A stretch of DNA of 64,000 nt, from the NCBI GenBank assembly GCA_033551855.1, contig JAWSUI010000017.1, forward strand, positions 1 to 64,000, written 5' to 3'. This document shows positions 1 through 64,000 of this stretch, one piece after another. Within the stretch, counting starts at the first letter, position 1, and each line of letters opens with the position of its first letter. The position numbers were made by a program, and so were the translations under genes. The notes beneath the pieces were generated by a model. The model made no database searches. It was not told where the DNA came from and worked only from the letters and a program-made list of their open reading frames with translations. Source of the DNA: Deferrisomatales bacterium. GTDB lineage: Bacteria; Desulfobacterota; Deferrisomatia; Deferrisomatales; JACRMM01.

Positions 1-84
1 GCCGACCTGGCGCTGACGAGCACTGCGGGTCCAGGGGCTTCATAGGGCGCTTACGTTGTTCGGGCCCTGGAAGTTCCTCATGAA

Positions 85-711
85 GTGAACCTTAAGGGCA
101 TCATATTGGGAAGGATCGGGGACATCTCTGCGTCCAAACACTCGCTGACTGCCTTCTCTGATTGCGTGGCCATCTCGACGATCGCGACCGAGCAAGGTCT
201 AATGAACCTGCTTTTTCATGTTCGCGCGATTCTATTTCGCCTGCTTCGACTTGGATTCCTTGCTCGCGGTGGGATCGCACGTGGGCCCTTATACCACCAG
301 GACGGCAAGTTACTTGGGCCAGCCATGCTGGAAGCATACAGGCTCGAACGTCATGTGGCGACTTTCCCTCGAGTCATACTCGGGTCCACCGTCGTAGAAA
401 CCGGGCTCGCGGCTGCGGCCCCGGTGGATCTGATATTTCGCCGCATGATTAGCCGGAGCGAGGACGGGCTATACATGGTCGACCCCCTATGGGCGCTCAA
501 GATGGCCGCCGAATCGGAGACCGGTTTCGTTGGCGAATGGGACGAGTTGGTGAGTGGAATCAGAAGGTTCCTTGCCGATGAGGAGTCCCGTTTCGAGTCG
601 AACCCCGAGAAGTCAAAGGAACTCTCCTATGTTCGGTGGTTTCGGAAGCACTTCGAGGACGCAACTGATAGAAGCTGGATCGATGAGATGAGGGCGCCTT
701 ACCCGAAGTAG
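85..711 (+). CDS. Cassette ORF, nucleotidyl-cyclase-like (class III fold) hypothetical protein; N-terminus possibly lost
   Basis: Motifs FSDC...RGGIARG...GPAMLEAYRLE...FPRV. Followed by an attC. In-frame TAG at 43-45 upstream of the GTG start. Confidence 0.5.
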   Translation: MNLKGIILGRIGDISASKHSLTAFSDCVAISTIATEQGLMNLLFHVRAILFRLLRLGFLARGGIARGPLYHQDGKLLGPAMLEAYRLERHVATFPRVILGSTVVETGLAAAAPVDLIFRRMISRSEDGLYMVDPLWALKMAAESETGFVGEWDELVSGIRRFLADEESRFESNPEKSKELSYVRWFRKHFEDATDRSWIDEMRAPYPK

Positions 712-740
712 CTGGGGTCGGGCAGTTCACGCGATAGGGC

Positions 741-816
741 CGCGAACCAGCCGCTCCACCGGACGGCCTCCAGCGCTGGCGCGCTTCCGGCCACGCGGTG
801 AGTGGCGCCGTTATGC
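741..816 (+). mobile_element. attC site 1
   Basis: R'' CGCGAAC 741-747; arms GCCGCTCCACCG / CGGTGAGTGGC with one unpaired base; R' GTTATGC 810-816. Confidence 0.85.
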
Positions 817-853
817 ATTGAGGAGATCGCATCACTCTGCATAGTCTGAAAAA

Positions 854-2320
854 ATGGTGCAGATCCGAAAAAGGAGTTTGTTGCCCATGCCCAAGGTTGC
901 ACGCACATTCTTGTTTATCCTTATGGGGCTGTTCCTGGCAGGATGCCTGCTTGTTTTACTTGCCTGGCTGTTTATTGATTCTGACGACTTCAAAGGTCAT
1001 CTGGAGAAAACCGCCTCCCAGGCTCTGGGAATGAAAGCAGAAGTCCAAGGCTCGTCCCAGGTCCTGCTGTGGCCTGTACCCGGACTGCGGTTCGAGGATG
1101 TTGGCATCAGCAAAGGCGATTCTGACTGGCTTAAAGCCTCGGCATTGGAAGTCCGGGTTCGGATAATGCCCATGATCCGTGGCCAGCTGGAATTGGCCTC
1201 TCTATATCTGGTGGAACCTAACCTCCGCTTGGAGCGGATTGAAAAAGAAATATTCAACTTTATTCCAGACCATGAGCCTGAGGAATCAGGACAGGCAAAA
1301 CCTTTGACCATACGAAGCTTTAAGGTTTCAGATCTCAACCTGTCCTTCACCGACCAAATTTCCGACAAACGGATAACAGTTGAAAATTGTGACTGGACCG
1401 GACACGACCTGGAATGGAGTCCATCCCAGGCGGATAGACCTCAATTGACTCTGCCGGACTTCCACAGCAATCTGACCTGTAGCCAAATCACCTCCTCGAA
1501 CCTGGAAGCGACCGGAGTAAAGGCCAAAATATCCGGTCAAAGCCAGCAAATAATGATCGGCCAAGTGACCGGACGGTTGCTCGGTGGGGCGTTTGCAGGT
1601 TGGATGAAGAGCGATTTTGCCAGATCCCGTCCCCGTTATTCCCTTGAGCTTGAACTGGTCGATTTCCAGATCGAACGGTTCATTAAAACCTTCCGGGAGG
1701 AAAAAGGGGCTGAAGGTACAGCGACATTCGTCACCCAGCTCACTTCATCCGGCAAATCATCCTCTGAAATGGTGGCCAGCCTGAATGGCCAGGCAGAGAT
1801 TACAGGAACAGATATTATTCTGTATGGATTAAATATTGACGAACAGCTGGCCAACTATGAGTCCACCCAGCAGTTTCAGCTTGTGGATGCGGCGGCCTTT
1901 TTCGTGGCAGGTCCGCTGGGAGTCGCCATTACCAGAGGCTACGGCTTTGCCAGTCTCTTCGCTCATACCGGTGAGCAGACCCAGATCCGGGAATTGGTTT
2001 CAAAATGGGACTTTTCAGATGGTGTGGCCAAGGCCCAAGATGTAGCCTTCTCAACTGCAAAAAGCCGAATCGCGCTGGAGGGTGGTATTGATTATGCGAA
2101 CTCACAGTTCCAGGACCTGAAGGTGGCAGTGGTTGACCCTGAGGGTTGCGCGGTAGTTGAACAAGCTATTCAGGGGGACTTTCACAACCCCAAGGTGGAC
2201 ACTCCCAACTTCCTGGTAGCCCTGGCAGGACCGTTTATGGGCATAATAGAAAAGGGGGTAGGGCTGTTCACAGATAAAGAATGTGATCCGTTTTATACCG
2301 GCCGGGTTGCACCGCCATAA
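854..2320 (+). CDS. AsmA-family protein (gene cassette)
   Basis: N-terminal TM anchor, beta-rich body, AsmA-like C-terminus (IQGDFHNP). Stop codon lies inside the R'' box of attC2. Visibly lower GC than the backbone. Start may be 887. Confidence 0.8.
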   Translation: MVQIRKRSLLPMPKVARTFLFILMGLFLAGCLLVLLAWLFIDSDDFKGHLEKTASQALGMKAEVQGSSQVLLWPVPGLRFEDVGISKGDSDWLKASALEVRVRIMPMIRGQLELASLYLVEPNLRLERIEKEIFNFIPDHEPEESGQAKPLTIRSFKVSDLNLSFTDQISDKRITVENCDWTGHDLEWSPSQADRPQLTLPDFHSNLTCSQITSSNLEATGVKAKISGQSQQIMIGQVTGRLLGGAFAGWMKSDFARSRPRYSLELELVDFQIERFIKTFREEKGAEGTATFVTQLTSSGKSSSEMVASLNGQAEITGTDIILYGLNIDEQLANYESTQQFQLVDAAAFFVAGPLGVAITRGYGFASLFAHTGEQTQIRELVSKWDFSDGVAKAQDVAFSTAKSRIALEGGIDYANSQFQDLKVAVVDPEGCAVVEQAIQGDFHNPKVDTPNFLVALAGPFMGIIEKGVGLFTDKECDPFYTGRVAPP

Positions 2321-2383
2321 CAACAGGCTCGACGAGGATGTGCGGAAAAAGTGCCCGCACACCTGTCAGCCTGAACGTTAGGA
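2315..2383 (+). mobile_element. attC site 2
   Basis: R'' CCATAAC 2315-2321; arms CAGGCTCGAC / GTCAGCCTG; R' GTTAGGA 2377-2383. Confidence 0.9.
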
Positions 2384-2386
2384 ACC

Positions 2387-2983
2387 ATGAAGAGGAATAA
2401 CCCACCGATGCTATTGCACCAGCAATCTATTCGGATCTTGGCCGACTACAGTCAGGAGGCTGGATGGAACAAGCACTGTTTTGCCGTCGCACATGCGGCG
2501 GCAAAAGTTGGCCATGTTTTGTTAAAGAAGCGTCCAATTGACTGTGCCTTTCTCTGGTCTGCAGCTCTGCTGCATGACATTGGGAGATACCTAACACACG
2601 ACCCATTACTTCATGGCGTCGAGGGCTACAAACTGCTATCGATGCTGGGACATGAAAAGGAAGCCCACGTCTGCGCGTCGCACATTCTTTTCGGCCTCAA
2701 TGCGGCAGAGGCCACCCATCTGGGCTTGCCCGATCGCGACTTCGTGCCACGCACTGTTGAGGATAAGCTCGTGCCGCTCATCGATTACCTGATTGAGTAT
2801 GACCAGCCTACCACGCTAAACAGTAGATTTTCGTCGTTGCGGAAGCGCAATGGCGGCAACTCGTTTTTCTTGGATAGGCTTGGGCGCGCCTACGAGACTG
2901 CAAGACTATTCATGACACAGATCGAAGAGGAGATCGGCGAATCCATAGAGAGAATTGTCGCGTCGCAAGAGAACTGTTCCTAA
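2387..2983 (+). CDS. HD-domain (HDIG) phosphohydrolase (gene cassette)
   Basis: KHCFAV...ALLHDIGR...HGVEG...ASH...LID; begins 3 bp after attC2; stop lies in attC3 R''. Confidence 0.85.
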   Translation: MKRNNPPMLLHQQSIRILADYSQEAGWNKHCFAVAHAAAKVGHVLLKKRPIDCAFLWSAALLHDIGRYLTHDPLLHGVEGYKLLSMLGHEKEAHVCASHILFGLNAAEATHLGLPDRDFVPRTVEDKLVPLIDYLIEYDQPTTLNSRFSSLRKRNGGNSFFLDRLGRAYETARLFMTQIEEEIGESIERIVASQENCS

Positions 2984-3052
2984 CAAATGCGTCAACGCAA
3001 ATTGCCAACTCCGCTGTGCTCCGTTGGCAACCGGTTACGCATCGCGTTGGGC
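2978..3052 (+). mobile_element. attC site 3
   Basis: R'' TCCTAAC 2978-2984; ATGCGTCAAC / GTTACGCAT; inner stem TTGCCAAC / GTTGGCAA; R' GTTGGGC 3046-3052. Confidence 0.9.
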
Positions 3053-3334
3053 CGACAGGCGCAAGGACGGTGTTCCGCGCAACTCGAATGAGCGATATCG
3101 CGTGATCGGCTTCGGCGAGAAAGGCAGCTTCACCTGATCGGTCGCCGACCATCGGTGCGCCATGGTTGCGGAGGCGAAAGACGCCTCCCAGCCCGCGCTC
3201 GTTCCCAGTCGGGAGACCGCCACAAGGCAGCTCCCCCTCGAACCGCCGCCGCGCCGCCGTCAAAGCGTAGCCCACCTCACGAGGCTCGGTCGAACGCTGA
3301 CAGGGCCTCTCTCCGGCAAGATCCCAGGCATGCT

Positions 3335-3375
3335 TTGACGGATGGGGCCGTGTAGAATAACATGTCGTCCTACAC
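3335..3375 (+). promoter_or_regulatory. Sigma70-type promoter with candidate operator at the head of the defence operon
   Basis: TTGACG 3335-3340, 17-bp spacer, TAACAT 3358-3363; inverted repeat GTGTAG (3350-3355) / CTACAC (3370-3375) brackets the -10. Confidence 0.65.
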
Positions 3376-3411
3376 ATGACCGCGAAACGGACCACGAACA
3401 GGACGGCCAGC

Positions 3412-3623
3412 ATGGCCCATGCGGACCCCGGCATCCCCGCGCTGGTCAAGGAGCTCCGTGAACGGCTCCACCTAACCCAGGAGCAGTCGCGCAGAAGGTC
3501 GGCGTCACATACAGCACGGTGAACCGCTGGGAGAACGGGAACCGCATGCCCCAGCCGTTCCTGGTCCGACGCCTCCTGGAGTTGAAGGCGGAACTGGACG
3601 GTAGCCGGGGGAAGGTCCGGTGA
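3412..3623 (+). pseudogene. XRE-family HTH regulator (controller-like), frameshifted
   Basis: MAHADPGIPALVKELRERLHLTQEQ, then a 1-nt loss at ~3487, then AQKVGVTYSTVNRWENGNRMPQP...*. TGA overlaps the hsdM GTG. Alternative in-frame ATG at 3376. Confidence 0.8.
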
Positions 3624-5632
3624 ACCACTTCGGCGACAAAGTCAGCTTCATCTGGTCGGTCGCCGACCTGCTGCGCGGCCCCTACCGGCCGAACCAGTAC
3701 AAGGACGTCATGCTCCCCATGACGGTCCTGCGGCGGCTGGACTGCGTGCTGGAGCCGACGAAAGACAAGGTCCAGGCCAAGCTCAAGACCCTCGAGGGCG
3801 GCAAGGTCAAGAACGTCGAGCCGCTCCTCTGCCGGGTGACCGGCGTGCCCTTCTTCAACACCAGCCGTTACACCTTCGAGAAGCTCAAGGGCGACCCCGA
3901 CAACGTCGCGGCGAACCTCACGAACTACATCAAGGGGTTCTCCGGCCGCGCCCGCGAGATCATCGAGCACTTCGGCTTCGAGGAGCACATCGCCAAGCTC
4001 GACAAGGCCGACCGCCTCTTCCTGCTCGTCTCGAAGTTCTGCGAGATCGACCTCCATCCCGACCGCGTCTCGAACCTCGAGATGGGCTACATCTTCGAGG
4101 AGCTGATCCGGCGCTTCAACGAGGCGTCGAACGAGGAGGCGGGCGACCACTTCACGCCCCGTGAGGTCATCCGCCTCATGGTGAACCTGCTCTTCCTCCC
4201 CGACAGTGCGACTCTGACCACCAAAGGGATCGTCAAGACGCTCTGCGACCCGGCCTGCGGCACGGGCGGCATGCTGTCCGTCGCCGAGGAATACGTCCGC
4301 GAACTCAACCCCGACGCGCGCCTTACGGTCTTCGGCCAGGACTACAACTCGCAGGCGTACGCGATCTGTGGCTCGGACATGATGATCAAGGGCCACGACA
4401 TCGACAACATCCGCTTCGGCGACAGCTTCACGAACGACCACCTGGCCGGGAAGCGCTTCGACTACCTGCTCGCCAACCCGCCCTTCGGCGTGAAGTGGGA
4501 GGCCCAGCAGGACTTCGTCAAGCGTGAGCACGAGAGCCAAGGCTTCGGTGGCCGCTTCGGCCCCGGCCTGCCGCGCATCAACGACGGCTCGCTGCTCTTC
4601 CTCTTGCACATGATCAGCAAGATGAAGGACCCGAAGGACGGCGGCACCCGGCTCGCCATCGTCTTCAACGGCTCGCCGCTTTTCACCGGGTCGGCCGGCT
4701 CCGGCGAGAGCGAGATCCGCCGCTGGATCATCGAGAACGACTGGCTCGAAGGCGTCGTCGCCCTGCCCGACCAGCTCTTCTACAACACCGGCATCTACAC
4801 CTACCTCTGGATCGTCACTAACCGGAAGGCCAAGCAGCGCCGGGGCAAGGTCCAGCTCGTCAACACCGCGAGCTTCTTCAAGAAGATGCGGAAGAGCCTC
4901 GGGAACAAGCGCCATGAGGTCTGCGAGCCTCAGCGCGACGAGATCACGCGCATCTACGGCGAGTTCAAGGAGGGCGAGCACGTCCGCATTTTCGACAACG
5001 AGGACTTCGGCTACCGCCGGATCACGGTCGAGCGGCCGCTCAGGCTGAACTTTGCCGCCACGCCCGAGCGCCTCGCCGCGCTCGAGGCGGACTCGGCATT
5101 CCAGGCGCTGGCCGCGAGCAAGAAGCGCAAGGACAAAAAGGCCGCCGAGGCCGAGATCGCCGCCGGGCGTAAGCAGCAGCAGGTGATCCTCCAGGCGCTG
5201 AAGCCCGTCGCGGCGGGGGGCGTCGTCAAGAACCGCGAGGCGTTCACCGAGACGGTCAAGGCGACCCTCAAGCGCGCCGGCGTCAGGGTGCCGGCCGCCT
5301 TGCTGGGCAGGATCCTGATGGCCCTCTCCGAACGGGACGAGACCGCGGACGTCTGCACCGACTCGAAGGGCAACGTCGAGCCGGACCCCACGCTCCGCGA
5401 CTACGAGAACGTGCCGCTGAAGGAGGACGTCGCGGTCTACATGGCGCGCGAGGTTCTCCCGCACGTTCCCGATGCCTGGGTGGACGAGTCGAAGACCAAG
5501 ATCGGCTACGAGATCGGCCTCAACCGCTACTTCTACACCTACACGGCGCCGCGCCCGCTCGCGGAGATCGAAGGCGAGCTGAAGCAGATCGAGCAGGAGA
5601 TCGCCGACATGCTGGCGGAGGTGACGGAATGA
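3620..5632 (+). CDS. hsdM: Type I restriction-modification methyltransferase subunit M
   Basis: SFIWSVADLLRG N-terminus, DPACGTGGML (motif I), NPPF (motif IV, N6-adenine). Confidence 0.97.
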   Translation: MNHFGDKVSFIWSVADLLRGPYRPNQYKDVMLPMTVLRRLDCVLEPTKDKVQAKLKTLEGGKVKNVEPLLCRVTGVPFFNTSRYTFEKLKGDPDNVAANLTNYIKGFSGRAREIIEHFGFEEHIAKLDKADRLFLLVSKFCEIDLHPDRVSNLEMGYIFEELIRRFNEASNEEAGDHFTPREVIRLMVNLLFLPDSATLTTKGIVKTLCDPACGTGGMLSVAEEYVRELNPDARLTVFGQDYNSQAYAICGSDMMIKGHDIDNIRFGDSFTNDHLAGKRFDYLLANPPFGVKWEAQQDFVKREHESQGFGGRFGPGLPRINDGSLLFLLHMISKMKDPKDGGTRLAIVFNGSPLFTGSAGSGESEIRRWIIENDWLEGVVALPDQLFYNTGIYTYLWIVTNRKAKQRRGKVQLVNTASFFKKMRKSLGNKRHEVCEPQRDEITRIYGEFKEGEHVRIFDNEDFGYRRITVERPLRLNFAATPERLAALEADSAFQALAASKKRKDKKAAEAEIAAGRKQQQVILQALKPVAAGGVVKNREAFTETVKATLKRAGVRVPAALLGRILMALSERDETADVCTDSKGNVEPDPTLRDYENVPLKEDVAVYMAREVLPHVPDAWVDESKTKIGYEIGLNRYFYTYTAPRPLAEIEGELKQIEQEIADMLAEVTE

Positions 5633-6990
5633 CCTATCGCTCGCCTGAGGTCAAACCCTGCGAGATCCAGTGGCTCGGCACGATGCCGTCCCACTGGTCG
5701 TGCCGCCGCCTCAAGCACATCGCTTCGGTCGCGCTCAGCAGCGTCGACAAGAAGTCTCACGAGCAGGAAGAAGCCGTCCGGCTGTGCAACTACGTGGACG
5801 TGTACTACCACGAGCGGATCACGTCCGAGCTGGACTTCATGCAGGCGACCGCCACTCCCGACGAAGTGCGGCGCTTCACCCTGCGCTCCGGCGACGTGCT
5901 CATCACGAAGGACTCGGAGGCATGGGACGACATTGCAGTCCCGGCGTACGTGCCTGCTGACATCGAAGGCGTGCTGTGCGGATATCACTTGGCGCAGGTG
6001 CGCCCGCTCAATGGGCTGGTCGATGGGGAGTACCTCTCACGGGCCTTCGCAGCCCGAGGCATCAACGACCAGTTTCGCATTGCTGCCAACGGCATCACGC
6101 GGTTCGGAATCGGTAAGCACTGGATCGACAACTCGCTGTTCTTGCTTCCTCCTGTCGACGAGCAGCGCGCCATCGCCGCGTTCCTGGACCGCGAGACGGC
6201 GCGGGTCGACGCGCTGATCGAGAAGAAGCGCCGCCAGATCGAGCTGCTCCACGAGAAGCGCGCCGCCCTCATCAGCCACGCCGTCACCAAGGGCCTCGAC
6301 CCGACCGCCCCGATGAAGGACCCGGGGATCGACTGGCTTGGCCGCATCCCTCGCAGTTGGCGCGTGCTTCAGTTTCGCAGAGTCATCGGCGCGCTGGAGC
6401 AGGGTTGGAGCCCGGTTGCCGAGGATCGGGAGGCCGAGGCGGAAGAGTGGGCGGTGCTCAAGATCAGCGCGGTCGCACAAGGTTGCTTTCGGCCGAGTGA
6501 GCACAAGGCTTTGCCGCCGAGCCTTGAGCCTGAGATGCGCTACGAGGTTCGACCAGGCGATTTGCTCCTGACCCGCAGCAACACACCGGAGAAGGTCGGG
6601 GACGCGTGTTACGTCCGAGAGACGCGGCACCGCCTGCTGATGAGCGACCTAATCTATCGAATACACCTGGATCAGCGGACCTGTCTCCATCCCTACGCCT
6701 GTTACTGGCTGATCAGCCGTCCAGGTCGCGCCGCAATCGAGGCGGACGCTCGTGGAACCAGCGGCTCGATGGTCAAGATAGCCCAGAGGCACATCCGCGC
6801 GTGGCCTTTCCTCGTTCCGCCGGTGGAGGAGCAGAGCGCGATCGTGCGGTACCTGGATCGGGAGATGAGCCGGCTCGGAGTCATCGCCGGCAAGATCGAG
6901 ACGAGCATCGACCGCCTCCGCGAGTACCGCACCGCGCTCATCTCGGCCGCCGTAACCGGCAAGCTCGACGTGCGGGAGGCCATCGCATGA
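5629..6990 (+). CDS. hsdS: Type I R-M specificity subunit S
   Basis: Two TRDs separated by conserved PPxxEQxAI...ALISxAVT repeats; ATGA overlap with hsdM. Confidence 0.95.
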   Translation: MTYRSPEVKPCEIQWLGTMPSHWSCRRLKHIASVALSSVDKKSHEQEEAVRLCNYVDVYYHERITSELDFMQATATPDEVRRFTLRSGDVLITKDSEAWDDIAVPAYVPADIEGVLCGYHLAQVRPLNGLVDGEYLSRAFAARGINDQFRIAANGITRFGIGKHWIDNSLFLLPPVDEQRAIAAFLDRETARVDALIEKKRRQIELLHEKRAALISHAVTKGLDPTAPMKDPGIDWLGRIPRSWRVLQFRRVIGALEQGWSPVAEDREAEAEEWAVLKISAVAQGCFRPSEHKALPPSLEPEMRYEVRPGDLLLTRSNTPEKVGDACYVRETRHRLLMSDLIYRIHLDQRTCLHPYACYWLISRPGRAAIEADARGTSGSMVKIAQRHIRAWPFLVPPVEEQSAIVRYLDREMSRLGVIAGKIETSIDRLREYRTALISAAVTGKLDVREAIA

Positions 6991-8675
6991 GAATCACGAA
7001 GGTCCGCATCGAGAACTTCAGAGGCGTGAGGGAGCTTGAACTCGACCTCGACGAGACCACGGTATTCATCGGTGAGAACAACTCCGGCAAGACGTCGGTG
7101 CTCGACGCACTTCGACTGTGCCTGCGCGAACTCGGTCCAAGACGGCGCGTCGTTTTCGACAGCTTCGATTTCCATCTCAAGGACGGTGCGGCCGAACCGC
7201 ACTCGGCGGATCCTCTTCGCGTCGAGATCAGCTTCTCCGAGCAGTCGGACGGCGAATGGGATGATCCCCTCGTTGGCCGTCTCAACCGCAACAAGATCCT
7301 ACAGGTTGATGCCAGCGGTCTGCGACACGTCGTACTACGTGTAACGTGCGCCTACGACCCGACAAGCCGTGACTTCGCCCAGGATTGGACCTTCCTCAAT
7401 CTCGATCGTCAGCCGTTGACTGCGGTGTCCGAGACCGCGTTGCTGGCGCTTCAACGAGAGGTAGCCTTCTTCTACCTGACTGCGCTACGCGACGCGGCCC
7501 GGCACTTCGATGCCAAGGGTCCGTTCTGGCGACCGTTCCTGAAAGACAGCCAGCTCTCGCCCGAGAAGAAGGCCGAGATCGAGCAGAAACTAAGGGAGAT
7601 CAACGATCTTGTCGTGGCGTCCCACACGAGCTTCGAACAAGCGAGGGAGCGACTCGGCAACGTGCAGAACGTCGTCCCGATGGCAGGCGGGGACGTCGTG
7701 TCGATCGAAGCGGTGCCGGGACGGATGTTCGACATGCTCGCCAAGGCACAGATCCATCTCGGCGCATCCAGCGGAGCGAAGGTGCCGGTCGGCAGGCACG
7801 GCGAAGGGACCCAGAGCCTCGCCGTCCTGATGCTCTTCTCGGCATTCCTGGATGCGTGGCCGAACGGTACCCCCGTCGTGGCGCTCGAGGAGCCCGAAGC
7901 GCACCTTCACCCCTCCGCTGTCCGCGCGTTGTGGGACATTCTCGGTGTCATCGGTGGCCAGAAGTTGATCTCGACGCACAGCGGAGACCTGTTGTCCGAG
8001 GTCGATGTCCACAACGTCCGCCGTCTCGCCAGAAAGGAGGGACAGGTTCGGGCGTTTCGGGTGCCTCCGACGCTGCTTTCCGATGAGGACACAAGGAAGT
8101 TCAACTATCACGTGCGCAGGTCGCGCGGCGAGCTGCTCTTCGCGCGGTGCTGGCTTCTGGTCGAAGGGGAGACGGAAGCTTGGATCTTCCCTGCTGCTGC
8201 TCGTGCTCTTGCGCTCAGGCTCCACCGAGACGGTGTACGGGTCGTCGAGTACAGCCAGTCCGATGTTGGGCTGCTGGCCAAGGTCGCCAACTCGCTTGGC
8301 ATACCCTGGTACTGTGTTGTGGACGATGACTCCGGTCGAGATCAGTACGAGCCCAAGGTGAAGGATAACCTCGCCGGTGCTTCGGATGCCGACAGGCTCT
8401 GCCTGCCGTACCGGAACATCGAGACCCATCTTCTCGAAAATGGCTATGACGCGATCTATGGGCAGCACATGCCCGAACAGAATCTCGCAAAGGTGACCAA
8501 GAACCCGGGCGACGCGGGCTACTGGGCCGAGTACGCACACCACCTCCCGGGCAGGGCCAAGACACGAGCCGCCGCTAACGTAGCCGTCGAGATGGAGTCG
8601 CGAGGGGAGAGGGGCGTCACAACCGAGTTGCGCTCGGTCTTGGAGAAGGTCGTCGCCTTGGCGGAGGGCGGATGA
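6987..8675 (+). CDS. OLD-family ATP-dependent endonuclease (ABC ATPase + TOPRIM), GajA-like
   Basis: MRITKVRIENFRG, GENNSGKT, EEPEAHLHP, STHS, TOPRIM VEGETE and DDD; start taken as the ATG overlapping the hsdS stop. Confidence 0.9.
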   Translation: MRITKVRIENFRGVRELELDLDETTVFIGENNSGKTSVLDALRLCLRELGPRRRVVFDSFDFHLKDGAAEPHSADPLRVEISFSEQSDGEWDDPLVGRLNRNKILQVDASGLRHVVLRVTCAYDPTSRDFAQDWTFLNLDRQPLTAVSETALLALQREVAFFYLTALRDAARHFDAKGPFWRPFLKDSQLSPEKKAEIEQKLREINDLVVASHTSFEQARERLGNVQNVVPMAGGDVVSIEAVPGRMFDMLAKAQIHLGASSGAKVPVGRHGEGTQSLAVLMLFSAFLDAWPNGTPVVALEEPEAHLHPSAVRALWDILGVIGGQKLISTHSGDLLSEVDVHNVRRLARKEGQVRAFRVPPTLLSDEDTRKFNYHVRRSRGELLFARCWLLVEGETEAWIFPAAARALALRLHRDGVRVVEYSQSDVGLLAKVANSLGIPWYCVVDDDSGRDQYEPKVKDNLAGASDADRLCLPYRNIETHLLENGYDAIYGQHMPEQNLAKVTKNPGDAGYWAEYAHHLPGRAKTRAAANVAVEMESRGERGVTTELRSVLEKVVALAEGG

Positions 8676-10561
8676 TGGCACTGGACCTCGACATGCTCAA
8701 CGAGAACCAGCGCAAGGCGGTTGAGTGGCCGGAGGGACCGCTCCTTGTCCTGGCCGGACCGGGGTCGGGAAAGACCCTGGTCTTGACCCTGCGTGTCGCA
8801 CGCCTCCTCCAAGAGAACGACAACGCCGCCGTACTCGCGCTCACCTTCACAAACAAGGCGGCCGCGGAAATGCGAGAGCGCGTCGATCGCCTTCTCGGAC
8901 AGCACGGAGATCGCGCTCAGGTATGCACCTTCCATGCCTTCGCGACTGATGTGCTTCGACAGCATGGAAGTCATCTCGGCATTCAACCGGACTTTTCGCT
9001 CCTCACTCAGGAGGAGGACCGTGTTGCTCTCGTCGAAGAGATCGTGAGGGATCTGGCGGAGGAAGATCACGTTCTTCCAACCGATCACAGGAACACTCTC
9101 TCGCTGCTCGACCGCTTGTTTGCGTCATCGTACGAGGGTGGCGCGGAGGCTCCGTCGCTTGTGCACACGCCGGGATGGGTCCCGGAACTCTTCGCAGAAT
9201 ATTGCCAGCGCCTGACCAAGGAGAATCGGCTCGACTTTGGCGCGCTCCTGCACTTCGCGCGCAAGCTGCTGACCAGCTTCCCGGCCGTCACTCGCGTCCT
9301 GAGGGCCGGATGGACGCACGTGTGCGTGGACGAGTTCCAGGACACGAACAGGGCGCAGTACGATCTTCTTCGACTCATGGTCACGGAAAACAACCCGAAC
9401 CTGTTCGTCGTGGCGGACGACGACCAGATCATCTACCAGTGGAACGGTGCGAGTCCCGAGCGACTGCAGGCGTTGAAGCACGACTACCAAATGGAGGTCC
9501 TTCAGCTCCCCGAGAACTACCGCTGCCCTCGGGAGATCATTGACCTTGCGAACCAACTGATCCAGCACAACCGGTTGCGGACCGCGGAAAAGCAGCCACT
9601 CGTGACCAATCGCCCGGCGGGAATGGATGAAGGGGTCATCAGACTCGGAACGTACGACCAGCCCGAGGACGAAGCGGCTGCCATCGCGGCCGACATCCGC
9701 GACCGCACCTTGAACGCACAAGAGGTCGCGGTCCTCGCAAGAACGACGAAGCTCCTGGATCGGGCCGCCGAGGCCCTGCGCTCCGCGGGGATCGAGGCTC
9801 ATGTGACGCAACGCAAGGCGGAGTTCGAGACCCCGCTGGTTCGTGTCGTGTTTCATGCGCTCAGACTCGCCAACTCGCGACACGACCGGGACGTGCTCCG
9901 TCGCCTTTGCGTCGCCTGGGAGGCGTTGACGGATCAGGCCTTGGAGCTGGGCGACGTGACTGCCGCCGCAGCGCTCGTTGGCGGTGACTTCCTGCGCGCG
10001 TGGGCCGATGCCGCAACAGCTGACACGGCTGAAGGAGGCAAGGCTCTGGTCGAGCGCCTGCGCTCGTCGCTTGTGGATCGGCTGGAGTTCCCGGGCGTGG
10101 TGGACTGGTTCTTGGCGGAGGGCGCAAAGGCCCTCACGGACGCGAACGACCAAGCACTTGCAGTCGAGTTGGAGACATGGCGCGAGTTGCACGGGGAGCT
10201 AGTGCGTGAGCACGGCGAAGATGCGCTCACTTTGAACGTTTATCTTCAGCTCATGGACCTGGCTCCGAAGGCCCCACGCGCCGGGCCGAACGCCGTTCGT
10301 TGCATGACGGTACACGGAGCGAAAGGGCTTGAGTTCAAGCATGTGTACCTGATCGGGATGGCTCAGGAGGTGTTTCCCTCGTTCCAGGCGCTTCGGAAGG
10401 GACCTGCAAGCCGCGAAGTCGAGGAGGAGCGGCGCAACTGCTTCGTCGCGATCACGCGGGTTCAAGAGACACTCACCCTGACGTGGGCCCGCTCCTACTA
10501 TGGGTACCGCAAGGCTGCGTCGCAGTTCCTAAGTGAGATGGGCCTCGGAGTGGCGCAGTGA
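8672..10561 (+). CDS. UvrD/Rep SF1 helicase, GajB-like
   Basis: AGPGSGKT, TFTNKAA, DEFQD, DDDQIIY, NYR, TVHGAKGLEF, EERRNCFVAITR; coupled to the OLD gene. Confidence 0.92.
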   Translation: MMALDLDMLNENQRKAVEWPEGPLLVLAGPGSGKTLVLTLRVARLLQENDNAAVLALTFTNKAAAEMRERVDRLLGQHGDRAQVCTFHAFATDVLRQHGSHLGIQPDFSLLTQEEDRVALVEEIVRDLAEEDHVLPTDHRNTLSLLDRLFASSYEGGAEAPSLVHTPGWVPELFAEYCQRLTKENRLDFGALLHFARKLLTSFPAVTRVLRAGWTHVCVDEFQDTNRAQYDLLRLMVTENNPNLFVVADDDQIIYQWNGASPERLQALKHDYQMEVLQLPENYRCPREIIDLANQLIQHNRLRTAEKQPLVTNRPAGMDEGVIRLGTYDQPEDEAAAIAADIRDRTLNAQEVAVLARTTKLLDRAAEALRSAGIEAHVTQRKAEFETPLVRVVFHALRLANSRHDRDVLRRLCVAWEALTDQALELGDVTAAAALVGGDFLRAWADAATADTAEGGKALVERLRSSLVDRLEFPGVVDWFLAEGAKALTDANDQALAVELETWRELHGELVREHGEDALTLNVYLQLMDLAPKAPRAGPNAVRCMTVHGAKGLEFKHVYLIGMAQEVFPSFQALRKGPASREVEEERRNCFVAITRVQETLTLTWARSYYGYRKAASQFLSEMGLGVAQ

Positions 10562-10619
10562 TGGCAAGACTCTGCCGGAGTGATTGCAGCATGCGTACCT
10601 CTGCCCAAGGGGGTGGCGG

Positions 10620-11765
10620 ATGAGCCGCGTCGCCATCAAACCCGACCTCGTCCAGTGGGCGCGCGAGCGTGCGGGTCTCCCGGTGGGCGCCTTGGCGGGT
10701 CGGTTCCCGAAGCTCGAAGCCTGGGAGCGGGGCGAGGCGCAGCCGACGATGAAGCAGCTCGAGGCCTTCGCCAATGCGACGCACGTTCCGATGGGATACC
10801 TCTTCCTGCCGGAGCCGCCGGAGGAGCGCCTTCCGATCCCGGATTTCCGGACGCTGCCGAAAGTCGAACTGCGCACGCCGAACCCCGATCTGCTCGACAC
10901 GATCTACGCCATGCAGCAGCGCCAGGCGTGGCTGCGGGAGACGCTTCTCGACGGCGAAGCGGAGCCGTTGGAGTTCGTCGGCAGCGCGCGGTTAGAAGAT
11001 GTGCCCGAGGCCGTCGGCCGCGAGATGCGCCGGATCATCGGCTTCGGCGATGGCTGGGCCGCCGAGGTGCGGACGTGGCAGAAGGCCGTGTCGAGGCTGC
11101 GGCAGGCCATCGAGGATCTCGGAGTCATGGCCGTGATCAACGGCGTGGTCGGGAATAACACGCATCGGAAGCTCGACGTGCAGGAATTCCGGGGCTTCGC
11201 CCTCTGCGACCGCCATGCGCCGCTAATCTTCGTGAACGGTGCCGATGCCAAGTCGGCCCAGATGTTCACGCTGGCGCACGAGCTTGCCCACGTCTGGCTC
11301 GGGAGCGAGGGCGTCTCCGGATTCGAGGATCTGTTTCCCGGAGGATCGCAGATCGAGGACTTCTGCGACAAGGCGGCGGCGGAGTTCCTCGTCCCGGAAC
11401 GTGAGCTGAAGGGCGCCTGGAGCGACGCCAGGCGCACCGAGCGACCATTCGAGGATCTCGCGCGGAGGTTCAAGGTGAGCCCGATCGTCGCCGGCCGGCG
11501 CGCCATGGACCTCCGATTGGTCGATCGGGAGGCCTTCTTCACCTTCTACCGCGCATACGTCGCCGAAGAGCGGCGCCGGAGCAAGGGACCGGGAGGCGGC
11601 GACTTCTACAACAACCAGAACACCCGCGTCGGTGAGCTCTTCGCCACGCACGTGATCCGCGCGGCGATCGAGGGCCGCGTTGGTTTCAAGGAGGCGTACG
11701 ACCTGACTGGCCTGCGTGGAGGCGCCTTTCAGGAGTACGCCGAGCGCCTGGGGTTCGGGTTCTGA
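10620..11765 (+). CDS. XRE-HTH + ImmA/IrrE-type Zn metallopeptidase
   Basis: N-terminal HTH (WERGEAQPT), FTLAHELAH (HExxH), EDFCDKAAAEFL. Confidence 0.9.
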   Translation: MSRVAIKPDLVQWARERAGLPVGALAGRFPKLEAWERGEAQPTMKQLEAFANATHVPMGYLFLPEPPEERLPIPDFRTLPKVELRTPNPDLLDTIYAMQQRQAWLRETLLDGEAEPLEFVGSARLEDVPEAVGREMRRIIGFGDGWAAEVRTWQKAVSRLRQAIEDLGVMAVINGVVGNNTHRKLDVQEFRGFALCDRHAPLIFVNGADAKSAQMFTLAHELAHVWLGSEGVSGFEDLFPGGSQIEDFCDKAAAEFLVPERELKGAWSDARRTERPFEDLARRFKVSPIVAGRRAMDLRLVDREAFFTFYRAYVAEERRRSKGPGGGDFYNNQNTRVGELFATHVIRAAIEGRVGFKEAYDLTGLRGGAFQEYAERLGFGF

Positions 11766-12289
11766 TGGCGTCCAAGCACCGGTATATCCTGGACGCGGAC
11801 GTCTTCATCACCGCGAAGAACCGGTACTACGCGTTCGACATTTGCCCCGGGTTCTGGGAGAGCGTGGTCCATCATCATCGCGTCGGGCGGACCTACAGCA
11901 TCGACCGCGTGAGGAACGAGCTGCTCGTGGGACGCAAGACGGAGGATCTGGTGCAGTGGGTGACGAAGGACCTGCCCGACACCTTCTTCCTCGGCGTGGA
12001 CGATGACCCCGTGACCGCCGCGTACACCGATGTCATGATGTGGGTCCAGCGAAGCCCGCAGTACTTCGACCACGCCAAGGCGAAGTTTGCTACGGGTGCG
12101 GATGGCTGGCTGGTGGCGTACGCGAAGGTCCACGGCGCGGTCGTCGTCACGAACGAGGAGCGGCGCCCGGAGGCCAAGCGGGAGATCAAGCTCCCCGACG
12201 TCTGCGCTCAGTTCGAGGTGCCGTACACGGACACGTTCAGGATGCTCAAGGATCTCGCCGTTCAGTTCGAGTTCGGAGGGGTGCGCTGA
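11765..12289 (+). CDS. DUF4411-family PIN-like protein
   Basis: YILDADVFI, YYAFDICPGFW, ADGWLVA, VVTNE, IKLPDVC; TGATG coupling on both sides. Confidence 0.85.
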   Translation: MASKHRYILDADVFITAKNRYYAFDICPGFWESVVHHHRVGRTYSIDRVRNELLVGRKTEDLVQWVTKDLPDTFFLGVDDDPVTAAYTDVMMWVQRSPQYFDHAKAKFATGADGWLVAYAKVHGAVVVTNEERRPEAKREIKLPDVCAQFEVPYTDTFRMLKDLAVQFEFGGVR

Positions 12290-15200
12290 TGCCCGGCCGC
12301 CATACCGAAGCCGCCTTCGAAGCGGGGATCGAAGCCTACCTCACTGCCTCGGGCGGGTACGTGACCGGCGACCGCGACGCCTTCGACGCCGAGCGCTGCA
12401 TCGACCGGGCGGCCTTTCTGGCCTTCGTCCAGGAGACCCAGCCGGAGGAGTGGGCGTATCTCGAGAACCTCCAGAAGGGCAAGGCCGAGCAGACGCTGAT
12501 CGACGACCTCTGCCGCGCGCTCGACTCCGAGCACGAGGGCTGCCTCTCGGTCCTGCGTCACGGCTTCAAGTGCTTCGGGAAGCTCTTCCGCGCCGCCTGG
12601 TTCGCGCCCGCCAGCGGAATGAACCCCGAGGCCGAGCGGCGCTACGTGGCGAACCGCCTGACGATCACGCGGCAGGTGCGCTACTCGCCCCGGCACGTGA
12701 ATGCGCTCGACGTGCTTCTCTCCCTCAACGGCATTCCCGTCGTCACCGCCGAACTGAAGAACCCGATGACGGGGCAGACCTGGCGCAACGCTCTGCACCA
12801 GTACAAGCACGACCGGGACTCGTCCGACCTGCTGTTCCAGTTCAAGAGGCGCGCCCTCGTCCACTTCGCGGTGGACCCGGACGAGGTCTACATGACGACG
12901 CGGCTCGCGGGCCGCAACACGCACTTCCTGCCGTTCAACCGGGGCCGCGACGGCGGGGCCGGCAACCCGGAGAACCCGGGCGGCTGGAAGACCGCCTACC
13001 TGTGGGAAGAGGTCCTGGAGCGGCGGAGCCTGCTGGACATCCTCGCCCGGTTCATCCACCTGCAAGTCGAGGAGAAGCGCCTCGGCAGCAGGAAGGTCAA
13101 GCGGGAGGCGATGATTTTCCCGCGCTACCACCAGCTCGACTGCGTGCGGGCGCTCATCCGCGACGCGGGGGATCGCGGTGCCGGCGCCAACTACCTCGTC
13201 CAGCACTCGGCCGGCAGCGGCAAATCCAACTCCATCGCCTGGCTCGTCCATCGCCTCTCGACTCTGCACGACGTGCGCGACGAGAAGGTCTACGACTCGG
13301 TGGTGGTGGTGACGGATCGCGTCGTGCTCGACCAACAGCTCCAGAACACGATCTACCAGTTCGAGCACCGGCAAGGGGTCGTGCAGAAGATCGACCGCGA
13401 CTCGGCGCAGCTCGCCCAGGCGCTCGGCGCCGCCGTCCCGATCGTGGTCACCACGCTCCAGAAGTTCCCCTTCGTCACGGAGAAGATCGGCGACCTGCCG
13501 CGGCGGAAGTACGCCGTGGTGATCGACGAGGCGCACAGCTCGCAGGGCGGCGAGACAGCGACCGAGCTCAAGGGTGTCCTCGGCGGGGCGGCGATCCGCG
13601 AAGAGGCGCGCCAGCAGGCCGAGGAGCAGGGGCTGGCCGATCACGAAGAAGAGATCCTTCGCACGATCGCCAAGCGCGGCCGGCAGCCGAACATCAGCTT
13701 CTTCGCGTTCACGGCCACCCCGAAGTACAAGACCCTCGAAGTCTTCGGCGAGCCCGGCGCCGACGGGAAGCCGCGGCCGTTCCACCTCTACAGCATGCGC
13801 CAGGCGATCGAGGAGGGCTTCATCCTCGACGTGCTGGCCAGCTACACGACGTACAAGACCTACTACCGGCTGATCAAGTCGATCGAGGACGACCCCGAGG
13901 TCGACAAGCGCAAGGCGGCGCGCGCGCTCGCGCGCTTCATGAGCTTGCACCCGCACAACATCGCGCAGAAGACGGAGGTCATGGTCGAGCACTTCCGCCA
14001 CTTCACGATGCACAAGGTCGGCGGCAAGGCGAAGGCGATGGTCGTCACTGGGAGCCGCCTCCACGCCGTGCGCTACAAGCAGGCCTTCGACCGGTACATC
14101 TCCGAGAAGGGCTACCAGGGTATAAAGACGCTGGTCGCCTTCTCCGGCACGGTGATCGACCCCGACGCGCCGGGCGTCGAGTACACCGAGGTCGGGATGA
14201 ACCAGGGCATCCGCGAGAAGGAGCTCCCGGAGCGCTTTGGCTCCGAGGAGTACCAGGTACTCCTCGTGGCGGAGAAGTACCAGACCGGCTTCGACCAGCC
14301 GCTCCTGCACACTATGTATGTGGACAAGCGGCTCGCCGGCATCCAGGCCGTGCAGACGCTCTCGCGCCTCAACCGGACCTGCCCGGGCAAGGAGGATACC
14401 TTCGTCCTCGACTTCGTGAACGAGCCCGAGGAGATCCTCGCCGCCTTCCAGCCCTACTACGAGCAGACCCTCGTCGGCGAACGCGCGGAGCCGAGCCAGC
14501 TCTACGAGATCCAGGCCAAGCTCGACGGCCATCAGGTCTACCACAAGAGCGAGGTCGAGGAGTTCTGCAGGGTCTTCTACAAGCCCCGGCAGAACCAGAC
14601 GCCCGTCGACCACGCGCGCATGAACGCGTGCATTGATCCCGCGGTACATCGCTACACAGAGCTCGCCGAGGAGGAGCGCGAGGAGTACCGCAAGACGCTC
14701 GTGGCCTACCGGAACCTCTACGCCTTCCTCTCACAGGTCATCCCGTTCCAGGACTCCGACCTCGAGAAGCTCTACTCCTACATCCGGTTCCTGCTCACGA
14801 AGCTGCCTAAGGGCGACCGAGGCCCGGTCTACGACTTCGATGACGAAGTCGCGCTCAAGTACTACCGGCTGCAGAAGATCAGTGATGGCTCGATTCCCCT
14901 CGAAGCGGGCAAGGGCGGCGAGGTCGCCGGTCCCGTGGCGGTCGGGAGCCGCGCCGCCCAGGGCTCGCTGATCGAGCTTTCCCAGCTCATCGACATCCTG
15001 AACGAGCGCTTCGGCACCGACTTCAAGCCGGGCGACCAGCTCTTCCTCGAGTCGATTCGCGAGGATGCCCTCGCCGACCCCGAGATCCGCCAAGCCGCCC
15101 TCGCGAACACGATGGAGAACTTCGGCTACGTGTTCCTGAAGGCGCTGGAGGGCCTCTTCATCGACCGCATGGAGCAGAACGAGGACATCACCGCCCGCTT

Positions 15201-15792
15201 CATGAACGACCAGGACTTCCAGGAGCTCGTCGGCAAGCACCTGCTCAAGAAGGTCTACGAGCAGGTGCGCCAGGAACAGGCGAGGGATGGGCGTCCGGAG
15301 GCCGAGCCCTTCCAGCGCGTCGAGCCGAAGCCCGAGGACCGGTTCCGCACCTGCGTGCCGCTTTTCACGCTCAAGGCCGCTGCGGGCGCGTTCGGGGCGG
15401 ACCAGCACGTCGAGCCCGACGGCTGGGTCGCGCCGCGAACCTCGCGGCCGCTCTCGGAAGGAATGTTTGTGGCCCAGGTCGTGGGACACTCGATGGAGCC
15501 CCGCATCCCCGACGGCGCGTGGTGTCTCTTCCGCTCGCCGGTCACCGGATCGCGCCAGGGTCGCATCGTGCTCGTTCAGCACCAGTCCATACAGGACCCC
15601 GATGGCGACGGCAGCTACACCGTCAAACGCTACCAGAGCGAGAAGGAGGCGAGCGGCGACGATGGCGACGCATGGCGCCACAAGGTCATCCGGCTCCTTC
15701 CCGACAATCCCAGCTTCGATCCCATCATTCTGGCCGGCATCAACGAGGAGGAACTGTCGGTGATCGCGGAGCTGATGGAGGTGCTGCGATGA
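12289..15792 (+). CDS. hsdR: Type I R-M restriction subunit R with a C-terminal S24 (LexA-like) peptidase domain
   Basis: D..LSLNGIP...ELKN nuclease, HSAGSGKS, DEAH, QTLSRLNR; C-terminal VPLFTLKAAAG...VVGHSMEP...TVKRY. Confidence 0.95.
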   Translation: MPGRHTEAAFEAGIEAYLTASGGYVTGDRDAFDAERCIDRAAFLAFVQETQPEEWAYLENLQKGKAEQTLIDDLCRALDSEHEGCLSVLRHGFKCFGKLFRAAWFAPASGMNPEAERRYVANRLTITRQVRYSPRHVNALDVLLSLNGIPVVTAELKNPMTGQTWRNALHQYKHDRDSSDLLFQFKRRALVHFAVDPDEVYMTTRLAGRNTHFLPFNRGRDGGAGNPENPGGWKTAYLWEEVLERRSLLDILARFIHLQVEEKRLGSRKVKREAMIFPRYHQLDCVRALIRDAGDRGAGANYLVQHSAGSGKSNSIAWLVHRLSTLHDVRDEKVYDSVVVVTDRVVLDQQLQNTIYQFEHRQGVVQKIDRDSAQLAQALGAAVPIVVTTLQKFPFVTEKIGDLPRRKYAVVIDEAHSSQGGETATELKGVLGGAAIREEARQQAEEQGLADHEEEILRTIAKRGRQPNISFFAFTATPKYKTLEVFGEPGADGKPRPFHLYSMRQAIEEGFILDVLASYTTYKTYYRLIKSIEDDPEVDKRKAARALARFMSLHPHNIAQKTEVMVEHFRHFTMHKVGGKAKAMVVTGSRLHAVRYKQAFDRYISEKGYQGIKTLVAFSGTVIDPDAPGVEYTEVGMNQGIREKELPERFGSEEYQVLLVAEKYQTGFDQPLLHTMYVDKRLAGIQAVQTLSRLNRTCPGKEDTFVLDFVNEPEEILAAFQPYYEQTLVGERAEPSQLYEIQAKLDGHQVYHKSEVEEFCRVFYKPRQNQTPVDHARMNACIDPAVHRYTELAEEEREEYRKTLVAYRNLYAFLSQVIPFQDSDLEKLYSYIRFLLTKLPKGDRGPVYDFDDEVALKYYRLQKISDGSIPLEAGKGGEVAGPVAVGSRAAQGSLIELSQLIDILNERFGTDFKPGDQLFLESIREDALADPEIRQAALANTMENFGYVFLKALEGLFIDRMEQNEDITARFMNDQDFQELVGKHLLKKVYEQVRQEQARDGRPEAEPFQRVEPKPEDRFRTCVPLFTLKAAAGAFGADQHVEPDGWVAPRTSRPLSEGMFVAQVVGHSMEPRIPDGAWCLFRSPVTGSRQGRIVLVQHQSIQDPDGDGSYTVKRYQSEKEASGDDGDAWRHKVIRLLPDNPSFDPIILAGINEEELSVIAELMEVLR

Positions 15793-15796
15793 CACG

Positions 15797-15856
15797 GCCC
15801 AACAACAGCATGCAGCGGTCGGCGCTGCGCGCCGCCGCTGATGCTGAGCGTTCGCC
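15797..15856 (+). mobile_element. attC site 4 (closes the 12.8-kb cassette)
   Basis: R'' GCCCAAC 15797-15803; CAGCATGCAGCGG / CCGCTGATGCTG; R' GTTCGCC 15850-15856; begins 4 bp after the hsdR stop. Confidence 0.92.
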
Positions 15857-15878
15857 GAAATGAAGGAAGGGATTTCGC

Positions 15879-16139
15879 ATGCCGGAGATATCCCGCTTCT
15901 ACGGGATCGTCATCGCCATGTTCTGGGATGACCACAACCCACCCCATTTTCACGCCCGGTACGGTGGAAGCAACGCAGCGATCGAGATCGGATCACTGCG
16001 CATCCTGGATGGGACACTCCCGCCGCGGGCGTTGGGTCTGGTGGTAGAATGGGCCTCGCAGCACTCGGACGAACTCATGCGGAATTGGGAGGAAGCCCGC
16101 AGGAGCAAGCCGCTGCAGAAGATCGAACCTCTTCCATGA
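15879..16139 (+). CDS. DUF4160 protein (toxin of the DUF4160/DUF2442 pair)
   Basis: MPEISRFYGIVI...DHNPPHFH...KIEPL. Confidence 0.92.
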   Translation: MPEISRFYGIVIAMFWDDHNPPHFHARYGGSNAAIEIGSLRILDGTLPPRALGLVVEWASQHSDELMRNWEEARRSKPLQKIEPLP

Positions 16140-16152
16140 AGGGAGGCCAACC

Positions 16153-16452
16153 ATGATTCATGACGTGGTCGGCGCCGTGTACAAGGGCGGGTACCGTATC
16201 GAGATTGAGTTCGATGATGGCCAGAAGGGCGTCGTTGATTTCAGCGGGTACTTGGAACGAGGTGGGGTGTTCGATCGGTTCCATGACCTCGACTTCTTCA
16301 AGGGATTTTCGGTCAACGAGGACATAGGGACGTTGACCTGGGGTGATGAGTTGGACGTTGCCCCCGAGACGCTTTATGCAGAGGCGACTGGAAGGCCACT
16401 TCCATCATGGATGCGACCCGACGAAGAAGAGGCGCGGCGAACAAGTGCGTGA
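16153..16452 (+). CDS. DUF2442 protein (partner antitoxin)
   Basis: YRIEIEFDDG...GTLTW...DVAPETLY; 3' end runs into attC5. Confidence 0.9.
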   Translation: MIHDVVGAVYKGGYRIEIEFDDGQKGVVDFSGYLERGGVFDRFHDLDFFKGFSVNEDIGTLTWGDELDVAPETLYAEATGRPLPSWMRPDEEEARRTSA

Positions 16453-16517
16453 ACGCGGACGTAAGAAAGGCGGGCTATGCCCCGCCTTTCTTGCGCCTGT
16501 TACGCATCGCGTTCGAG
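16436..16517 (+). mobile_element. attC site 5
   Basis: R'' GGCGAAC 16436-16442; TGCGTGAAC / GTTACGCA; inner stem AAGAAAGGCGGG / CCCGCCTTTCTT; R' GTTCGAG 16511-16517. Confidence 0.9.
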
Positions 16518-16539
16518 CCAAGAATGAGGAATTAGAAGC

Positions 16540-16830
16540 ATGGGCCTCCGCTTCGAGTGGGACCGCCGGAAAGCCGCAGGCAACCTGCGGAAGCACGGCG
16601 TAAGCTTCGATGAAGCGAGCACTGTCTTCGATGACGCACTCGGCCGCATCTTCGATGATGAGGACCATTCAGAACGAGAACCCAGGGAGATCATCGTCGG
16701 CCACTCGGCGGCTGGCCGCCTCCTGCTGGTGTCTTTCACCGAGCGGGGAGAGAATGTGATCAGGATCATCAGCGCCCGACCAGCGACCCCACGCGAGCGA
16801 GATGACTATGAAGAAGACCAGTCCCACTGA
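16540..16830 (+). CDS. brnT: BrnT-family toxin (DUF497)
   Basis: FEWDRRKAAGNLRKHGVSF...HSEREPR...IRIISAR. Confidence 0.92.
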   Translation: MGLRFEWDRRKAAGNLRKHGVSFDEASTVFDDALGRIFDDEDHSEREPREIIVGHSAAGRLLLVSFTERGENVIRIISARPATPRERDDYEEDQSH

Positions 16831-17089
16831 ACACACCCCTGAACGAGGCGACGAACTCCGGGAGGAGTACCGTTTCGACTACACGAGGGCGAAGCCGAAT
16901 CGGTTTGCAGCTCGAGCCCACGAGCCCCGCGTGGTTGTGGTTCTCGATCCCGACGTTGCGGAGGTCTTTCAAACGCCAGATTCAGTCAACGAGGTCCTGC
17001 GAGCGCTTATTCAGACCATGCCAAAAGCCAATGGCCTGGACCCGAAGGCGAAGACGCTCGAACAACCGCGTAAACCAGACGCTCGATAA
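16802..17089 (+). CDS. BrnA-like antitoxin
   Basis: DELREEYRFDY...NRFA...LDPDVAEVF...VNEVLR; overlaps brnT. Confidence 0.85.
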   Translation: MTMKKTSPTEHTPERGDELREEYRFDYTRAKPNRFAARAHEPRVVVVLDPDVAEVFQTPDSVNEVLRALIQTMPKANGLDPKAKTLEQPRKPDAR

Positions 17090-17146
17090 GCTGGCTTTCT
17101 CTTTCCGGAAGCTGGCCGGCTCGCGCTGGTTACGCAGGTGTTCGTG
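17057..17146 (+). mobile_element. attC site 6 (last in the array)
   Basis: R'' CTCGAAC 17057-17063; GCGTAAACCAG / CTGGTTACGC; R' GTTCGTG 17140-17146. Confidence 0.85.
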
Positions 17147-17171
17147 GCAATCAGAATGATGAAATAGATGT

Positions 17172-17301
17172 AACCACAAAGACACGAAGAGGGCCATGCT
17201 GTTTCAATGGCAATTCAACATTCTTCTTTCTCTGTGCCTTCGTGTCTTCGTGGTTGGCGTCAAAAAAGCCAAATCCTGTAAATCCTGTTATCCTGTCTAA
17301 A
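17172..17301. repeat. Tandem-repeat hairpin element, partial copy
   Basis: AACCACAAAGACACGAAG 17172-17189 / CTTCGTGTCTTCGTGGTT 17238-17255, then ATCCTGTAA ATCCTGTT ATCCTGTC TAAA 17273-17301. Confidence 0.85.
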
Positions 17302-17320
17302 CTCCTTCCCGTCGCATCCA

Positions 17321-18835
17321 TCACTCCACCGCTCCGTGCAAAAACCACCGGCGGCGGGGGCGGTCGTAGTAGATCCAGAAGAGCTCTCCGTTGCGCATCC
17401 GGGCGAAGTGGTACTCCCGGTGGACCGGGCGGCGCCATCAGCCGCCGCTCACCACGTAGGGGCCGATCTTCTCGTCCACCGGGCCGCACTCCTCGCCCCG
17501 CAGGAGCCAGCCGTCCGGGTCGTGGCGGCCCAGCGGCGGCAGGGGAACCGGCCGGGCCCAGAGGCGGCGCACCAGGGGGCGCACCGGCGTATCCCGTGAC
17601 TCCTTCTCGGGCTCGGGGCGGGGCATCCTCTCCAGGGGCTCCCACCGGAAGCGGGCCTCGGGCAGATGCCCCTCGCAGAGCCGGGCCCGCACCACGGCGG
17701 CCTCCCCCAGCTCGGCCCGGAGCCGGGCCAGGGCCCGGTCGGCCGCTTCGGGGTCCCGCCGGGGTGCCTGGCGGAAGAGGTCGAGTTGGGCGGCGGTGGC
17801 GGGGGCCGGCTCGGCGGCCAGGATGACCCCCAGGACGCCCGCCCCGAGGCCCGCCGCCTCCAGGCGCAGGTGTGCCAGGTTCAGGAGCTGGCGGCCGTCC
17901 AAGGTCGGTGCGGCGGGGCGGAGCCTTTCCACCCGCTCCTCGGTGCGCCCGCCGGGGCCGTCCAGGGCGAGCCGGAGATCGAGGGCCGCGAGGGCCTCGG
18001 CTCGACCGGCGAGGTCTTCCAGGAGCAGGTCCAGGAGGCGCTTGACGAGGAAGAGGAGCCGGTAGACGTCGGCTTCGGGCTCGTCGAGGTCGAGGCGGCG
18101 GAGCAGCGGTTCCGTTGCCGAGACAGGCTCCAGGGGCGCCCAGGCGCGCCCCGACGCGAGGCGGTGGAGGCGGTGGGCCTCGGGCCCGAAGCGCTCGCGC
18201 ACGCCGTCGGGCGGCAGCGCCAGGAAGGCCCCCACGGTGCGCACGCCGAGGCGCTCCAGGGCATCCCGCAGGGTCGGGGGGAGGCCCAGGTCCCGCAACG
18301 CGATCTTCCGGGCGGCCGCTGTTTCCTCCGCAGGGGTGCGGAAGAGGGCGAGGCCTCCTCCCAGGCCGGCCCGGGCCGCCGCGTAGGTGCCGAAGCGGGT
18401 GAACCCCACGGCCGCGCGGCCCGAGAACCCCTGGGCTTCCAGGTCCGCCCGGAGCTCCCGGGCCCACTGCCGGGCCGAGGGCCACAGGCGCCCCAGCCCC
18501 CCGGCCCCCAGCCAGAAGATCCCGGGCTCTTCCGCCGAGGGCTCCACGTCCGGCGTGAAACGCCGCAGCCGTTCGGCCAGGAGGCCGACGCCGTCCCGGA
18601 TCTCGGCTTCCGGGACCTCCCCCGCCCGCAGCCCACCGGCGAGCGAGAGCCCCGCCGCGTAGCGCATTCCCGGGAGTACGCCGCACCGGCGGGCCGCCCC
18701 GTTGGCCCAGAGGATCACGCCCTGGGGCCGGTCCCGGTCCACGACGGCCGCGGGGTCCGAGGCCCAGCCGGGGCTTCGCTTCAGGAGGAGCTGGAGGGGG
18801 AGCGCCGGGACGTCAACGCAGGCCAGCCGGTCCAC
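17321..18835 (-). pseudogene. imuB: ImuB (Y-family polymerase-like) with premature stop at 17438-17440
   Basis: DRLACVDVPALPLQLL, ILWAN, GVLPGM; reads GPYVVSGG*WRRPVHREYHFA...WFLHGAVE* in frame through a TGA where Trp is expected. Confidence 0.8.
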
Positions 18836-19442
18836 GGCAGAGCTCCTCCCACGCCCACCCCGGGCTGCGGCGCTTGTCCTTGAGGGCGCGAAGGCGGCAG
18901 GCGAACCGGCCGCTTCCGCGATTCTCCCGCAAGGCTTCCCCTCGCAGGGACACCAGGGAGCCCAGCGAAGACTCTTCGCTCCGCTTCCGGGTGAGGAGCA
19001 CGATCGCGGTGCCGTGCCGTGCCGCGAGCCCCCCGAGGCGGGTCTGGGCCGGCAGAGGCACCCGCGCCCCGGCCCCGAGGTCCAGGGTCACCAAGCCGAA
19101 GGCCCCGGAGCGGGTCAGGTGGTCCGCGGCGCGCAGCGCCTGGCGGAGCTCCGCCGCCCGGACGACGGGCAGGGCTGCGAGGTCCACCCCCCCTTCGGCG
19201 GCGTCGGGGGGAAAGAAGGAGCTCTCGATCCCCGTGATCCAGGCGGCGGGCTCCCCCCGGCGCTGGGCGTCGAGCACCAGGGCGAAGGCGAGGGTCAGGG
19301 CGGCCGAGGGGCCCGCCGCCGAGAGCTCCACGAGCCTCCCGGCCACGGCCGGAAGCTCCCAACGGTTCTCCGAGGCGGGCTCCGCCGTGGGCAGGCGGTG
19401 TGCCGCCAGGATGTCCGTGCGCTCCAGGGCGATGCGGGTCAT
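18813..19442 (-). CDS. imuA: ImuA (RecA-like)
   Basis: GRLVELS...AAWI...FFPPD...GVDL...RSGAFGLV.LD; lies between lexA and imuB. Confidence 0.85.
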   Translation of the reverse strand: MTRIALERTDILAAHRLPTAEPASENRWELPAVAGRLVELSAAGPSAALTLAFALVLDAQRRGEPAAWITGIESSFFPPDAAEGGVDLAALPVVRAAELRQALRAADHLTRSGAFGLVTLDLGAGARVPLPAQTRLGGLAARHGTAIVLLTRKRSEESSLGSLVSLRGEALRENRGSGRFACRLRALKDKRRSPGWAWEELCRGPAGLR

Positions 19443-19465
19443 GGGTGCCCTCTCGGGGGAAAACC

Positions 19466-19657
19466 TTTTTGACGGGATAACGGGATCGACAGGATAGGAG
19501 GACAGAAAACCAAATCTTTTCGCCACCAAGACACAAAGACACGAAGGCAACTGTTGTTCGAGATTCCTTCAAATGTTGCCCTTCCTTGGTGTCTTCGTGT
19601 CTTGGTGTTTGGTTCGAATTGAATGCATCCCGTCCATCCCGTTATCCCGTCCAAAAA
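19466..19657. repeat. Nested tandem-repeat palindrome filling the lexA-imuA spacer
   Basis: Outer arms (GACGGGAT-type x3) 19466-19495 / 19627-19657; inner arms (CACNAAGA x3) 19524-19547 / 19584-19607. Confidence 0.9.
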
Positions 19658-19659
19658 TT

Positions 19660-20259
19660 TCACATCCTGCGCCGCAGCTCGATCACGACCCCCAGGATCT
19701 GGAGCTCCGCCGGGTCGGGGGTGAGGGGGGCGAAGGCCGGGTTCTCGGCGTGGAGCTCGGGACGCCCCCGCCGGAGCCGGAACCGCTTGACCGTGGCCTC
19801 GTCTCCCACCAGGGCCACCACGACCTCCCCGTCCCGAGCCGTGGGCTGGCGGCGCACGACCACCAGGTCACCGGGGAGGATGCCTGCATCCCGCATGCTC
19901 TCGCCCTTGACGCGGAGGGCGAAGAGCCCCTCGGCCTCGTCTTCGGCCTGGAACGCCAGATACCCCTCTCGATCCTCCACGGCGGTGTCCAGGGGGCCGG
20001 CGGGGACGCGCCCGAGGATGGGCACCAGGACCGGCGGACTCCCGCGCACGGGCAGCCGGTAGCCCCGGGCCACTCCCCGGTCGGCCGCGAGGCGGCCCTC
20101 GGCCACCAGGGCCTCCAGGTGCTGGTGGGCGGTCTGGACGGCCCGAAACCCCAAGGCTTCCTGCACCTCCCGCACCGTGGGGGGGCGGCCCGCCAGGAGC
20201 CGTTCCCGCACGAACGCGAAGACCTTCTGCCGGGTCTCCCCCGGCGGCGTCTTGCCCAT
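19660..20259 (-). CDS. lexA: LexA repressor
   Basis: wHTH PPTVREV; VPILGRVPAG; VKGESM; ATVKRF. Confidence 0.95.
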   Translation of the reverse strand: MGKTPPGETRQKVFAFVRERLLAGRPPTVREVQEALGFRAVQTAHQHLEALVAEGRLAADRGVARGYRLPVRGSPPVLVPILGRVPAGPLDTAVEDREGYLAFQAEDEAEGLFALRVKGESMRDAGILPGDLVVVRRQPTARDGEVVVALVGDEATVKRFRLRRGRPELHAENPAFAPLTPDPAELQILGVVIELRRRM

Positions 20260-20306
20260 GGTCTCACCTCCCCCTCGGGCGTCGGGGTGTCACGAGGGAA
20301 GCATTG

Positions 20307-20329
20307 CAGACACATGTATGGTATGTCAA
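20307..20329 (-). promoter_or_regulatory. lexA -35 box and candidate SOS box
   Basis: TTGACA on minus strand 20329-20324; imperfect palindrome CAGAC-ACAT-GTATG 20307-20320 just downstream. Confidence 0.5.
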
Positions 20330-20340
20330 GGGGACGATCC

Positions 20341-20545
20341 GGATCCACTGCCTGGGTTGTAAGCGGGGTCCGGGAGCCCCTGCGTTTCGCCCCGCCATCC
20401 GCGGCCATTCGAAGAGGCGTCCGGGCAGTCCCCGGTGCGCCGAGCCCCACTGGCTTCAGCTGGGCCGCCACAGTTCGGTCGAGGCGGCACGGGGCTCCGC
20501 TCCGGGGCTCTCGGACCCCGCCCTGGAGCTCTTGATGGTGGATTC
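20341..20545. repeat. MITE-like dispersed repeat family A, copy 1
   Basis: GGATCCAC...GTGGATTC ends; internal blocks shared with 27654-27826 and 31379-31580. Confidence 0.8.
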
Positions 20546-20583
20546 GGGACGACGAAAGCAGAAAGAGGAAGGGGAAGGCGCAG

Positions 20584-22506
20584 TCAGGAGGCCGCGCGGG
20601 AGATCCGCAGGAAGCGCGAGAGGCGGTCGATGACGATGGTCAGTGCGATGATCATGAGGAGGTAGGTGGCGGCGCGCTCGAAGCGGAACCACTCGAAGTT
20701 GAAGCTGAAGTAGAACCCCAGCCCCCCGGCCCCCACGATGCCCAAGACCACCGCCATGCGCACGTTGGACTCGAACTGGAAGAAGGCGTAGGTCATCCAG
20801 TCGCGCCAGGAGACCGGGGCGGCCACCGTGCCGAAGCAGGCCAGGCGCGAGCCGTGGAAGCACTGCTCGAACCGCCGGTAGGGGATGTTGTCCACCGTCT
20901 CGCCGAAGACCCGTACCAGGAGCCCGGCGCTGTGCAGCGCCAGGGCGAGGGTGCCGGCCAGCACGCCGGGCCCGAAGAAGGCGATGAAGAGAAACGCCCA
21001 CATGACCTCCGGCACCCCCCGGGCCACCAGGGCGACGAGGCGGGCGAGCGCCATCTGGCCAAAGCGAACCGCCCGCACCCAGGTAGGGGGCGCCTCTCCG
21101 GTGAACTGGGGCGACTCCCACATGAACGAGAGGGAGTGAGGGTAGCTGAGGAGGACGGCAGCCCCTGTGCCGAGGAGCGTGCCGGCCAGGGCCATGGCCA
21201 GGGGCACGGCGGAGGAGCGGACCACCCGCCAGACGAACCAGTGCTCGAGCTGCTCCCCCCAGGAACGCCAGGCCGCCGGGCGCCAGGCCGAGAGGGGGCC
21301 GTGCTCGGCGAAGAGGCTCACCGCCGTGCCGTCCCGGCGGCGGGCCTCGGCGGCGTCTGGGTCGCCCAGGCCGATCGCCGCCAGGTCGAGCTCCGGGCGC
21401 AGCAGCCGCTCGAAGAAGGCCAGGTTCCTCCACGCCTCCCCCGAGACCAGCTCCACCGCGGGCCTGAGGAAGTTGCGGCTCGCCTGCCCCGGGGGGGCGT
21501 TGTCGCCCCAGCCCATGAACCACACCGACCAGGCGGCCGCGGCCAGGGCCACCCCGGCGCCCACGTAGCTGCGCCCCAGTTGCCACGCCACAGACCCGCC
21601 CCGCACGGCCCGAGGGTGGTTGGGGTCGCTGCGCAGTTGGCGGCGGATGAAGTTGCTCACCAAGTCGGCGGTAAGGGTGAGGGCCAGGGTGAAGAGGAGA
21701 AGGGTGGTCACCTTGGACCAAGCCCCGAACTGGATCTGGTACCCGATGTCCGAGCCCAGCCCGCCCCCTCCCACGGCCCCGATCACCGCGGCGTTTCGGA
21801 TGGCGCACTCGGCCCGCATGAGCGTGAAGCTCTGCACGCTGCGGGCGGCCAGGGGGCCGATGCCGTAGAGGAGCGTGACGAGCCGTCCCCCCCCGGCGGT
21901 CCGCACCTGTTCGTAGGAGCGCTCGGGGACCGAATCCCAGAGCTCGCTGTACACCTTGGCCAGGATCCCGGTCATGTTCAGCGCCAGGGCGAGCGCCCCC
22001 GTGAGGGGCCCGAGGCCGATCACCGCCACCAGGATCACCGCCCACACGAAGTCGGGCACCGCCCGGAGGACGTCCTGCAGGAGGCGGCAGAGGGAGCAGA
22101 GGAGCGCGGCGGGGCTTCGCAGCGGCACCCGGGACCACCACCCCCGGTCCTCCTCCTCCCCCACGCTCACGCTCCGCGCCGAGCCCATGGCCAGCGCGAC
22201 GGCGCCGGCCACCGCGAGGACCGACCCGATCACCGCGGCCGAGACGGTCTGGAGGGTGAGGGCCCAGCAGTGGGCGAGGAACGCCGGGGAGAGGTCGGGC
22301 CGGAGGAAGCTCTGGAGCCAGGCGCCGGCGCGCCCCAGGGCGAGGCGGCGCTGGCCGGCGTCGCGAAGGGCCGTGAGGTCCCACTCCACGGCGCTGCAGA
22401 AGAGCACGGTGACCACCGCCACCGTGACCAGGATCGCCCAGTGGCCCCAGGGGCGCTTCGGGTGGAGGCCGGCGGCGCCGGCACCCGACACGGCTGCAGA
22501 GGTCAC
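20584..22506 (-). CDS. PhnE/PtxC-type ABC permease (two fused permease domains)
   Basis: Two repeats: RAVPDFVWA / RGVPEVMWA and VIGAVGGGGLG / VLGIVGAGGLG. Confidence 0.88.
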   Translation of the reverse strand: MTSAAVSGAGAAGLHPKRPWGHWAILVTVAVVTVLFCSAVEWDLTALRDAGQRRLALGRAGAWLQSFLRPDLSPAFLAHCWALTLQTVSAAVIGSVLAVAGAVALAMGSARSVSVGEEEDRGWWSRVPLRSPAALLCSLCRLLQDVLRAVPDFVWAVILVAVIGLGPLTGALALALNMTGILAKVYSELWDSVPERSYEQVRTAGGGRLVTLLYGIGPLAARSVQSFTLMRAECAIRNAAVIGAVGGGGLGSDIGYQIQFGAWSKVTTLLLFTLALTLTADLVSNFIRRQLRSDPNHPRAVRGGSVAWQLGRSYVGAGVALAAAAWSVWFMGWGDNAPPGQASRNFLRPAVELVSGEAWRNLAFFERLLRPELDLAAIGLGDPDAAEARRRDGTAVSLFAEHGPLSAWRPAAWRSWGEQLEHWFVWRVVRSSAVPLAMALAGTLLGTGAAVLLSYPHSLSFMWESPQFTGEAPPTWVRAVRFGQMALARLVALVARGVPEVMWAFLFIAFFGPGVLAGTLALALHSAGLLVRVFGETVDNIPYRRFEQCFHGSRLACFGTVAAPVSWRDWMTYAFFQFESNVRMAVVLGIVGAGGLGFYFSFNFEWFRFERAATYLLMIIALTIVIDRLSRFLRISRAAS

Positions 22507-23375
22507 GGGGCCTGGCCGGGCAGGGCCAGCTCGTCCAGGTGGAGCGCCCGGTACTCGGCCCCGTAGAGCTCTGCCAGGAGCTCCTGGCGGATCTCCTCCG
22601 GCGCCCCCTGCCAGAAGAGCCGGCCGTCCTTGAGGGCGAGCACCCGCTGAAAGTGGCCCTGGAGGAGTTCCAGGGTGTGGAGGTTGACCAGGAGGGTGGT
22701 GCCCTGGGCGGCGGCGATGCTCGAGAGGAGCTGGATGATCTCGCGGCCCAGGCGGATGTCGAGCTGGCTCACCGGCTCGTCGGCCAGCATGGCCCGGGGC
22801 TCCTGCACCAGGAGCCGGGCGATGGCCGCCCGCTGCTGCTGGCCCCCCGAGAGCTCGCCCGGCATGGCCCAGAGCTTGTCCGAGAGCTCCACCCGGGCCA
22901 GGGCGGCCCGGGCCCGGTCCAGCTCCTGGGGCCAGAGGAGCGAGAGCAGCGAGCGCAGGAGCGGCCAGTGGCCCGTGCGGCCCAGGAGCACGTTGTGGAC
23001 CACCCGAAGCTGAGGGATGAGGTTGTCGGTCTGGTAGAGCATCCCGATGTCGCGGCGCAGACGCCCGAGGGCCCGGCCCCGGAGCGCCGCGGTGTCGCGC
23101 CCGAAGACCTCCACCCGGCCCCGGCTGGGATTGAGCACGCCGGCGAGGAGACGAAACAGGGTGGTCTTCCCCGCCCCGGAGGGGCCGATGACCGCCACCC
23201 GTTCCCCCGCCTGCACGGAAAACGAGACCTCCCGCAGCACCTGGGCGGCGCCGAAGCTCTTGCCCAGGTCCTCCGCCCGGAAGACCGGCTGGGCGGCCGG
23301 GAACCGGCCCCGCGCCGCCGTCCCCTGGTCCGCCCCTCCGCCCCCGGAGGGAAGCGGCACCTCCTCGCGCCTCAC
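22503..23375 (-). CDS. PhnC-type ABC ATP-binding protein
   Basis: GPSGAGKT, LSGGQQQR, ADEPV, VNLH; start uncertain. Confidence 0.9.
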   Translation of the reverse strand: MRREEVPLPSGGGGADQGTAARGRFPAAQPVFRAEDLGKSFGAAQVLREVSFSVQAGERVAVIGPSGAGKTTLFRLLAGVLNPSRGRVEVFGRDTAALRGRALGRLRRDIGMLYQTDNLIPQLRVVHNVLLGRTGHWPLLRSLLSLLWPQELDRARAALARVELSDKLWAMPGELSGGQQQRAAIARLLVQEPRAMLADEPVSQLDIRLGREIIQLLSSIAAAQGTTLLVNLHTLELLQGHFQRVLALKDGRLFWQGAPEEIRQELLAELYGAEYRALHLDELALPGQAP

Positions 23376-24268
23376 CCGCCGATGTCCAGGCCGCTCTTCA
23401 GGAGCTCCACGTACCCCATCCACTCGCGGATGTGGGCATCGACGAAGCGCTGGGACTTGAGGTACCCGAGGGCCTGGCGGCCCTCGTCCGACTCGTGGAG
23501 GGCGAGCAGGGCGGTCCGGATCCGGCCGATGGTCTCCGGCCCCAGGGCCGCCCGGGCTGCGAAGCAGTAGTTGGTGAACGTCGGCGTGGTGTAGATGACC
23601 GGGGCGCGGGCCTTGACCTCGGGCGCGCCCCGGTCGTAGGGGGGCTGGCCGAGGGCGCCCACGTGGAACTCCCCGTTTGCGACCTTCTGGAGGACCACGT
23701 CGTGGCTGCCGCTGTACGCCACCGTGCGAAAGACCTGCTCGGGCCGCCGGCCGCTCTGCTCGGAGAAGAAGCTCCGGGGCATGAGGTGGCTCGAGGTGCT
23801 GCTCTTGCTCCCGAAGGTGAAGGTCCAGTTCTTCCCCCGGGCGAGCTCCGCCAGTTCCTTCAGGTCCCGGACCGGGGGGATGCCGGCGCCGGCGTGGGCG
23901 ATGAAGTAGCTGACAAACTCCTTGTCGATGTCGCGCGAGGCCACCACTTCGAGCTGGTCCCCCATCTGGAGGTAGGCCTGGGCGGTGGTCACGGCCCCAA
24001 ACCAGGCCAGGTGCGCCCGGCCGGTGGCCAGAGCGGTTACGGTCGCGGCGTAGTTCTCGACGTGGACGTACTCGGTGGGAATGCCGGTGCGCGCCTGGAT
24101 GTGGCGTGCGATCAGCCCGAAGAATTCCCGCATGTTGTCGGCGCTGTCGTCAGGAATTGCCGTGATGATGAGCCTCTCGGGTTCGGCTGCAGCGGAGGGG
24201 ACCGGGCAGAATGCCGGGGTGAGGGCCAGGGTCGCGGCCAAGAAGGATAGGAAGAGCGTTCTGGACAT
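23372..24268 (-). CDS. PhnD-type (phosphonate/phosphite/putative selenate) substrate-binding protein
   Basis: Signal peptide; AIPD, YAATV, LAWFG, TFGSKSSTSSHLMP, YSGSHD; RBS AAGGAGAGGA. Confidence 0.88.
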   Translation of the reverse strand: MSRTLFLSFLAATLALTPAFCPVPSAAAEPERLIITAIPDDSADNMREFFGLIARHIQARTGIPTEYVHVENYAATVTALATGRAHLAWFGAVTTAQAYLQMGDQLEVVASRDIDKEFVSYFIAHAGAGIPPVRDLKELAELARGKNWTFTFGSKSSTSSHLMPRSFFSEQSGRRPEQVFRTVAYSGSHDVVLQKVANGEFHVGALGQPPYDRGAPEVKARAPVIYTTPTFTNYCFAARAALGPETIGRIRTALLALHESDEGRQALGYLKSQRFVDAHIREWMGYVELLKSGLDIGG

Positions 24269-24531
24269 GATCCTCTCCTTGGGGGGCAGGTGTGCCGGGC
24301 TGGACCGGCCGGTGTTCCACACCATAGCCGGAGACCCTGGACCAAATACAATCGGCAATCCTGATTCGGGAGGAAGGGAAGATCGGTCTGCCCGATTTGC
24401 GGAACCTCTCGGCCGGAGGGGAGCGGCGCATCAACGGGCCGCGACGCCGCCGGTGCGGTCGGTGGTGGCGGGCTTCGGCGGACGGGGGATGAAGGAGAGG
24501 AAGAGGGGACCGGAGAAACTCCCGGTCCCGG

Positions 24532-25044
24532 TCATGCCCCGGGGGAGAAGGACGGGTGCACCACCCGGTCGCCCGGAACGATGCCCAGCTTCCGACAGGT
24601 CCCCCCGAGGAGCTCCAGCACCCCCTTGACCGGGACGCCGGACGAGATGGTGCGCAGGGAGAGGGGCTCGGTGTTCTCGGCGATCCGCACGACGGTGCCG
24701 TCGGCGGCGAGGAAGAGCATGTCCAGGGGGATCAGGGTGTTCTTCATCCACATGGACACCGGCCGCTCTTCGTCGTGGAGGAAGAGCATGCCCGCGTCCG
24801 GGGCGAGCTCGGGGCGGAACATGAGCCCCCGCTGCTGCTCGGCCGGGGTGCGGGCGACCTCCACCGAGAAACGGTAGCTTCCGCCGCCGGTCTGGATCCG
24901 GATCTCGTCGCGGGGGAAGGGAACGGCGCCTGTCTCCCCGGCGGCACAAGGCTCCGTCCGGCCCAGCAGGGCCGCGGCGAGGAGGAGGAACAAGAGGCCC
25001 GCGAGGAGGGGGCGGTCGGGACAGCGAGGGTTGGGGGCCGGCAT
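24532..25044 (-). CDS. DUF192 protein
   Basis: VEVARTP...RGLMFR...GMLF...MWMKNTLIPLDMLF. Confidence 0.92.
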   Translation of the reverse strand: MPAPNPRCPDRPLLAGLLFLLLAAALLGRTEPCAAGETGAVPFPRDEIRIQTGGGSYRFSVEVARTPAEQQRGLMFRPELAPDAGMLFLHDEERPVSMWMKNTLIPLDMLFLAADGTVVRIAENTEPLSLRTISSGVPVKGVLELLGGTCRKLGIVPGDRVVHPSFSPGA

Positions 25045-25249
25045 GGATGTGCTCTTTCCGGAAGGGGTCGGGCGGGCCCTGCTTCTCATGACCCGGCCCA
25101 GCTCCGAAGCCGGGGCTTGTGGACGCCGCCACGATACCACACAGACCGGCGCTTCCCCAGTTCGGGTTCGCGATTCGCCGCCTCGGCCGTGGCGAGGCCG
25201 CGGAGCGGCCCATCCGGAAACTCAGTGGGTCAATCAAGGGCAAGAACGA

Positions 25250-25321
25250 TCTCGCGCGGAGCCGCGGGGGCGCGGAGAAATTCCTTGTCGTTTCCGGCGC
25301 CTCTGCGGCTCTGGTGCGAGA
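25250..25321. repeat. Degenerate tandem-repeat hairpin
   Basis: TCTCGCGCGGAGCCGCGGGGGCGC...GCGCCTCTGCGGCTCTGGTGCGAGA. Confidence 0.55.
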
Positions 25322-25472
25322 ACTCGATGGTTCCTCGCGCCCACAGAAAATCCGGAAGCTCCCGCGGAGCTTGCCGTAGTGCGCCGGCGGCAAGGTTTGA
25401 CGCCCCGGACCCCGCGCTGCTACAAGGGCCTCCGGGAGGATGCCGAGCCGCGGAGGCGCCGGCGCCGGGGAG

Positions 25473-26195
25473 ATGAGGATGACGAGGACAACACTCGGGT
25501 TGGCGGCGCTTCTTGTCGCTGCCTTCCTCGTGCCGGCGGCAGCCGGGGCGGAGACGCGCTACATCACGGACGTGCTGCTCGTGAACCTCCGGGCGCGGCC
25601 CCAGGCCGGGGCGGAGACCATCCGGCTACTTCGCAGCGGTGAGGTCCTGGAGGTGATGGGTTCGGAGGCGGGGTTCCTCCGGGTCCGCACCGAACAGGGG
25701 GAGGAAGGGTGGGTGGCCGAGCAGTATGCGGTCACCGACGTGCCGAAGGAGTGGGTGGTTGCCGAGCTTCGGGAGGAGGTGGAGAGGCTGAGGGCCCGCG
25801 TCCTGACCCTGGAAGGTGCCCGGGACGAGGCGACGGCGGAGCTGGAGGCGGCGAGGAAAGCCCATGCGTCCTCGGCAACGGCCCTCCAGCAGGAGCTCTC
25901 GGAGCTCCGGGAGCAGGCGGAGGGGGCTTCTCGAGAGCTCCGGGAGGTGCGCCGGGAATACGAGAGCCTGCTGCAGGCATCGGGCCAGGTGGGGGAGGTG
26001 GTCGGGGAGCGGGACCGGCTGCGGGCCGAGAACCGGGAGCTCACCGAGGCCCTCGCCAGGCGGGAGGCGCAGGCCAGATCCCTCGGGCAAACCCGGGCCT
26101 TGCGCTGGTTCCTGGCCGGCGCCGGTGTGCTCCTCGTGGGCTGGGTGCTGGGAGCCCTTACCCGGAAGAAGAAGGCGCGCTTCTCCGTGGGGTGA
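25473..26195 (+). CDS. SH3-domain membrane-anchored protein (YgiM-like)
   Basis: Signal peptide, ETRYITD..LR..P SH3b, coiled coil, C-terminal WFLAGAGVLLVG TM. Confidence 0.88.
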   Translation: MRMTRTTLGLAALLVAAFLVPAAAGAETRYITDVLLVNLRARPQAGAETIRLLRSGEVLEVMGSEAGFLRVRTEQGEEGWVAEQYAVTDVPKEWVVAELREEVERLRARVLTLEGARDEATAELEAARKAHASSATALQQELSELREQAEGASRELREVRREYESLLQASGQVGEVVGERDRLRAENRELTEALARREAQARSLGQTRALRWFLAGAGVLLVGWVLGALTRKKKARFSVG

Positions 26196-26273
26196 CGGTC
26201 GGCCGCGCGCGGTGGAAGAGATCAGGAGAGGGCCGGCGGCGCCGGCCCGCTGTGCGTGCGGGAAGCGGAGGGC

Positions 26274-27566
26274 TCAGACTTTGGCGAGGGCCTGGTCCAG
26301 GTCGGCCAGGATGTCGTCCGCGTGCTCGAGCCCCACGGAGAGCCGCACGAAGTCCGGGGTCACGCCGGCGGCCTCCTGTTCGGCGGGGGTGAGCTGGCTG
26401 TGGGTCGTGGAGGCCGGGTGGATCGCCAGGCTCTTGGCGTCGCCGATGTTGGCCAGGTTGCTGAAGAGCTCCAGGCCGTCGATGAAGCGGCGGCCGGCGT
26501 CGGCTCCCCCCTTGACCCCGAAACCGAGGATCGCGCCGTAGAGGCCCCGGTGGTGGTACAGTCGGGCCAGTTCGTGGGTGGGGTGGCTCGGGAGGCCGGG
26601 GTAGCCGACCCAGCTCACCTTGGGGTGGGACTCCAGGAAGCGCGCAGCGGCCAGGGCGTTCTGGGAGTGGCGCTCCATGCGCAGGTGCAGGGTCTCCAGG
26701 CCCTGTAGGAAGAGGAACGAGTTGAAGGGGCTCACGCACGCCCCGGTGTCGCGCAGCCACTGGACGCGGGCCTTGAGAATGAACGCCACGTTGCCCAGCC
26801 CGGGGAAGTCGCCGAAGGTCTCCCAGAACCGGAGGCCGTGGTAGCTGGGGTCGGGTTCCGTGAAATGCGGAAACTTCCCGTTGCCCCAGTCGAAGCACCC
26901 GCCGTCGACGATGACGCCCCCGATGCTCGTGCCGTGCCCGCCGAGGAACTTGGTGGCGGAGGAGACGACCACGTCCGCCCCGTGGTCGAGGGGGCGAAGC
27001 AGGTAGGGGGTCGGCATGGTGTTGTCCACCACCAGGGGCACCCCGGCGGCGTGGGCCACGTCCGCCACGGCGCGGATGTCCAGGGTGTCCAGCTTGGGGT
27101 TGCCCACGCTCTCGGCGTAGAAGGCCCGGGTCTTCTCGGACACCGCCCGCCGGAAGTTCTCCGGATCCCGCGGGTCGACGAAGCGAACCCGGACCCCCAT
27201 CTTGGGCAGGGTGTACTGGAACAGGGTCCGGGTGCCGCCGTAGAGGTGCTCGGAGGCCACGATTTCGTGGCCTGCCTCTGCGATGCTCAAGAGGGCGAGG
27301 GTTTCCGCCGCCTGGCCGGAAGCCAGGGCCAAGGCCCCCGTTCCCCCTTCCAGGGCCGCCACCCGGTTCTCGAACACGTCGGTGGTGGGGTTCATGATCC
27401 GGGTATAGATGTTGCCGAACTCCTTCAGGGCGAAGAGGTTTTCAGCGTGCTCCGCGCTCCGGAAGACGTAGCTCGTGGTCTGGTGGATCGGCACCGCCCG
27501 GCTGCCGGTGGTGGGATCCGGCGTCTGCCCGGCGTGTACGGCGGCGGTTTCAGGCTTCCACTTCAT
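26274..27566 (-). CDS. metY: O-acetylhomoserine aminocarboxypropyltransferase
   Basis: [29 protein letters not shown] (PLP Lys), ANIGDAKSL. Confidence 0.95.
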
Positions 27567-27653
27567 GGGGAACCTCCAGGCGGTGTTGTTGACACGTCAG
27601 GTTGGCAACGTCTACGCGGTATTGCCCGCAAAGTCAAGACGATGTGGCTCCCT

Positions 27654-27826
27654 GGATCCACCACCCGTCAGGAGAGCGGAGCCGGGAAGCCCCTCCGCTC
27701 CGCCCCGCAATCCGCGATATTCGGACGAGGCGTTGGGGAGGAAGCGGGCTTGGCCCATCGGTCGAGGCGGTACGGGGCTGCGCTCCACGGCTCCCCGGCC
27801 CCGCCCGAAGATGTGACGGTGGATGC
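27654..27826. repeat. MITE-like repeat family A, copy 2
   Basis: GGATCCACC...GGTGGATGC; CGCCCCGCAATCCGCGATAT and GCGGTACGGGGCTGCGCTCCACGGCTCCCCG identical in copy 3. Confidence 0.85.
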
Positions 27827-27916
27827 TGGGCTCGAGGGGGTCCAGCGCCTTGCAGGAGAAGGCCACCCTGGGGCAGAGTCGGGGGCGCCGAATCCGCTGA
27901 TCCCAGGGAGACCCCC

Positions 27917-28879
27917 GTGCCCGAGGCCCCCCGCCCCGACGCCACAGAACCTGCCAGCCCGGGCCCGCCCGTTGTCGGCCGCTTCGCCCCTTCTCCCACG
28001 GGCCCTCTGCACTTGGGCTCCCTCGTTGCGGCGGTGGGGAGCTACGCCCTGGCACGCCGCGCCGGAGGCCGGTGGCTCCTCCGGATCGAGGACCTGGACG
28101 TCCCCCGGGTGGTCCCCGGGGCGGCAGACGACTTTCTGCGCACCCTGGAGGCCCTGGGCTTCCAGTGGGACGGGGAGGTGGTGCGGCAGAGCCGCCGGGC
28201 GGAGGCTTATCGGGAGGCACTGGAGCGGCTGCAGGCCCGGGGGGCCGTCTACCCCTGCGGGTGCTCCCGTGCCGAGATCGCACGCGCTTCCTCGGCGCCC
28301 CACGGGGAGGAGGGGCCTGTCTACCCCGGAACCTGCCGAGACGGGTTGGGGCGAGGCAGGGAGGTCCGGGCCCATCGGGTGCGGGTGGGAGGGGAGCCCG
28401 TGCGGTGGCGGGATGCGGTCTTCGGGGCGGCCGCGGTCCGTCTGGCCGCCGCGTCGGGGGACTTCGTGATCAGGCGGGCCGACGGCCTCTTCGCCTACCA
28501 ACTCGCGGTGGTCGTGGACGACGCGGCCGCCGGGGTCACGCAGGTGGTCCGGGGTGCGGACCTCCTGGGTTCGACACCCCGGCAGGTGCACCTGCAGGGG
28601 CTCCTGAGCCTTCCGACCCCCGCTTATGCCCACCTCCCCCTGGTCACGGGACCCGGCGGGGAGAAGCTCAGCAAGCGGGACTGCCCCGTCTCCCTGGCCC
28701 TGGGCGCGGGTCTGGGGGCTGAGGGGAGCCCCCTGCTCCTGGCGGCCCTGCGCTTCCTCGGCCAGGCACCGCCCCGGTTCCTCGACGGCGCGCCCGGGGC
28801 CGAGGTGCTGGCCTGGGCCGCCGCCTCCTTCGACCTTCGGGCCGTGCCGCGCACGCCGGGACCCTTCCCTGCCGCCTGA
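27917..28879 (+). CDS. gluQ: Glutamyl-Q tRNA(Asp) synthetase
   Basis: GRFAPSPTGPLHLGS, YPCGCSR, YPGTCR, YQLAVVVDD, KLSK; no anticodon-binding domain. Confidence 0.93.
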   Translation: MPEAPRPDATEPASPGPPVVGRFAPSPTGPLHLGSLVAAVGSYALARRAGGRWLLRIEDLDVPRVVPGAADDFLRTLEALGFQWDGEVVRQSRRAEAYREALERLQARGAVYPCGCSRAEIARASSAPHGEEGPVYPGTCRDGLGRGREVRAHRVRVGGEPVRWRDAVFGAAAVRLAAASGDFVIRRADGLFAYQLAVVVDDAAAGVTQVVRGADLLGSTPRQVHLQGLLSLPTPAYAHLPLVTGPGGEKLSKRDCPVSLALGAGLGAEGSPLLLAALRFLGQAPPRFLDGAPGAEVLAWAAASFDLRAVPRTPGPFPAA

Positions 28880-28902
28880 TCTCTTAGGCCCCCGGCCTGC
28901 CC

Positions 28903-29514
28903 TTACTGCCCGAACTCCTCCCCGTAGTCCTGGAGGGCCGCCTCCACCACCCGCAGGGCGTGCCCCCGGGGGTACACGCCTTCCACGGTGAGGGTCGACT
29001 CCTGTCCCGGGACGAGCTTGTAGGTGCTGAAGTAGTGGCGCAGCCGCTCCACGAGGACGTCCGGGACGTCCGAGAGGTCCTCCGCGCGGCCCCAGACGTT
29101 GTCGTTTTGGAGCACGGCGATGATCTTGTCGTCGGCCTCGCCCCCGTCGAGCACCTGGAGGCCCCCCACCACGCGGGCGTTGAGGATCACCTCCGCCCGG
29201 GCGATGGGCCGCTCGCTCAGGACGCAGATGTCCAGGGGGTCGCCGTCCCCTCGGACGGCCCCCGGGCAGAGGGCGCCGACCCTGCGGCCGCAGTAGGTCC
29301 GCGGCACGAACCCGTAGAGCGCCGGCGGCTGGGAGGAGCTCCGCTGGGGCCGGTCGACGCGGAGGTAGCCCGTGACCTTGTCAACCTCGTACTTGACCAG
29401 GTCGAAGGGCGTGATCTCGATGTACGCGTGGACGAGCTCGGGGGGCGCCGCGCCCGCCTCCAGCCCGTGCCACGGGTGGGGACGCCACCGGAAGAAGGGG
29501 GACGGAAACGGCAT
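28903..29514 (-). CDS. ppa: Inorganic pyrophosphatase
   Basis: [32 protein letters not shown]. Confidence 0.95.
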
Positions 29515-29600
29515 GGTGGTCTCCTGAGGCGGAGGGGAAGGACGAGAGAAGAGGATCCGCGGGGCGGCGCGTAGGGAGCAGTGTACCCGTTCAGAAACGA

Positions 29601-29628
29601 AAGAGCCGGGGCATCCGCCCCGGCTCTT
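29601..29628 (-). terminator. Intrinsic terminator after ferredoxin
   Basis: AAGAGCCGGGGC-loop-GCCCCGGCTCTT with T-rich tail on the minus strand. Confidence 0.75.
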
Positions 29629-29653
29629 CAGAAGGTCTCTTCGGTGCTTCGGC

Positions 29654-29833
29654 TCAGGCCTCGTCCTCCGGGACGCACGCACCCACCGGGCACACCTCGG
29701 CGCAGGTGCCGCAGTCCACGCAGGTGTCCGGATCGATCACGTACTTGTCGTCACCCTCGGTGATGGCTTCGACCGGGCACTCCTCGACGCAGTCTCCGCA
29801 CTTCTCGCACTTGTCGGTGATCACGTAGGACAT
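29654..29833 (-). CDS. 2[4Fe-4S] ferredoxin
   Basis: [12 protein letters not shown] and [12 protein letters not shown]. Confidence 0.95.
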
Positions 29834-29909
29834 CTTGCTTCCTCCGTCAGGGTTTCTGGGCGCTCCGCCCGGGGTCGGGCGGCAGCATGTCCCATCCCTG
29901 CGCGGCCTG

Positions 29910-30473
29910 TCAAGGGACAATTTCCCCCTCGGAAACCGTGGATGCGTGCTTTTTCCTCTGGTCGTGCTTGAGCATTTCCTCGGTGCGCTCCCGAGCGCGG
30001 GCCTCGCGCTCCCCGATCGCCGCCTTCTCGGCGAGGAAGACCCGGAACCACCGCGTGGCGTCCTCGAAGAGCGCCGGGTCCCTCTCCTGCACGGTGTAGA
30101 GCCGGTTCGTGTCGAAGAGCCGGTCCTCGCCCTCGTACTCGGAGTAGAGGGTCTTGAAGAGCTCCTTCACCGCGGGCCGGTCCTCCGGGATCAGCTCGAG
30201 GAGCAGCCGCAGGTCCTCCCGGCGCGATTTCCTCTGCTCGTTGAGCTCCAGGGCCTTGATGTTGTCCGCCCCCACGCAGGAAGCAGCCGAGGGGCACCAC
30301 TTGGCGCACCCCAGGTCCATGCGGTCATTGAACACGATCTCGCCGCACCCCTTGCAGCGGTGCTTCACCTCGTCCTTGAAGAACTCCAGGGGCTTGCGGC
30401 ACTTGGGGCACTCCACGTCGAAGATCGCGTCGAAGCCCCACTGCTGGGTGTCTTGGCCGGGGCACTTGGACAT
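29910..30473 (-). CDS. Hypothetical protein with Cys-rich N-terminal metal-binding domain
   Basis: CPGQD...CPKC...EFFKDE...CKGC...GCAKWCPSAASC. Confidence 0.75.
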   Translation of the reverse strand: MSKCPGQDTQQWGFDAIFDVECPKCRKPLEFFKDEVKHRCKGCGEIVFNDRMDLGCAKWCPSAASCVGADNIKALELNEQRKSRREDLRLLLELIPEDRPAVKELFKTLYSEYEGEDRLFDTNRLYTVQERDPALFEDATRWFRVFLAEKAAIGEREARARERTEEMLKHDQRKKHASTVSEGEIVP

Positions 30474-30508
30474 GGTCTCACCTCCGTCGAGGGTCAGGGT
30501 CTGACACG

Positions 30509-30549
30509 ATGATACACCAGAGCGGTCAGGGTTCCTTGACGGAGGTCAA
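30509..30549 (-). promoter_or_regulatory. Crp/Fnr-type site with class II promoter
   Basis: Perfect palindrome TTGAC-GGAG-GTCAA 30536-30549; -10 TATCAT on minus strand 30514-30509. Confidence 0.75.
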
Positions 30550-30574
30550 CCGACGGCGATCCCCTCGCGTTTCG

Positions 30575-31258
30575 TCACTCCTCCGCCGGCCCCTCGGCCA
30601 CGGCCTGGAGCGCCCCCTTGTCCAGGATCTTCACGAAACGCCCCCGGACCTGCACCCACCCCGCGTCCTGGAACTTCCGCAAGGTGCGCGACAAGGTCTC
30701 GCTCACCGTACCGACCTGGCTGGCCAACTCCCCCTTCGTGATCTCCAGGTCCCAGAAGTCCCGCCCCTTCTCCCGCGCGGTGTTCAGGAACCAGCGCGCG
30801 ACCCGGGCGGAGACGTCCTTGAGGGAGAGATCCTCGATGCGGTCTGCGAACTGCTTGAGGTACCGCGAGAGGGTGGCGATGATGTTCAGGCTGATGCCGG
30901 GCTCGTCCTGCAGCAGGGCGAGGAAGGGGGCCTTGGGCAGGAGCAGGGTCCGGGACTTCTGGAGCGCCTCGGCGTAGGCCGGGTAGCCCCCGGGCATGAA
31001 GACCGCGGCCTCCGCGAAGGCCTGCCCCGGTCGGACGACGTGGAGGATGTGCTCCTTGCCGTCCGGGGAGAGCTTGTAGATCTTCACCCGGCCGCTCAGG
31101 AGCACGAAGATGCCCTCCGCGGGCTCCCCCTCGCGGAAGAGCACGTCCCGCCGCCCGTGTTCCACCACCCGGCAGATTTCCTGGATCCTCCGAAGCTGGG
31201 TTTCCTCGAGGCCGGCGAAGAGCGGGATCGACCGGATCTCTGAGGCGTCGGCGGGCAT
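30575..31258 (-). CDS. Crp/Fnr-family regulator (HcpR/Dnr-like)
   Basis: cNMP-binding-like domain (LFREGE, G.FAEAAVF), HTH GTVSETLSR; no Fnr Cys cluster. Confidence 0.92.
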   Translation of the reverse strand: MPADASEIRSIPLFAGLEETQLRRIQEICRVVEHGRRDVLFREGEPAEGIFVLLSGRVKIYKLSPDGKEHILHVVRPGQAFAEAAVFMPGGYPAYAEALQKSRTLLLPKAPFLALLQDEPGISLNIIATLSRYLKQFADRIEDLSLKDVSARVARWFLNTAREKGRDFWDLEITKGELASQVGTVSETLSRTLRKFQDAGWVQVRGRFVKILDKGALQAVAEGPAEE

Positions 31259-31378
31259 GGGCTGTCTCCGGTGAGAAGGGGAGGGGCCCTTTCGGGCCCC
31301 CGTGGGTCGGCCGAAGGAAGGCGCGGCTGCCCCTTCTTTGCCGAATCTCGGCCCCGTGTCAAGGGACGGGCCGGACCT

Positions 31379-31580
31379 GGACCCACCGGCGGGTCGGCGA
31401 GCGGCGTCCGGGAGCCCCTGCGTTGCGCCCCGCAATCCGCGATATCCGGACGAGGCGTTGGCGAGGAAGCGGCGACGCCCCGCTTCACCCGTTTCTGCGG
31501 GCTTGGGCGCATCGGTCGAAGCGGTACGGGGCTGCGCTCCACGGCTCCCCGACCCCGCCGGAGAACCTGACGGTGGATTC
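31379..31580. repeat. MITE-like repeat family A, copy 3
   Basis: GGACCCACC...GGTGGATTC; shared internal blocks. Confidence 0.85.
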
Positions 31581-31741
31581 TGGTGGGGCGGGGACGGGCT
31601 GGGCCTGGATCCCCCCTCTCGGCGGACCCCGGGTGCCGGGGCCCCGGCGGCTTGCCCCCCGCGGACCCGCTGTGCTGTAATGTGCTCGGGCGCCCCGGTA
31701 CGCGAGGCGCCTGGACCTTTCTTGCCCCGGAGATCGAAGAC

Positions 31742-32629
31742 GTGTGGACCCCCGACTCCCTCGACTACGAGGGCGCGATCTACCGCCCGCCCAGCGAGGC
31801 CCGCTCCATCATCCTCCAGGCCACCGTAGGGTGCTCCCACGGGCGGTGCACTTTTTGCCCGAGTTATCAGGAGAAGCGGTTCCGGATCAAGGAGCGTGCC
31901 ACCGTCGAGGCCGATCTGCGCAAGGCGGCCCGCCTCTTCCCCCAGGTCAAGCGCCTTTTCGTCGCCGACGGGGACGCCCTCATCCTGCCCATGGAGCACT
32001 GGCGCTGGCTCCTGCCCGCGATCCGGGAGCACCTGCCCTGGGTGCAGAGGGTGGGCGCGTACGCCACGGCGCGCGCCGTGCGGAAGAAGACCGACGAGGA
32101 CCTGGCGTGGCTGCGGGACAACGGCCTGCGCATCCTGTACCTGGGGCTCGAGAGCGGGGACGACGAGACCCTGCGCTACGTGAAGAAGGATTCGGACGCC
32201 GCCCAGATGGTGGAGGCGGGCCGCCGTGTGAAGGCTGCCGGCATCACGCTGTCGGTCACCGTACTCCTGGGTATCGCGCCCCCGGGGGGCAGCCTGCGCC
32301 ACGCCCGGGAGACCGGCCGCGTCCTTACGGCCATGGACCCCCAGTTCGTCGGTGCCCTCTCCGTGATGCTGTGCGAGGGCACCGAGATGGCGGCCCTCGC
32401 CGCCCGCGGGGAGCACCCCGTCCCCGGGCCTGGGGACCTCCTGGAGGAGCTCCGGGAGATGCTGGCCCACACCGAGCTCTCGGATGGGAGCTTCATGGCG
32501 AATCATGCCTCCAACTACCTGCCCCTCACGGTCCGGATGCCCGAGGAAAAGGCTCAGGCCCTGGCATTGCTCGACGGCGCCCTGGCCGGCCGCGTGGCCC
32601 TGCGACCCGAGGCCCACCGGGCGCTGTAG
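31742..32629 (+). CDS. Radical SAM protein
   Basis: YRPPSEARS, GCSHGRCTFC, YLGLESG, NHASNY. Confidence 0.9.
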   Translation: MWTPDSLDYEGAIYRPPSEARSIILQATVGCSHGRCTFCPSYQEKRFRIKERATVEADLRKAARLFPQVKRLFVADGDALILPMEHWRWLLPAIREHLPWVQRVGAYATARAVRKKTDEDLAWLRDNGLRILYLGLESGDDETLRYVKKDSDAAQMVEAGRRVKAAGITLSVTVLLGIAPPGGSLRHARETGRVLTAMDPQFVGALSVMLCEGTEMAALAARGEHPVPGPGDLLEELREMLAHTELSDGSFMANHASNYLPLTVRMPEEKAQALALLDGALAGRVALRPEAHRAL

Positions 32630-32694
32630 AGGGGGGCGGGGAGCAACGCGTAATGAGCAGAATCCAACCCGCAATGAGCAGCGAGCAAATTCCC

Positions 32695-33564
32695 ATGACC
32701 GAGTTCCACCGTTTCACCGGTACGGAGGGCTATGTGGCGTCCCGCGCCCTCCAGGACGCCGTCAACGTGGCGCTGGCGCTGGAGCGCCCGCTGCTCATCA
32801 AAGGGGAGCCCGGAACGGGCAAGACACTGCTGGCCCACCACGTCGCCCGGGGGCTGGGGATGGATGTCCTGGTGTGGAACGTGAAGTCCACCACCAAGGC
32901 CCGGGAGGGGCTCTACGTCTACGACACGGTCGCCCGCCTCAACGACGCCCGGTTCGGTGACGGGGACGTGCGCGACATCGGGCGCTACATCAAGCTCGGC
33001 CCCTTGGGCCGCGCCTGCGCCAGCCCAGAGCGTGTGGTGGTGCTGATCGACGAGGTGGACAAGGCCGACATCGAGTTCCCCAACGACCTCCTCCACGAGC
33101 TCGACCAGATGTCCTTCGAGATTCTCGAGACCGGGGAGACGGTGCGGGCGGTCCGGCGCCCCGCGGTGATCATCACCTCGAACTCCGAGAAGGAGCTCCC
33201 TGACGCGTTCCTGCGCCGGTGCGTGTTCCACTACATCGACTTCCCGGACGAGGCCCAGATGCGCGCCATCGTCGAGGTGCACTTCCCCGGCCTCCCCGAG
33301 CAGCTCCTGACGGCGAGCCTGCGGGTCTTCTACTCCCTGCGGGAGGTGACGGGGTTCCGGAAGAAGCCCTCCACCTCGGAGCTCCTGGACTGGATCCGGG
33401 TCCTGCTGGCGAGCGGGGCTCGACCGCCGGAGCCGGAGGAGGGCCTCGAGGCGGCCCCCTTCCTCGGGGCCCTGGTGAAGATGCAGGAGGACGCCGAGAC
33501 CCTGGCCCGCCACACCACCCGCAGCGCCGACCCGCGCACCGCCGGGAGGCGCTACTTCCGGTGA
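32695..33564 (+). CDS. MoxR-family AAA+ ATPase
   Basis: GEPGTGKT, LIDEVDKAD, ELPDAFLRRC, KKPSTSEL. Confidence 0.92.
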   Translation: MTEFHRFTGTEGYVASRALQDAVNVALALERPLLIKGEPGTGKTLLAHHVARGLGMDVLVWNVKSTTKAREGLYVYDTVARLNDARFGDGDVRDIGRYIKLGPLGRACASPERVVVLIDEVDKADIEFPNDLLHELDQMSFEILETGETVRAVRRPAVIITSNSEKELPDAFLRRCVFHYIDFPDEAQMRAIVEVHFPGLPEQLLTASLRVFYSLREVTGFRKKPSTSELLDWIRVLLASGARPPEPEEGLEAAPFLGALVKMQEDAETLARHTTRSADPRTAGRRYFR

Positions 33565-33619
33565 GGGGAGACTCGGTTCCCGAGGGTGGTACCCTGACCC
33601 CTGCCCCCCGACCTCGCGC

Positions 33620-34789
33620 ATGTTCCTTCCGTTCTTCCACGCCCTAAAGGCTCTCGGGGTGCCGGTCACCCCCACCGAGTGGCTTGCCCTCATGGAGGCC
33701 CTGTCCAAGGGGCTCCACCGGGAGAGCCTGCAGGACTTCTACCATCTTGCCCGGAGCCTCCTGGTGAAGGACGTGGTCCACTACGACGCATTCGACCAGG
33801 CGTTCGCCCACTGCTTCCGCGGGGGGGAGCTGCCCGACGAGAGCGCCACCAAGGACCAGATCCTCCAGTGGCTCAAGGACCCCCTCACCCCCTTGCAGCT
33901 CTCCCGGGAGGAGATCGCCCGGATGGAGGGCCTCACCCTGGACGAGCTTCTCCGGGAGCTCGAGGATCGGCTCCGCACCCAGGACGGCGCCCACCACGGC
34001 GGGCACCACTGGATCGGGACCGGGGGTACGAGCCCCTTCGGCGCCTTCGGCAGCCACCCCACCGGCATCTCCTTCGCACCGGAAGGCGGCGGCGGCGGCG
34101 CCGTGCTCCAGGCCTTCGCCCGGCGCTACCGGAACCTGCGCAGCGACCTCACCCTGGACGTGCGGCAGATCGGGGTGGCCCTCAAGAAGCTCCGGGACCT
34201 GCGCAAGGAGGGCGAGGAGGTCCTGGACGTGGAGGCAACGGTGGAGCGAACCTGCCGCAACGCCGGGGAGATCGACCTGGTGTTCGGCCGGGAACGGGAG
34301 AACCAGGTGAGGCTCATCCTGGCCATGGACACCGGCGGGTCCATGGAGCCCCACCGGGAGCTCTCGGAGCGGCTCTTCTCCGCAGCCCACGGCCTCAACC
34401 ACTTCAAGGACTTCCGGGCTTTCTACTTCCACAATTGCGTGTACGAGAACCTCTACACCGACCTCGCAGCCGGGGAGTTCGTGCCCACAGCCGATGTGGT
34501 GCGGGAGTGCGCCGGCACCTACCGCCTCGTGGTGGTCGGAGACGCCTCCATGGCGCCCTACGAGCTCCTGATCCCCAACGGCACCTTGGAGCGGTACCGG
34601 ACTACGATGGTCAAGGGGATCGACTGGCTGCGGATGCTCGCCGACGCGTTCCCCAAGCGGGTGTGGCTCAACCCCTTGAAGGAGTCGTCCTGGGGGTACA
34701 CCGACACCGTCGAGACCGTCGGTCGCCTCTTCCCCATGTTCCCCCTCACCCTGGAGGGCCTGGACCGGGCGGTGAAGCACCTTCTGTGA
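33620..34789 (+). CDS. VWA-domain (CoxE-like) partner of MoxR
   Basis: WIGTGGTSPFG, MIDAS-like DTGGSM, FYFHNCVY, VGDASM. Confidence 0.9.
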   Translation: MFLPFFHALKALGVPVTPTEWLALMEALSKGLHRESLQDFYHLARSLLVKDVVHYDAFDQAFAHCFRGGELPDESATKDQILQWLKDPLTPLQLSREEIARMEGLTLDELLRELEDRLRTQDGAHHGGHHWIGTGGTSPFGAFGSHPTGISFAPEGGGGGAVLQAFARRYRNLRSDLTLDVRQIGVALKKLRDLRKEGEEVLDVEATVERTCRNAGEIDLVFGRERENQVRLILAMDTGGSMEPHRELSERLFSAAHGLNHFKDFRAFYFHNCVYENLYTDLAAGEFVPTADVVRECAGTYRLVVVGDASMAPYELLIPNGTLERYRTTMVKGIDWLRMLADAFPKRVWLNPLKESSWGYTDTVETVGRLFPMFPLTLEGLDRAVKHLL

Positions 34790-34850
34790 TGTCGCTCCGG
34801 GACGGAGGACGGAGGACGGAAGACGGGGGGCGGGGACCCGGCACATTTCC

Positions 34851-35135
34851 GTGGTATCCTCGAGGGAGACACGCGGGGGCGGGCCGGGAGGCCGGCCGGT
34901 CGGGGAGGTTCGGGTGCGACGCCGCATCTATCTGCAGCCGGGGGACGTGGTGTACCACCAGGGGTACCGCATCTGGGGGCAGGGCCGGGTGGTGGAGGTG
35001 CGGACCTCGGTGCTCGAAGGGGGGCCGGCCTTGGTGCGGATCGCGTTCCAGGACGGCCGGGAGCGCACCTTCTTCAACGATCTCGACGAGCCCACCTGCT
35101 GCTACTTCATGGGCATCCGCTTCTGCGACCGGTAG
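34851..35135 (+). CDS. Small SH3/Tudor-like protein (DUF3553-like)
   Basis: GDVVYH...WGQGRV...RIAFQDG; start uncertain. Confidence 0.6.
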   Translation: MVSSRETRGGGPGGRPVGEVRVRRRIYLQPGDVVYHQGYRIWGQGRVVEVRTSVLEGGPALVRIAFQDGRERTFFNDLDEPTCCYFMGIRFCDR

Positions 35136-35310
35136 GCGGGGGGTCCGAAGGCTCACGCCGCCCCGGGGCACGCTTGCGGACTCCCCATCCTCGAAACCGA
35201 TGCCCCTGGCCGGGCCCGGCCGGCGGCAAGCTCGGCGTCTCCCGAACGATCTCCGCTGGGGCTCTTCGAAAGGCGGCGGAGGGAAGGCTCCCAGGGGGCG
35301 GAGGAAGCCG

Positions 35311-36171
35311 TTGGACGGACCGCGCAGCCTCGTCAACGCCTGGAAGCGACGGGGTGTGTTCGCCTGCACCCACGACGCCCACGAGGACTTCGAGGGCAGC
35401 GTGAGCCCCCATCACGTCCTGCGGGAGAAGCGCTGCTACCCCCAAGGATGCCTGTACTTCCGGTGGCGCTGCCGCCGGCTCGAGAAGGGGCAGCCCTGCA
35501 AGCGGAAGTTCACGGCCGCCGGCCGCCTGTGCCGCGGCTGCCGGGAATACGAGGAAGAAAAGGTCCACCAGCAGCCGCGCCTGCTGTTGACGCCGGGGGA
35601 GTGGTACGCGTTTCGCCGGGAGCTCGAGGAGCTCGAGGACTGGTTCGACCGGACTGCGGGGCGCGAGGTGGAGGTGAGCGCGGAGGTGGTGGCTGTGAAG
35701 CCCTCCTTCGTCCGGGAGGTGGATGCGGGAAGCCGCATCCGGTTCCGCGGGTTCCTCGCGGTGCTGCGCGACGCGTACCTGGGCCGGACGCTGCTGCGTT
35801 CCCCCGTCTACCTGCGCGCGTCCCGGGGCGTGCAGGAGCGGCACGGGCTGCGGGCGGGCGACGTGCTGGACTTTCGCGCCACGGTGCGGGAGGACCGGGG
35901 CCGCCTCGTCCTCGACCGGCCCCGAGCCCTGGAGGTGCTGAGCCGAGGCCCTGGGGAGGCGTGGACCTTCTCGGCCGGCCTGGCGGCGAAGCACTCGGCC
36001 ACGGCCTTCCGGCGCCAGCCCGAGCGGTGTCTCCTGTGCCCGGGCGGAACCCTCCTGGACGTCCACCAGGAGACGCGGGACGGGGTGCGGCACTACCGCC
36101 GGCTCCTGTGCCTCGAGGGAGCCCCGGAGCCCGGGGTGTGCGCGGCCTGGGGCGACGTCTCGGCGGTCTGA
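35311..36171 (+). CDS. Cys/His-rich hypothetical protein
   Basis: Protein-like C-terminal part of the 33679 ORF (CYPQGC, CRGC, CLLC); GGAGG before TTG. Confidence 0.65.
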   Translation: MDGPRSLVNAWKRRGVFACTHDAHEDFEGSVSPHHVLREKRCYPQGCLYFRWRCRRLEKGQPCKRKFTAAGRLCRGCREYEEEKVHQQPRLLLTPGEWYAFRRELEELEDWFDRTAGREVEVSAEVVAVKPSFVREVDAGSRIRFRGFLAVLRDAYLGRTLLRSPVYLRASRGVQERHGLRAGDVLDFRATVREDRGRLVLDRPRALEVLSRGPGEAWTFSAGLAAKHSATAFRRQPERCLLCPGGTLLDVHQETRDGVRHYRRLLCLEGAPEPGVCAAWGDVSAV

Positions 36172-36241
36172 GGCGGCTCCTTGCCGTGTTTTCGAAAGAG
36201 CAGCCGAGCAGCGCCCGTCCGAGGGGCGCCAGGAGGTCCGG

Positions 36242-38011
36242 ATGATTCCCTGCGATCCCAGCCTGCGGGTCCGCCTGCTCGAGGCGGCCCAGGAGCTCGC
36301 CGCTCCCGACCTCCTGATCCGCGGGGCGCGGGTGTGGAGCCCTTTCACCGGCGAAGTGGCGGCGGCCGACATCGCGGTCTGCGGGGACCGGATCGCCAAG
36401 GTGGGGCCCTGGTCGGGGCCGGTGGGGGAGGGGACCCGAATCCTGGAGGCGCCCGGCCAGGTGGCCGTGCCCGGCTACGTGGAACCCCACACCCACCCCT
36501 GGCCCTTCGCAAACCCCCTGAGCCTCGGGGAGGCCGCCGTGTGCCGGGGCACCACCTGCCTGGTCTACGACGATCTCCTCCTGCACCTGGCCCTGGGGCT
36601 CGACGGACTCGAACGCCTGACAGAGGCGATTTCCGCCGCCTCGCTGCCCCACGTCTTCTGGGTGGCGCGCATGGCGTCCCAGTCCCGGTTCGAGGGGGAG
36701 GAGAAGGTCTTCTCCCGGGAGGCCGTGAGCCGGCTCGTGTCGCGTCCCCACTTCCTGGCCACGGGGGAGATGACCCGGTGGACCGACTTCCTGGATCCGC
36801 GCCACACGCCCCGCCTCCTGGAGATCGTGGAGACCGTTCGGGCTCTCGGGAAGTTCTGTGACGGTCACACCGCAGGCGCGAGCTCGCGGCGGCTGCCGGC
36901 GCTCGCCGCCGCGGGGCTGCGCTCGTGCCACGAGGCGATCACTGCCGACGAGGCCTTGGACCGCCTGCGCCAGGGCCTCTGGGTTCTGCTTCGAAACTCG
37001 AGTCTGCGGCTCGATCTGCCGGCCCTCCTGCCGGCGCTCGACCGGACCGGGTTCGCGGACCGGCTCGCCTTCACCACCGACGGTGCCAAGGCCCACCACG
37101 TGGAAGCGGTCGGGCTCACGGACCACCTGGTCCGCGTGGCCTTGGAGGCGGGGGTGCCGGCCTCGAGCGCCTACCGGATGGCCACGCTGAACCCGGCGAC
37201 CTTTCTCCAACTGGACCAGGATCTTGGGGCCATCGCTCCCGGCCGCGTAGCCGATATAAACATTCTGTCTAAATTAGAAGACCCGACCCCTGGATGGGTG
37301 GTGTGCCGAGGCAGGGTCGCGGCCCGGGACGGTGAGCTGTTGCTCCCGGCCCCCAGTGAGGCCTTCGACTGGGAGGGTCTCTACCGGGGAGGGGAGGCGA
37401 AGGCCCCCCGCTGGGGGGCTGAGCTCTTCCTCCTCCCCGAGGGTGCCCCGGACCCCTTCCCGGCGGCCCGACTGGTCAACGCGGTGATCACCCGGGAGGA
37501 GCCCGTACCCCTGGCCCGGCGAGGGGCGGGCCGCTGGCCCCAGGGCGATGACCTCCACGTCCTCGCCCTCACCGACCGTTCGGGCCACTGGGTCACCCGG
37601 GGTGTGGTGGCCGGGCTCGCGCCCGGGCTGCAGGCCTTGGCCGGCAGCTACACCACCAACGGCGGGATCGTCGTCCTGGGCCGGACCCCCGAAGCCATGG
37701 CCGAGGCCCTGGAGTTGCTTGCGGGGCTCGAGGGGGGAGGGGGTCTTGTGGTGATACCGGAGAGCGGGGAGACCGCAGCATTCCCTCTTCCCCTGGCCGG
37801 GATCCAGATGGGCGGAGCGTTCGGCCCGGCGGCCCGTGCCGCGCGGGGGTTCCAGGAGGCCATGGTCGCGTGCGGTTACGACCACTCCGACCCCAACTAC
37901 ACCCTGCTCTTCCTCTCCTGCGACTTCCTGCCCGACCTCCGGGCCACCCAGGCGGGATGGGTCCGGAGCAAGACGGGGGACGTGATCCTCCCGTCACAGA
38001 CGCTGGGGTGA
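36242..38011 (+). CDS. Adenine deaminase-family amidohydrolase
   Basis: PGYVEPHTH, GEM, DGH, CHEA, FTTDG, ATLNPA, GAIAPG..AD, LPLAG. Confidence 0.88.
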   Translation: MIPCDPSLRVRLLEAAQELAAPDLLIRGARVWSPFTGEVAAADIAVCGDRIAKVGPWSGPVGEGTRILEAPGQVAVPGYVEPHTHPWPFANPLSLGEAAVCRGTTCLVYDDLLLHLALGLDGLERLTEAISAASLPHVFWVARMASQSRFEGEEKVFSREAVSRLVSRPHFLATGEMTRWTDFLDPRHTPRLLEIVETVRALGKFCDGHTAGASSRRLPALAAAGLRSCHEAITADEALDRLRQGLWVLLRNSSLRLDLPALLPALDRTGFADRLAFTTDGAKAHHVEAVGLTDHLVRVALEAGVPASSAYRMATLNPATFLQLDQDLGAIAPGRVADINILSKLEDPTPGWVVCRGRVAARDGELLLPAPSEAFDWEGLYRGGEAKAPRWGAELFLLPEGAPDPFPAARLVNAVITREEPVPLARRGAGRWPQGDDLHVLALTDRSGHWVTRGVVAGLAPGLQALAGSYTTNGGIVVLGRTPEAMAEALELLAGLEGGGGLVVIPESGETAAFPLPLAGIQMGGAFGPAARAARGFQEAMVACGYDHSDPNYTLLFLSCDFLPDLRATQAGWVRSKTGDVILPSQTLG

Positions 38012-38012
38012 C

Positions 38013-38576
38013 GTGAGGGGAGCAGGCCCCGCCGGGCGCCGGCGGTCCGCCCGCACGGCGGGGCGGCGGAGGACGGGGGTACGGGCCGGCCTCCTGGGGG
38101 ACGTGGCCCGGCGATACCAGGAGCGGGTGGTCCTGCCCCACTGCGGCCAGTGCCGGCGGCCTTGCTGCGGCCTCGACACCCTGGCCCTGGAGCTCACCTG
38201 GGCCCGTCTCCGGGGGGTGTGGGGTTTGAAGGCCCCCCGGGCTTCATTCGACCGCGCGCTGGCGAGGGGGGAGGGACCGGAGGAGATCCGACCCCAGGAC
38301 GGGCTCTACTACGCCCACGGCCGGGTCTGCCCCGCCTACCGCGGCCGACGCTGCGCCGTCTACGGCACCCCCCTGAAGCCGCCCGGCTGCTCCGAGTTTC
38401 CCGTCTACGAGGACGACGGGGGGCTTCTGGTCGACCTCCGGTGCGAGGCCGTGGATCCGGGCTCCCTCGAGGGGGACTTGGCCCGAGCCCTGGGACCGGG
38501 TTATGCCGTCACCCGCACCGAGGACCCCGCGTTCTCTTTCCTCGTGACCCTGCGGGCCGTGCGCCGTGACGGGTGA
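38013..38576 (+). CDS. Cys-cluster (YkgJ-like) hypothetical protein
   Basis: CGQCRRPCC...CPAY..RRCAVY...PPGCSEFP; start uncertain. Confidence 0.6.
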   Translation: MRGAGPAGRRRSARTAGRRRTGVRAGLLGDVARRYQERVVLPHCGQCRRPCCGLDTLALELTWARLRGVWGLKAPRASFDRALARGEGPEEIRPQDGLYYAHGRVCPAYRGRRCAVYGTPLKPPGCSEFPVYEDDGGLLVDLRCEAVDPGSLEGDLARALGPGYAVTRTEDPAFSFLVTLRAVRRDG

Positions 38577-38630
38577 AAGGTGCGTGTGTAGAATGCCCGG
38601 GTCGTTTTCCATGCTCCCGCGAGGCCCCCA

Positions 38631-39368
38631 GTGATCCCGATTCGCGACACCATCCCGAGCCGGCGCGTTCCATTCGTGATGTACGGCATCATCGCGTGCA
38701 ACGCCCTGGTGTTCTTCTACGAGCTCGGGCTGAGCCCCCGGGAGCTCCACCTTTTTCTGCACCACTACGGGATCGTCCCGGCCCGCTATTCGGACCCGGG
38801 GATCGCGGCGCACTTCAGCCTCGTGGACCAGGCGGTGCCCTTCGTCTCGTCCATGTTCCTCCACGGCGGCTGGCTCCACATCCTGGGCAACATGTGGAGT
38901 CTGTGGATCTTCGGGGACAACGTGGAGGACTGGTTCGGCCACGTGGGGTTTGCGGTGTTCTACGTCCTGTGCGGGGTGGCCTCGGGGCTCCTGCACCTGT
39001 TCTTCAACTGGGCCTCCCCGCTGCCCACCATCGGGGCCTCCGGGGCGGTCGCCGGGGTGATGGGGGCCTACTTCCTCCTCTACCCGCGCGCCCGGATCCT
39101 GACGCTCGTGCCCATCTTCTTCTTCATCACCTTCATCGAGCTCCCGGCCTTCGTATTCCTGGGCCTGTGGTTCCTGCTCCAGTTTCTCAGCGGGACCGCG
39201 GCGGCGGCGTCCGGCGTCGCCGGGGGGATCGCGTGGTGGGCCCACGTGGGTGGGTTCGTCGCCGGTGCGGCCGCGGTGTTTCTGCTCGGCGGCGCCCGTC
39301 CCCGAAAACTTCGAGGCAGGCGGCCCACGATGAAGCCGTTGTGGGACAAGGTGGATCAGTATTGGTGA
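38631..39368 (+). CDS. Rhomboid-family intramembrane serine protease
   Basis: SMFLHGGWLHILGNM, IGASGA, AWWAHVGG. Confidence 0.95.
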   Translation: MIPIRDTIPSRRVPFVMYGIIACNALVFFYELGLSPRELHLFLHHYGIVPARYSDPGIAAHFSLVDQAVPFVSSMFLHGGWLHILGNMWSLWIFGDNVEDWFGHVGFAVFYVLCGVASGLLHLFFNWASPLPTIGASGAVAGVMGAYFLLYPRARILTLVPIFFFITFIELPAFVFLGLWFLLQFLSGTAAAASGVAGGIAWWAHVGGFVAGAAAVFLLGGARPRKLRGRRPTMKPLWDKVDQYW

Positions 39369-40729
39369 GCGGGGGTGAGGATACCGCCCGGCTCCTGGTG
39401 TGCGACCGCCGGGGGCGGATCGTAGAACGGCCCGGCCTCGGTCTCGCCGGTCAGGTGGGCACCCGGTGGGTGCCGGTCCCGGAGGAGGACCTGGCGCCCG
39501 TCCCGGAGGGGACCAAGGTCTTCTTCCTGCCCGAGAGCCGGGCGGTGGGGTGGGACGCCGCCTCCGACCGTCCCCGGGTCGTCCCGGGCGCCCGCGCGGT
39601 GGCCGCCATGCTCCAGGCCGGGTACACGCGCACCCATCTGCCGGCCGCCTCCTACGCCCCGGCGGGCCCTCCCCGTTACGGCTGCCACGGGTACCTGCCT
39701 TTGTGGGCGTACGCGGCCGTGGGGTGGAGGCACGGCCGCATGGTCGCCGCGGCCTTCCGCGTGGACCCCATGGACCACTCGGAGACCTGCCACTACGACG
39801 ACCGGGAGATCGCGCCCCGCGTGGCGGAGCGGGTTGCGGCCTTGGGTGGCAACCGCCTGGTCCGGCACCTTTCCCGCTGCGCCCTCGAGTACCACTGCTT
39901 TGCCGCCAAGAACTGGTTCATGGGGCGCTGGGAGGCTCCCCTTCCCACGGCCCCTGCGTGCAACGCGCGCTGCGTGGGGTGCATCAGCCTCCAGCCCGCC
40001 GACTGTTGCCCCGCGTCTCAAGACCGCATCGCCTTCGTGCCCTCGGTGGAGGAGCTGTGCGAGGTGGCGGTGCCGCACCTCGAGCAGGTGCCCCGGGCCA
40101 TCGTGAGCTTCGGACAGGGGTGCGAGGGGGAGCCCCTCCTGGTGCAGGAGTCGCTGGAGGCTTCCGTAGGGGCTTTCCGGGCGCGAACCGGCCGGGGGAC
40201 GATCCACCTCAACACCAACGGGAGCCTCCCGGGGGCCCTCCGGGCGGTGGCCAGGGCCGGGCTCGACTCCGCGCGGATCAGTCTCAACTCCGCCCGGGCT
40301 GAGACCTACCTTGCCTACTACCGCCCCGTCGGGTACCGGTTCGAGGACGTGGTGGAGTCGGTGCGCGTGGCCGTCGGCGAGGGGCTCTACACTGCCTTGA
40401 ACCTCCTCGTGTTTCCCGGAGTGACCGACCAGCCTGGGGAGGCGGACGCGCTGGAGCGGCTCGTCGAGGAAACCGGCCTCCACATGGTTCACCTCCGGAA
40501 CCTCTCCATCGACCCGCGGCTGTACCTGGAGCACCTGCCCCCTGCCGTGCGCGAGGGCAGGGGGGCCCTGGGGCTGCGCAGCCTGGCCGTGCGCCTCAAG
40601 CGCCGCTTCCCCCGGCTGGACCTCGGCTACTTCAACCGCCCCCGGGAGGACTTCGGCAGCCCCCTGGTGGACGAGCTGGGATGGGCCCGGGAGGCCCTGG
40701 CGGCCCAGCCGGCGGGGGGGGAGCCGTGA
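39365..40729 (+). CDS. Radical SAM protein
   Basis: CNARCVGCIS, SFGQGCEGEP, NTNGS; GTGA overlap with the rhomboid gene. Confidence 0.9.
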   Translation: MSGGEDTARLLVCDRRGRIVERPGLGLAGQVGTRWVPVPEEDLAPVPEGTKVFFLPESRAVGWDAASDRPRVVPGARAVAAMLQAGYTRTHLPAASYAPAGPPRYGCHGYLPLWAYAAVGWRHGRMVAAAFRVDPMDHSETCHYDDREIAPRVAERVAALGGNRLVRHLSRCALEYHCFAAKNWFMGRWEAPLPTAPACNARCVGCISLQPADCCPASQDRIAFVPSVEELCEVAVPHLEQVPRAIVSFGQGCEGEPLLVQESLEASVGAFRARTGRGTIHLNTNGSLPGALRAVARAGLDSARISLNSARAETYLAYYRPVGYRFEDVVESVRVAVGEGLYTALNLLVFPGVTDQPGEADALERLVEETGLHMVHLRNLSIDPRLYLEHLPPAVREGRGALGLRSLAVRLKRRFPRLDLGYFNRPREDFGSPLVDELGWAREALAAQPAGGEP

Positions 40730-41574
40730 TGCGCGGCGCCTTGAAGGTCCTGGCCTACGGGTGCCTGGGCTACGGCCTCCTGGTGGCCCTGGTCTGGTGG
40801 TTCCAGAGGAAGATCATCTACTTCCCCATGGGCACGCCTCCAGCGGCTGCCCAAGTCCTCCCCGGAGCGGGGGACGTGGGCATCGCGACCCGGGACGGCC
40901 TCACCCTCGGGGCGTGGTTCGTCCCTGCGCGGGGGGGAGCCCCCAAGGCGGCGGTGCTCGTGTGCAACGGCAACGCCGGGAACCGGTCCCATCGAGCCTC
41001 CCTGGCCGAGGCTCTGGCCCGCCGGGGGTACGCGGTGCTGCTCTTCGACTACCGGGGCTTCGGGGGGAACGGGGGTACGCCGTCGGAAGCGGGGCTCCTG
41101 GAGGACGTCCGGGCCGCCCGAGCTCGCCTCGAGGAGCTCGCCGGCGGGGCCCCACTGGTGCTCTTCGGGGAGTCCCTGGGGTCGGCGGTGGCCCTCGCCG
41201 AGGCCGTGGAGCGCCCTCCGGCGGCCCTCGTGCTCCGCTCGCCCTTCTCGTCCCTGACGGCCCTGGGCCGCCTCCACTACCCCTTCTTTCCCGTCGGGTG
41301 GCTCCTGCGGGACCGCTACCCGTCGCTGGCGCGGGTGGCGCGGCTGGCGAGCCCCCTCTTCGTCGCCGCCGGGGAGAGGGACCGCATCGTCCCCCTCTCC
41401 GAGAGCCGGACGCTCTTCGAGGCGGCCCCGGTGACCGAGAAGCGTCTCCTGGTCCTTGCCCGGGCAGATCACAACGACTTCGAGCTCCTGGCCGGGCAGC
41501 GGCTCCTCGACGAGCTCGACCGGTTCCTGGAAGAGGTCCTCGAGGCCACGGCGGTCCGGTCCGGGGACGGCTGA
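40729..41574 (+). CDS. Alpha/beta hydrolase
   Basis: GNAGN, DYRGFG, GESLG, D and ADHND. Confidence 0.92.
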
Positions 41575-41632
41575 CGAGGGCCGCTCCGGCACGAGGGGCC
41601 GCCCCGACGGCCCGGGAAAGGGACGGGCGCGA

Positions 41633-42463
41633 ATGGATTCCCACCCCTGGCTGTTCGCCTTCGGGCTCACGGTGTTTGCCGGTCTCGCCACGGGCATCGG
41701 CAGCGCCTTGGCGTTCTTCGCCCGGACGACGAATACGCGGTTCCTCTCCCTGGCTCTGGGGTTCTCCGCCGGCGTGATGGTGTACGTGTCCTTCGTCGAG
41801 ATCTTTCCCAAGGCGGAGGAGGCGCTCACCGCCGGGCTGGGGGAGGTGTGGGGGGGCTGGGTGACCGTGGGGGCGTTCTTCGGGGGGATCGCGCTGATCG
41901 GGGTGATCGACCGGTTGGTCCCCAAGTACGAGAACCCCCACGAGATGCACGCGATCGAGGAGATGGAGCAGCGCCTCGAGGCGCTGCCGCGCGACGAGGC
42001 CCACGACTTCGCAAAGCTCCGCCGGATGGGAATCCTCACTGCCCTGGCCATCGCCGTCCACAACTTTCCGGAGGGGTTGGCCACCTTCACGGCCGCGCTG
42101 ACCGATCCGGCTCTCGGCGTCGCCATCGCCGTCGCCGTCGCCATCCACAACATCCCGGAAGGGATCGCGATCTCCGTGCCGATCTACTTCGCGACCCGGA
42201 GCCGCCGGAAGGCGTTCGTGCTCTCCTTCCTCTCCGGCCTCGCCGAGCCCGTGGGGGCCGTCGCGGGGTACCTGCTGCTTCTGCCGTTCCTCGGCCCGGC
42301 GACTTTGGGAGTGGCCTTCGCGGGGGTGGCGGGGATCATGGTCTTCATCTCCCTGGACCAGCTCCTACCCGCGGCCCAGGAGTTCGGGGAGCACCACCTC
42401 TCGATCACCGGCTTCGTGGTCGGGATGGCGGTGATGGGGCTGAGCCTCCTGCTCCTGGGGTAG
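41633..42463 (+). CDS. zupT: ZIP-family zinc transporter ZupT
   Basis: [24 protein letters not shown]. Confidence 0.95.
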
Positions 42464-42495
42464 GCAGGCCGGGCCCGGACATCCCCTGGAAAAAA

Positions 42496-42704
42496 GGTTC
42501 GTCCGGGGGATGACCGGGTACTGGTGTCAAGGGACGATCGGGTGGGCCCGACCACGGAGGCGGACGGCCGCTCGACGGGAGCAGCCGCTTCGGGAGCCGC
42601 GGTGTCGCGAGGATTCCGGATGCGGCGCGGGAGCGCACCGACCGTGCAGCCCGGCATCGTCTGCCGGAGTGGGCGGGCCCACCCGATCGTTTGCCGGAAG
42701 AACC
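42496..42704 (+). repeat. MITE-like repeat family B, copy 1 (209 bp)
   Basis: GGTTC...GAACC ends; internal IR ACGATCGGGTGGGCCCG / CGGGCCCACCCGATCGT; inverted copy at 57443-57651. Confidence 0.9.
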
Positions 42705-42807
42705 CAAGAAGCTCCCCCCTCCCTGGCTCTCCGGGATCTCGGCAGGGCGGGGCTTGCCCCGCCGGCCTTCGCTTCATCCCCCAGGGTGACCGAAGGTCAC
42801 CGGCAAC

Positions 42808-43098
42808 TCAGGAAACGTCGTCGTAGGCCACGAGGACCACGTCTGCGGCGGCGTCGCGGACCGGGATCAGGGCCTGGTAGGCGGCGGAACCGTACCACGC
42901 CCGCACCGCCCCCTGGTCGGGAAAGCGAAGCACCACGACGAGATCGTGGCCGAGCTCCCCGGAGAGGACCGCGGCCTTCCGGCCCCGGAACACCACCTCG
43001 CCCCCGAACGGGGCCAGCGTGCCCGGAACCTGCCCGACGTACTCCTTCCAGAGCTCCGGGTCGCGGACCCGGATGTGGCCTACGAGATGCGCGGACAT
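42808..43098 (-). CDS. DUF1330 protein
   Basis: FGGEVVFRG...VVLRFPD...WYGSAAYQ. Confidence 0.9.
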   Translation of the reverse strand: MSAHLVGHIRVRDPELWKEYVGQVPGTLAPFGGEVVFRGRKAAVLSGELGHDLVVVLRFPDQGAVRAWYGSAAYQALIPVRDAAADVVLVAYDDVS

Positions 43099-43123
43099 GG
43101 CACCTCCGAAAACCGCGAGTCGC

Positions 43124-43534
43124 CTACGCCCCTCCCACCCGGTCCGGGGTGTCCAGCCCCTCCAGTCCCCTGCACGGTCCCAGGATCTCCCGCAGGACCA
43201 CGCCCCTGCGAGCCTCGTGCCGGGTGAGGAGGGGCCGCCTCCGCCCGGGCCCCCGGGCCGTCTCCGCCGCCGGCCCAGGAGCCATTGCGGTCCTGGGCGG
43301 CGCCGGGGCAGGGCGGCGCGGGGGCGCCGGAACCTCAACCGGGGGAGGGGCCGCCGGCTCGGGAAAGGGCTCCGCCTCCCGGGGCCACGGCCAGGGGAAC
43401 CCCTCTTCCTTCATCTCCGGCGGGAGCTCCTGCGGCGCGCGCTCCTCCATGCGCTTCCGAAGGATCCGCATCAGGTGGCTACCCAGCGCGAAGACCAGGA
43501 AGACCAGTAGGAGGAAGAGCTGCTCCATCGCCAT
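43124..43534 (-). CDS. Small membrane-anchored protein of the nfeD-floA operon (YqfB-like)
   Basis: N-terminal TM, Pro-rich linker, RRGVVLREILGP. Confidence 0.75.
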   Translation of the reverse strand: MAMEQLFLLLVFLVFALGSHLMRILRKRMEERAPQELPPEMKEEGFPWPWPREAEPFPEPAAPPPVEVPAPPRRPAPAPPRTAMAPGPAAETARGPGRRRPLLTRHEARRGVVLREILGPCRGLEGLDTPDRVGGA

Positions 43535-43540
43535 GCGCCC

Positions 43541-44530
43541 CTATCTCTTCTTCGTCGGGGGCTGGGGCTGGGAGTCGGGCTCGGTGCCGGCGATGGACTC
43601 CCTCATGGTGGTGTCGGCCTGGACGTTCTTCAGGCGGTAGTAGTCCATGATCCCCAGGTTGCCCTGGCGGAAGGCCTCGGCGATGGCCTTGGGCACCTCG
43701 GCCTCGGCCTCGACCACCCGGGCGCGCATCTCCTGCTCCAGGGCCACCGCCATGGCGCGGCGCTCCTCGGCCTTGGCCTGGGCGATCTGCTTGTCGGCGT
43801 TGGCCTGGTCGATCTGGAGCTTGGCGCCGATGTTCTCGCCGACGTCCACGTCGGCGATGTCGATGGAGAGGATCTCGAAAGCCGTGCCGGCGTCGAGGCC
43901 GCGGGTCAGGATGTTCTTGGAGATGTGGTCCGGGTTCTCGAGCACGTCCTTGTGGCTTCCGGCCGAGCCGATGGTGCTCACCATGCCCTCGCCCACCCGG
44001 GCGATGATGGTCTCCTCGCCGGCGCCGCCGACGAGCCGGTCGAGGTTCGTCCGCACGGTCACCCGGGAGACGGCGATGAGCTGGATGCCGTCTTTCGCCA
44101 CGGCCGCCACCCGGGCGGTCTCGATGACCTTGGGGATGACCGACATCTTCACGGCCTCGAGCACGTCGCGGCCGGCGAGGTCGATGGCCGCCGCCCGGTT
44201 GAAGGGCAGGGCGATGTTGGCCTTGTCCGCCGAGATGAGGGCGTTCACGACGCGGGTGACGTTGCCTCCCGCCAGATAGTGGGCCTCCAGTTCGTTGATC
44301 GAGATTTGGAGCCCGGCCTTGACGGCGCTGATCCGGCCGGTGACCACCACCGAGGGCGGGACCCGCCGGAACCGCATCCCCACGAGGGTGAAGAGGCCCA
44401 CATAGGCGCCGGAGGACCACGCCGCGAGCCAGAGGGGCACGGGAATCAGGTAGAGGAAGAAGGCGATGGCCGCTAGGACCAGAATAAGGAGACCGATGGT
44501 CCCCAAGGCGCCCGTGTCGACCGCAATCAT
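43541..44530 (-). CDS. floA: Flotillin-like protein FloA (YqfA)
   Basis: [47 protein letters not shown]. Confidence 0.95.
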
Positions 44531-45978
44531 GTCTTGCTCCCTTCCTTCGGGGGCCGAAGCCTGCGCACAACGACCCGGTTTCCTTCCACGCGGACCACCT
44601 CGATGGGTTGGCCCGCATCAATGAGCTCGCCTTGGGATACCACATCCACCCGCTCACCGTCGATCTCGGCGATGCCCGCGGGCCGGAGGGGCGAGAGGCT
44701 CACCCCCTGTTTGCCGAGCCAGTGGCGGTCTGCCTCCGGGGCCGAGCCGAAGCCGGCATTGACCGGGAGCTCGGTGTCCAGCACCAGCCGGCGGCCCAGC
44801 GGCAGCTTGGGGAAGACCCGCAGCAGCACCAGAGATGCGCCGATGGCGAGGAGCAGGGAGACCGCCACCCGGCCCGCCGCCGCCACCACCGCGTTCCAGG
44901 TCGCTCCCGCCCCCACCAGCGTGAGCCCCAGGCCGGCCACCAGGGCGACGATGCCCAGGACCCCCGCCACCCCGAAGCCGGGCAGCACGAAGACCTCCAG
45001 CACCAGCAGCGCGATCCCCAGCGCCGCCAGAAGGAGCTCCTCCCACCCCGCGAGCTGCACCAGCCAATGGCCCCAGAAGAAGAGGGCGAGGGACGCGATG
45101 CCCACCGCTCCCGGCACGCCGAAGCCGGGGGTGCGGATCTCCAGCAGGATCCCGAGGATCCCGAGGCTCATGAGGAGGGAGCTGACCACCGGGTGGGTGA
45201 GGAACCGCACCAGGTTCTCCGCCCAAGTGGGGGAGGGGCGGCGCACCTCGGCCCCGGTGAGCTCCAAGTGGGCCAGGAGAGCCCCCAGACTGTCGGCGCG
45301 GGCGTCCGCGACGCCGTGGACCAGGGCCTCCTCCGTGGTCAGGGTGAGCAGTTTCCCGGCCTCCACGAGGTCGGGCACCTCCACGTCCGCGTCCACCATG
45401 GCCTCGGCGATGAGCGGCGGCCTGCCCCGGCTCTCGGCCGTGGCCCGAAACTCCTTGCGCACGTAAGAGACGGTCTTCTCCCCGACCGGCTGGGCCTCGG
45501 CGCCCGGGGCCCCGACCGCCACCGGGGTCGCCGCGCCGATGGTCGAGCCCCCCGCCATGACGATCTTCTCCGCCGCCAGGGCGATGAGGGCCCCGGCCGA
45601 GATGGCCCGGTGGTTGATGAAGGCCACGGTGGGGATGCGCGCCTCGAGCAGGGCGTCGCGGATCAGGACGGCGGCGTCGAGCCGGCCCCCGAAGGTGTTG
45701 ATCTCGAGGACCAGGGCCGAGGCCTCCCGGTCGGTGGCTTCCGTCAGTACCCGGCTCACGAAGGGCGCCAGCCCCAAGTCGATGATCCCCTCGATTTGGG
45801 CGACGTAGACAACCGGCCTTTCGGGGGCCGCCTCCGGGGCATCCCCGACGGCCCGGGAACCGCCGATGAGGGCCAGGGCAATCCCCAGGAGGAGCGCCCC
45901 GGCGGATGCCCGGCGGACGGGTTTCCGCCTTCTCCCCCCAACACTGCGGACGGGCTCCGCTGCCTGCGGCTCGCTCAC
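44527..45978 (-). CDS. nfeD: NfeD (long form) membrane-bound serine protease
   Basis: INTFGG, AISAGA, EKTVSY, TM block, C-terminal LRPAG OB domain. Confidence 0.92.
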
Positions 45979-46333
45979 GTCGGATCCTTCCCCTGCAGTC
46001 GTGGAAATCCTGAGGTCTGCAACGACAGTCCCTTCCGTGTCTCAGCCGGGTCGGGGCCGGGCCGTTGGAGGGGTGGCCAACGACGCAATTTTGTCACGGG
46101 ATTCCACGCTAAGCAACTGGGCGCCCGCCCGACCGTGGTGGATCCTCGGGCCCGGGGCGAACCGGGGGAAGGGGGCGACACGCCTCCCGTGGGCGAGGAG
46201 CGGGCCGCAGACGCTCAGGCCCCAGACAGTTGGGGCCAGGTCTTGTAGTTTTGTGTATATGTGTTTTGTGGCGGATAAATGTTTTCTTGATGAAAGACAC
46301 GCTGGAGTGTAGCGGCACAGTGCCGGGCCGCCT

Positions 46334-47827
46334 TCATGCGAGCTCGGCAGCGTTCCGACCCGTCCGGCGGTCGTGCCGGAGGTGAACCGACCTTCCCACT
46401 TGGTGCCGCTCGGTGAGCTCCTGGAAAACGGTGGGGTCCGCCGGGGGGCGGGCAACGAACCGGAGGCCCTTGTCCGTCCTCCCGTAGAGGACCCCGTACC
46501 CCGGGGAGCCGTCCCTGCCGTGGACGATGGTGTAGGTCTCGATCGTCCCCGTTCCCGTGGGCTCGGGCGCCACGGGCACGGGTTGGGCGCCCGTCGGGGG
46601 CGCCAGCGCGTCCTCGGTGTCCTGGGCCCCGGGGTCCGTGTCCCCCGGCGTCGCCCCGTAGAGACCCGCGGCGTGCTTGTGGAGGAACCAGCCGAGGGCG
46701 GTGACCATCCCGTTCTCGCGCGCACCCGCCGCGATCGCCTCGCACAGGGTGGCGATGGCGTGCAGGCTGTAGTTGTTTCCCGGCCCCCCGAAGAACCCCA
46801 GCCCCCCCGTCAGGGTCAGGGGGCGGGGGTCGCCGCCCGAGAGGCGGAGCATCTTCCGGGCGATGGTCACCGAGGAGGGAAAGCAGCTGTAGAGGTCGAA
46901 ACACTCCACCTCGCCGACCTCCATCCCGGCCCGGCGCAAGGCCCTCTCGGCCGCGGCCGCCAGCGCCGTGCTGCCTGTGAAGCTCGACTTCTCCACCAGA
47001 AAGCGCTGTCGGTCCACGGTCCGGCTGCCGGCCAGGAAGTAGACCGGGCGCCGCCCGCCCGAATCGGGGCGGGCCCCTCCCTCCTCGGCCGCGAGGAGGA
47101 CGGCGGCACCCAGGTCCACGCTCACCAGGGAGGTGAGGAACTTCGTGTAGGGAAAGGCGATGGGCCGGTTGGTCCCTGTAGGGGTGACAATCTCTTCCGC
47201 GGTGCGCGGGGTGCGGGTCCAGGCGTTCGGGTGGGAGGCCGCCACCCGGCTGAAGGATGCCCACAGGTCCCCCAGCTGCCGCAGGTAGCTGTCCCGGTCC
47301 TGTCCCGACTCCGCCCAAAGGGCCGTCTCGAACAGGGGGAACCCGTGGACCGGGAGCCGAATCCCGTGACGCTCCTCCAGGGGGGTGGCCCCGACGCGGT
47401 CGTCGTCCCCCGCGTCCTCCGGAAGCCCCTGGAAGAGCTGGCTCTCGCCGGCGGGTCGGCCGCGCCGCGGGTAGTAGGCTTCCGCCCCGGCCACCAGGAC
47501 CCTGTCCAGCTCTCCCCGGGCAATCATCCCGGCGGCCTGGCTGACGAGAGCCTGGGGGGAGTTGCCGCCGATCCCGGACACCCGGGTGCAGCGGGGCGAC
47601 GCCCCGAGCGCTCGCGCCAATTGGGCGGCTGCGTCCGGATAGGAGCGGCTCATGGGCTTCACCACCACCACGGCGTCCAAGCGCCTCAGGGCGTCCCGGG
47701 AGCCCGAGACGTCCGCCGCCCGGCGGGCCGCCTCGGCCATCAGCCCCAGGGGGTCCAGGAGCCCCTCGGTCTGCTCCTTTCGCTGGGTCACCTGCCCCCA
47801 GCCCGTGACCCGGACCCTGCGCTTCAT
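46334..47827 (-). CDS. Thiolase-like protein (acetyl-CoA acetyltransferase family)
   Basis: GGNSPQ, FPYTK, DLYSCFP, TLTGGLGFFGGPGNNY. Confidence 0.88.
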   Translation of the reverse strand: MKRRVRVTGWGQVTQRKEQTEGLLDPLGLMAEAARRAADVSGSRDALRRLDAVVVVKPMSRSYPDAAAQLARALGASPRCTRVSGIGGNSPQALVSQAAGMIARGELDRVLVAGAEAYYPRRGRPAGESQLFQGLPEDAGDDDRVGATPLEERHGIRLPVHGFPLFETALWAESGQDRDSYLRQLGDLWASFSRVAASHPNAWTRTPRTAEEIVTPTGTNRPIAFPYTKFLTSLVSVDLGAAVLLAAEEGGARPDSGGRRPVYFLAGSRTVDRQRFLVEKSSFTGSTALAAAAERALRRAGMEVGEVECFDLYSCFPSSVTIARKMLRLSGGDPRPLTLTGGLGFFGGPGNNYSLHAIATLCEAIAAGARENGMVTALGWFLHKHAAGLYGATPGDTDPGAQDTEDALAPPTGAQPVPVAPEPTGTGTIETYTIVHGRDGSPGYGVLYGRTDKGLRFVARPPADPTVFQELTERHQVGRSVHLRHDRRTGRNAAELA

Positions 47828-47857
47828 CGCTCGGCCGCCTCGCCCCGTGCCTCGGGG

Positions 47858-48631
47858 CTACCGTGCCTGCCCCACCGGACACGCGGCCTGACAGGCCCAG
47901 CAAGAGTAGTAGATCCCGGTCATGAAATTCTGCCACAGGTCGAGGGACCGCTGGCCGGCCAGCAGGCTCTCGCGCTCGTCGGCCGTCGCCCCGGCGACGT
48001 CCGCCAGGAACCCTCGCCAGGCCCGAAACCCCCCGGCGGCGAAGATCCGGTCGCCGCACGCCTTCTTGTTCACCCGGCCGTCGCCGGTGAGGGCCCCCGC
48101 CGGGCACGCCTCCACGCAGCGGCCGCAATGGGTGCAAGGGCTCTCGGCCAGGGGCGGGGTCGCCTCGACCCCGGCGTCCACCAGGACTCCGGCCAAGCGC
48201 ACCGCCGTGCCGTGGGACGGGGTCACCAGGAGTCCGCAGTCCCCCCCGCCTCCGAGCCCGGCCTGGACCCCTGCCTCTCGCCAGTCCACCGGGCCCCGCA
48301 TGCCGTTCTTGGGCGGCGCCATGTCGATCGGGAGGAAGCCGGGCACGGCGACCGCCCGGTGGCCCCGGCCCTCGAACCACCGCACCAGGGCGTGGGCCGC
48401 CGCGGCCACGGCGTCGTAGGTGTGGCGGGTGTCGAACTGGGCCACCTGGACGTTTTCCGATGCGATCGCCGCCCGCCCGTGGGGCGCGGCCACCACCACC
48501 ACGTGGGACGCTCCGGGGAGAATGCATTCGATCTCCTCGCGGTTTCGTGGCAACGATGCCACCGGTGCTGCGCCGATGAGGGGGGCACCGCTGCGCGCGG
48601 CCAGGGTGTTGAGCTCGGAGATGGGGATCAT
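47858..48631 (-). CDS. Epoxyqueuosine-reductase-like 4Fe-4S protein
   Basis: AGLG..G...L.VTP.HG, CTHCGRCVEACP, CWACQAACP. Confidence 0.8.
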   Translation of the reverse strand: MIPISELNTLAARSGAPLIGAAPVASLPRNREEIECILPGASHVVVVAAPHGRAAIASENVQVAQFDTRHTYDAVAAAAHALVRWFEGRGHRAVAVPGFLPIDMAPPKNGMRGPVDWREAGVQAGLGGGGDCGLLVTPSHGTAVRLAGVLVDAGVEATPPLAESPCTHCGRCVEACPAGALTGDGRVNKKACGDRIFAAGGFRAWRGFLADVAGATADERESLLAGQRSLDLWQNFMTGIYYSCWACQAACPVGQAR

Positions 48632-48704
48632 GGGACATCTCTCCTTCTCGGTGGGACCCGGTACCCGAGGAGTCTTCGGAGCCCAGTAGTTTGTCGGGTC
48701 CGAC

Positions 48705-49273
48705 TCACGGGGGCTCAATCGTTCCTGCAAGCGCAAGCTTGCCCGAATCGGCCCGGCGCAGCACCACGGGCTGGCCCGACCGGGGGTAGACGCCCGTGAG
48801 CGCCGTGATGTTGACCTGATGGGTGACCAGCACCAGGGGCTCGCCCAGAGGCTGGCCGGCGAGCCACTCCCGGAGCGCGCGGGTCTGCTCCGCTCCGCGC
48901 TCCGTACTGGCAAAGAAGGAGCTCAGAGCGGGGAGCTCCGTCACCGGCCCGAGCCCGAGGAGCCGCGCCGTCTCCAGACAGCGGCACGACTGGCTGGAGA
49001 ACACCCGGCCGACGGGATGCCGTTGGCGCGGAAGCGCGCCCCGATCCGCTCCGCCTGTGCGCGGCCTTCCTCCGAGAGGTTTCGCTGCGTGCCGCAGTCG
49101 CCGAGGGCGAACCCCGGCGGGTCCCCCGTGCCCGGCGCGACCGCGTGCCCTCCCGAGCGCAGCGCCGCCCAGAGCTCCGGCTCCGCTTCCGCGGCACCAG
49201 GGGCCGCGCGGAGCAGGCAGGCCAATGCCGCCGCGCCGAGCGCCCCCGCAACCTTCAGGTCCGGACGTGACAC
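48705..49273 (-). pseudogene. Histidine-phosphatase-family protein, frameshifted and lacking the RH motif
   Basis: LWAALRSGGHAVAPGTGDPPGF..CGTQRNLS; frame change near 49006; then VFSSQSCRCLETA...LVTHQVN. Confidence 0.75.
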
Positions 49274-49295
49274 GAGTTCCTCCGACGCCCCGCGC

Positions 49296-49829
49296 TCACG
49301 GCACCGCTCGCCCACTTCCTCCCCGAATGACGCGAAAGCGGTTCTGTGGGGCCAGAAGCTCCAGCGTCACGTCGCGCGGCCGGCGCCCGTCCAGTGGGCT
49401 GCAGGGGGTCTCTGCCAACCGCAGGGACCAATCGAAGAGACTCAAGTCAGGCCTCTCGTTCCACGAGACCTTCAGCATGGCGGCGAAATCGTTCAGGGTG
49501 CCCAGCACGCTGCGGCTCCGGGTCGGCCCGAAGGCCATCGGAATCATCCGCCCGCGTTCTCGGTCCGCCGCGTCGGATGGAACACCAAGCTCGGCAAGGA
49601 TGTCGCCCACGAGCCGTGGAAACTGGGAGGGGAAGTCCCGGAGCCACCGGGCCGAAGCGACCACAGGAAGCCGGCTCCGCTCGCTGACGCAAAGGAGCAC
49701 GTGAGCGCCCTTCAGGAAGAGGATGTTCGCGTACCAGTCCCCCAGAACATTGTCCCCCGGCGGCGGGTCCGGGGGGCGTTCCACGCCGAAGCGTTTCAGG
49801 AACTTCGCGGTGCACCGCAGAGTTGTCAC
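49296..49829 (-). CDS. DUF6933-like hypothetical protein
   Basis: LRCTAKFLK...LGDWYAN...T.SRSVLGTLN; GTGA-coupled to the hsdR remnant. Confidence 0.7.
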   Translation of the reverse strand: MTTLRCTAKFLKRFGVERPPDPPPGDNVLGDWYANILFLKGAHVLLCVSERSRLPVVASARWLRDFPSQFPRLVGDILAELGVPSDAADRERGRMIPMAFGPTRSRSVLGTLNDFAAMLKVSWNERPDLSLFDWSLRLAETPCSPLDGRRPRDVTLELLAPQNRFRVIRGGSGRAVP

Positions 49830-50311
49830 CCCACCTCCTCGGCCGTCTTCCCCCGATCCTCTGCAATCGCCCGGAACTGTTCCACCGCGGCCTCCAGGAT
49901 CTCTGCCAGGTGGTCGGGCCGGTGGAAGGCGAACACGTTGCGCGCCCGGGGCTCCGGGTCGAGCCGGTGGGTGACTCGGGTCTCGACGCCGGTGGATTGG
50001 TAGTGGAAGGGGAGCGGCCGGTGCCAGGCCGGGAGCGCGGCGGGCAGACCCTCGGTGTACTTGCGGGACTGGACCTCGACGCCGGAGAGGGTGGCGCCCG
50101 CCTTCTTGGCCTCGATGACCCCGGCGGCCTTGCCGTCTACGTACAGCAGATAGTCGGCGGTGCCGTGGCCCGGCGCCAGAGGGAACTCGCGGAGGGCGAC
50201 GCCCCGGCCGGCGTGGATGTTCGCCGCCTTGGCGTCGAAGACCTGCCACCCCGCTCTTGCCAGCAGGGCGTCGATGGTCTCTCGCGCCCTTGGCTCGGGA
50301 TGGGGCGCCAA
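49826..50311 (-). pseudogene. Truncated type I hsdR N-terminus fused to an hsdM-like C-terminal tail
   Basis: PE..AR..ID..L..AGW, ADYLLYVDGKAAGVIEAKK, FAFHRPD then LAEILEAAVEQFRAIAED. Confidence 0.75.
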
Positions 50312-50483
50312 GAAGTCAGACCCGCCTTTTCAACATCCAGACGCGACCCCCTCGTCTCGCATGGTTGCCGGTTTCCGTCGTTCGGACATCGGCTCTTGGC
50401 GGGAACGACGGTGCGGAAACCCTTCTACCTGTCGTCGGTCCCCGGCGTCAACGGAAGGTGCCGTCCACGGAAGGCGCCGTCCA

Positions 50484-50547
50484 GGATCCGGCACCTACGT
50501 TGTGGGCGGAGTCCAGGAGCCCCTTCGCTTCGGCCCGCAGTCCGCGA
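50484..50547. repeat. Degenerate partial copy of repeat family A
   Basis: GGATCC...GCGGAGTCCAGGAGCCCCTTCGCTTCGGCCCGCAGTCCGCGA. Confidence 0.55.
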
Positions 50548-50633
50548 GAAGGTCGAGCGTGGGCGAGGTGAATCGCTCCCTCCGCAGACAGGTGAGGCCG
50601 TCGGAGGCCGCCTGTGCGCCGTGCCCGGCGCAC

Positions 50634-50664
50634 AAAAAAGCGGGCCCCTTGCGGGGCCCGCTTT
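50634..50664 (-). terminator. Intrinsic terminator of cspA
   Basis: AAAGCGGGCCCC-loop-GGGGCCCGCTTT with T-run on the minus strand. Confidence 0.85.
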
Positions 50665-50687
50665 CCGGTCGCCTGTGGGGCGTGCCG

Positions 50688-50891
50688 TCAGACCGGACGG
50701 ACGTTCGAGGCCTGGGGGCCCTTCTGGCCCTGGGTGGCGTCGAACTCCACGGTCTGGCCCTCGGTGATGGTCTTGAAACCCTCACCCTGGATGGCGCTGA
50801 AGTGCACGAAGAGGTCGGCCCCCCCGTTCTCGGGGGTGATGAAGCCGAAGCCCTTCTGGTCGTTGAACCACTTCACGGTGCCTCTTGCCAT
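50688..50891 (-). CDS. cspA: Cold-shock protein
   Basis: GTVKWFN, KGFGFI (RNP1), LFVHF (RNP2). Confidence 0.97.
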
Positions 50892-51258
50892 GGTACTTCT
50901 CCTCTTTCTCGGGATGTCTCATCCCATGGTAGTGCAACTGCGATGGTCAGAGAATCCAGAGCGAGGAACCGATCCTGACGCCTGTATCTTCCATCCAATT
51001 GCTTCCGCGGCGCGTCATTGCGCCAAAATCAAAACAGGGAGAGGACTCGGTCGCCTCTCCCTGTTCGGGTCTGCACACCGGAGCTGCCCTCGCGCGCCTT
51101 CCTGCGACGCGCCGATTCGTGGGATCATAATCCGAAGTCGGCCCGGCCACAAGAGGAAAATCTTCGCGTGTCGGGAGAATGGTCGCCGAGGGGAAGAGGT
51201 GGCGGGGGAGGATTTCCCCGTGCGGCGGCGCGGCGGTGTCCAGGATGCTGGGGGGCCT

Positions 51259-51732
51259 TCACTCGCGAAGGAGGGGCTGGTCGTTCATGAACGGCACCCG
51301 CTCTGCAACGTGGCAGGCCCGGCAGGCCGCCCCGGCCTCGCGCAAGGCATCGACCGCCGCGCCGGCGTCTTTCCTGGCGAGCGCCTGGTCGAGGGCTTCC
51401 CAAGGGCGGCCGAGGAAGATCGCCTCGGCGCTCGGCCGCCTCGCGGGCCGCTTCATCAGGCCGTTCTCCACGGCCGTCGCGATCTTGCCCCAGTGGTAGT
51501 GCGCCAGCTCGAGGTTGCCGTCGCGGACCGCCTGGCGGACGTGCTCGAAGCGGAGGCCGGTCTCCAGCATTGCGCTCGAGAAGCCGCCCAGGTAGTGCTC
51601 CAGCCGCTCGACGCGCGTCGTCTCGTCGGCGCCGGTCAGCCAGCGGGAGTCCGTCGCCTTCGTGACGGCCCCCACCGCCGCCGCGGAAAGTCCGAGGAAC
51701 GTGCCGGCGAGCAGCCAGGTTGGAGTTCTCAT
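51259..51732 (-). CDS. Exported monohaem helical (class II-like) cytochrome c
   Basis: Signal peptide, C-terminal CRACH. Confidence 0.75.
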   Translation of the reverse strand: MRTPTWLLAGTFLGLSAAAVGAVTKATDSRWLTGADETTRVERLEHYLGGFSSAMLETGLRFEHVRQAVRDGNLELAHYHWGKIATAVENGLMKRPARRPSAEAIFLGRPWEALDQALARKDAGAAVDALREAGAACRACHVAERVPFMNDQPLLRE

Positions 51733-51976
51733 GGGGGACGTCCTTCCGGTGGGAAGCGGGGACGACGCCGTTCGGTGAATGCCCCTGGGGTCCGACCGGC
51801 TTCCCAGGGTAGGGCGGGACAGGGGGGAGCGCAAGTCGTCCCCTGCGAAGGCGGGAGCCGGAGGGTGGGGGATGCCTGGGTGGATTGACAGGGGAGTGCC
51901 TTGGGGTACGGTGGGGAAGGACGCGCCGGGAGGCCGGCGGCGGACGGAAGGGATGCCCGGTGGGCGAAGGGAACAG

Positions 51977-53155
51977 ATGCGAAGGTTTTCTTGGAGGGGT
52001 TCGCGACAGTCCTCGGGCTCCGCCGTGATCTTGGCCGGCGTTCTCCTCGCCGCGGCGGTGGAGGCGGTGGCGGCCGCCGACGTGTACCGCAGCGAGCTGC
52101 ACGCCTTCCGGGTGGAGGTGGTGGTGCGGGGCCTCGAGCACCCGTGGGGCATGGCGTTCCTGCCCGACGGGAGGCTGCTGGTCACCGAGCGGCCGGGGCG
52201 GCTGCGGATCGTGGTCGACGGGGCCCTGGACCCCCGCCCCCTGGAAGGTCTCCCCCCCGTTGCCGCCCATGGGCAGGGGGGGCTGCTGGACGTGGCCCTG
52301 CACCCGGACTTCGGGCGCAACCGCCTCGTCTACCTCTCCTATGCCGGGGCCGAGCGCGGAACCCTGGGCAGGCAGCTTCTCGGGACCGAGGTGGCCCGGG
52401 GCCGCCTGGAGGGCCACCGGCTCGCCGACGTGGAGGTGATCTTCCGCGCGGAGCCCAAGACGCCCGGAGGCCGCCACTTCGGCTCGCGGCTGGTGTTCGA
52501 CCGTCAGGGCTACCTCTTCGTCACCCTGGGCGACCGGGGGGAGATGGACCGGGCCCAGAGGCTCGACGACCACGCCGGCTCCATCGTCCGTCTCCACGAC
52601 GACGGGCGCGTTCCGGAGGACAACCCGTTCGTCTCCCGACCCGATGCACGTCCCGAGATCTACACCTACGGCAATCGCAACGTCCAGGGGGCGGTCCTCC
52701 ACCCCGACACCGGCGTGCTCTGGACCCACGAGCACGGCCCCCAGGGCGGCGACGAGATCAACGTGGTACGGGCCGGCACCAACTACGGCTGGCCCGTCAT
52801 CACGTACGGTGTGAACTATGTCACCGGCACCCGCATCGGTATCGGGACAGAGAAAGAGGGGATGGCGCAGCCGCTTCTCCATTGGACCCCATCCATCGCG
52901 CCGTCGGGTATGGCCTTCTACGACGGCGAGCGGTTCCCGCGCTGGCGCGGCCACCTCTTCGTGGGCGCCCTGCGGGGCGAGCACGTGGTCCGCGTGGAGG
53001 TGGAGGGGGAGGAGCGGGTCGTCCGGCAGGAGCGCCTCCTGGAAGGGGTGCTCGGCCGGGTGCGCGATGTGCGCAGCGGCCCCGACGGCTACCTCTACCT
53101 CCTGACGGACCACCCCGCCGGGGTGCTCGCCCGGCTGGTGCCCGCGGAGGGCTGA
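51977..53155 (+). CDS. PQQ-dependent sugar dehydrogenase (YliI/Asd-like)
   Basis: GLEHPWG, GQGGLLDV, HFGSRL, YGNRNVQG, EHGPQGGDE, SIAPSG. Confidence 0.93.
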   Translation: MRRFSWRGSRQSSGSAVILAGVLLAAAVEAVAAADVYRSELHAFRVEVVVRGLEHPWGMAFLPDGRLLVTERPGRLRIVVDGALDPRPLEGLPPVAAHGQGGLLDVALHPDFGRNRLVYLSYAGAERGTLGRQLLGTEVARGRLEGHRLADVEVIFRAEPKTPGGRHFGSRLVFDRQGYLFVTLGDRGEMDRAQRLDDHAGSIVRLHDDGRVPEDNPFVSRPDARPEIYTYGNRNVQGAVLHPDTGVLWTHEHGPQGGDEINVVRAGTNYGWPVITYGVNYVTGTRIGIGTEKEGMAQPLLHWTPSIAPSGMAFYDGERFPRWRGHLFVGALRGEHVVRVEVEGEERVVRQERLLEGVLGRVRDVRSGPDGYLYLLTDHPAGVLARLVPAEG

Positions 53156-53161
53156 GACCCC

Positions 53162-54457
53162 GTGGAGATGCCGTCGCGAGCGGGCAGCAGTGCAAGGCGC
53201 GCGCTCGCCTGCCTGGCGGCCGGGCTGGTGGCGGTCCTCGGCCCCAGGGGTCTCTCGGCAACCGAGATCCTGCTCCCTCCCTTCTTCTCCGTGGAGGCAG
53301 ATCTGCTCGAACGGGTGGGCGACGGGCAGTTCGGCACTCTGTTGGAGGTCCATCTACTCCAGTACGGTGTCGACCCGACCTGGCGGGCCGAGTGGGCACG
53401 ACACCGCTACGAGGGGAGCGGGTTCCTGATGCAGTACGGGTCCACCAGCGGCACCCGCCTGTACGTGGACGCGGAGATCGGCCTTCACCTTCCTCTCACG
53501 GACCGTCTCGGGGTGGGGTACGAGCGCCGCGAGTGGGAGGATGGCCGGTTCGAGCTATTCGACGAGCGACTGAGCGCCCACTGGTTCGTGACGGACGACT
53601 GGGCCGTCGTCGCCGCCGGGTGGCCGGCCCACCGGAAAGACGAGGCGTCCTTCGGACTGGGCGCCCAATGGGGATCCAGCCGGGACCGGTGGCTGCGCCT
53701 GGTCGTGCTCGACGAAGCCTTCGTCCACGAGCGCAAGGCGACCGGGGAGACGAGCTTCTCCAAACGACCGATCCGATACTTGGCGGACGGGTATCTGGAG
53801 CGAGGGGCGCTGGTCCTGCACGGCACCGCGAACTTGGGGGAGCCCTACCGGGCCGTGAACCGGCCCGAAGCGGCGGGAGAGCCGTCCTACCGGGGGGAGG
53901 GGCTTTCCGCCTACGGGACCCTGGGTGCCGAGCTGCGGGGCACGGACCGTGGCGTGGGCCTCCTGGGCCGGTTCGTCGTGGAGCGCCTCGCGCAGACGGA
54001 GATGCCGGTCGATGGCGAGCCCGCAAAGCTCGGGATGACGCGGGGCTGGACCCTGGTCCAGGCCCATGCCTGGCGCCGCCTCGGTCTCTGGGGGGGCACG
54101 GGGCTCCTGGGGTACGCGCGCCAGAGGGACGACCACGAGACCCCGGCGGAAGAGGGAACCTACCGGATGGACCAGGGGCTCTTCGGCCTCGAGGGGGCGT
54201 ACACCGGGTGGGATCCCCTGGAGGTTCGCGCAGGCTACCTGGGAAGCTATTCCCGGATGGTGCGGCGGGTCGAGGCCGCGGACCCGGACGTGACGCCGGC
54301 GTTGGAGGGCCGAAGCCGGGAGGGGTTCGCCGACAAGGTCCACCTGAAGGTCCTGTACCGTTTCCGGCCGCAGGTTGCCCTGGAGGCCCTGATCTCGAAG
54401 GAGGTCACGGGGGGCGGTTTCGGGGGGTTCGCGATGAAGGCCCTGGCGGTCTTCTGA
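53162..54457 (+). CDS. Putative outer-membrane beta-barrel protein
   Basis: Signal-like N-terminus, amphipathic strands, C-terminal Phe. Confidence 0.6.
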   Translation: MEMPSRAGSSARRALACLAAGLVAVLGPRGLSATEILLPPFFSVEADLLERVGDGQFGTLLEVHLLQYGVDPTWRAEWARHRYEGSGFLMQYGSTSGTRLYVDAEIGLHLPLTDRLGVGYERREWEDGRFELFDERLSAHWFVTDDWAVVAAGWPAHRKDEASFGLGAQWGSSRDRWLRLVVLDEAFVHERKATGETSFSKRPIRYLADGYLERGALVLHGTANLGEPYRAVNRPEAAGEPSYRGEGLSAYGTLGAELRGTDRGVGLLGRFVVERLAQTEMPVDGEPAKLGMTRGWTLVQAHAWRRLGLWGGTGLLGYARQRDDHETPAEEGTYRMDQGLFGLEGAYTGWDPLEVRAGYLGSYSRMVRRVEAADPDVTPALEGRSREGFADKVHLKVLYRFRPQVALEALISKEVTGGGFGGFAMKALAVF

Positions 54458-54687
54458 CGAGGTGCTGAAGAGCTCCCTCCCAGGGTTTTTCAGCCACGGG
54501 TCGACTCGCCCCGTCTCGGGGCTCGCCCTTCGGGCGTGCCGACGGCGCGACCGATTCCCCTGTCCAGGGGTCTCGTCTCGGGGACGGCCCCTTCGAACCC
54601 TCACGCAGGCTGCTTGTTCAGCAACGTGCGTGCAGGAAGTCCCGGCGGCGCACGGCCCACCCGCGCAACACCCGCAGGCAGGCAGGA

Positions 54688-56535
54688 ATGGACGTCCAGC
54701 GCAAGCGCACCTTCTACGACCCTTTCCCCGATTACGGGCGGCCCCGTCTGCGGCTGCCGGCCGACCGGCGCGAGCGGCTGCTCCGACGGCTCGCGTTCCT
54801 GTACGGGGAGGCCCGCGCGAAGGAGTGGCTTCCCGAGCTCGAGCGCATCCTCACCGTGCACGTCGCGCACAAACCCCCGGAGATGCACGAAAAGGAGAGG
54901 GGCTACGACCCCGCCGAGCGGTTCCACCAGGAGCACGAGGTCCTGATCACCTACGGGGACTTGGTGAAAGGGCAGGGGGAGACGCCCCTCTCGGTGCTCC
55001 ACGACTTCGTGGTCGCCCTCTACCCGGAGGCCATCAATACCCTCCACCTGCTCCCGTTCTTCCCATACTCCTCGGACCGGGGCTTCGCGGTGGTGGATTT
55101 CCGCCGGGTGGACCCGCAGCTCGGCTCCTGGGAAGACATCCGCCGGAAGAAAGCCTGTTACGACCTGATGTTCGATGCGGTCCTCAACCACTGTTCTTCC
55201 CAGAGCGAGATGTTCCTGGAGTTCCGGAACGATCACCCCGACTACCGGGAGTTCTTCATCGCCTTCGACTCCCCCGACGACCTGACGCCGGACCAGCGGC
55301 GCAAGATCTTCCGGCCGCGGACCAGCGACATCCTCACCCGTTTCGACACCCTGAGCGGGCCGAAGTGGCTCTGGACCACGTTCTCCGCGGACCAGATCGA
55401 CCTCAACTTCCGCAACCCGGCGGTGCTGATGCAGGTGATCGACAGCCTGCTCTTCTACATCCGTGGCGGCGCCGACCTGCTCCGGCTGGACGCCGTCACC
55501 TATCTCTGGGCGGAGCCCGGCACCGAGTCGGTGCACCTCCCCCAGACCCACGAGATCGTGAAGCTGGTTCGCGACGTGGTGGACGCCGTGGCCCTGGGGG
55601 TCGCCCTGGTGACGGAGACCAACGTGCCCTTCGACGACAACGTCTCCTACTTCGGCGACGGGTCGGACGAAGCCCACATGGTCTACCAGTTCACGCTCCC
55701 CCCCCTGGTCCTCCACGCCTTCTACCGGGAGGACGCGACGCTGCTGACCCGGTGGGCCGCCCAGGTGCACCCCCCTTCCGACCGGGCGACCTTCTTCAAC
55801 GTCCTGGACACCCACGACGGCATCGGCCTCGTGGGGGCGAAGGGGTTCCTCCCCCCCGGCGAGCTAGGCTTCGTCATCGAGACGGCGCGGGCGCGGGGGG
55901 CCTACGTCTCGTACAAGAGGACGGGGGAGCTCGAGGAGGAGCCCTACGAGATCAACTCCACCTGGTGGAGCGCCCTCGACCCCGGGGCTGGGGAAGAACC
56001 CCTGAAAACCAAGGTGCGTCGGTATCTGGCCACCCGAGCGGTGCCCCTGGTGCTGCAGGGGGTGCCGGGGATCTACGTGCACGGGGCGCTGGGAAGCCCC
56101 AACGACCACGAGGCGGTGAGGCGAAGCGGGGTCAAGCGCGACGTGAACCGCGGGTTCGTCGACGCGGACCGAGTGCGGGCCGACCTCCAGGACCCCCACT
56201 CCAAGCTCTCCCTCCTCCACCGGTGGGGAGGGCGCATGGCGCGCACGAGGGCCGGCCTGCGAGTCTTCCACCCCAACGGCCGTCAGAGGGTCCTCAGTCT
56301 CGCCCCCCAGGTCTTCGCGGTGTGCCGCTCCTCCCCGGAAGGGGACGAGCACCTGCTGGCCCTCATCAACGTGACCGGCGGCCCGGTGGCCCTCGCGGTC
56401 CCCCGAGAGAAGCTGCCCGAGCGGGCGGCCGCCTGGCGCGAGCTCCTCAGCGGCACCCACCTGACGGCAGACGCCGAGGCGCTGCGTGTGCCCCTCGAGC
56501 CCTACCAGGTGGCCTGGCTGGTCCCGGCGGCCTAG
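54688..56535 (+). CDS. GH13 sugar phosphorylase (sucrose/glucosylglycerate phosphorylase-like)
   Basis: LITYGD, HLLPFFPYSSDRGF, WTTFSADQIDLN, RLDAV, TETNVP, THDGIG. Confidence 0.92.
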   Translation: MDVQRKRTFYDPFPDYGRPRLRLPADRRERLLRRLAFLYGEARAKEWLPELERILTVHVAHKPPEMHEKERGYDPAERFHQEHEVLITYGDLVKGQGETPLSVLHDFVVALYPEAINTLHLLPFFPYSSDRGFAVVDFRRVDPQLGSWEDIRRKKACYDLMFDAVLNHCSSQSEMFLEFRNDHPDYREFFIAFDSPDDLTPDQRRKIFRPRTSDILTRFDTLSGPKWLWTTFSADQIDLNFRNPAVLMQVIDSLLFYIRGGADLLRLDAVTYLWAEPGTESVHLPQTHEIVKLVRDVVDAVALGVALVTETNVPFDDNVSYFGDGSDEAHMVYQFTLPPLVLHAFYREDATLLTRWAAQVHPPSDRATFFNVLDTHDGIGLVGAKGFLPPGELGFVIETARARGAYVSYKRTGELEEEPYEINSTWWSALDPGAGEEPLKTKVRRYLATRAVPLVLQGVPGIYVHGALGSPNDHEAVRRSGVKRDVNRGFVDADRVRADLQDPHSKLSLLHRWGGRMARTRAGLRVFHPNGRQRVLSLAPQVFAVCRSSPEGDEHLLALINVTGGPVALAVPREKLPERAAAWRELLSGTHLTADAEALRVPLEPYQVAWLVPAA

Positions 56536-56626
56536 GGGCTCACGGGTCCGGGAGAAATGACCCGAGGAACGGGGGTTGGTGCACCGTTTCCCGGTGGGGC
56601 GTCGAACGGCGGAGGCACCTTCCGGA

Positions 56627-57256
56627 TCAGCGCCCGTAGGCCGAGAGAAACACGTCCACAGCCCCCCGCACGATGTCATGCAGCTCTTCTCCCCCGGGGA
56701 GGGCGGCGCCGATCGACATGGTGAGGTGGCCTTTGAAGATGATCATCCCGAGAAAGAAAGCGGCCGCTCTCCCTGGGTTCTCCACCCGCAGCCTGCCCTC
56801 GTCGGTCTCCTTCCGGAAGTAGTCTGCCAGCCCCTCCATCGTGGTCTTCGGCCCGGACTCGTACCAGAGCCGTGCGAGGCTCGGGAGGGGCTTCGCGTTT
56901 GCCACCGCCAGCCGGTACTGGTTGATCGCGTTCTCGGAAAGAGCCAGTTCGGCGATTCCGTTCCCGATCCGCGTCAGGGCGTCCCTCGGGGTCGTCTGCA
57001 GCGGGGCAGCGAGGTCGATCTCACGGAGCATCTCGCGGGCGAGCGCCTCTACCACGGCCTTCATCACGCCTTCCTTGCTCCCGAAGAGCGCATACAGGGT
57101 CGACTTGGATCCCCCCGACACCCGGATGATGTCGTCCACCGTGACGGTCTCGTATCCCCTCTCCACGAACAGGGCGTAGGCCGCCTCGAGCATGGCCTGG
57201 CGGCGCCTCTCGCCTGCCGCGTTTCCGGGCGCTCTCCGCTCTTTTCTCCTTGCCAA
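56627..57256 (-). CDS. TetR/AcrR-family regulator
   Basis: HTH GYETVTVDDI..GGSKSTLYALFGSKE; AGGAGG then TTG start. Confidence 0.92.
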   Translation of the reverse strand: MARRKERRAPGNAAGERRRQAMLEAAYALFVERGYETVTVDDIIRVSGGSKSTLYALFGSKEGVMKAVVEALAREMLREIDLAAPLQTTPRDALTRIGNGIAELALSENAINQYRLAVANAKPLPSLARLWYESGPKTTMEGLADYFRKETDEGRLRVENPGRAAAFFLGMIIFKGHLTMSIGAALPGGEELHDIVRGAVDVFLSAYGR

Positions 57257-57334
57257 GGCGGTTCCTCCTGTTGTCGGGAAGTGCTTCGCTGCCCCCCGGC
57301 CGGGCCTGCCCCGGTGGAAGGCCGGGTCGCCGGG

Positions 57335-57351
57335 TACCGTACCGTACGGAA
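57335..57351. promoter_or_regulatory. Candidate TetR operator, tetR-proximal
   Basis: TACCGTACCGTACGGAA, downstream of a minus-strand TTGACC at 57369-57364. Confidence 0.7.
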
Positions 57352-57442
57352 CGGAAAAGAGTGGGTCAAGGGGGCGCCGGGGAGCGCCGGCGAGCCCCAT
57401 CGCCCTGCTCGGGTTCCGTGTCGTGTTCGACAGCAAGAAGAT

Positions 57443-57651
57443 GGTTCTTCCGGTAAACGACCGGGTGGGCCCGCCCACTCCGGCAGACGAGGCCGGGCTG
57501 CACGGTAGGTGTTCTCCCCCGCCGCGTCCGGAATCCTCGCGACATCGCGACTCCCGAAGCGGCTGCTCACGTCGAGCGGCCGTCCGCCTACGTGGTCGGG
57601 CCCACCCGATCGTCCCTGGACACGAGTACCCGGTCATTTCCCGGATGAACC
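57443..57651 (-). repeat. MITE-like repeat family B, copy 2
   Basis: Reverse-complement match to 42496-42704, same length. Confidence 0.9.
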
Positions 57652-57662
57652 AAAAAGATCCA

Positions 57663-57722
57663 TTGACACCATGGGGAACTGTACCGTACAGTCCCCTCTA
57701 GACAGTACTGTACCGTACAGTA
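57663..57722 (+). promoter_or_regulatory. Promoter with two candidate TetR operators
   Basis: TTGACA 57663-57668, 18-bp spacer, TACAGT; ACTGTACCGTACAGT at 57678-57692 and 57707-57721. Confidence 0.8.
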
Positions 57723-57853
57723 TTGAAAGGCAGTCGTCGAGGCGCGCCCCAGGAACGCCTGCCGGATCCCCCTGGCTGCCTTCGTCCCATCCCGGGTGGC
57801 ACGAAGGGCAGGGGGAAAGGCCCCCCTGTGCTCAACCGTGAGAGGAGTGTGAC

Positions 57854-58702
57854 ATGCCTACCGTCCGAGCTCTGTTCTTGAGTGTCTTCGTCGTTGCCGG
57901 CCCCTTCCTCCTCGGGTCCGCCCTCGCGGGGCAACCAGACGGCGGTCCCCCTGCCACCGCAGCCCTGCCCGCATCCCTGGACGCCCTCTACCCACCGCGG
58001 GCAGAGGGTCCCGTCTACCTCCTCGGGATGCTGACGCTCGAGGAGCACTTCTCCGGCATGTTCACCGATCTGATGGAAGGGGACTTCGAGGGAGCCAGGG
58101 GAGGTTTCGCCGACTTCGAGGCGCAGTACCAGAAGGTACGCAGCATGGTGCCGGCGTGGGAGGCCTACTACCCGTTGGATCCGGTGGAGCGGCTCGAGGC
58201 CGCCTTTCGCGGTCGGGAGGCGGGGCCGGTCGTTTCGGCCCTGGAAGAAATCGGCGGTGCCTGTCATCGGTGTCACGTGACTGCGATGGTTCCGGTACAG
58301 CAGAGGTACCACTGGGGCGATTTCGGCGCCCTCCGGGTCCAGGACCCGCCCACCGGGGAACCCGCCCCCTACGCGGTGCTCAAGAAACGCCTTTCGGCCA
58401 ATCTGGCGGGAATTCGCGCGGACCTGAAGCAGGGGCAGAAGGAACAGGCGATGGGCCACGTCCGGGAGCTCCGGGCCCGCTTCCAAGAGCTTCAGACCTC
58501 CTGCCTGGCCTGCCACGGAGGGCCCAAGGATGACTATGTCGGCTCGGCGACGCAGGCCCTTCTGGAGCGGCTGACGCGCGCCGTGGGCGACCCGGGGCCG
58601 GCCTCCGAGGAGGTGAGCGGGCTGCTCCAGAGCCTCGGCCAGGAGAGCTGCGCCGGGTGCCACCGGGTCCACCTCCCCGCCGCAATGGCCCGAGGGCGGT
58701 GA
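57854..58702 (+). CDS. Exported trihaem cytochrome c
   Basis: Signal peptide; CHRCH, CLACH, CAGCH. Confidence 0.88.
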   Translation: MPTVRALFLSVFVVAGPFLLGSALAGQPDGGPPATAALPASLDALYPPRAEGPVYLLGMLTLEEHFSGMFTDLMEGDFEGARGGFADFEAQYQKVRSMVPAWEAYYPLDPVERLEAAFRGREAGPVVSALEEIGGACHRCHVTAMVPVQQRYHWGDFGALRVQDPPTGEPAPYAVLKKRLSANLAGIRADLKQGQKEQAMGHVRELRARFQELQTSCLACHGGPKDDYVGSATQALLERLTRAVGDPGPASEEVSGLLQSLGQESCAGCHRVHLPAAMARGR

Positions 58703-58825
58703 GCGGCCGGCGGCTCCGATTCGGCGGCTGCCTCCTCATCACCGACAAGCAGCGACCGTGCTCGACCGAGCGTCCCCGGCCGGGCCGCCGGAAGGGGTGG
58801 CGGCTCCGGTCGAGGACCGGGCCGG

Positions 58826-61225
58826 CTAGGCCGTCTCCCCCGAGTGGAGCTTCTTCCAGAGCTCGGCCAGGCGCTCGAGCCGGCGCATGACCTTTGCGTT
58901 GACGCTGCCCTCGGGGTAGTTGCCGTAGGGGTCCTCGTCCCCCGCCGGGAGGCCGGTGAGCAGCTCGAGGGCCTCGTCGACCGTGGCGACGGGGTACACG
59001 TGGAAGCGCCCCTCTTCCACCGCGGTCACCACCTCGCGGTCGAGCATGAGGTTGCGCACGTTGGCCTGGGGGATCACCACCCCCTGGGTGCCCGTGAGGC
59101 CCTTGACCTTGCACGTCTTGTAGAACCCCTCGATCTTGAGGTTCACCCCCCCGATGGCCTGGATGCTCCCCCGCTGATCCACCGAGCCGGTGACCGCCAG
59201 GTCCTGCCGCAGCGGCACTTCCCCCAAGGCCGAGATCAGGGCCAGGAGCTCTGCCGACGAGGCGCTGTCCCCCTCCACCCCGCCGTAGGACTGCTCGAAG
59301 CACAGGGTGGCGGCGAAGGCGATGGGGAAGCGCCGGGCATAGCGGGAGCCGAAGTACCCCTGGAGGATCAGCATCCCCTTGTTGTGGATGCGGCCCCCCA
59401 GGTCGCTCTCCCGCTCGATGTTCACCACACCTTCCTTGCCCAGGAAGACCTTGGCGGTCACCCGCGAGGGCTTGCCGAAGGCATAGTCCCCCAGGTCGTA
59501 CACCGAGAGGCCGTTGACCTGGCCGATGGCCGAGCCGTCGGCTTCGATGACGATGGTGCCCTCCTCGATCAGCCTCCCGATGACCTCTTCCAGGTAGCTG
59601 TTCCGGCGGATCTTCTCGGCTACGGCGCGGTCCACGTGTCCGGCCCGTACCACCGCCGCTTCGTCCCCCCGGGCCCAGTGGTGGGCCTCGCGCACGAGGT
59701 CCACGATCTCCTGGTGATGGCTGGCGAGGCGCTCCTGGTGCTCGGCCGCCCGCAGGCCGTGCTCCACCACGCCGGCCACGGCATCGCGGTGGAAGGGCAA
59801 GAGGCTTTCCTCGGCGCACTGGTGAGCCACCAGGAAGGCGTAGCTGAGCCGGTTCTCCTCGGTCAGGGGCATGTCGTCGGAGAACTCACCCTTGACCTTG
59901 AAGAGCTGGGCGAAGTCGTCGTCGTAGTACCGCAGCAGGTAGTAGAGCCAGGGGGTGCCCACGAGCACGACCTTCACCCGGGCGGGGATCGGCTCCGGCT
60001 TGAGGGTGGTCGTGGAGATGAGGCGGAACTGCTCCCCGATCTCCTCGATCCGGATCCGGCGGTCCTTGAGCACCCGCTTGAGGGCATCGTAGGCGAAGGG
60101 GTTCAGGAGCAGGTCGCGGGCGTCGAGGACCAGGTAGCCTCCGTTGGCCCGGTGGAACGCTCCGGCCTTGACGAGGGTGAAGTCGGTGGTGAAAGCCCCG
60201 AGTTGCACGTGGTGCTCGATGCGCCCGATGAGGTTGTGGTAGGTGGGGTTCGACTCGTGGACCACCGGGGCGGCCTCGAGCCCCTTGTTGTTGACGAGGA
60301 TGTTGACCTGATAGCGCTTGGTCCGGCTCTCCGCCACGGCCGCCCGGAAGGGAAAGGGGAGGGAGGGTCCCTCCTGTCCCCCCGACCGGAACTCGTCGAG
60401 GTTCTCGATGACGTCCTTCTCCACCGCTTTGAGGTAGTCCACCACCCGGGAGAGGGCTGCGTACTTCGCGACCAGGGCCTCGATCTCGTGGCCGACGGCG
60501 GAAAGCGCCACCCGGCGCTCCAGATCCTTCAAGGTCTCCTTGGCCCGGTCGTCGATGTCCTTGACCGCCTCGATGGTGGTCCGCAACTTCGCCTGGAGCA
60601 CCTCCCGGGCCTCGCGCACGGCCTGTTGCTCTTCGGCGGGGAGTTTCTCGAAATCCTCCTGGCTCACCGGCGAGCCGTCTCGGGTGTAGATGAGGGCGAG
60701 GCCCTCGGCGCTGCGCTGGACGAGGAACCCGTGCTGGTTGGCTAGGTTCTCGAGCTCCCGAAAGACGGCTGCCTTCTCCTCCTGGGCCGCCTTGACGACA
60801 CTCGCCTTCTCCTTCTCGTACCCATCCCCGGAGAATGCCTTGGGGATCTCGGCCAGGAGGCTCTTCACCAAGGCGTCCATGTCCTGCCGGAGGCCCTCCG
60901 CGCTGCCCGCGGGCAGGTCGAGCGACAGGGGTCGCTCCTCGTCCTCGAAGTTGAAGACGCAGACCCAGTCCTCCGGCACCGGGCGATTGCCGGCTGCTTC
61001 GCCCAACAGGTCGAGCACGGTGGTGCGCTTGCCTGCCCCCGGGTGTCCGAGGACGAAGATGTTGTACCCTTGGCTGTCCACCCCGACCCCGAACTCCAGG
61101 GCCTGCAGGGCCCGCTCCTGGCCCAGGGGCTTGCGCTGAGGGGACAGGTCCGCGGTGGTCTCGAAGGGGAACTGGTCCGGATCCACCCTGCGCCGAAGGC
61201 GCAGGGGATCGAGTCGGGTGGGCAT
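58826..61225 (-). CDS. Lon-like (LonB/LonC-type) AAA protease
   Basis: GQERA, HRANGGYL, GQVNGL, EGDSAS (Ser), GGVNLKIEGF (Lys). Confidence 0.92.
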   Translation of the reverse strand: MPTRLDPLRLRRRVDPDQFPFETTADLSPQRKPLGQERALQALEFGVGVDSQGYNIFVLGHPGAGKRTTVLDLLGEAAGNRPVPEDWVCVFNFEDEERPLSLDLPAGSAEGLRQDMDALVKSLLAEIPKAFSGDGYEKEKASVVKAAQEEKAAVFRELENLANQHGFLVQRSAEGLALIYTRDGSPVSQEDFEKLPAEEQQAVREAREVLQAKLRTTIEAVKDIDDRAKETLKDLERRVALSAVGHEIEALVAKYAALSRVVDYLKAVEKDVIENLDEFRSGGQEGPSLPFPFRAAVAESRTKRYQVNILVNNKGLEAAPVVHESNPTYHNLIGRIEHHVQLGAFTTDFTLVKAGAFHRANGGYLVLDARDLLLNPFAYDALKRVLKDRRIRIEEIGEQFRLISTTTLKPEPIPARVKVVLVGTPWLYYLLRYYDDDFAQLFKVKGEFSDDMPLTEENRLSYAFLVAHQCAEESLLPFHRDAVAGVVEHGLRAAEHQERLASHHQEIVDLVREAHHWARGDEAAVVRAGHVDRAVAEKIRRNSYLEEVIGRLIEEGTIVIEADGSAIGQVNGLSVYDLGDYAFGKPSRVTAKVFLGKEGVVNIERESDLGGRIHNKGMLILQGYFGSRYARRFPIAFAATLCFEQSYGGVEGDSASSAELLALISALGEVPLRQDLAVTGSVDQRGSIQAIGGVNLKIEGFYKTCKVKGLTGTQGVVIPQANVRNLMLDREVVTAVEEGRFHVYPVATVDEALELLTGLPAGDEDPYGNYPEGSVNAKVMRRLERLAELWKKLHSGETA

Positions 61226-61367
61226 CAAGGCCTCCTCCCGGAGAGGGGAACGAAGAGAGCCCATTGTAGCGGGCCGCGGGCCGGTTTCAAACCTCCCGTG
61301 TCTTTGCATTCCCGCGGCAACCGGGTAATGTGAGCCCACTCCTCGCACCGGACCCGGAGGACCCGGC

Positions 61368-64000
61368 ATGGACGTTCCCGGCGGCTGGAACCTGACGTAC
61401 GTCGATGAGCAGTTCTCCCGGTGGAGGGCCGACCCGGGGAGTGTCAGCCCCCAGTGGCAGGCGTTCTTTCAGGGATTCGAGCTGGGGACGGCCCGCCCGA
61501 CCTTGGAGGGGGGCGGGGAGGCGTTGGACGCGCAGGTCCTCCAGGCCAGGGCGGATGCCCTCATCCACCGATACCGGGACCTAGGACACCTGCTGGCCTG
61601 CCTCGACCCGCTGTCCGTGTGCCCCACCTCCCACCCGCTCCTGGAGCTCGAGGCCTTCGGGCTGAGCCCGGAGGACCTGGAGCGCACCGTGTACGCCCCA
61701 GGCCTGGGCGAGGGAGACCACACGGCGCTGGGAGACGTGGTGCAGGCCCTCCGCGAGACCTACTGCCGTTCGGTGGGTGTGGAGTACACCCATTTGCAGG
61801 ATCCCGAGGAGCGCCGGTGGATGCGCGCCCGGATGGAGCCGGGGCGGAATCGGGGCCGATTCTCCCGGGAGGAGCGCAGGGAAGTCCTCCGCTGGATGGT
61901 CCGTGCCGGCCGCTTCGAGGAGTTTCTGCACAAGCGCTATCTCGGGCAGACCCGTTTCTCCTTGGAGGGCGGCGAGGTCCTGATCCCGCAACTGCGCTCC
62001 CTCGTCCGGGGAGCGGCCGAGAGAGGTGTACGCCAGGTGATCCTCGGGATGGCGCACCGGGGCCGCCTCAACGTGCACGTCAACCTCTTGGGGAAGGGCT
62101 TCGAGGAGGTGTTCTGCCAGTTCGAGGCCACCTATGACCCCGAGGAGGTCCCGGGGGGCGGGGACGTGAAGTACCACAGCGGGTACATGGGGGAGGTGGA
62201 GACCGGCGCCGGGAAGGTGCGGATGATCTTGCCGGAGAACCCCAGCCACCTGGAGGCGGTGAACCCAGTGGTGGAGGGGGTCGCCCGAGCCCTCCAGGAC
62301 GGGCTGGGGGAGGGTGGCGGCCGGGCGGTGCTCCCGATTCTCATCCACGGGGACGCGGCGTTCCCGGGGCAGGGGATCGTGGCCGAGACCCTCAACCTGG
62401 CCCAGCTCCCGGGGTACGCCACCGGCGGCACGGTGCACATCGTCCTGAACAACCAGATCGGGTACACCACCCTGCCCGAGCACGCCCGCTCCACCCGGTA
62501 CGCCACGGACGTGGCAAAGATGCTCATGGTGCCGATCTTCCACGTCCAGGGGGAGAGCCCGGAGGCCGTGCTGCACGCCACGACGATCGCGCTGGAGTAT
62601 CGTCTCGAGTTCGGAAAGGATGCGGTCCTCGACCTCGTGTGCTACCGGCGCCACGGCCACAACGAAGGGGACGAGCCCTACTTCACTCAGCCTCTCCTCT
62701 ACGAGCGGATTCGCGACCGGCCGCCGGCCTACGAGCTCTACGCCCGGGAGCTCGCCGAGGCGAAAGTGGTGGAGGCCGGGGAGTTGGAGAGCCTCCGGGC
62801 CGAGGTGGACCAGGAGTTGGACGCAGCGTTCGAGGCGGCCCGGTCCGCGGCCTGCACCTGGACACCTCCGGAACCGTGGGACGGATGGGAGCGCAGCGAG
62901 AATCGCCACAGCTGGGAGCCCGTGGCGACGGCCCTTCCCGAGGAGGAGCTCCGGGAGCTCTACCGGGCCGTGGCCCGGGTTCCGGAGGGTTTCGCGCTCA
63001 ACCCCAAGCTCCGGAGGATCCTCGAACGGCGGGAGCAGGCGGCAGAGGAGGAGGAAGGGGCCCGGCTCGACTGGGCGGCAGCGGAGGCCCTGGCCTTCGG
63101 GAGCCTCCTGGTGGAAGGAACGCCGGTGCGCCTCAGCGGCGAGGACAGCGGCCGGGGCACCTTCAGCCAGCGCCACGCGGTGTGGTTCGACACCGAGACC
63201 GGCGAGCCCCGGGTGCCCTTGAACCACCTGCGGGAGGGCCAGGCCCGGTTCCAGGTCTTCGACAGTCCCCTCTCCGAGGCCGCGGTCGTGGGCTTCGAGT
63301 ACGGCTACGCCGCGGTGAGCCCGCAGGCCCTGGTCCTGTGGGAGGCCCAGTACGGAGACTTCGCCAACGGCGCCCAGGTCATCATCGACCAGTTCCTGGC
63401 CAGCGCCGAGGCCAAGTGGCAGCGGCCCAACGGGCTGGTGCTCCTCCTGCCCCACGGGTACGAGGGCCAGGGTCCGGACCACTCCACGGCCCGCCCCGAA
63501 CGGTTCCTGCAGCTCTGTGCGGAGGAGAACCTGCAGGTCTGCCAGCCCTCTACCCCCGCTCAGTACTTCCACCTGCTCCGCCGCCAGGTGAAGGCCCCGT
63601 GGCGAAAGCCCCTCGTGGTGCTCACCCCCAAGAGCCTGCTCCGCCACCCGGAGGCGGTCTCCCCCCTCTCGGCGCTGACGTCGGGCGGCTTCGCGCCGGT
63701 GTTGGACGACCCCGATGCGGGCCGGCCCTCGGCGGTGCGCCGTGTGCTCCTGTGCAGCGGAAAGATCTACTACTCCCTCGCGAAGCGGCGGAGCCAGGTC
63801 GATGCGGCCGGCGTGGCGCTGGCGCGCCTGGAGCAGCTCTACCCCTTCCCGGAGCAGGCCCTGGAGGAGTTGGCGGCCCGGTACGGCCGCGCGACCGAGT
63901 GGCTCTGGGTCCAGGACGAGCCGGTCAACATGGGGGCCTGGACCTTCGTCGCACCGAGGCTCCGAGCCGCCCTCGGGCGCGAGCCGAAGTTCGTGGGGCG
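61368..64000 (+). CDS. sucA: 2-oxoglutarate dehydrogenase E1, 3'-truncated by the window
   Basis: Own translation: MDVPGGWNLTYVD..., RFSLEG, GMAHRGRLN, GDVKYH, HGDAAFPGQG, WEAQYGDFANG; absent from the ORF track because it has no stop in the window. Confidence 0.95.
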   Translation, partial: MDVPGGWNLTYVDEQFSRWRADPGSVSPQWQAFFQGFELGTARPTLEGGGEALDAQVLQARADALIHRYRDLGHLLACLDPLSVCPTSHPLLELEAFGLSPEDLERTVYAPGLGEGDHTALGDVVQALRETYCRSVGVEYTHLQDPEERRWMRARMEPGRNRGRFSREERREVLRWMVRAGRFEEFLHKRYLGQTRFSLEGGEVLIPQLRSLVRGAAERGVRQVILGMAHRGRLNVHVNLLGKGFEEVFCQFEATYDPEEVPGGGDVKYHSGYMGEVETGAGKVRMILPENPSHLEAVNPVVEGVARALQDGLGEGGGRAVLPILIHGDAAFPGQGIVAETLNLAQLPGYATGGTVHIVLNNQIGYTTLPEHARSTRYATDVAKMLMVPIFHVQGESPEAVLHATTIALEYRLEFGKDAVLDLVCYRRHGHNEGDEPYFTQPLLYERIRDRPPAYELYARELAEAKVVEAGELESLRAEVDQELDAAFEAARSAACTWTPPEPWDGWERSENRHSWEPVATALPEEELRELYRAVARVPEGFALNPKLRRILERREQAAEEEEGARLDWAAAEALAFGSLLVEGTPVRLSGEDSGRGTFSQRHAVWFDTETGEPRVPLNHLREGQARFQVFDSPLSEAAVVGFEYGYAAVSPQALVLWEAQYGDFANGAQVIIDQFLASAEAKWQRPNGLVLLLPHGYEGQGPDHSTARPERFLQLCAEENLQVCQPSTPAQYFHLLRRQVKAPWRKPLVVLTPKSLLRHPEAVSPLSALTSGGFAPVLDDPDAGRPSAVRRVLLCSGKIYYSLAKRRSQVDAAGVALARLEQLYPFPEQALEELAARYGRATEWLWVQDEPVNMGAWTFVAPRLRAALGREPKFVG

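Follow-up and report, generated by a model that had tools for sequence, protein, structure and literature searches.

Does the 12,804-bp block of defence genes that lies within the attC array at the start of contig JAWSUI010000017.1, from a Deferrisomatales bacterium, represent one integron gene cassette in spite of its size? According to our analysis of the window, which is the stretch of 64,000 nucleotides from position 1 of the contig to which all coordinates refer, positions 3047 to 15850 are a single cassette whose restriction-modification (R-M) operon would travel as a unit by IntI-type recombination, a reading to which we assign a probability of about 0.85. Its junctions suggest that IntI would mobilise the block as a single circle; an integron integrase presumably moved the cassette, the window copy may still be excisable, and its genes would be expected to protect against phage.

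The array comprises six cassettes, all on the same strand, and runs off the contig start within an attC (Table 1). The block is flanked by two genuine attC sites, and the coordinates 3047 to 15850 given by an earlier sequence-only reading proved exact, since the R' GTT of the upstream attC, which is that of the HD cassette, places the start at 3047 and the R' GTT of the block's own attC (R'' AAC at 15801 to 15803) places the end at G 15850. The crossover point of the latter site is between 15850 and 15851, and the final bases of the HD-cassette attC, from 3047 onward, are already part of the large cassette. As expected of an integron cassette, the unit has G/TT boundaries, first bases complementary to its own R'', and a 3' attC with AAC...GTT ends, the bottom strand of which folds into a single imperfect hairpin with a bulged base. 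The reconstituted attC of the unit folds at -34.4 kcal/mol, versus -27.7 kcal/mol as arranged in the array.

The cognate pairing of cassette starts with R'' boxes, on which the sequence-only reading was built, was recovered with uninterrupted runs of 5, 6, 9, 9, 8, and 8 in the six cassettes, 9 being that of the large unit, and the non-cognate start/R'' pairs of the array (n = 36) gave a run of 3 in 25 cases, 4 in 2, 5 in 8, 6 in 1, and 7 or more in none. The cognate run is also 9 in the related loci L017, L018, and L020. While this run of 9 stands, it is weaker evidence alone than had been claimed, because GTTGGGCCGAC and CGGCCCAAC represent the R-box consensus of an attC family that is widespread, so that the 9/9 match does not by itself tie both ends together; cassettes with other cargo and the family-typical start GTTGGGCCGAC exist. 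This family shows near base-for-base conservation in 71 metagenome contigs, 3 of which also hold the 3' junction of the large cassette. On the bottom strand its first bulged base is C, the canonical one in attC being G. The hsdR stop, placed earlier at 4 bp before the R'' box, lies 4 nt before the 7-mer core and 2 nt before the 9-mer.

A search for attC sites was carried out with R2, a covariance model trained on 18 attC sites from other DNA, none of them from the window. Its top six matches are the six window attC sites (47.4 to 19.1 bits), with the large-cassette attC as the top match in positions 1 to 20000 (47.4 bits, E = 1.5e-10) and the HD-cassette attC at 23.6 bits (E = 2e-4). Both show 9/9 pairs in the structural scan, which recovers 6/6 known attC sites at 9/9 and places 0 inside the interval versus 0.125 expected. 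Inside the interval, the covariance-model check called for earlier gave at best only 11.1 bits (E = 0.36), and the claim of no internal attC was borne out by three methods. Two weak attC-like matches inside the unit, at 6885 to 6953 (11.1 bits) and 8621 to 8722 (8/9 pairs), were rejected as attC sites, being devoid of AAC/GTT ends or a single hairpin, situated within coding sequence, and at chance level. Outside 3047 to 3619, the genes of the unit overlap or leave gaps of no more than about 58 nt. Model R1, for which five window attC sites served as input, scored the held-out attC0 at only 5.5 bits and was too narrow, so R2 was used instead; raw hairpin energy proved unable to distinguish attC sites from GC-rich coding sequence when AAC...GTT pairs were ranked by it, and an Rfam scan of positions 1 to 20000 with E up to 1 returned no family match.

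Table 1. Features of the array and of the large cassette (window coordinates).
Feature	Position	Strand	Details
Partial attC	1-60	+	At contig start
attC sites	745-812, 2319-2379, 2982-3048, 15801-15852, 16440-16513, 17061-17142	+	Each behind + strand genes
attC of upstream HD cassette	2976-3052	+	R'' GTTCCTAAC 2976-2984; R' GTT 3046-3048
Cassette start, conserved leader, degenerate first copy of hsdM 5' end	3047-3160	+	Starts TTGGGCCGAC...; leader of 55 nt
5' module	3160-3619	+	Window copy only; promoter-like site, inverted repeat, HTH gene
hsdM, type I methyltransferase	3620-5632	+	670 aa, intact; Pfam N6_Mtase, HsdM_N; PADLOC MTase_I 972 bits, full length
hsdS, specificity subunit	5629-6990	+	453 aa; PADLOC Specificity_I 367 bits
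gajA, Gabija ATPase/TOPRIM nuclease	6987-8675	+	Pfam DUF2813, AAA_15, OLD-like TOPRIM; PADLOC GajA 663 bits, profile positions 1-567 of 569
gajB, Gabija UvrD-like helicase	8672-10561	+	Pfam UvrD-helicase, UvrD_C; PADLOC GajB 760 bits, full length
M78 (ImmA/IrrE-type) metallopeptidase gene	10584-11765	+	Pfam Peptidase_M78 E 2.4e-17; start codon uncertain, 10584 to about 10620
DUF4411 gene	11765-12289	+	174 aa; Pfam DUF4411 E 4e-45
hsdR with C-terminal S24 LexA-like peptidase domain (GHSMEP ... TVKRY)	12289-15792	+	1167 aa; Pfam HSDR_N, SWI2_SNF2, T1R_D3-like, Peptidase_S24; PADLOC REase_I
attC of large cassette	15795-15856	+	R'' CGGCCCAAC 15795-15803; R' GTT 15850-15852; L''/L' stem with one bulged base

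The cassette encodes a type I R-M operon with Gabija and an M78-peptidase/DUF4411 pair nested inside. HsdM, HsdS, and HsdR are all present at full length, as a type I R-M system requires, and Gabija is recognised by adjacent gajA and gajB, which overlap by 4 nt; the gajA start overlaps the hsdS stop (ATGA). The S24 tail of HsdR had no match at E up to 0.01 among the sequences of the solved-structure databank. A scan of 18 ORFs revealed no transposase or integrase domain, in agreement with the sequence-only reading, which had also counted eight genes; instead, seven are intact and the eighth, an HTH gene, is frameshifted. The typical cassette consists of one promoterless ORF of about 0.5 to 2 kb, from which this unit departs with 12,804 bp, seven genes, and one pseudogene.

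The promoter that had been attributed to the cassette corresponds to a sigma-70-like site (TTGACG-17-TAACAT, 3335 to 3363; 1 site in the promoter scan versus 0.1 expected), but this site belongs to a module of about 460 to 520 bp that is absent from the related cassettes, no homologue of it being found in L017 to L020. The inverted repeat GTGTAG/CTACAC (3350 to 3355 and 3370 to 3375) surrounds the -10 box, and it is followed by the XRE-type HTH gene, the first frame of which extends from 3412 to 3522 and the second from 3483 to 3623, HTH_3 (E = 1.3e-7) being detected on the second frame only. Ahead of the module, the first, degenerate copy of the 5' end of hsdM carries an in-frame TGA, and the stretch from the cassette start to position 3160 aligns in L017, L018, and L020 with the cassette start, the leader, and the 5' end of hsdM, and in the window itself also with the 5' end of hsdM at 3620.

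The search for the same unit at other array positions, also proposed earlier, was successful: cassettes of 9,237 bp in L017, 8,553 bp in L018, 10,307 bp in L020, and at least 9,472 bp in L019, where body and attC are the same and the contig end truncates the start, place the unit in array contexts that differ from that of the window, as does L135. The record titles of the L017 to L020 genomes read Thermoleophilia, Schekmanbacteria, Planctomycetota, and a Deltaproteobacteria MAG. Most related records come from metagenome-assembled genomes, for which taxonomic labels may be imperfect, and L020 lies on a 17-kb contig. The start GTTGGGCCGA and the 55-nt leader of the window are shared by L017, L018, and L020, and their hsdM is 87 to 92% identical to that of the window; hsdM and hsdR together show 86 to 92% nucleotide identity to the relatives, HsdR shows 88 to 93% amino acid identity to L017 to L020 over its full length, and the attC is 96% identical to the one after hsdR in L019 and L020. 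The distance from the cassette start to hsdM is 55 nt in three relatives, and that from the end of hsdR to the attC is 2 to 50 nt in four. The interior is variable: matches of HsdS to the relatives are limited to conserved central and C-terminal stretches, gajA was not found in L017 to L020, the M78 peptidase (93% amino acid identity) and the DUF4411 protein (89%) recur in L019, with remnants of the peptidase in L018 and L020, and other copies carry DarTG, RhuM, CHAT, DUF3800, AAA ATPase, and Fic.

Both the upstream and the downstream neighbours differ in each of L017 to L020 and homology ends exactly at G/TT, which argues for a family of 8.6- to 12.8-kb cassettes moved as units. A further instance from the same array is provided by the HD cassette, which recurs with its attC at 93% identity in G009, a genome of the same family, with another downstream neighbour and a break at G/TT. 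The proposal of one integron cassette spanning the whole block is supported by this instance, by the recurrence of the unit with G/TT breaks, and by the lack of internal attC sites. No attC accompanies the relatives of the operon outside cassettes (L051, L058, L079, and 72 further loci), plasmid collections contained no close copy of hsdR with its attC (at most 67% identity), and phage collections gave no match to it.

With regard to the integrase, none of the integron type was found in the 132-contig assembly, where the best TIGR02249 match reaches 84 bits versus a cut-off of 265, while 4/5 of the relatives' genomes searched contain one above the cut-off. Integrase-like fragments located at contig ends in C97, C116, and C7 were considered as intI pieces and rejected, being XerC halves (by hslV) and a tRNA-side phage-type integrase. 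An overlap search of the contig start against the other contigs gave no useful link; contig C102 has one more attC. The array was not present in two same-genus genomes searched, and its chromosomal spot is variable, being occupied differently in a same-genus genome. Among the 24 sequencing runs listed, more than half of the sampled words were found in only one.

The absence of intI from the assembly and of the array from the two same-genus genomes would fit a fossil, that is, a true cassette by descent that is fixed at its present size without intI and that spread when smaller, or rarely. According to PMC5371416, excision drops with length, from 1.17e-3 (60 bp) to 5.25e-5 (+3,000 bp), and a preprint (10.64898/2026.03.17.712381) describes a 4-kb cassette that was not recovered in a capture screen; moreover, the attC has decayed in some copies, being interrupted in L018 and truncated in L134 and L144. 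We nevertheless consider a fossil rather unlikely, given that the window attC is intact and the best-scoring site in the window, that 7/7 genes are full length, and that the smallest related copy still measures 8.6 kb, and therefore transfer occurred at more than 8 kb; an integrase acting in trans is also conceivable, the assembly consisting of 132 contigs. Movement by homologous recombination between conserved attC sites, or by transfer of array segments through transformation or conjugative elements, instead of excision of a 10-kb circle, appears improbable: the near-identity of the attC family in the 71 metagenome contigs would provide homology in arrays of that family, and the cassette interior clearly evolves by homologous exchange, the 5' and 3' ends of hsdM being duplicated, but the upstream attC of the window differs in sequence type, neither neighbour is related to those of L017 to L020, and breaks fall exactly at G/TT even without flanking homology. 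Finally, that a small cassette was later invaded by an R-M island, or that cassettes fused after attC loss, is very hard to credit, since, in spite of the mosaic interior, the secondary 5' insertion of the window copy, and the weak internal matches rejected above, the positions of hsdM and hsdR at the cassette ends leave no remnant of another cargo, no small cassette with the same ends and a later R-M insertion, the case named by the sequence-only reading as refuting it, was found, the operon filling the cassette in the relatives, and no small non-hsd gene was found between the leader and the large-cassette attC among loci with hsdR upstream.

On the single-cassette reading, the backbone is the operon of hsdM, hsdS, and hsdR-S24, which probably gained an attC directly behind hsdR. 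This operon, with its promoterless 55-nt leader, would since have moved as one piece from array to array among distantly related bacteria, by IntI-type attC recombination with crossover at G/TT. The stretch between hsdM/hsdS and hsdR probably acts as a second-level variable slot inside the cassette, in which accessory defence modules would be exchanged by ordinary recombination between related operons, its content being Gabija and M78/DUF4411 in the window and the set listed above in other copies. The window copy probably also gained its 5' module, with the promoter-like site and the HTH gene that is now frameshifted.

Cassettes of 8.6 to 12.8 kb with conserved ends in arrays of distant lineages suggest that multi-gene defence islands can ride integrons. 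We lean, if only slightly, towards the broader view that integrons have no hard size limit and that multi-system islands of more than 10 kb move between phyla as two-tier cassettes missed by surveys. Cassette size is currently treated as a biological limit of integrons, and a single cassette of 12.8 kb is several times the usual supposed maximum, the largest known cassettes having been put at about 2 kb in 2016 and one of 4 kb having been judged immobile in 2026. Under the broader view, large cassettes would be systematically missed, given that surveys group only attC sites lying within 4 kb, as standard detection does according to PMC4889954; the picture of streamlined one- or two-gene defences would then be partly a detection artefact, and the cassette would be an integron-level vehicle whose interior slot swaps defence modules. 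The full-text literature searched, which is incomplete and to which the Darracq/Kieffer supplementary tables may add exceptions, contained no report of a type I R-M cassette or of a cassette larger than 10 kb. The cassette family offers concrete material for testing how attC x attC excision depends on length, and the attC-less operon relatives (L051, L058, L079) offer a comparison for cassette genesis.

Several known systems invite comparison. Accessory defence modules are found between hsdS and hsdR in type I operons, with content that varies among similar operons; here, instead, an integron cassette encloses the complete operon together with its variable slot. The array, which runs off the contig start, may belong to a complete integron or be a CALIN, a group of attC sites without an integrase (Cury et al. 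2016), which it resembles in that no integrase lies within reach; by the CALIN criteria in PMC4889954, its 12.8-kb gap would split it in default mode. R-M systems as integron cargo are exemplified by type II cassettes (e.g., XbaI, as cited in PMC10661359), which comprise two genes and about 2 kb, while the type I operon measures at least 8.6 kb in every copy. The integron anti-phage cassettes (BRiCs) are described, in 10.1101/2024.07.02.601719 and 10.1101/2024.07.02.601686, as streamlined and as such that they "never exceed 2 components", with type II and IV restriction systems prevailing and long loci absent. The present cassette resembles the BRiCs in its attC-bounded defence genes within a same-strand array and in having cargo homologues outside integrons without attC, and differs from them in combining, within 12.8 kb, a type I system of three components, a Gabija system of two, and two more genes.

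The window comprises the initial 64 kb of contig C17, from an assembly of 4.24 Mb and 132 contigs. The G+C content of the window is 49-69% in bases 1 to ~17250 and ~71% in the remainder. The low-G+C part is a plus-strand gene array in which each gene has an imperfect AAC...GTT inverted repeat behind it. It holds cassettes for an unknown protein, an AsmA-like protein, an HD-domain protein, the large unit, DUF4160 with DUF2442, and BrnT with a partner, in this order, and continues off the contig edge. The large unit spans 12,804 bp from T 3047 to G 15850, exactly as the sequence-only reading had placed it, and the hsdR stop codon ends 2 nt 5' of CGGCCCAAC. When the first bases of each cassette were compared with the R'' end of its own attC, the uninterrupted complementary runs were 5, 6, 9, 9, 8, and 8, against a longest run of 6 among non-cognate pairs of the same array (n = 36), which bears out the 9/9 pairing proposed for the large unit. 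The attC of this unit folds at -34.4 kcal/mol when joined to its own first bases versus -27.7 kcal/mol in the array.

Coordinates, lengths, and contents of the features in the window and in the loci compared with it
Sequence	Feature	Position or length	Strand	Remark
Window	Partial attC	58-60	+	Position is that of its terminal GTT
Window	attC	745-812	+
Window	attC	2319-2379	+
Window	attC	2982-3048	+
Window	attC	15801-15852	+
Window	attC	16440-16513	+
Window	attC	17061-17142	+
Window	HD cassette	2378-3046
Window	Degenerate extra hsdM 5' end	3102-3160
Window	Promoter/HTH module	~3160-3619
Window	Sigma-70-like promoter	3335-3363		Upstream of hsdM; operator-like inverted repeat brackets the -10 box
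Window	hsdM	3620-5632	+
Window	hsdS	5629-6990	+
Window	gajA	6987-8675	+
Window	gajB	8672-10561	+
Window	M78 (ImmA/IrrE-type) peptidase gene	10584-11765	+
Window	DUF4411 gene	11765-12289	+
Window	hsdR	12289-15792	+
Window	S24 tail of hsdR	15250-15792
Window	Large unit	3047-15850		Interior: Gabija, M78/DUF4411
L017	Cassette	9,237 bp		Thermoleophilia MAG, 4.6-Mb contig (record label); interior: CHAT-domain protein, DUF3800
L018	Cassette	8,553 bp		Deltaproteobacteria MAG (record label); interior: RhuM, M78 and DUF4411 remnants
L019	Cassette	at least 9,472 bp		Candidatus Schekmanbacteria (record label); interior: DarT/DarG, M78/DUF4411
L020	Cassette	10,307 bp		Planctomycetota (record label); interior: AAA ATPase, Fic
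L017	attC (R2)	1337-1430, 3617-3683, 4268-4370, 13541-13607
L020	attC (R2)	3235-3304, 13545-13611
L018	~80-bp element	4927-5003, 13558-13636
L193 (G009:C42)	HD cassette	1447-2176
L057	hsdM-hsdS-hsdR operon	4456-7598
G000:C102:1-2500	attC	1785-1881	-	R1, 41.5 bits

Internal attC sites had been judged absent from the large unit, and both a covariance model and a structural rule agree, neither finding a credible site there while recovering the six of the window. The covariance model R2 was built from 18 aligned attC of unrelated metagenome contigs, the window sites being excluded from training. Run on 1-20000 with filters off, it returned the six window attC as its top six (47.4, 35.9, 24.0, 23.6, 19.1, and 19.1 bits), and its best score inside the large unit was 11.1 bits (E 0.36) at 6885-6953. 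This stretch was rejected as an attC, being without AAC/GTT ends and lying in conserved hsdS coding sequence. Model R1, trained on five of the window's own attC, was dropped as too narrow, since the held-out sixth site scored only 5.5 bits. The structural rule required AAC, a spacer of 2-4 nt, 6 pairs, one bulged base, and 3 pairs in the 5' half, and the mirror arm, a spacer of 2-6 nt, and GTT in the 3' half. All six known sites score 9/9 with at least 8 Watson-Crick pairs; between 3061 and 15790 there were zero such sites (0.125 expected from 40 codon-block shuffles) and two at 8/9, versus 0.55 expected (maximum 3). Furthermore, the genes of the unit, 3047-3619 apart, overlap by 1-4 nt or are separated by at most ~58 nt, and therefore leave no room for an intergenic attC.

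Of 187 relatives found with HsdR as query, the analysis retained the best 80. Four (L017 to L020) align over their full length, including the S24 tail, at 88-93% amino acid identity, and their hsdM and hsdR genes are 87-92% and 86-92% identical to the window in nucleotides. The cassettes of L017, L018, and L020 start with GTTGGGCCGA, followed by a conserved 55-nt leader and the hsdM start; in L019 the contig end precedes the cassette start. All four terminate in an attC whose R'' is CGGCCCAAC, and R2 detects attC around these cassettes and none inside. The neighbours change from copy to copy: the window copy is preceded by the HD cassette and followed by DUF4160/DUF2442; L018 has BrnTA upstream and chromosomal genes downstream, L017 has unrelated ORFs upstream and a nucleotidyltransferase gene downstream, L020 has unrelated ORFs upstream, and L019 has unknown ORFs downstream. 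Similarity between the copies breaks exactly at G|TT throughout. The same unit does occur at other array positions in other genomes, which is what the sequence-only reading had proposed to look for. The HD cassette of the window is 93% identical in a genome of the same family (G009), where unrelated sequence follows from TT onward and both flanking cassettes differ, which confirms the large-unit junction from the other side. Another genome of the same family (G010) shows the match pattern of L018, with which it is possibly one genome; we therefore count the window/L018 family and three others as independent lineages. Four of the five relatives' genomes searched encode an integron integrase that exceeds the TIGR02249 cut-off, not next to the cassette where this could be judged, and the integrase gene in the L019 genome is full length; none was found in the window's assembly. 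Close copies were not found in plasmid and phage collections.

These comparative junctions are stronger evidence for a cassette than the 9/9 R-box match, which is the consensus of its attC family and discriminates within the window's mixed array. A degenerate 23-mer of the large unit's attC matched 71 metagenome contigs (L107 to L177), across which the site is conserved nearly base for base; hsdR lies upstream in three of them and other cargo in the rest, and many unrelated cassettes there begin with GTTGGGCCGAC. Thus, the restriction-modification operon acquired its attC from a common, highly conserved family. The canonical first bulged base of attC is G on the bottom strand; in this family it is G on the coding strand and C on the bottom strand. 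In the wider clade, HsdR is ordinary chromosomal cargo: R2 detected no attC at L051, L058, and L079 (73-79% identity, S24 tail present) nor at 72 further loci. L057, from the isolate Desulfoferrobacter suflitae DRH4, carries an hsdM-hsdS-hsdR operon (HsdR 77% identity, no S24 tail) with an attC of another type directly 3' of hsdR. Its genome encodes a full-length integron integrase on a different contig, and the isolate is a possible culturable test system.

Taken together, the boundaries, the absence of internal attC, and the copies breaking at G|TT support the large unit as a single, genuine integron cassette of exceptional size, and as one member of a family that moved as a unit. The eight genes attributed to it reduce to seven, hsdM to hsdR, all of them full length by comparison with profiles or relatives, the eighth (XRE-type HTH, 3' of the promoter) being split between two frames by a frameshift near 3480-3500. 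A domain search found no transposase or integrase in the unit, in keeping with the sequence-only reading. That reading had also given the cassette its own promoter: a sigma-70-like site is indeed present, but no related cassette has the promoter/HTH module, so the ancestral cassette lacked a promoter, as ordinary cassettes do. The hsdM 3' end is duplicated in L018 and L019, and together with the 5'-end duplicate ahead of the module in the window, these sequences indicate that modules enter by homologous exchange among related operons rather than at attC sites. The last ~110 residues of HsdR form an S24 LexA/UmuD-like peptidase domain which keeps the serine-lysine motif GHSMEP ... TVKRY. It recurs in seven of the best 80 of 187 relatives (L017 to L020, L051, L058, and L079), most of these 80 terminating near residue 1000. 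Speculatively, this tail could be a means of restriction alleviation, linking restriction to DNA damage via self-cleavage.

Neither of the two same-genus genomes examined, 95% and 86% complete, has the array, and chromosomal homology to a same-genus genome begins at 17250. At the equivalent locus of the same-genus G006 (L188, G006:C28, reverse strand), a HicB/HicA-like pair lies between two copies of an ATCCTGT motif; the chromosome is variable at the array locus. This intergenic motif (ATCCTGT n ATCCTGT TATCCTGTC) has 27 copies in the window's assembly, one of which, at 17273-17300, marks the array/chromosome junction, and is native to L018 and G006. Past the last attC, ~110 A+T-rich bp at 17143-17250 contain a 19-nt inverted repeat (AACCACAAAGACACGAAGAGG / CCTTCGTGTCTTCGTGGTT), with chromosomal homology afterwards, and may be left over from a terminal cassette or from the original insertion site. 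The low-G+C start of C102, a 7.4-kb contig, carries a further attC and is possibly another piece of this array or of a second one. In L018, an ~80-bp element (TATCCTGTCAAAA ... TTATCCTG) occupies both cassette crossover points, and the downstream attC is without GTT. Its two-cassette array sits between a NuoF-like and a Fer2_4/NuoG-like gene, the same two gene kinds that flank the attC-less L051.

In an mBio 2017 study (PMC5371416), measured excision drops from 1.17e-3 (60 bp) to 5.25e-5 (+3,000 bp). Our full-text literature search found no type I restriction-modification cassette and no cassette above 10 kb. The integron systems described by Darracq et al. (10.1101/2024.07.02.601686) have at most two components, and long loci are absent there; the window cassette, in contrast, combines a three-gene hsd operon with Gabija and M78/DUF4411.
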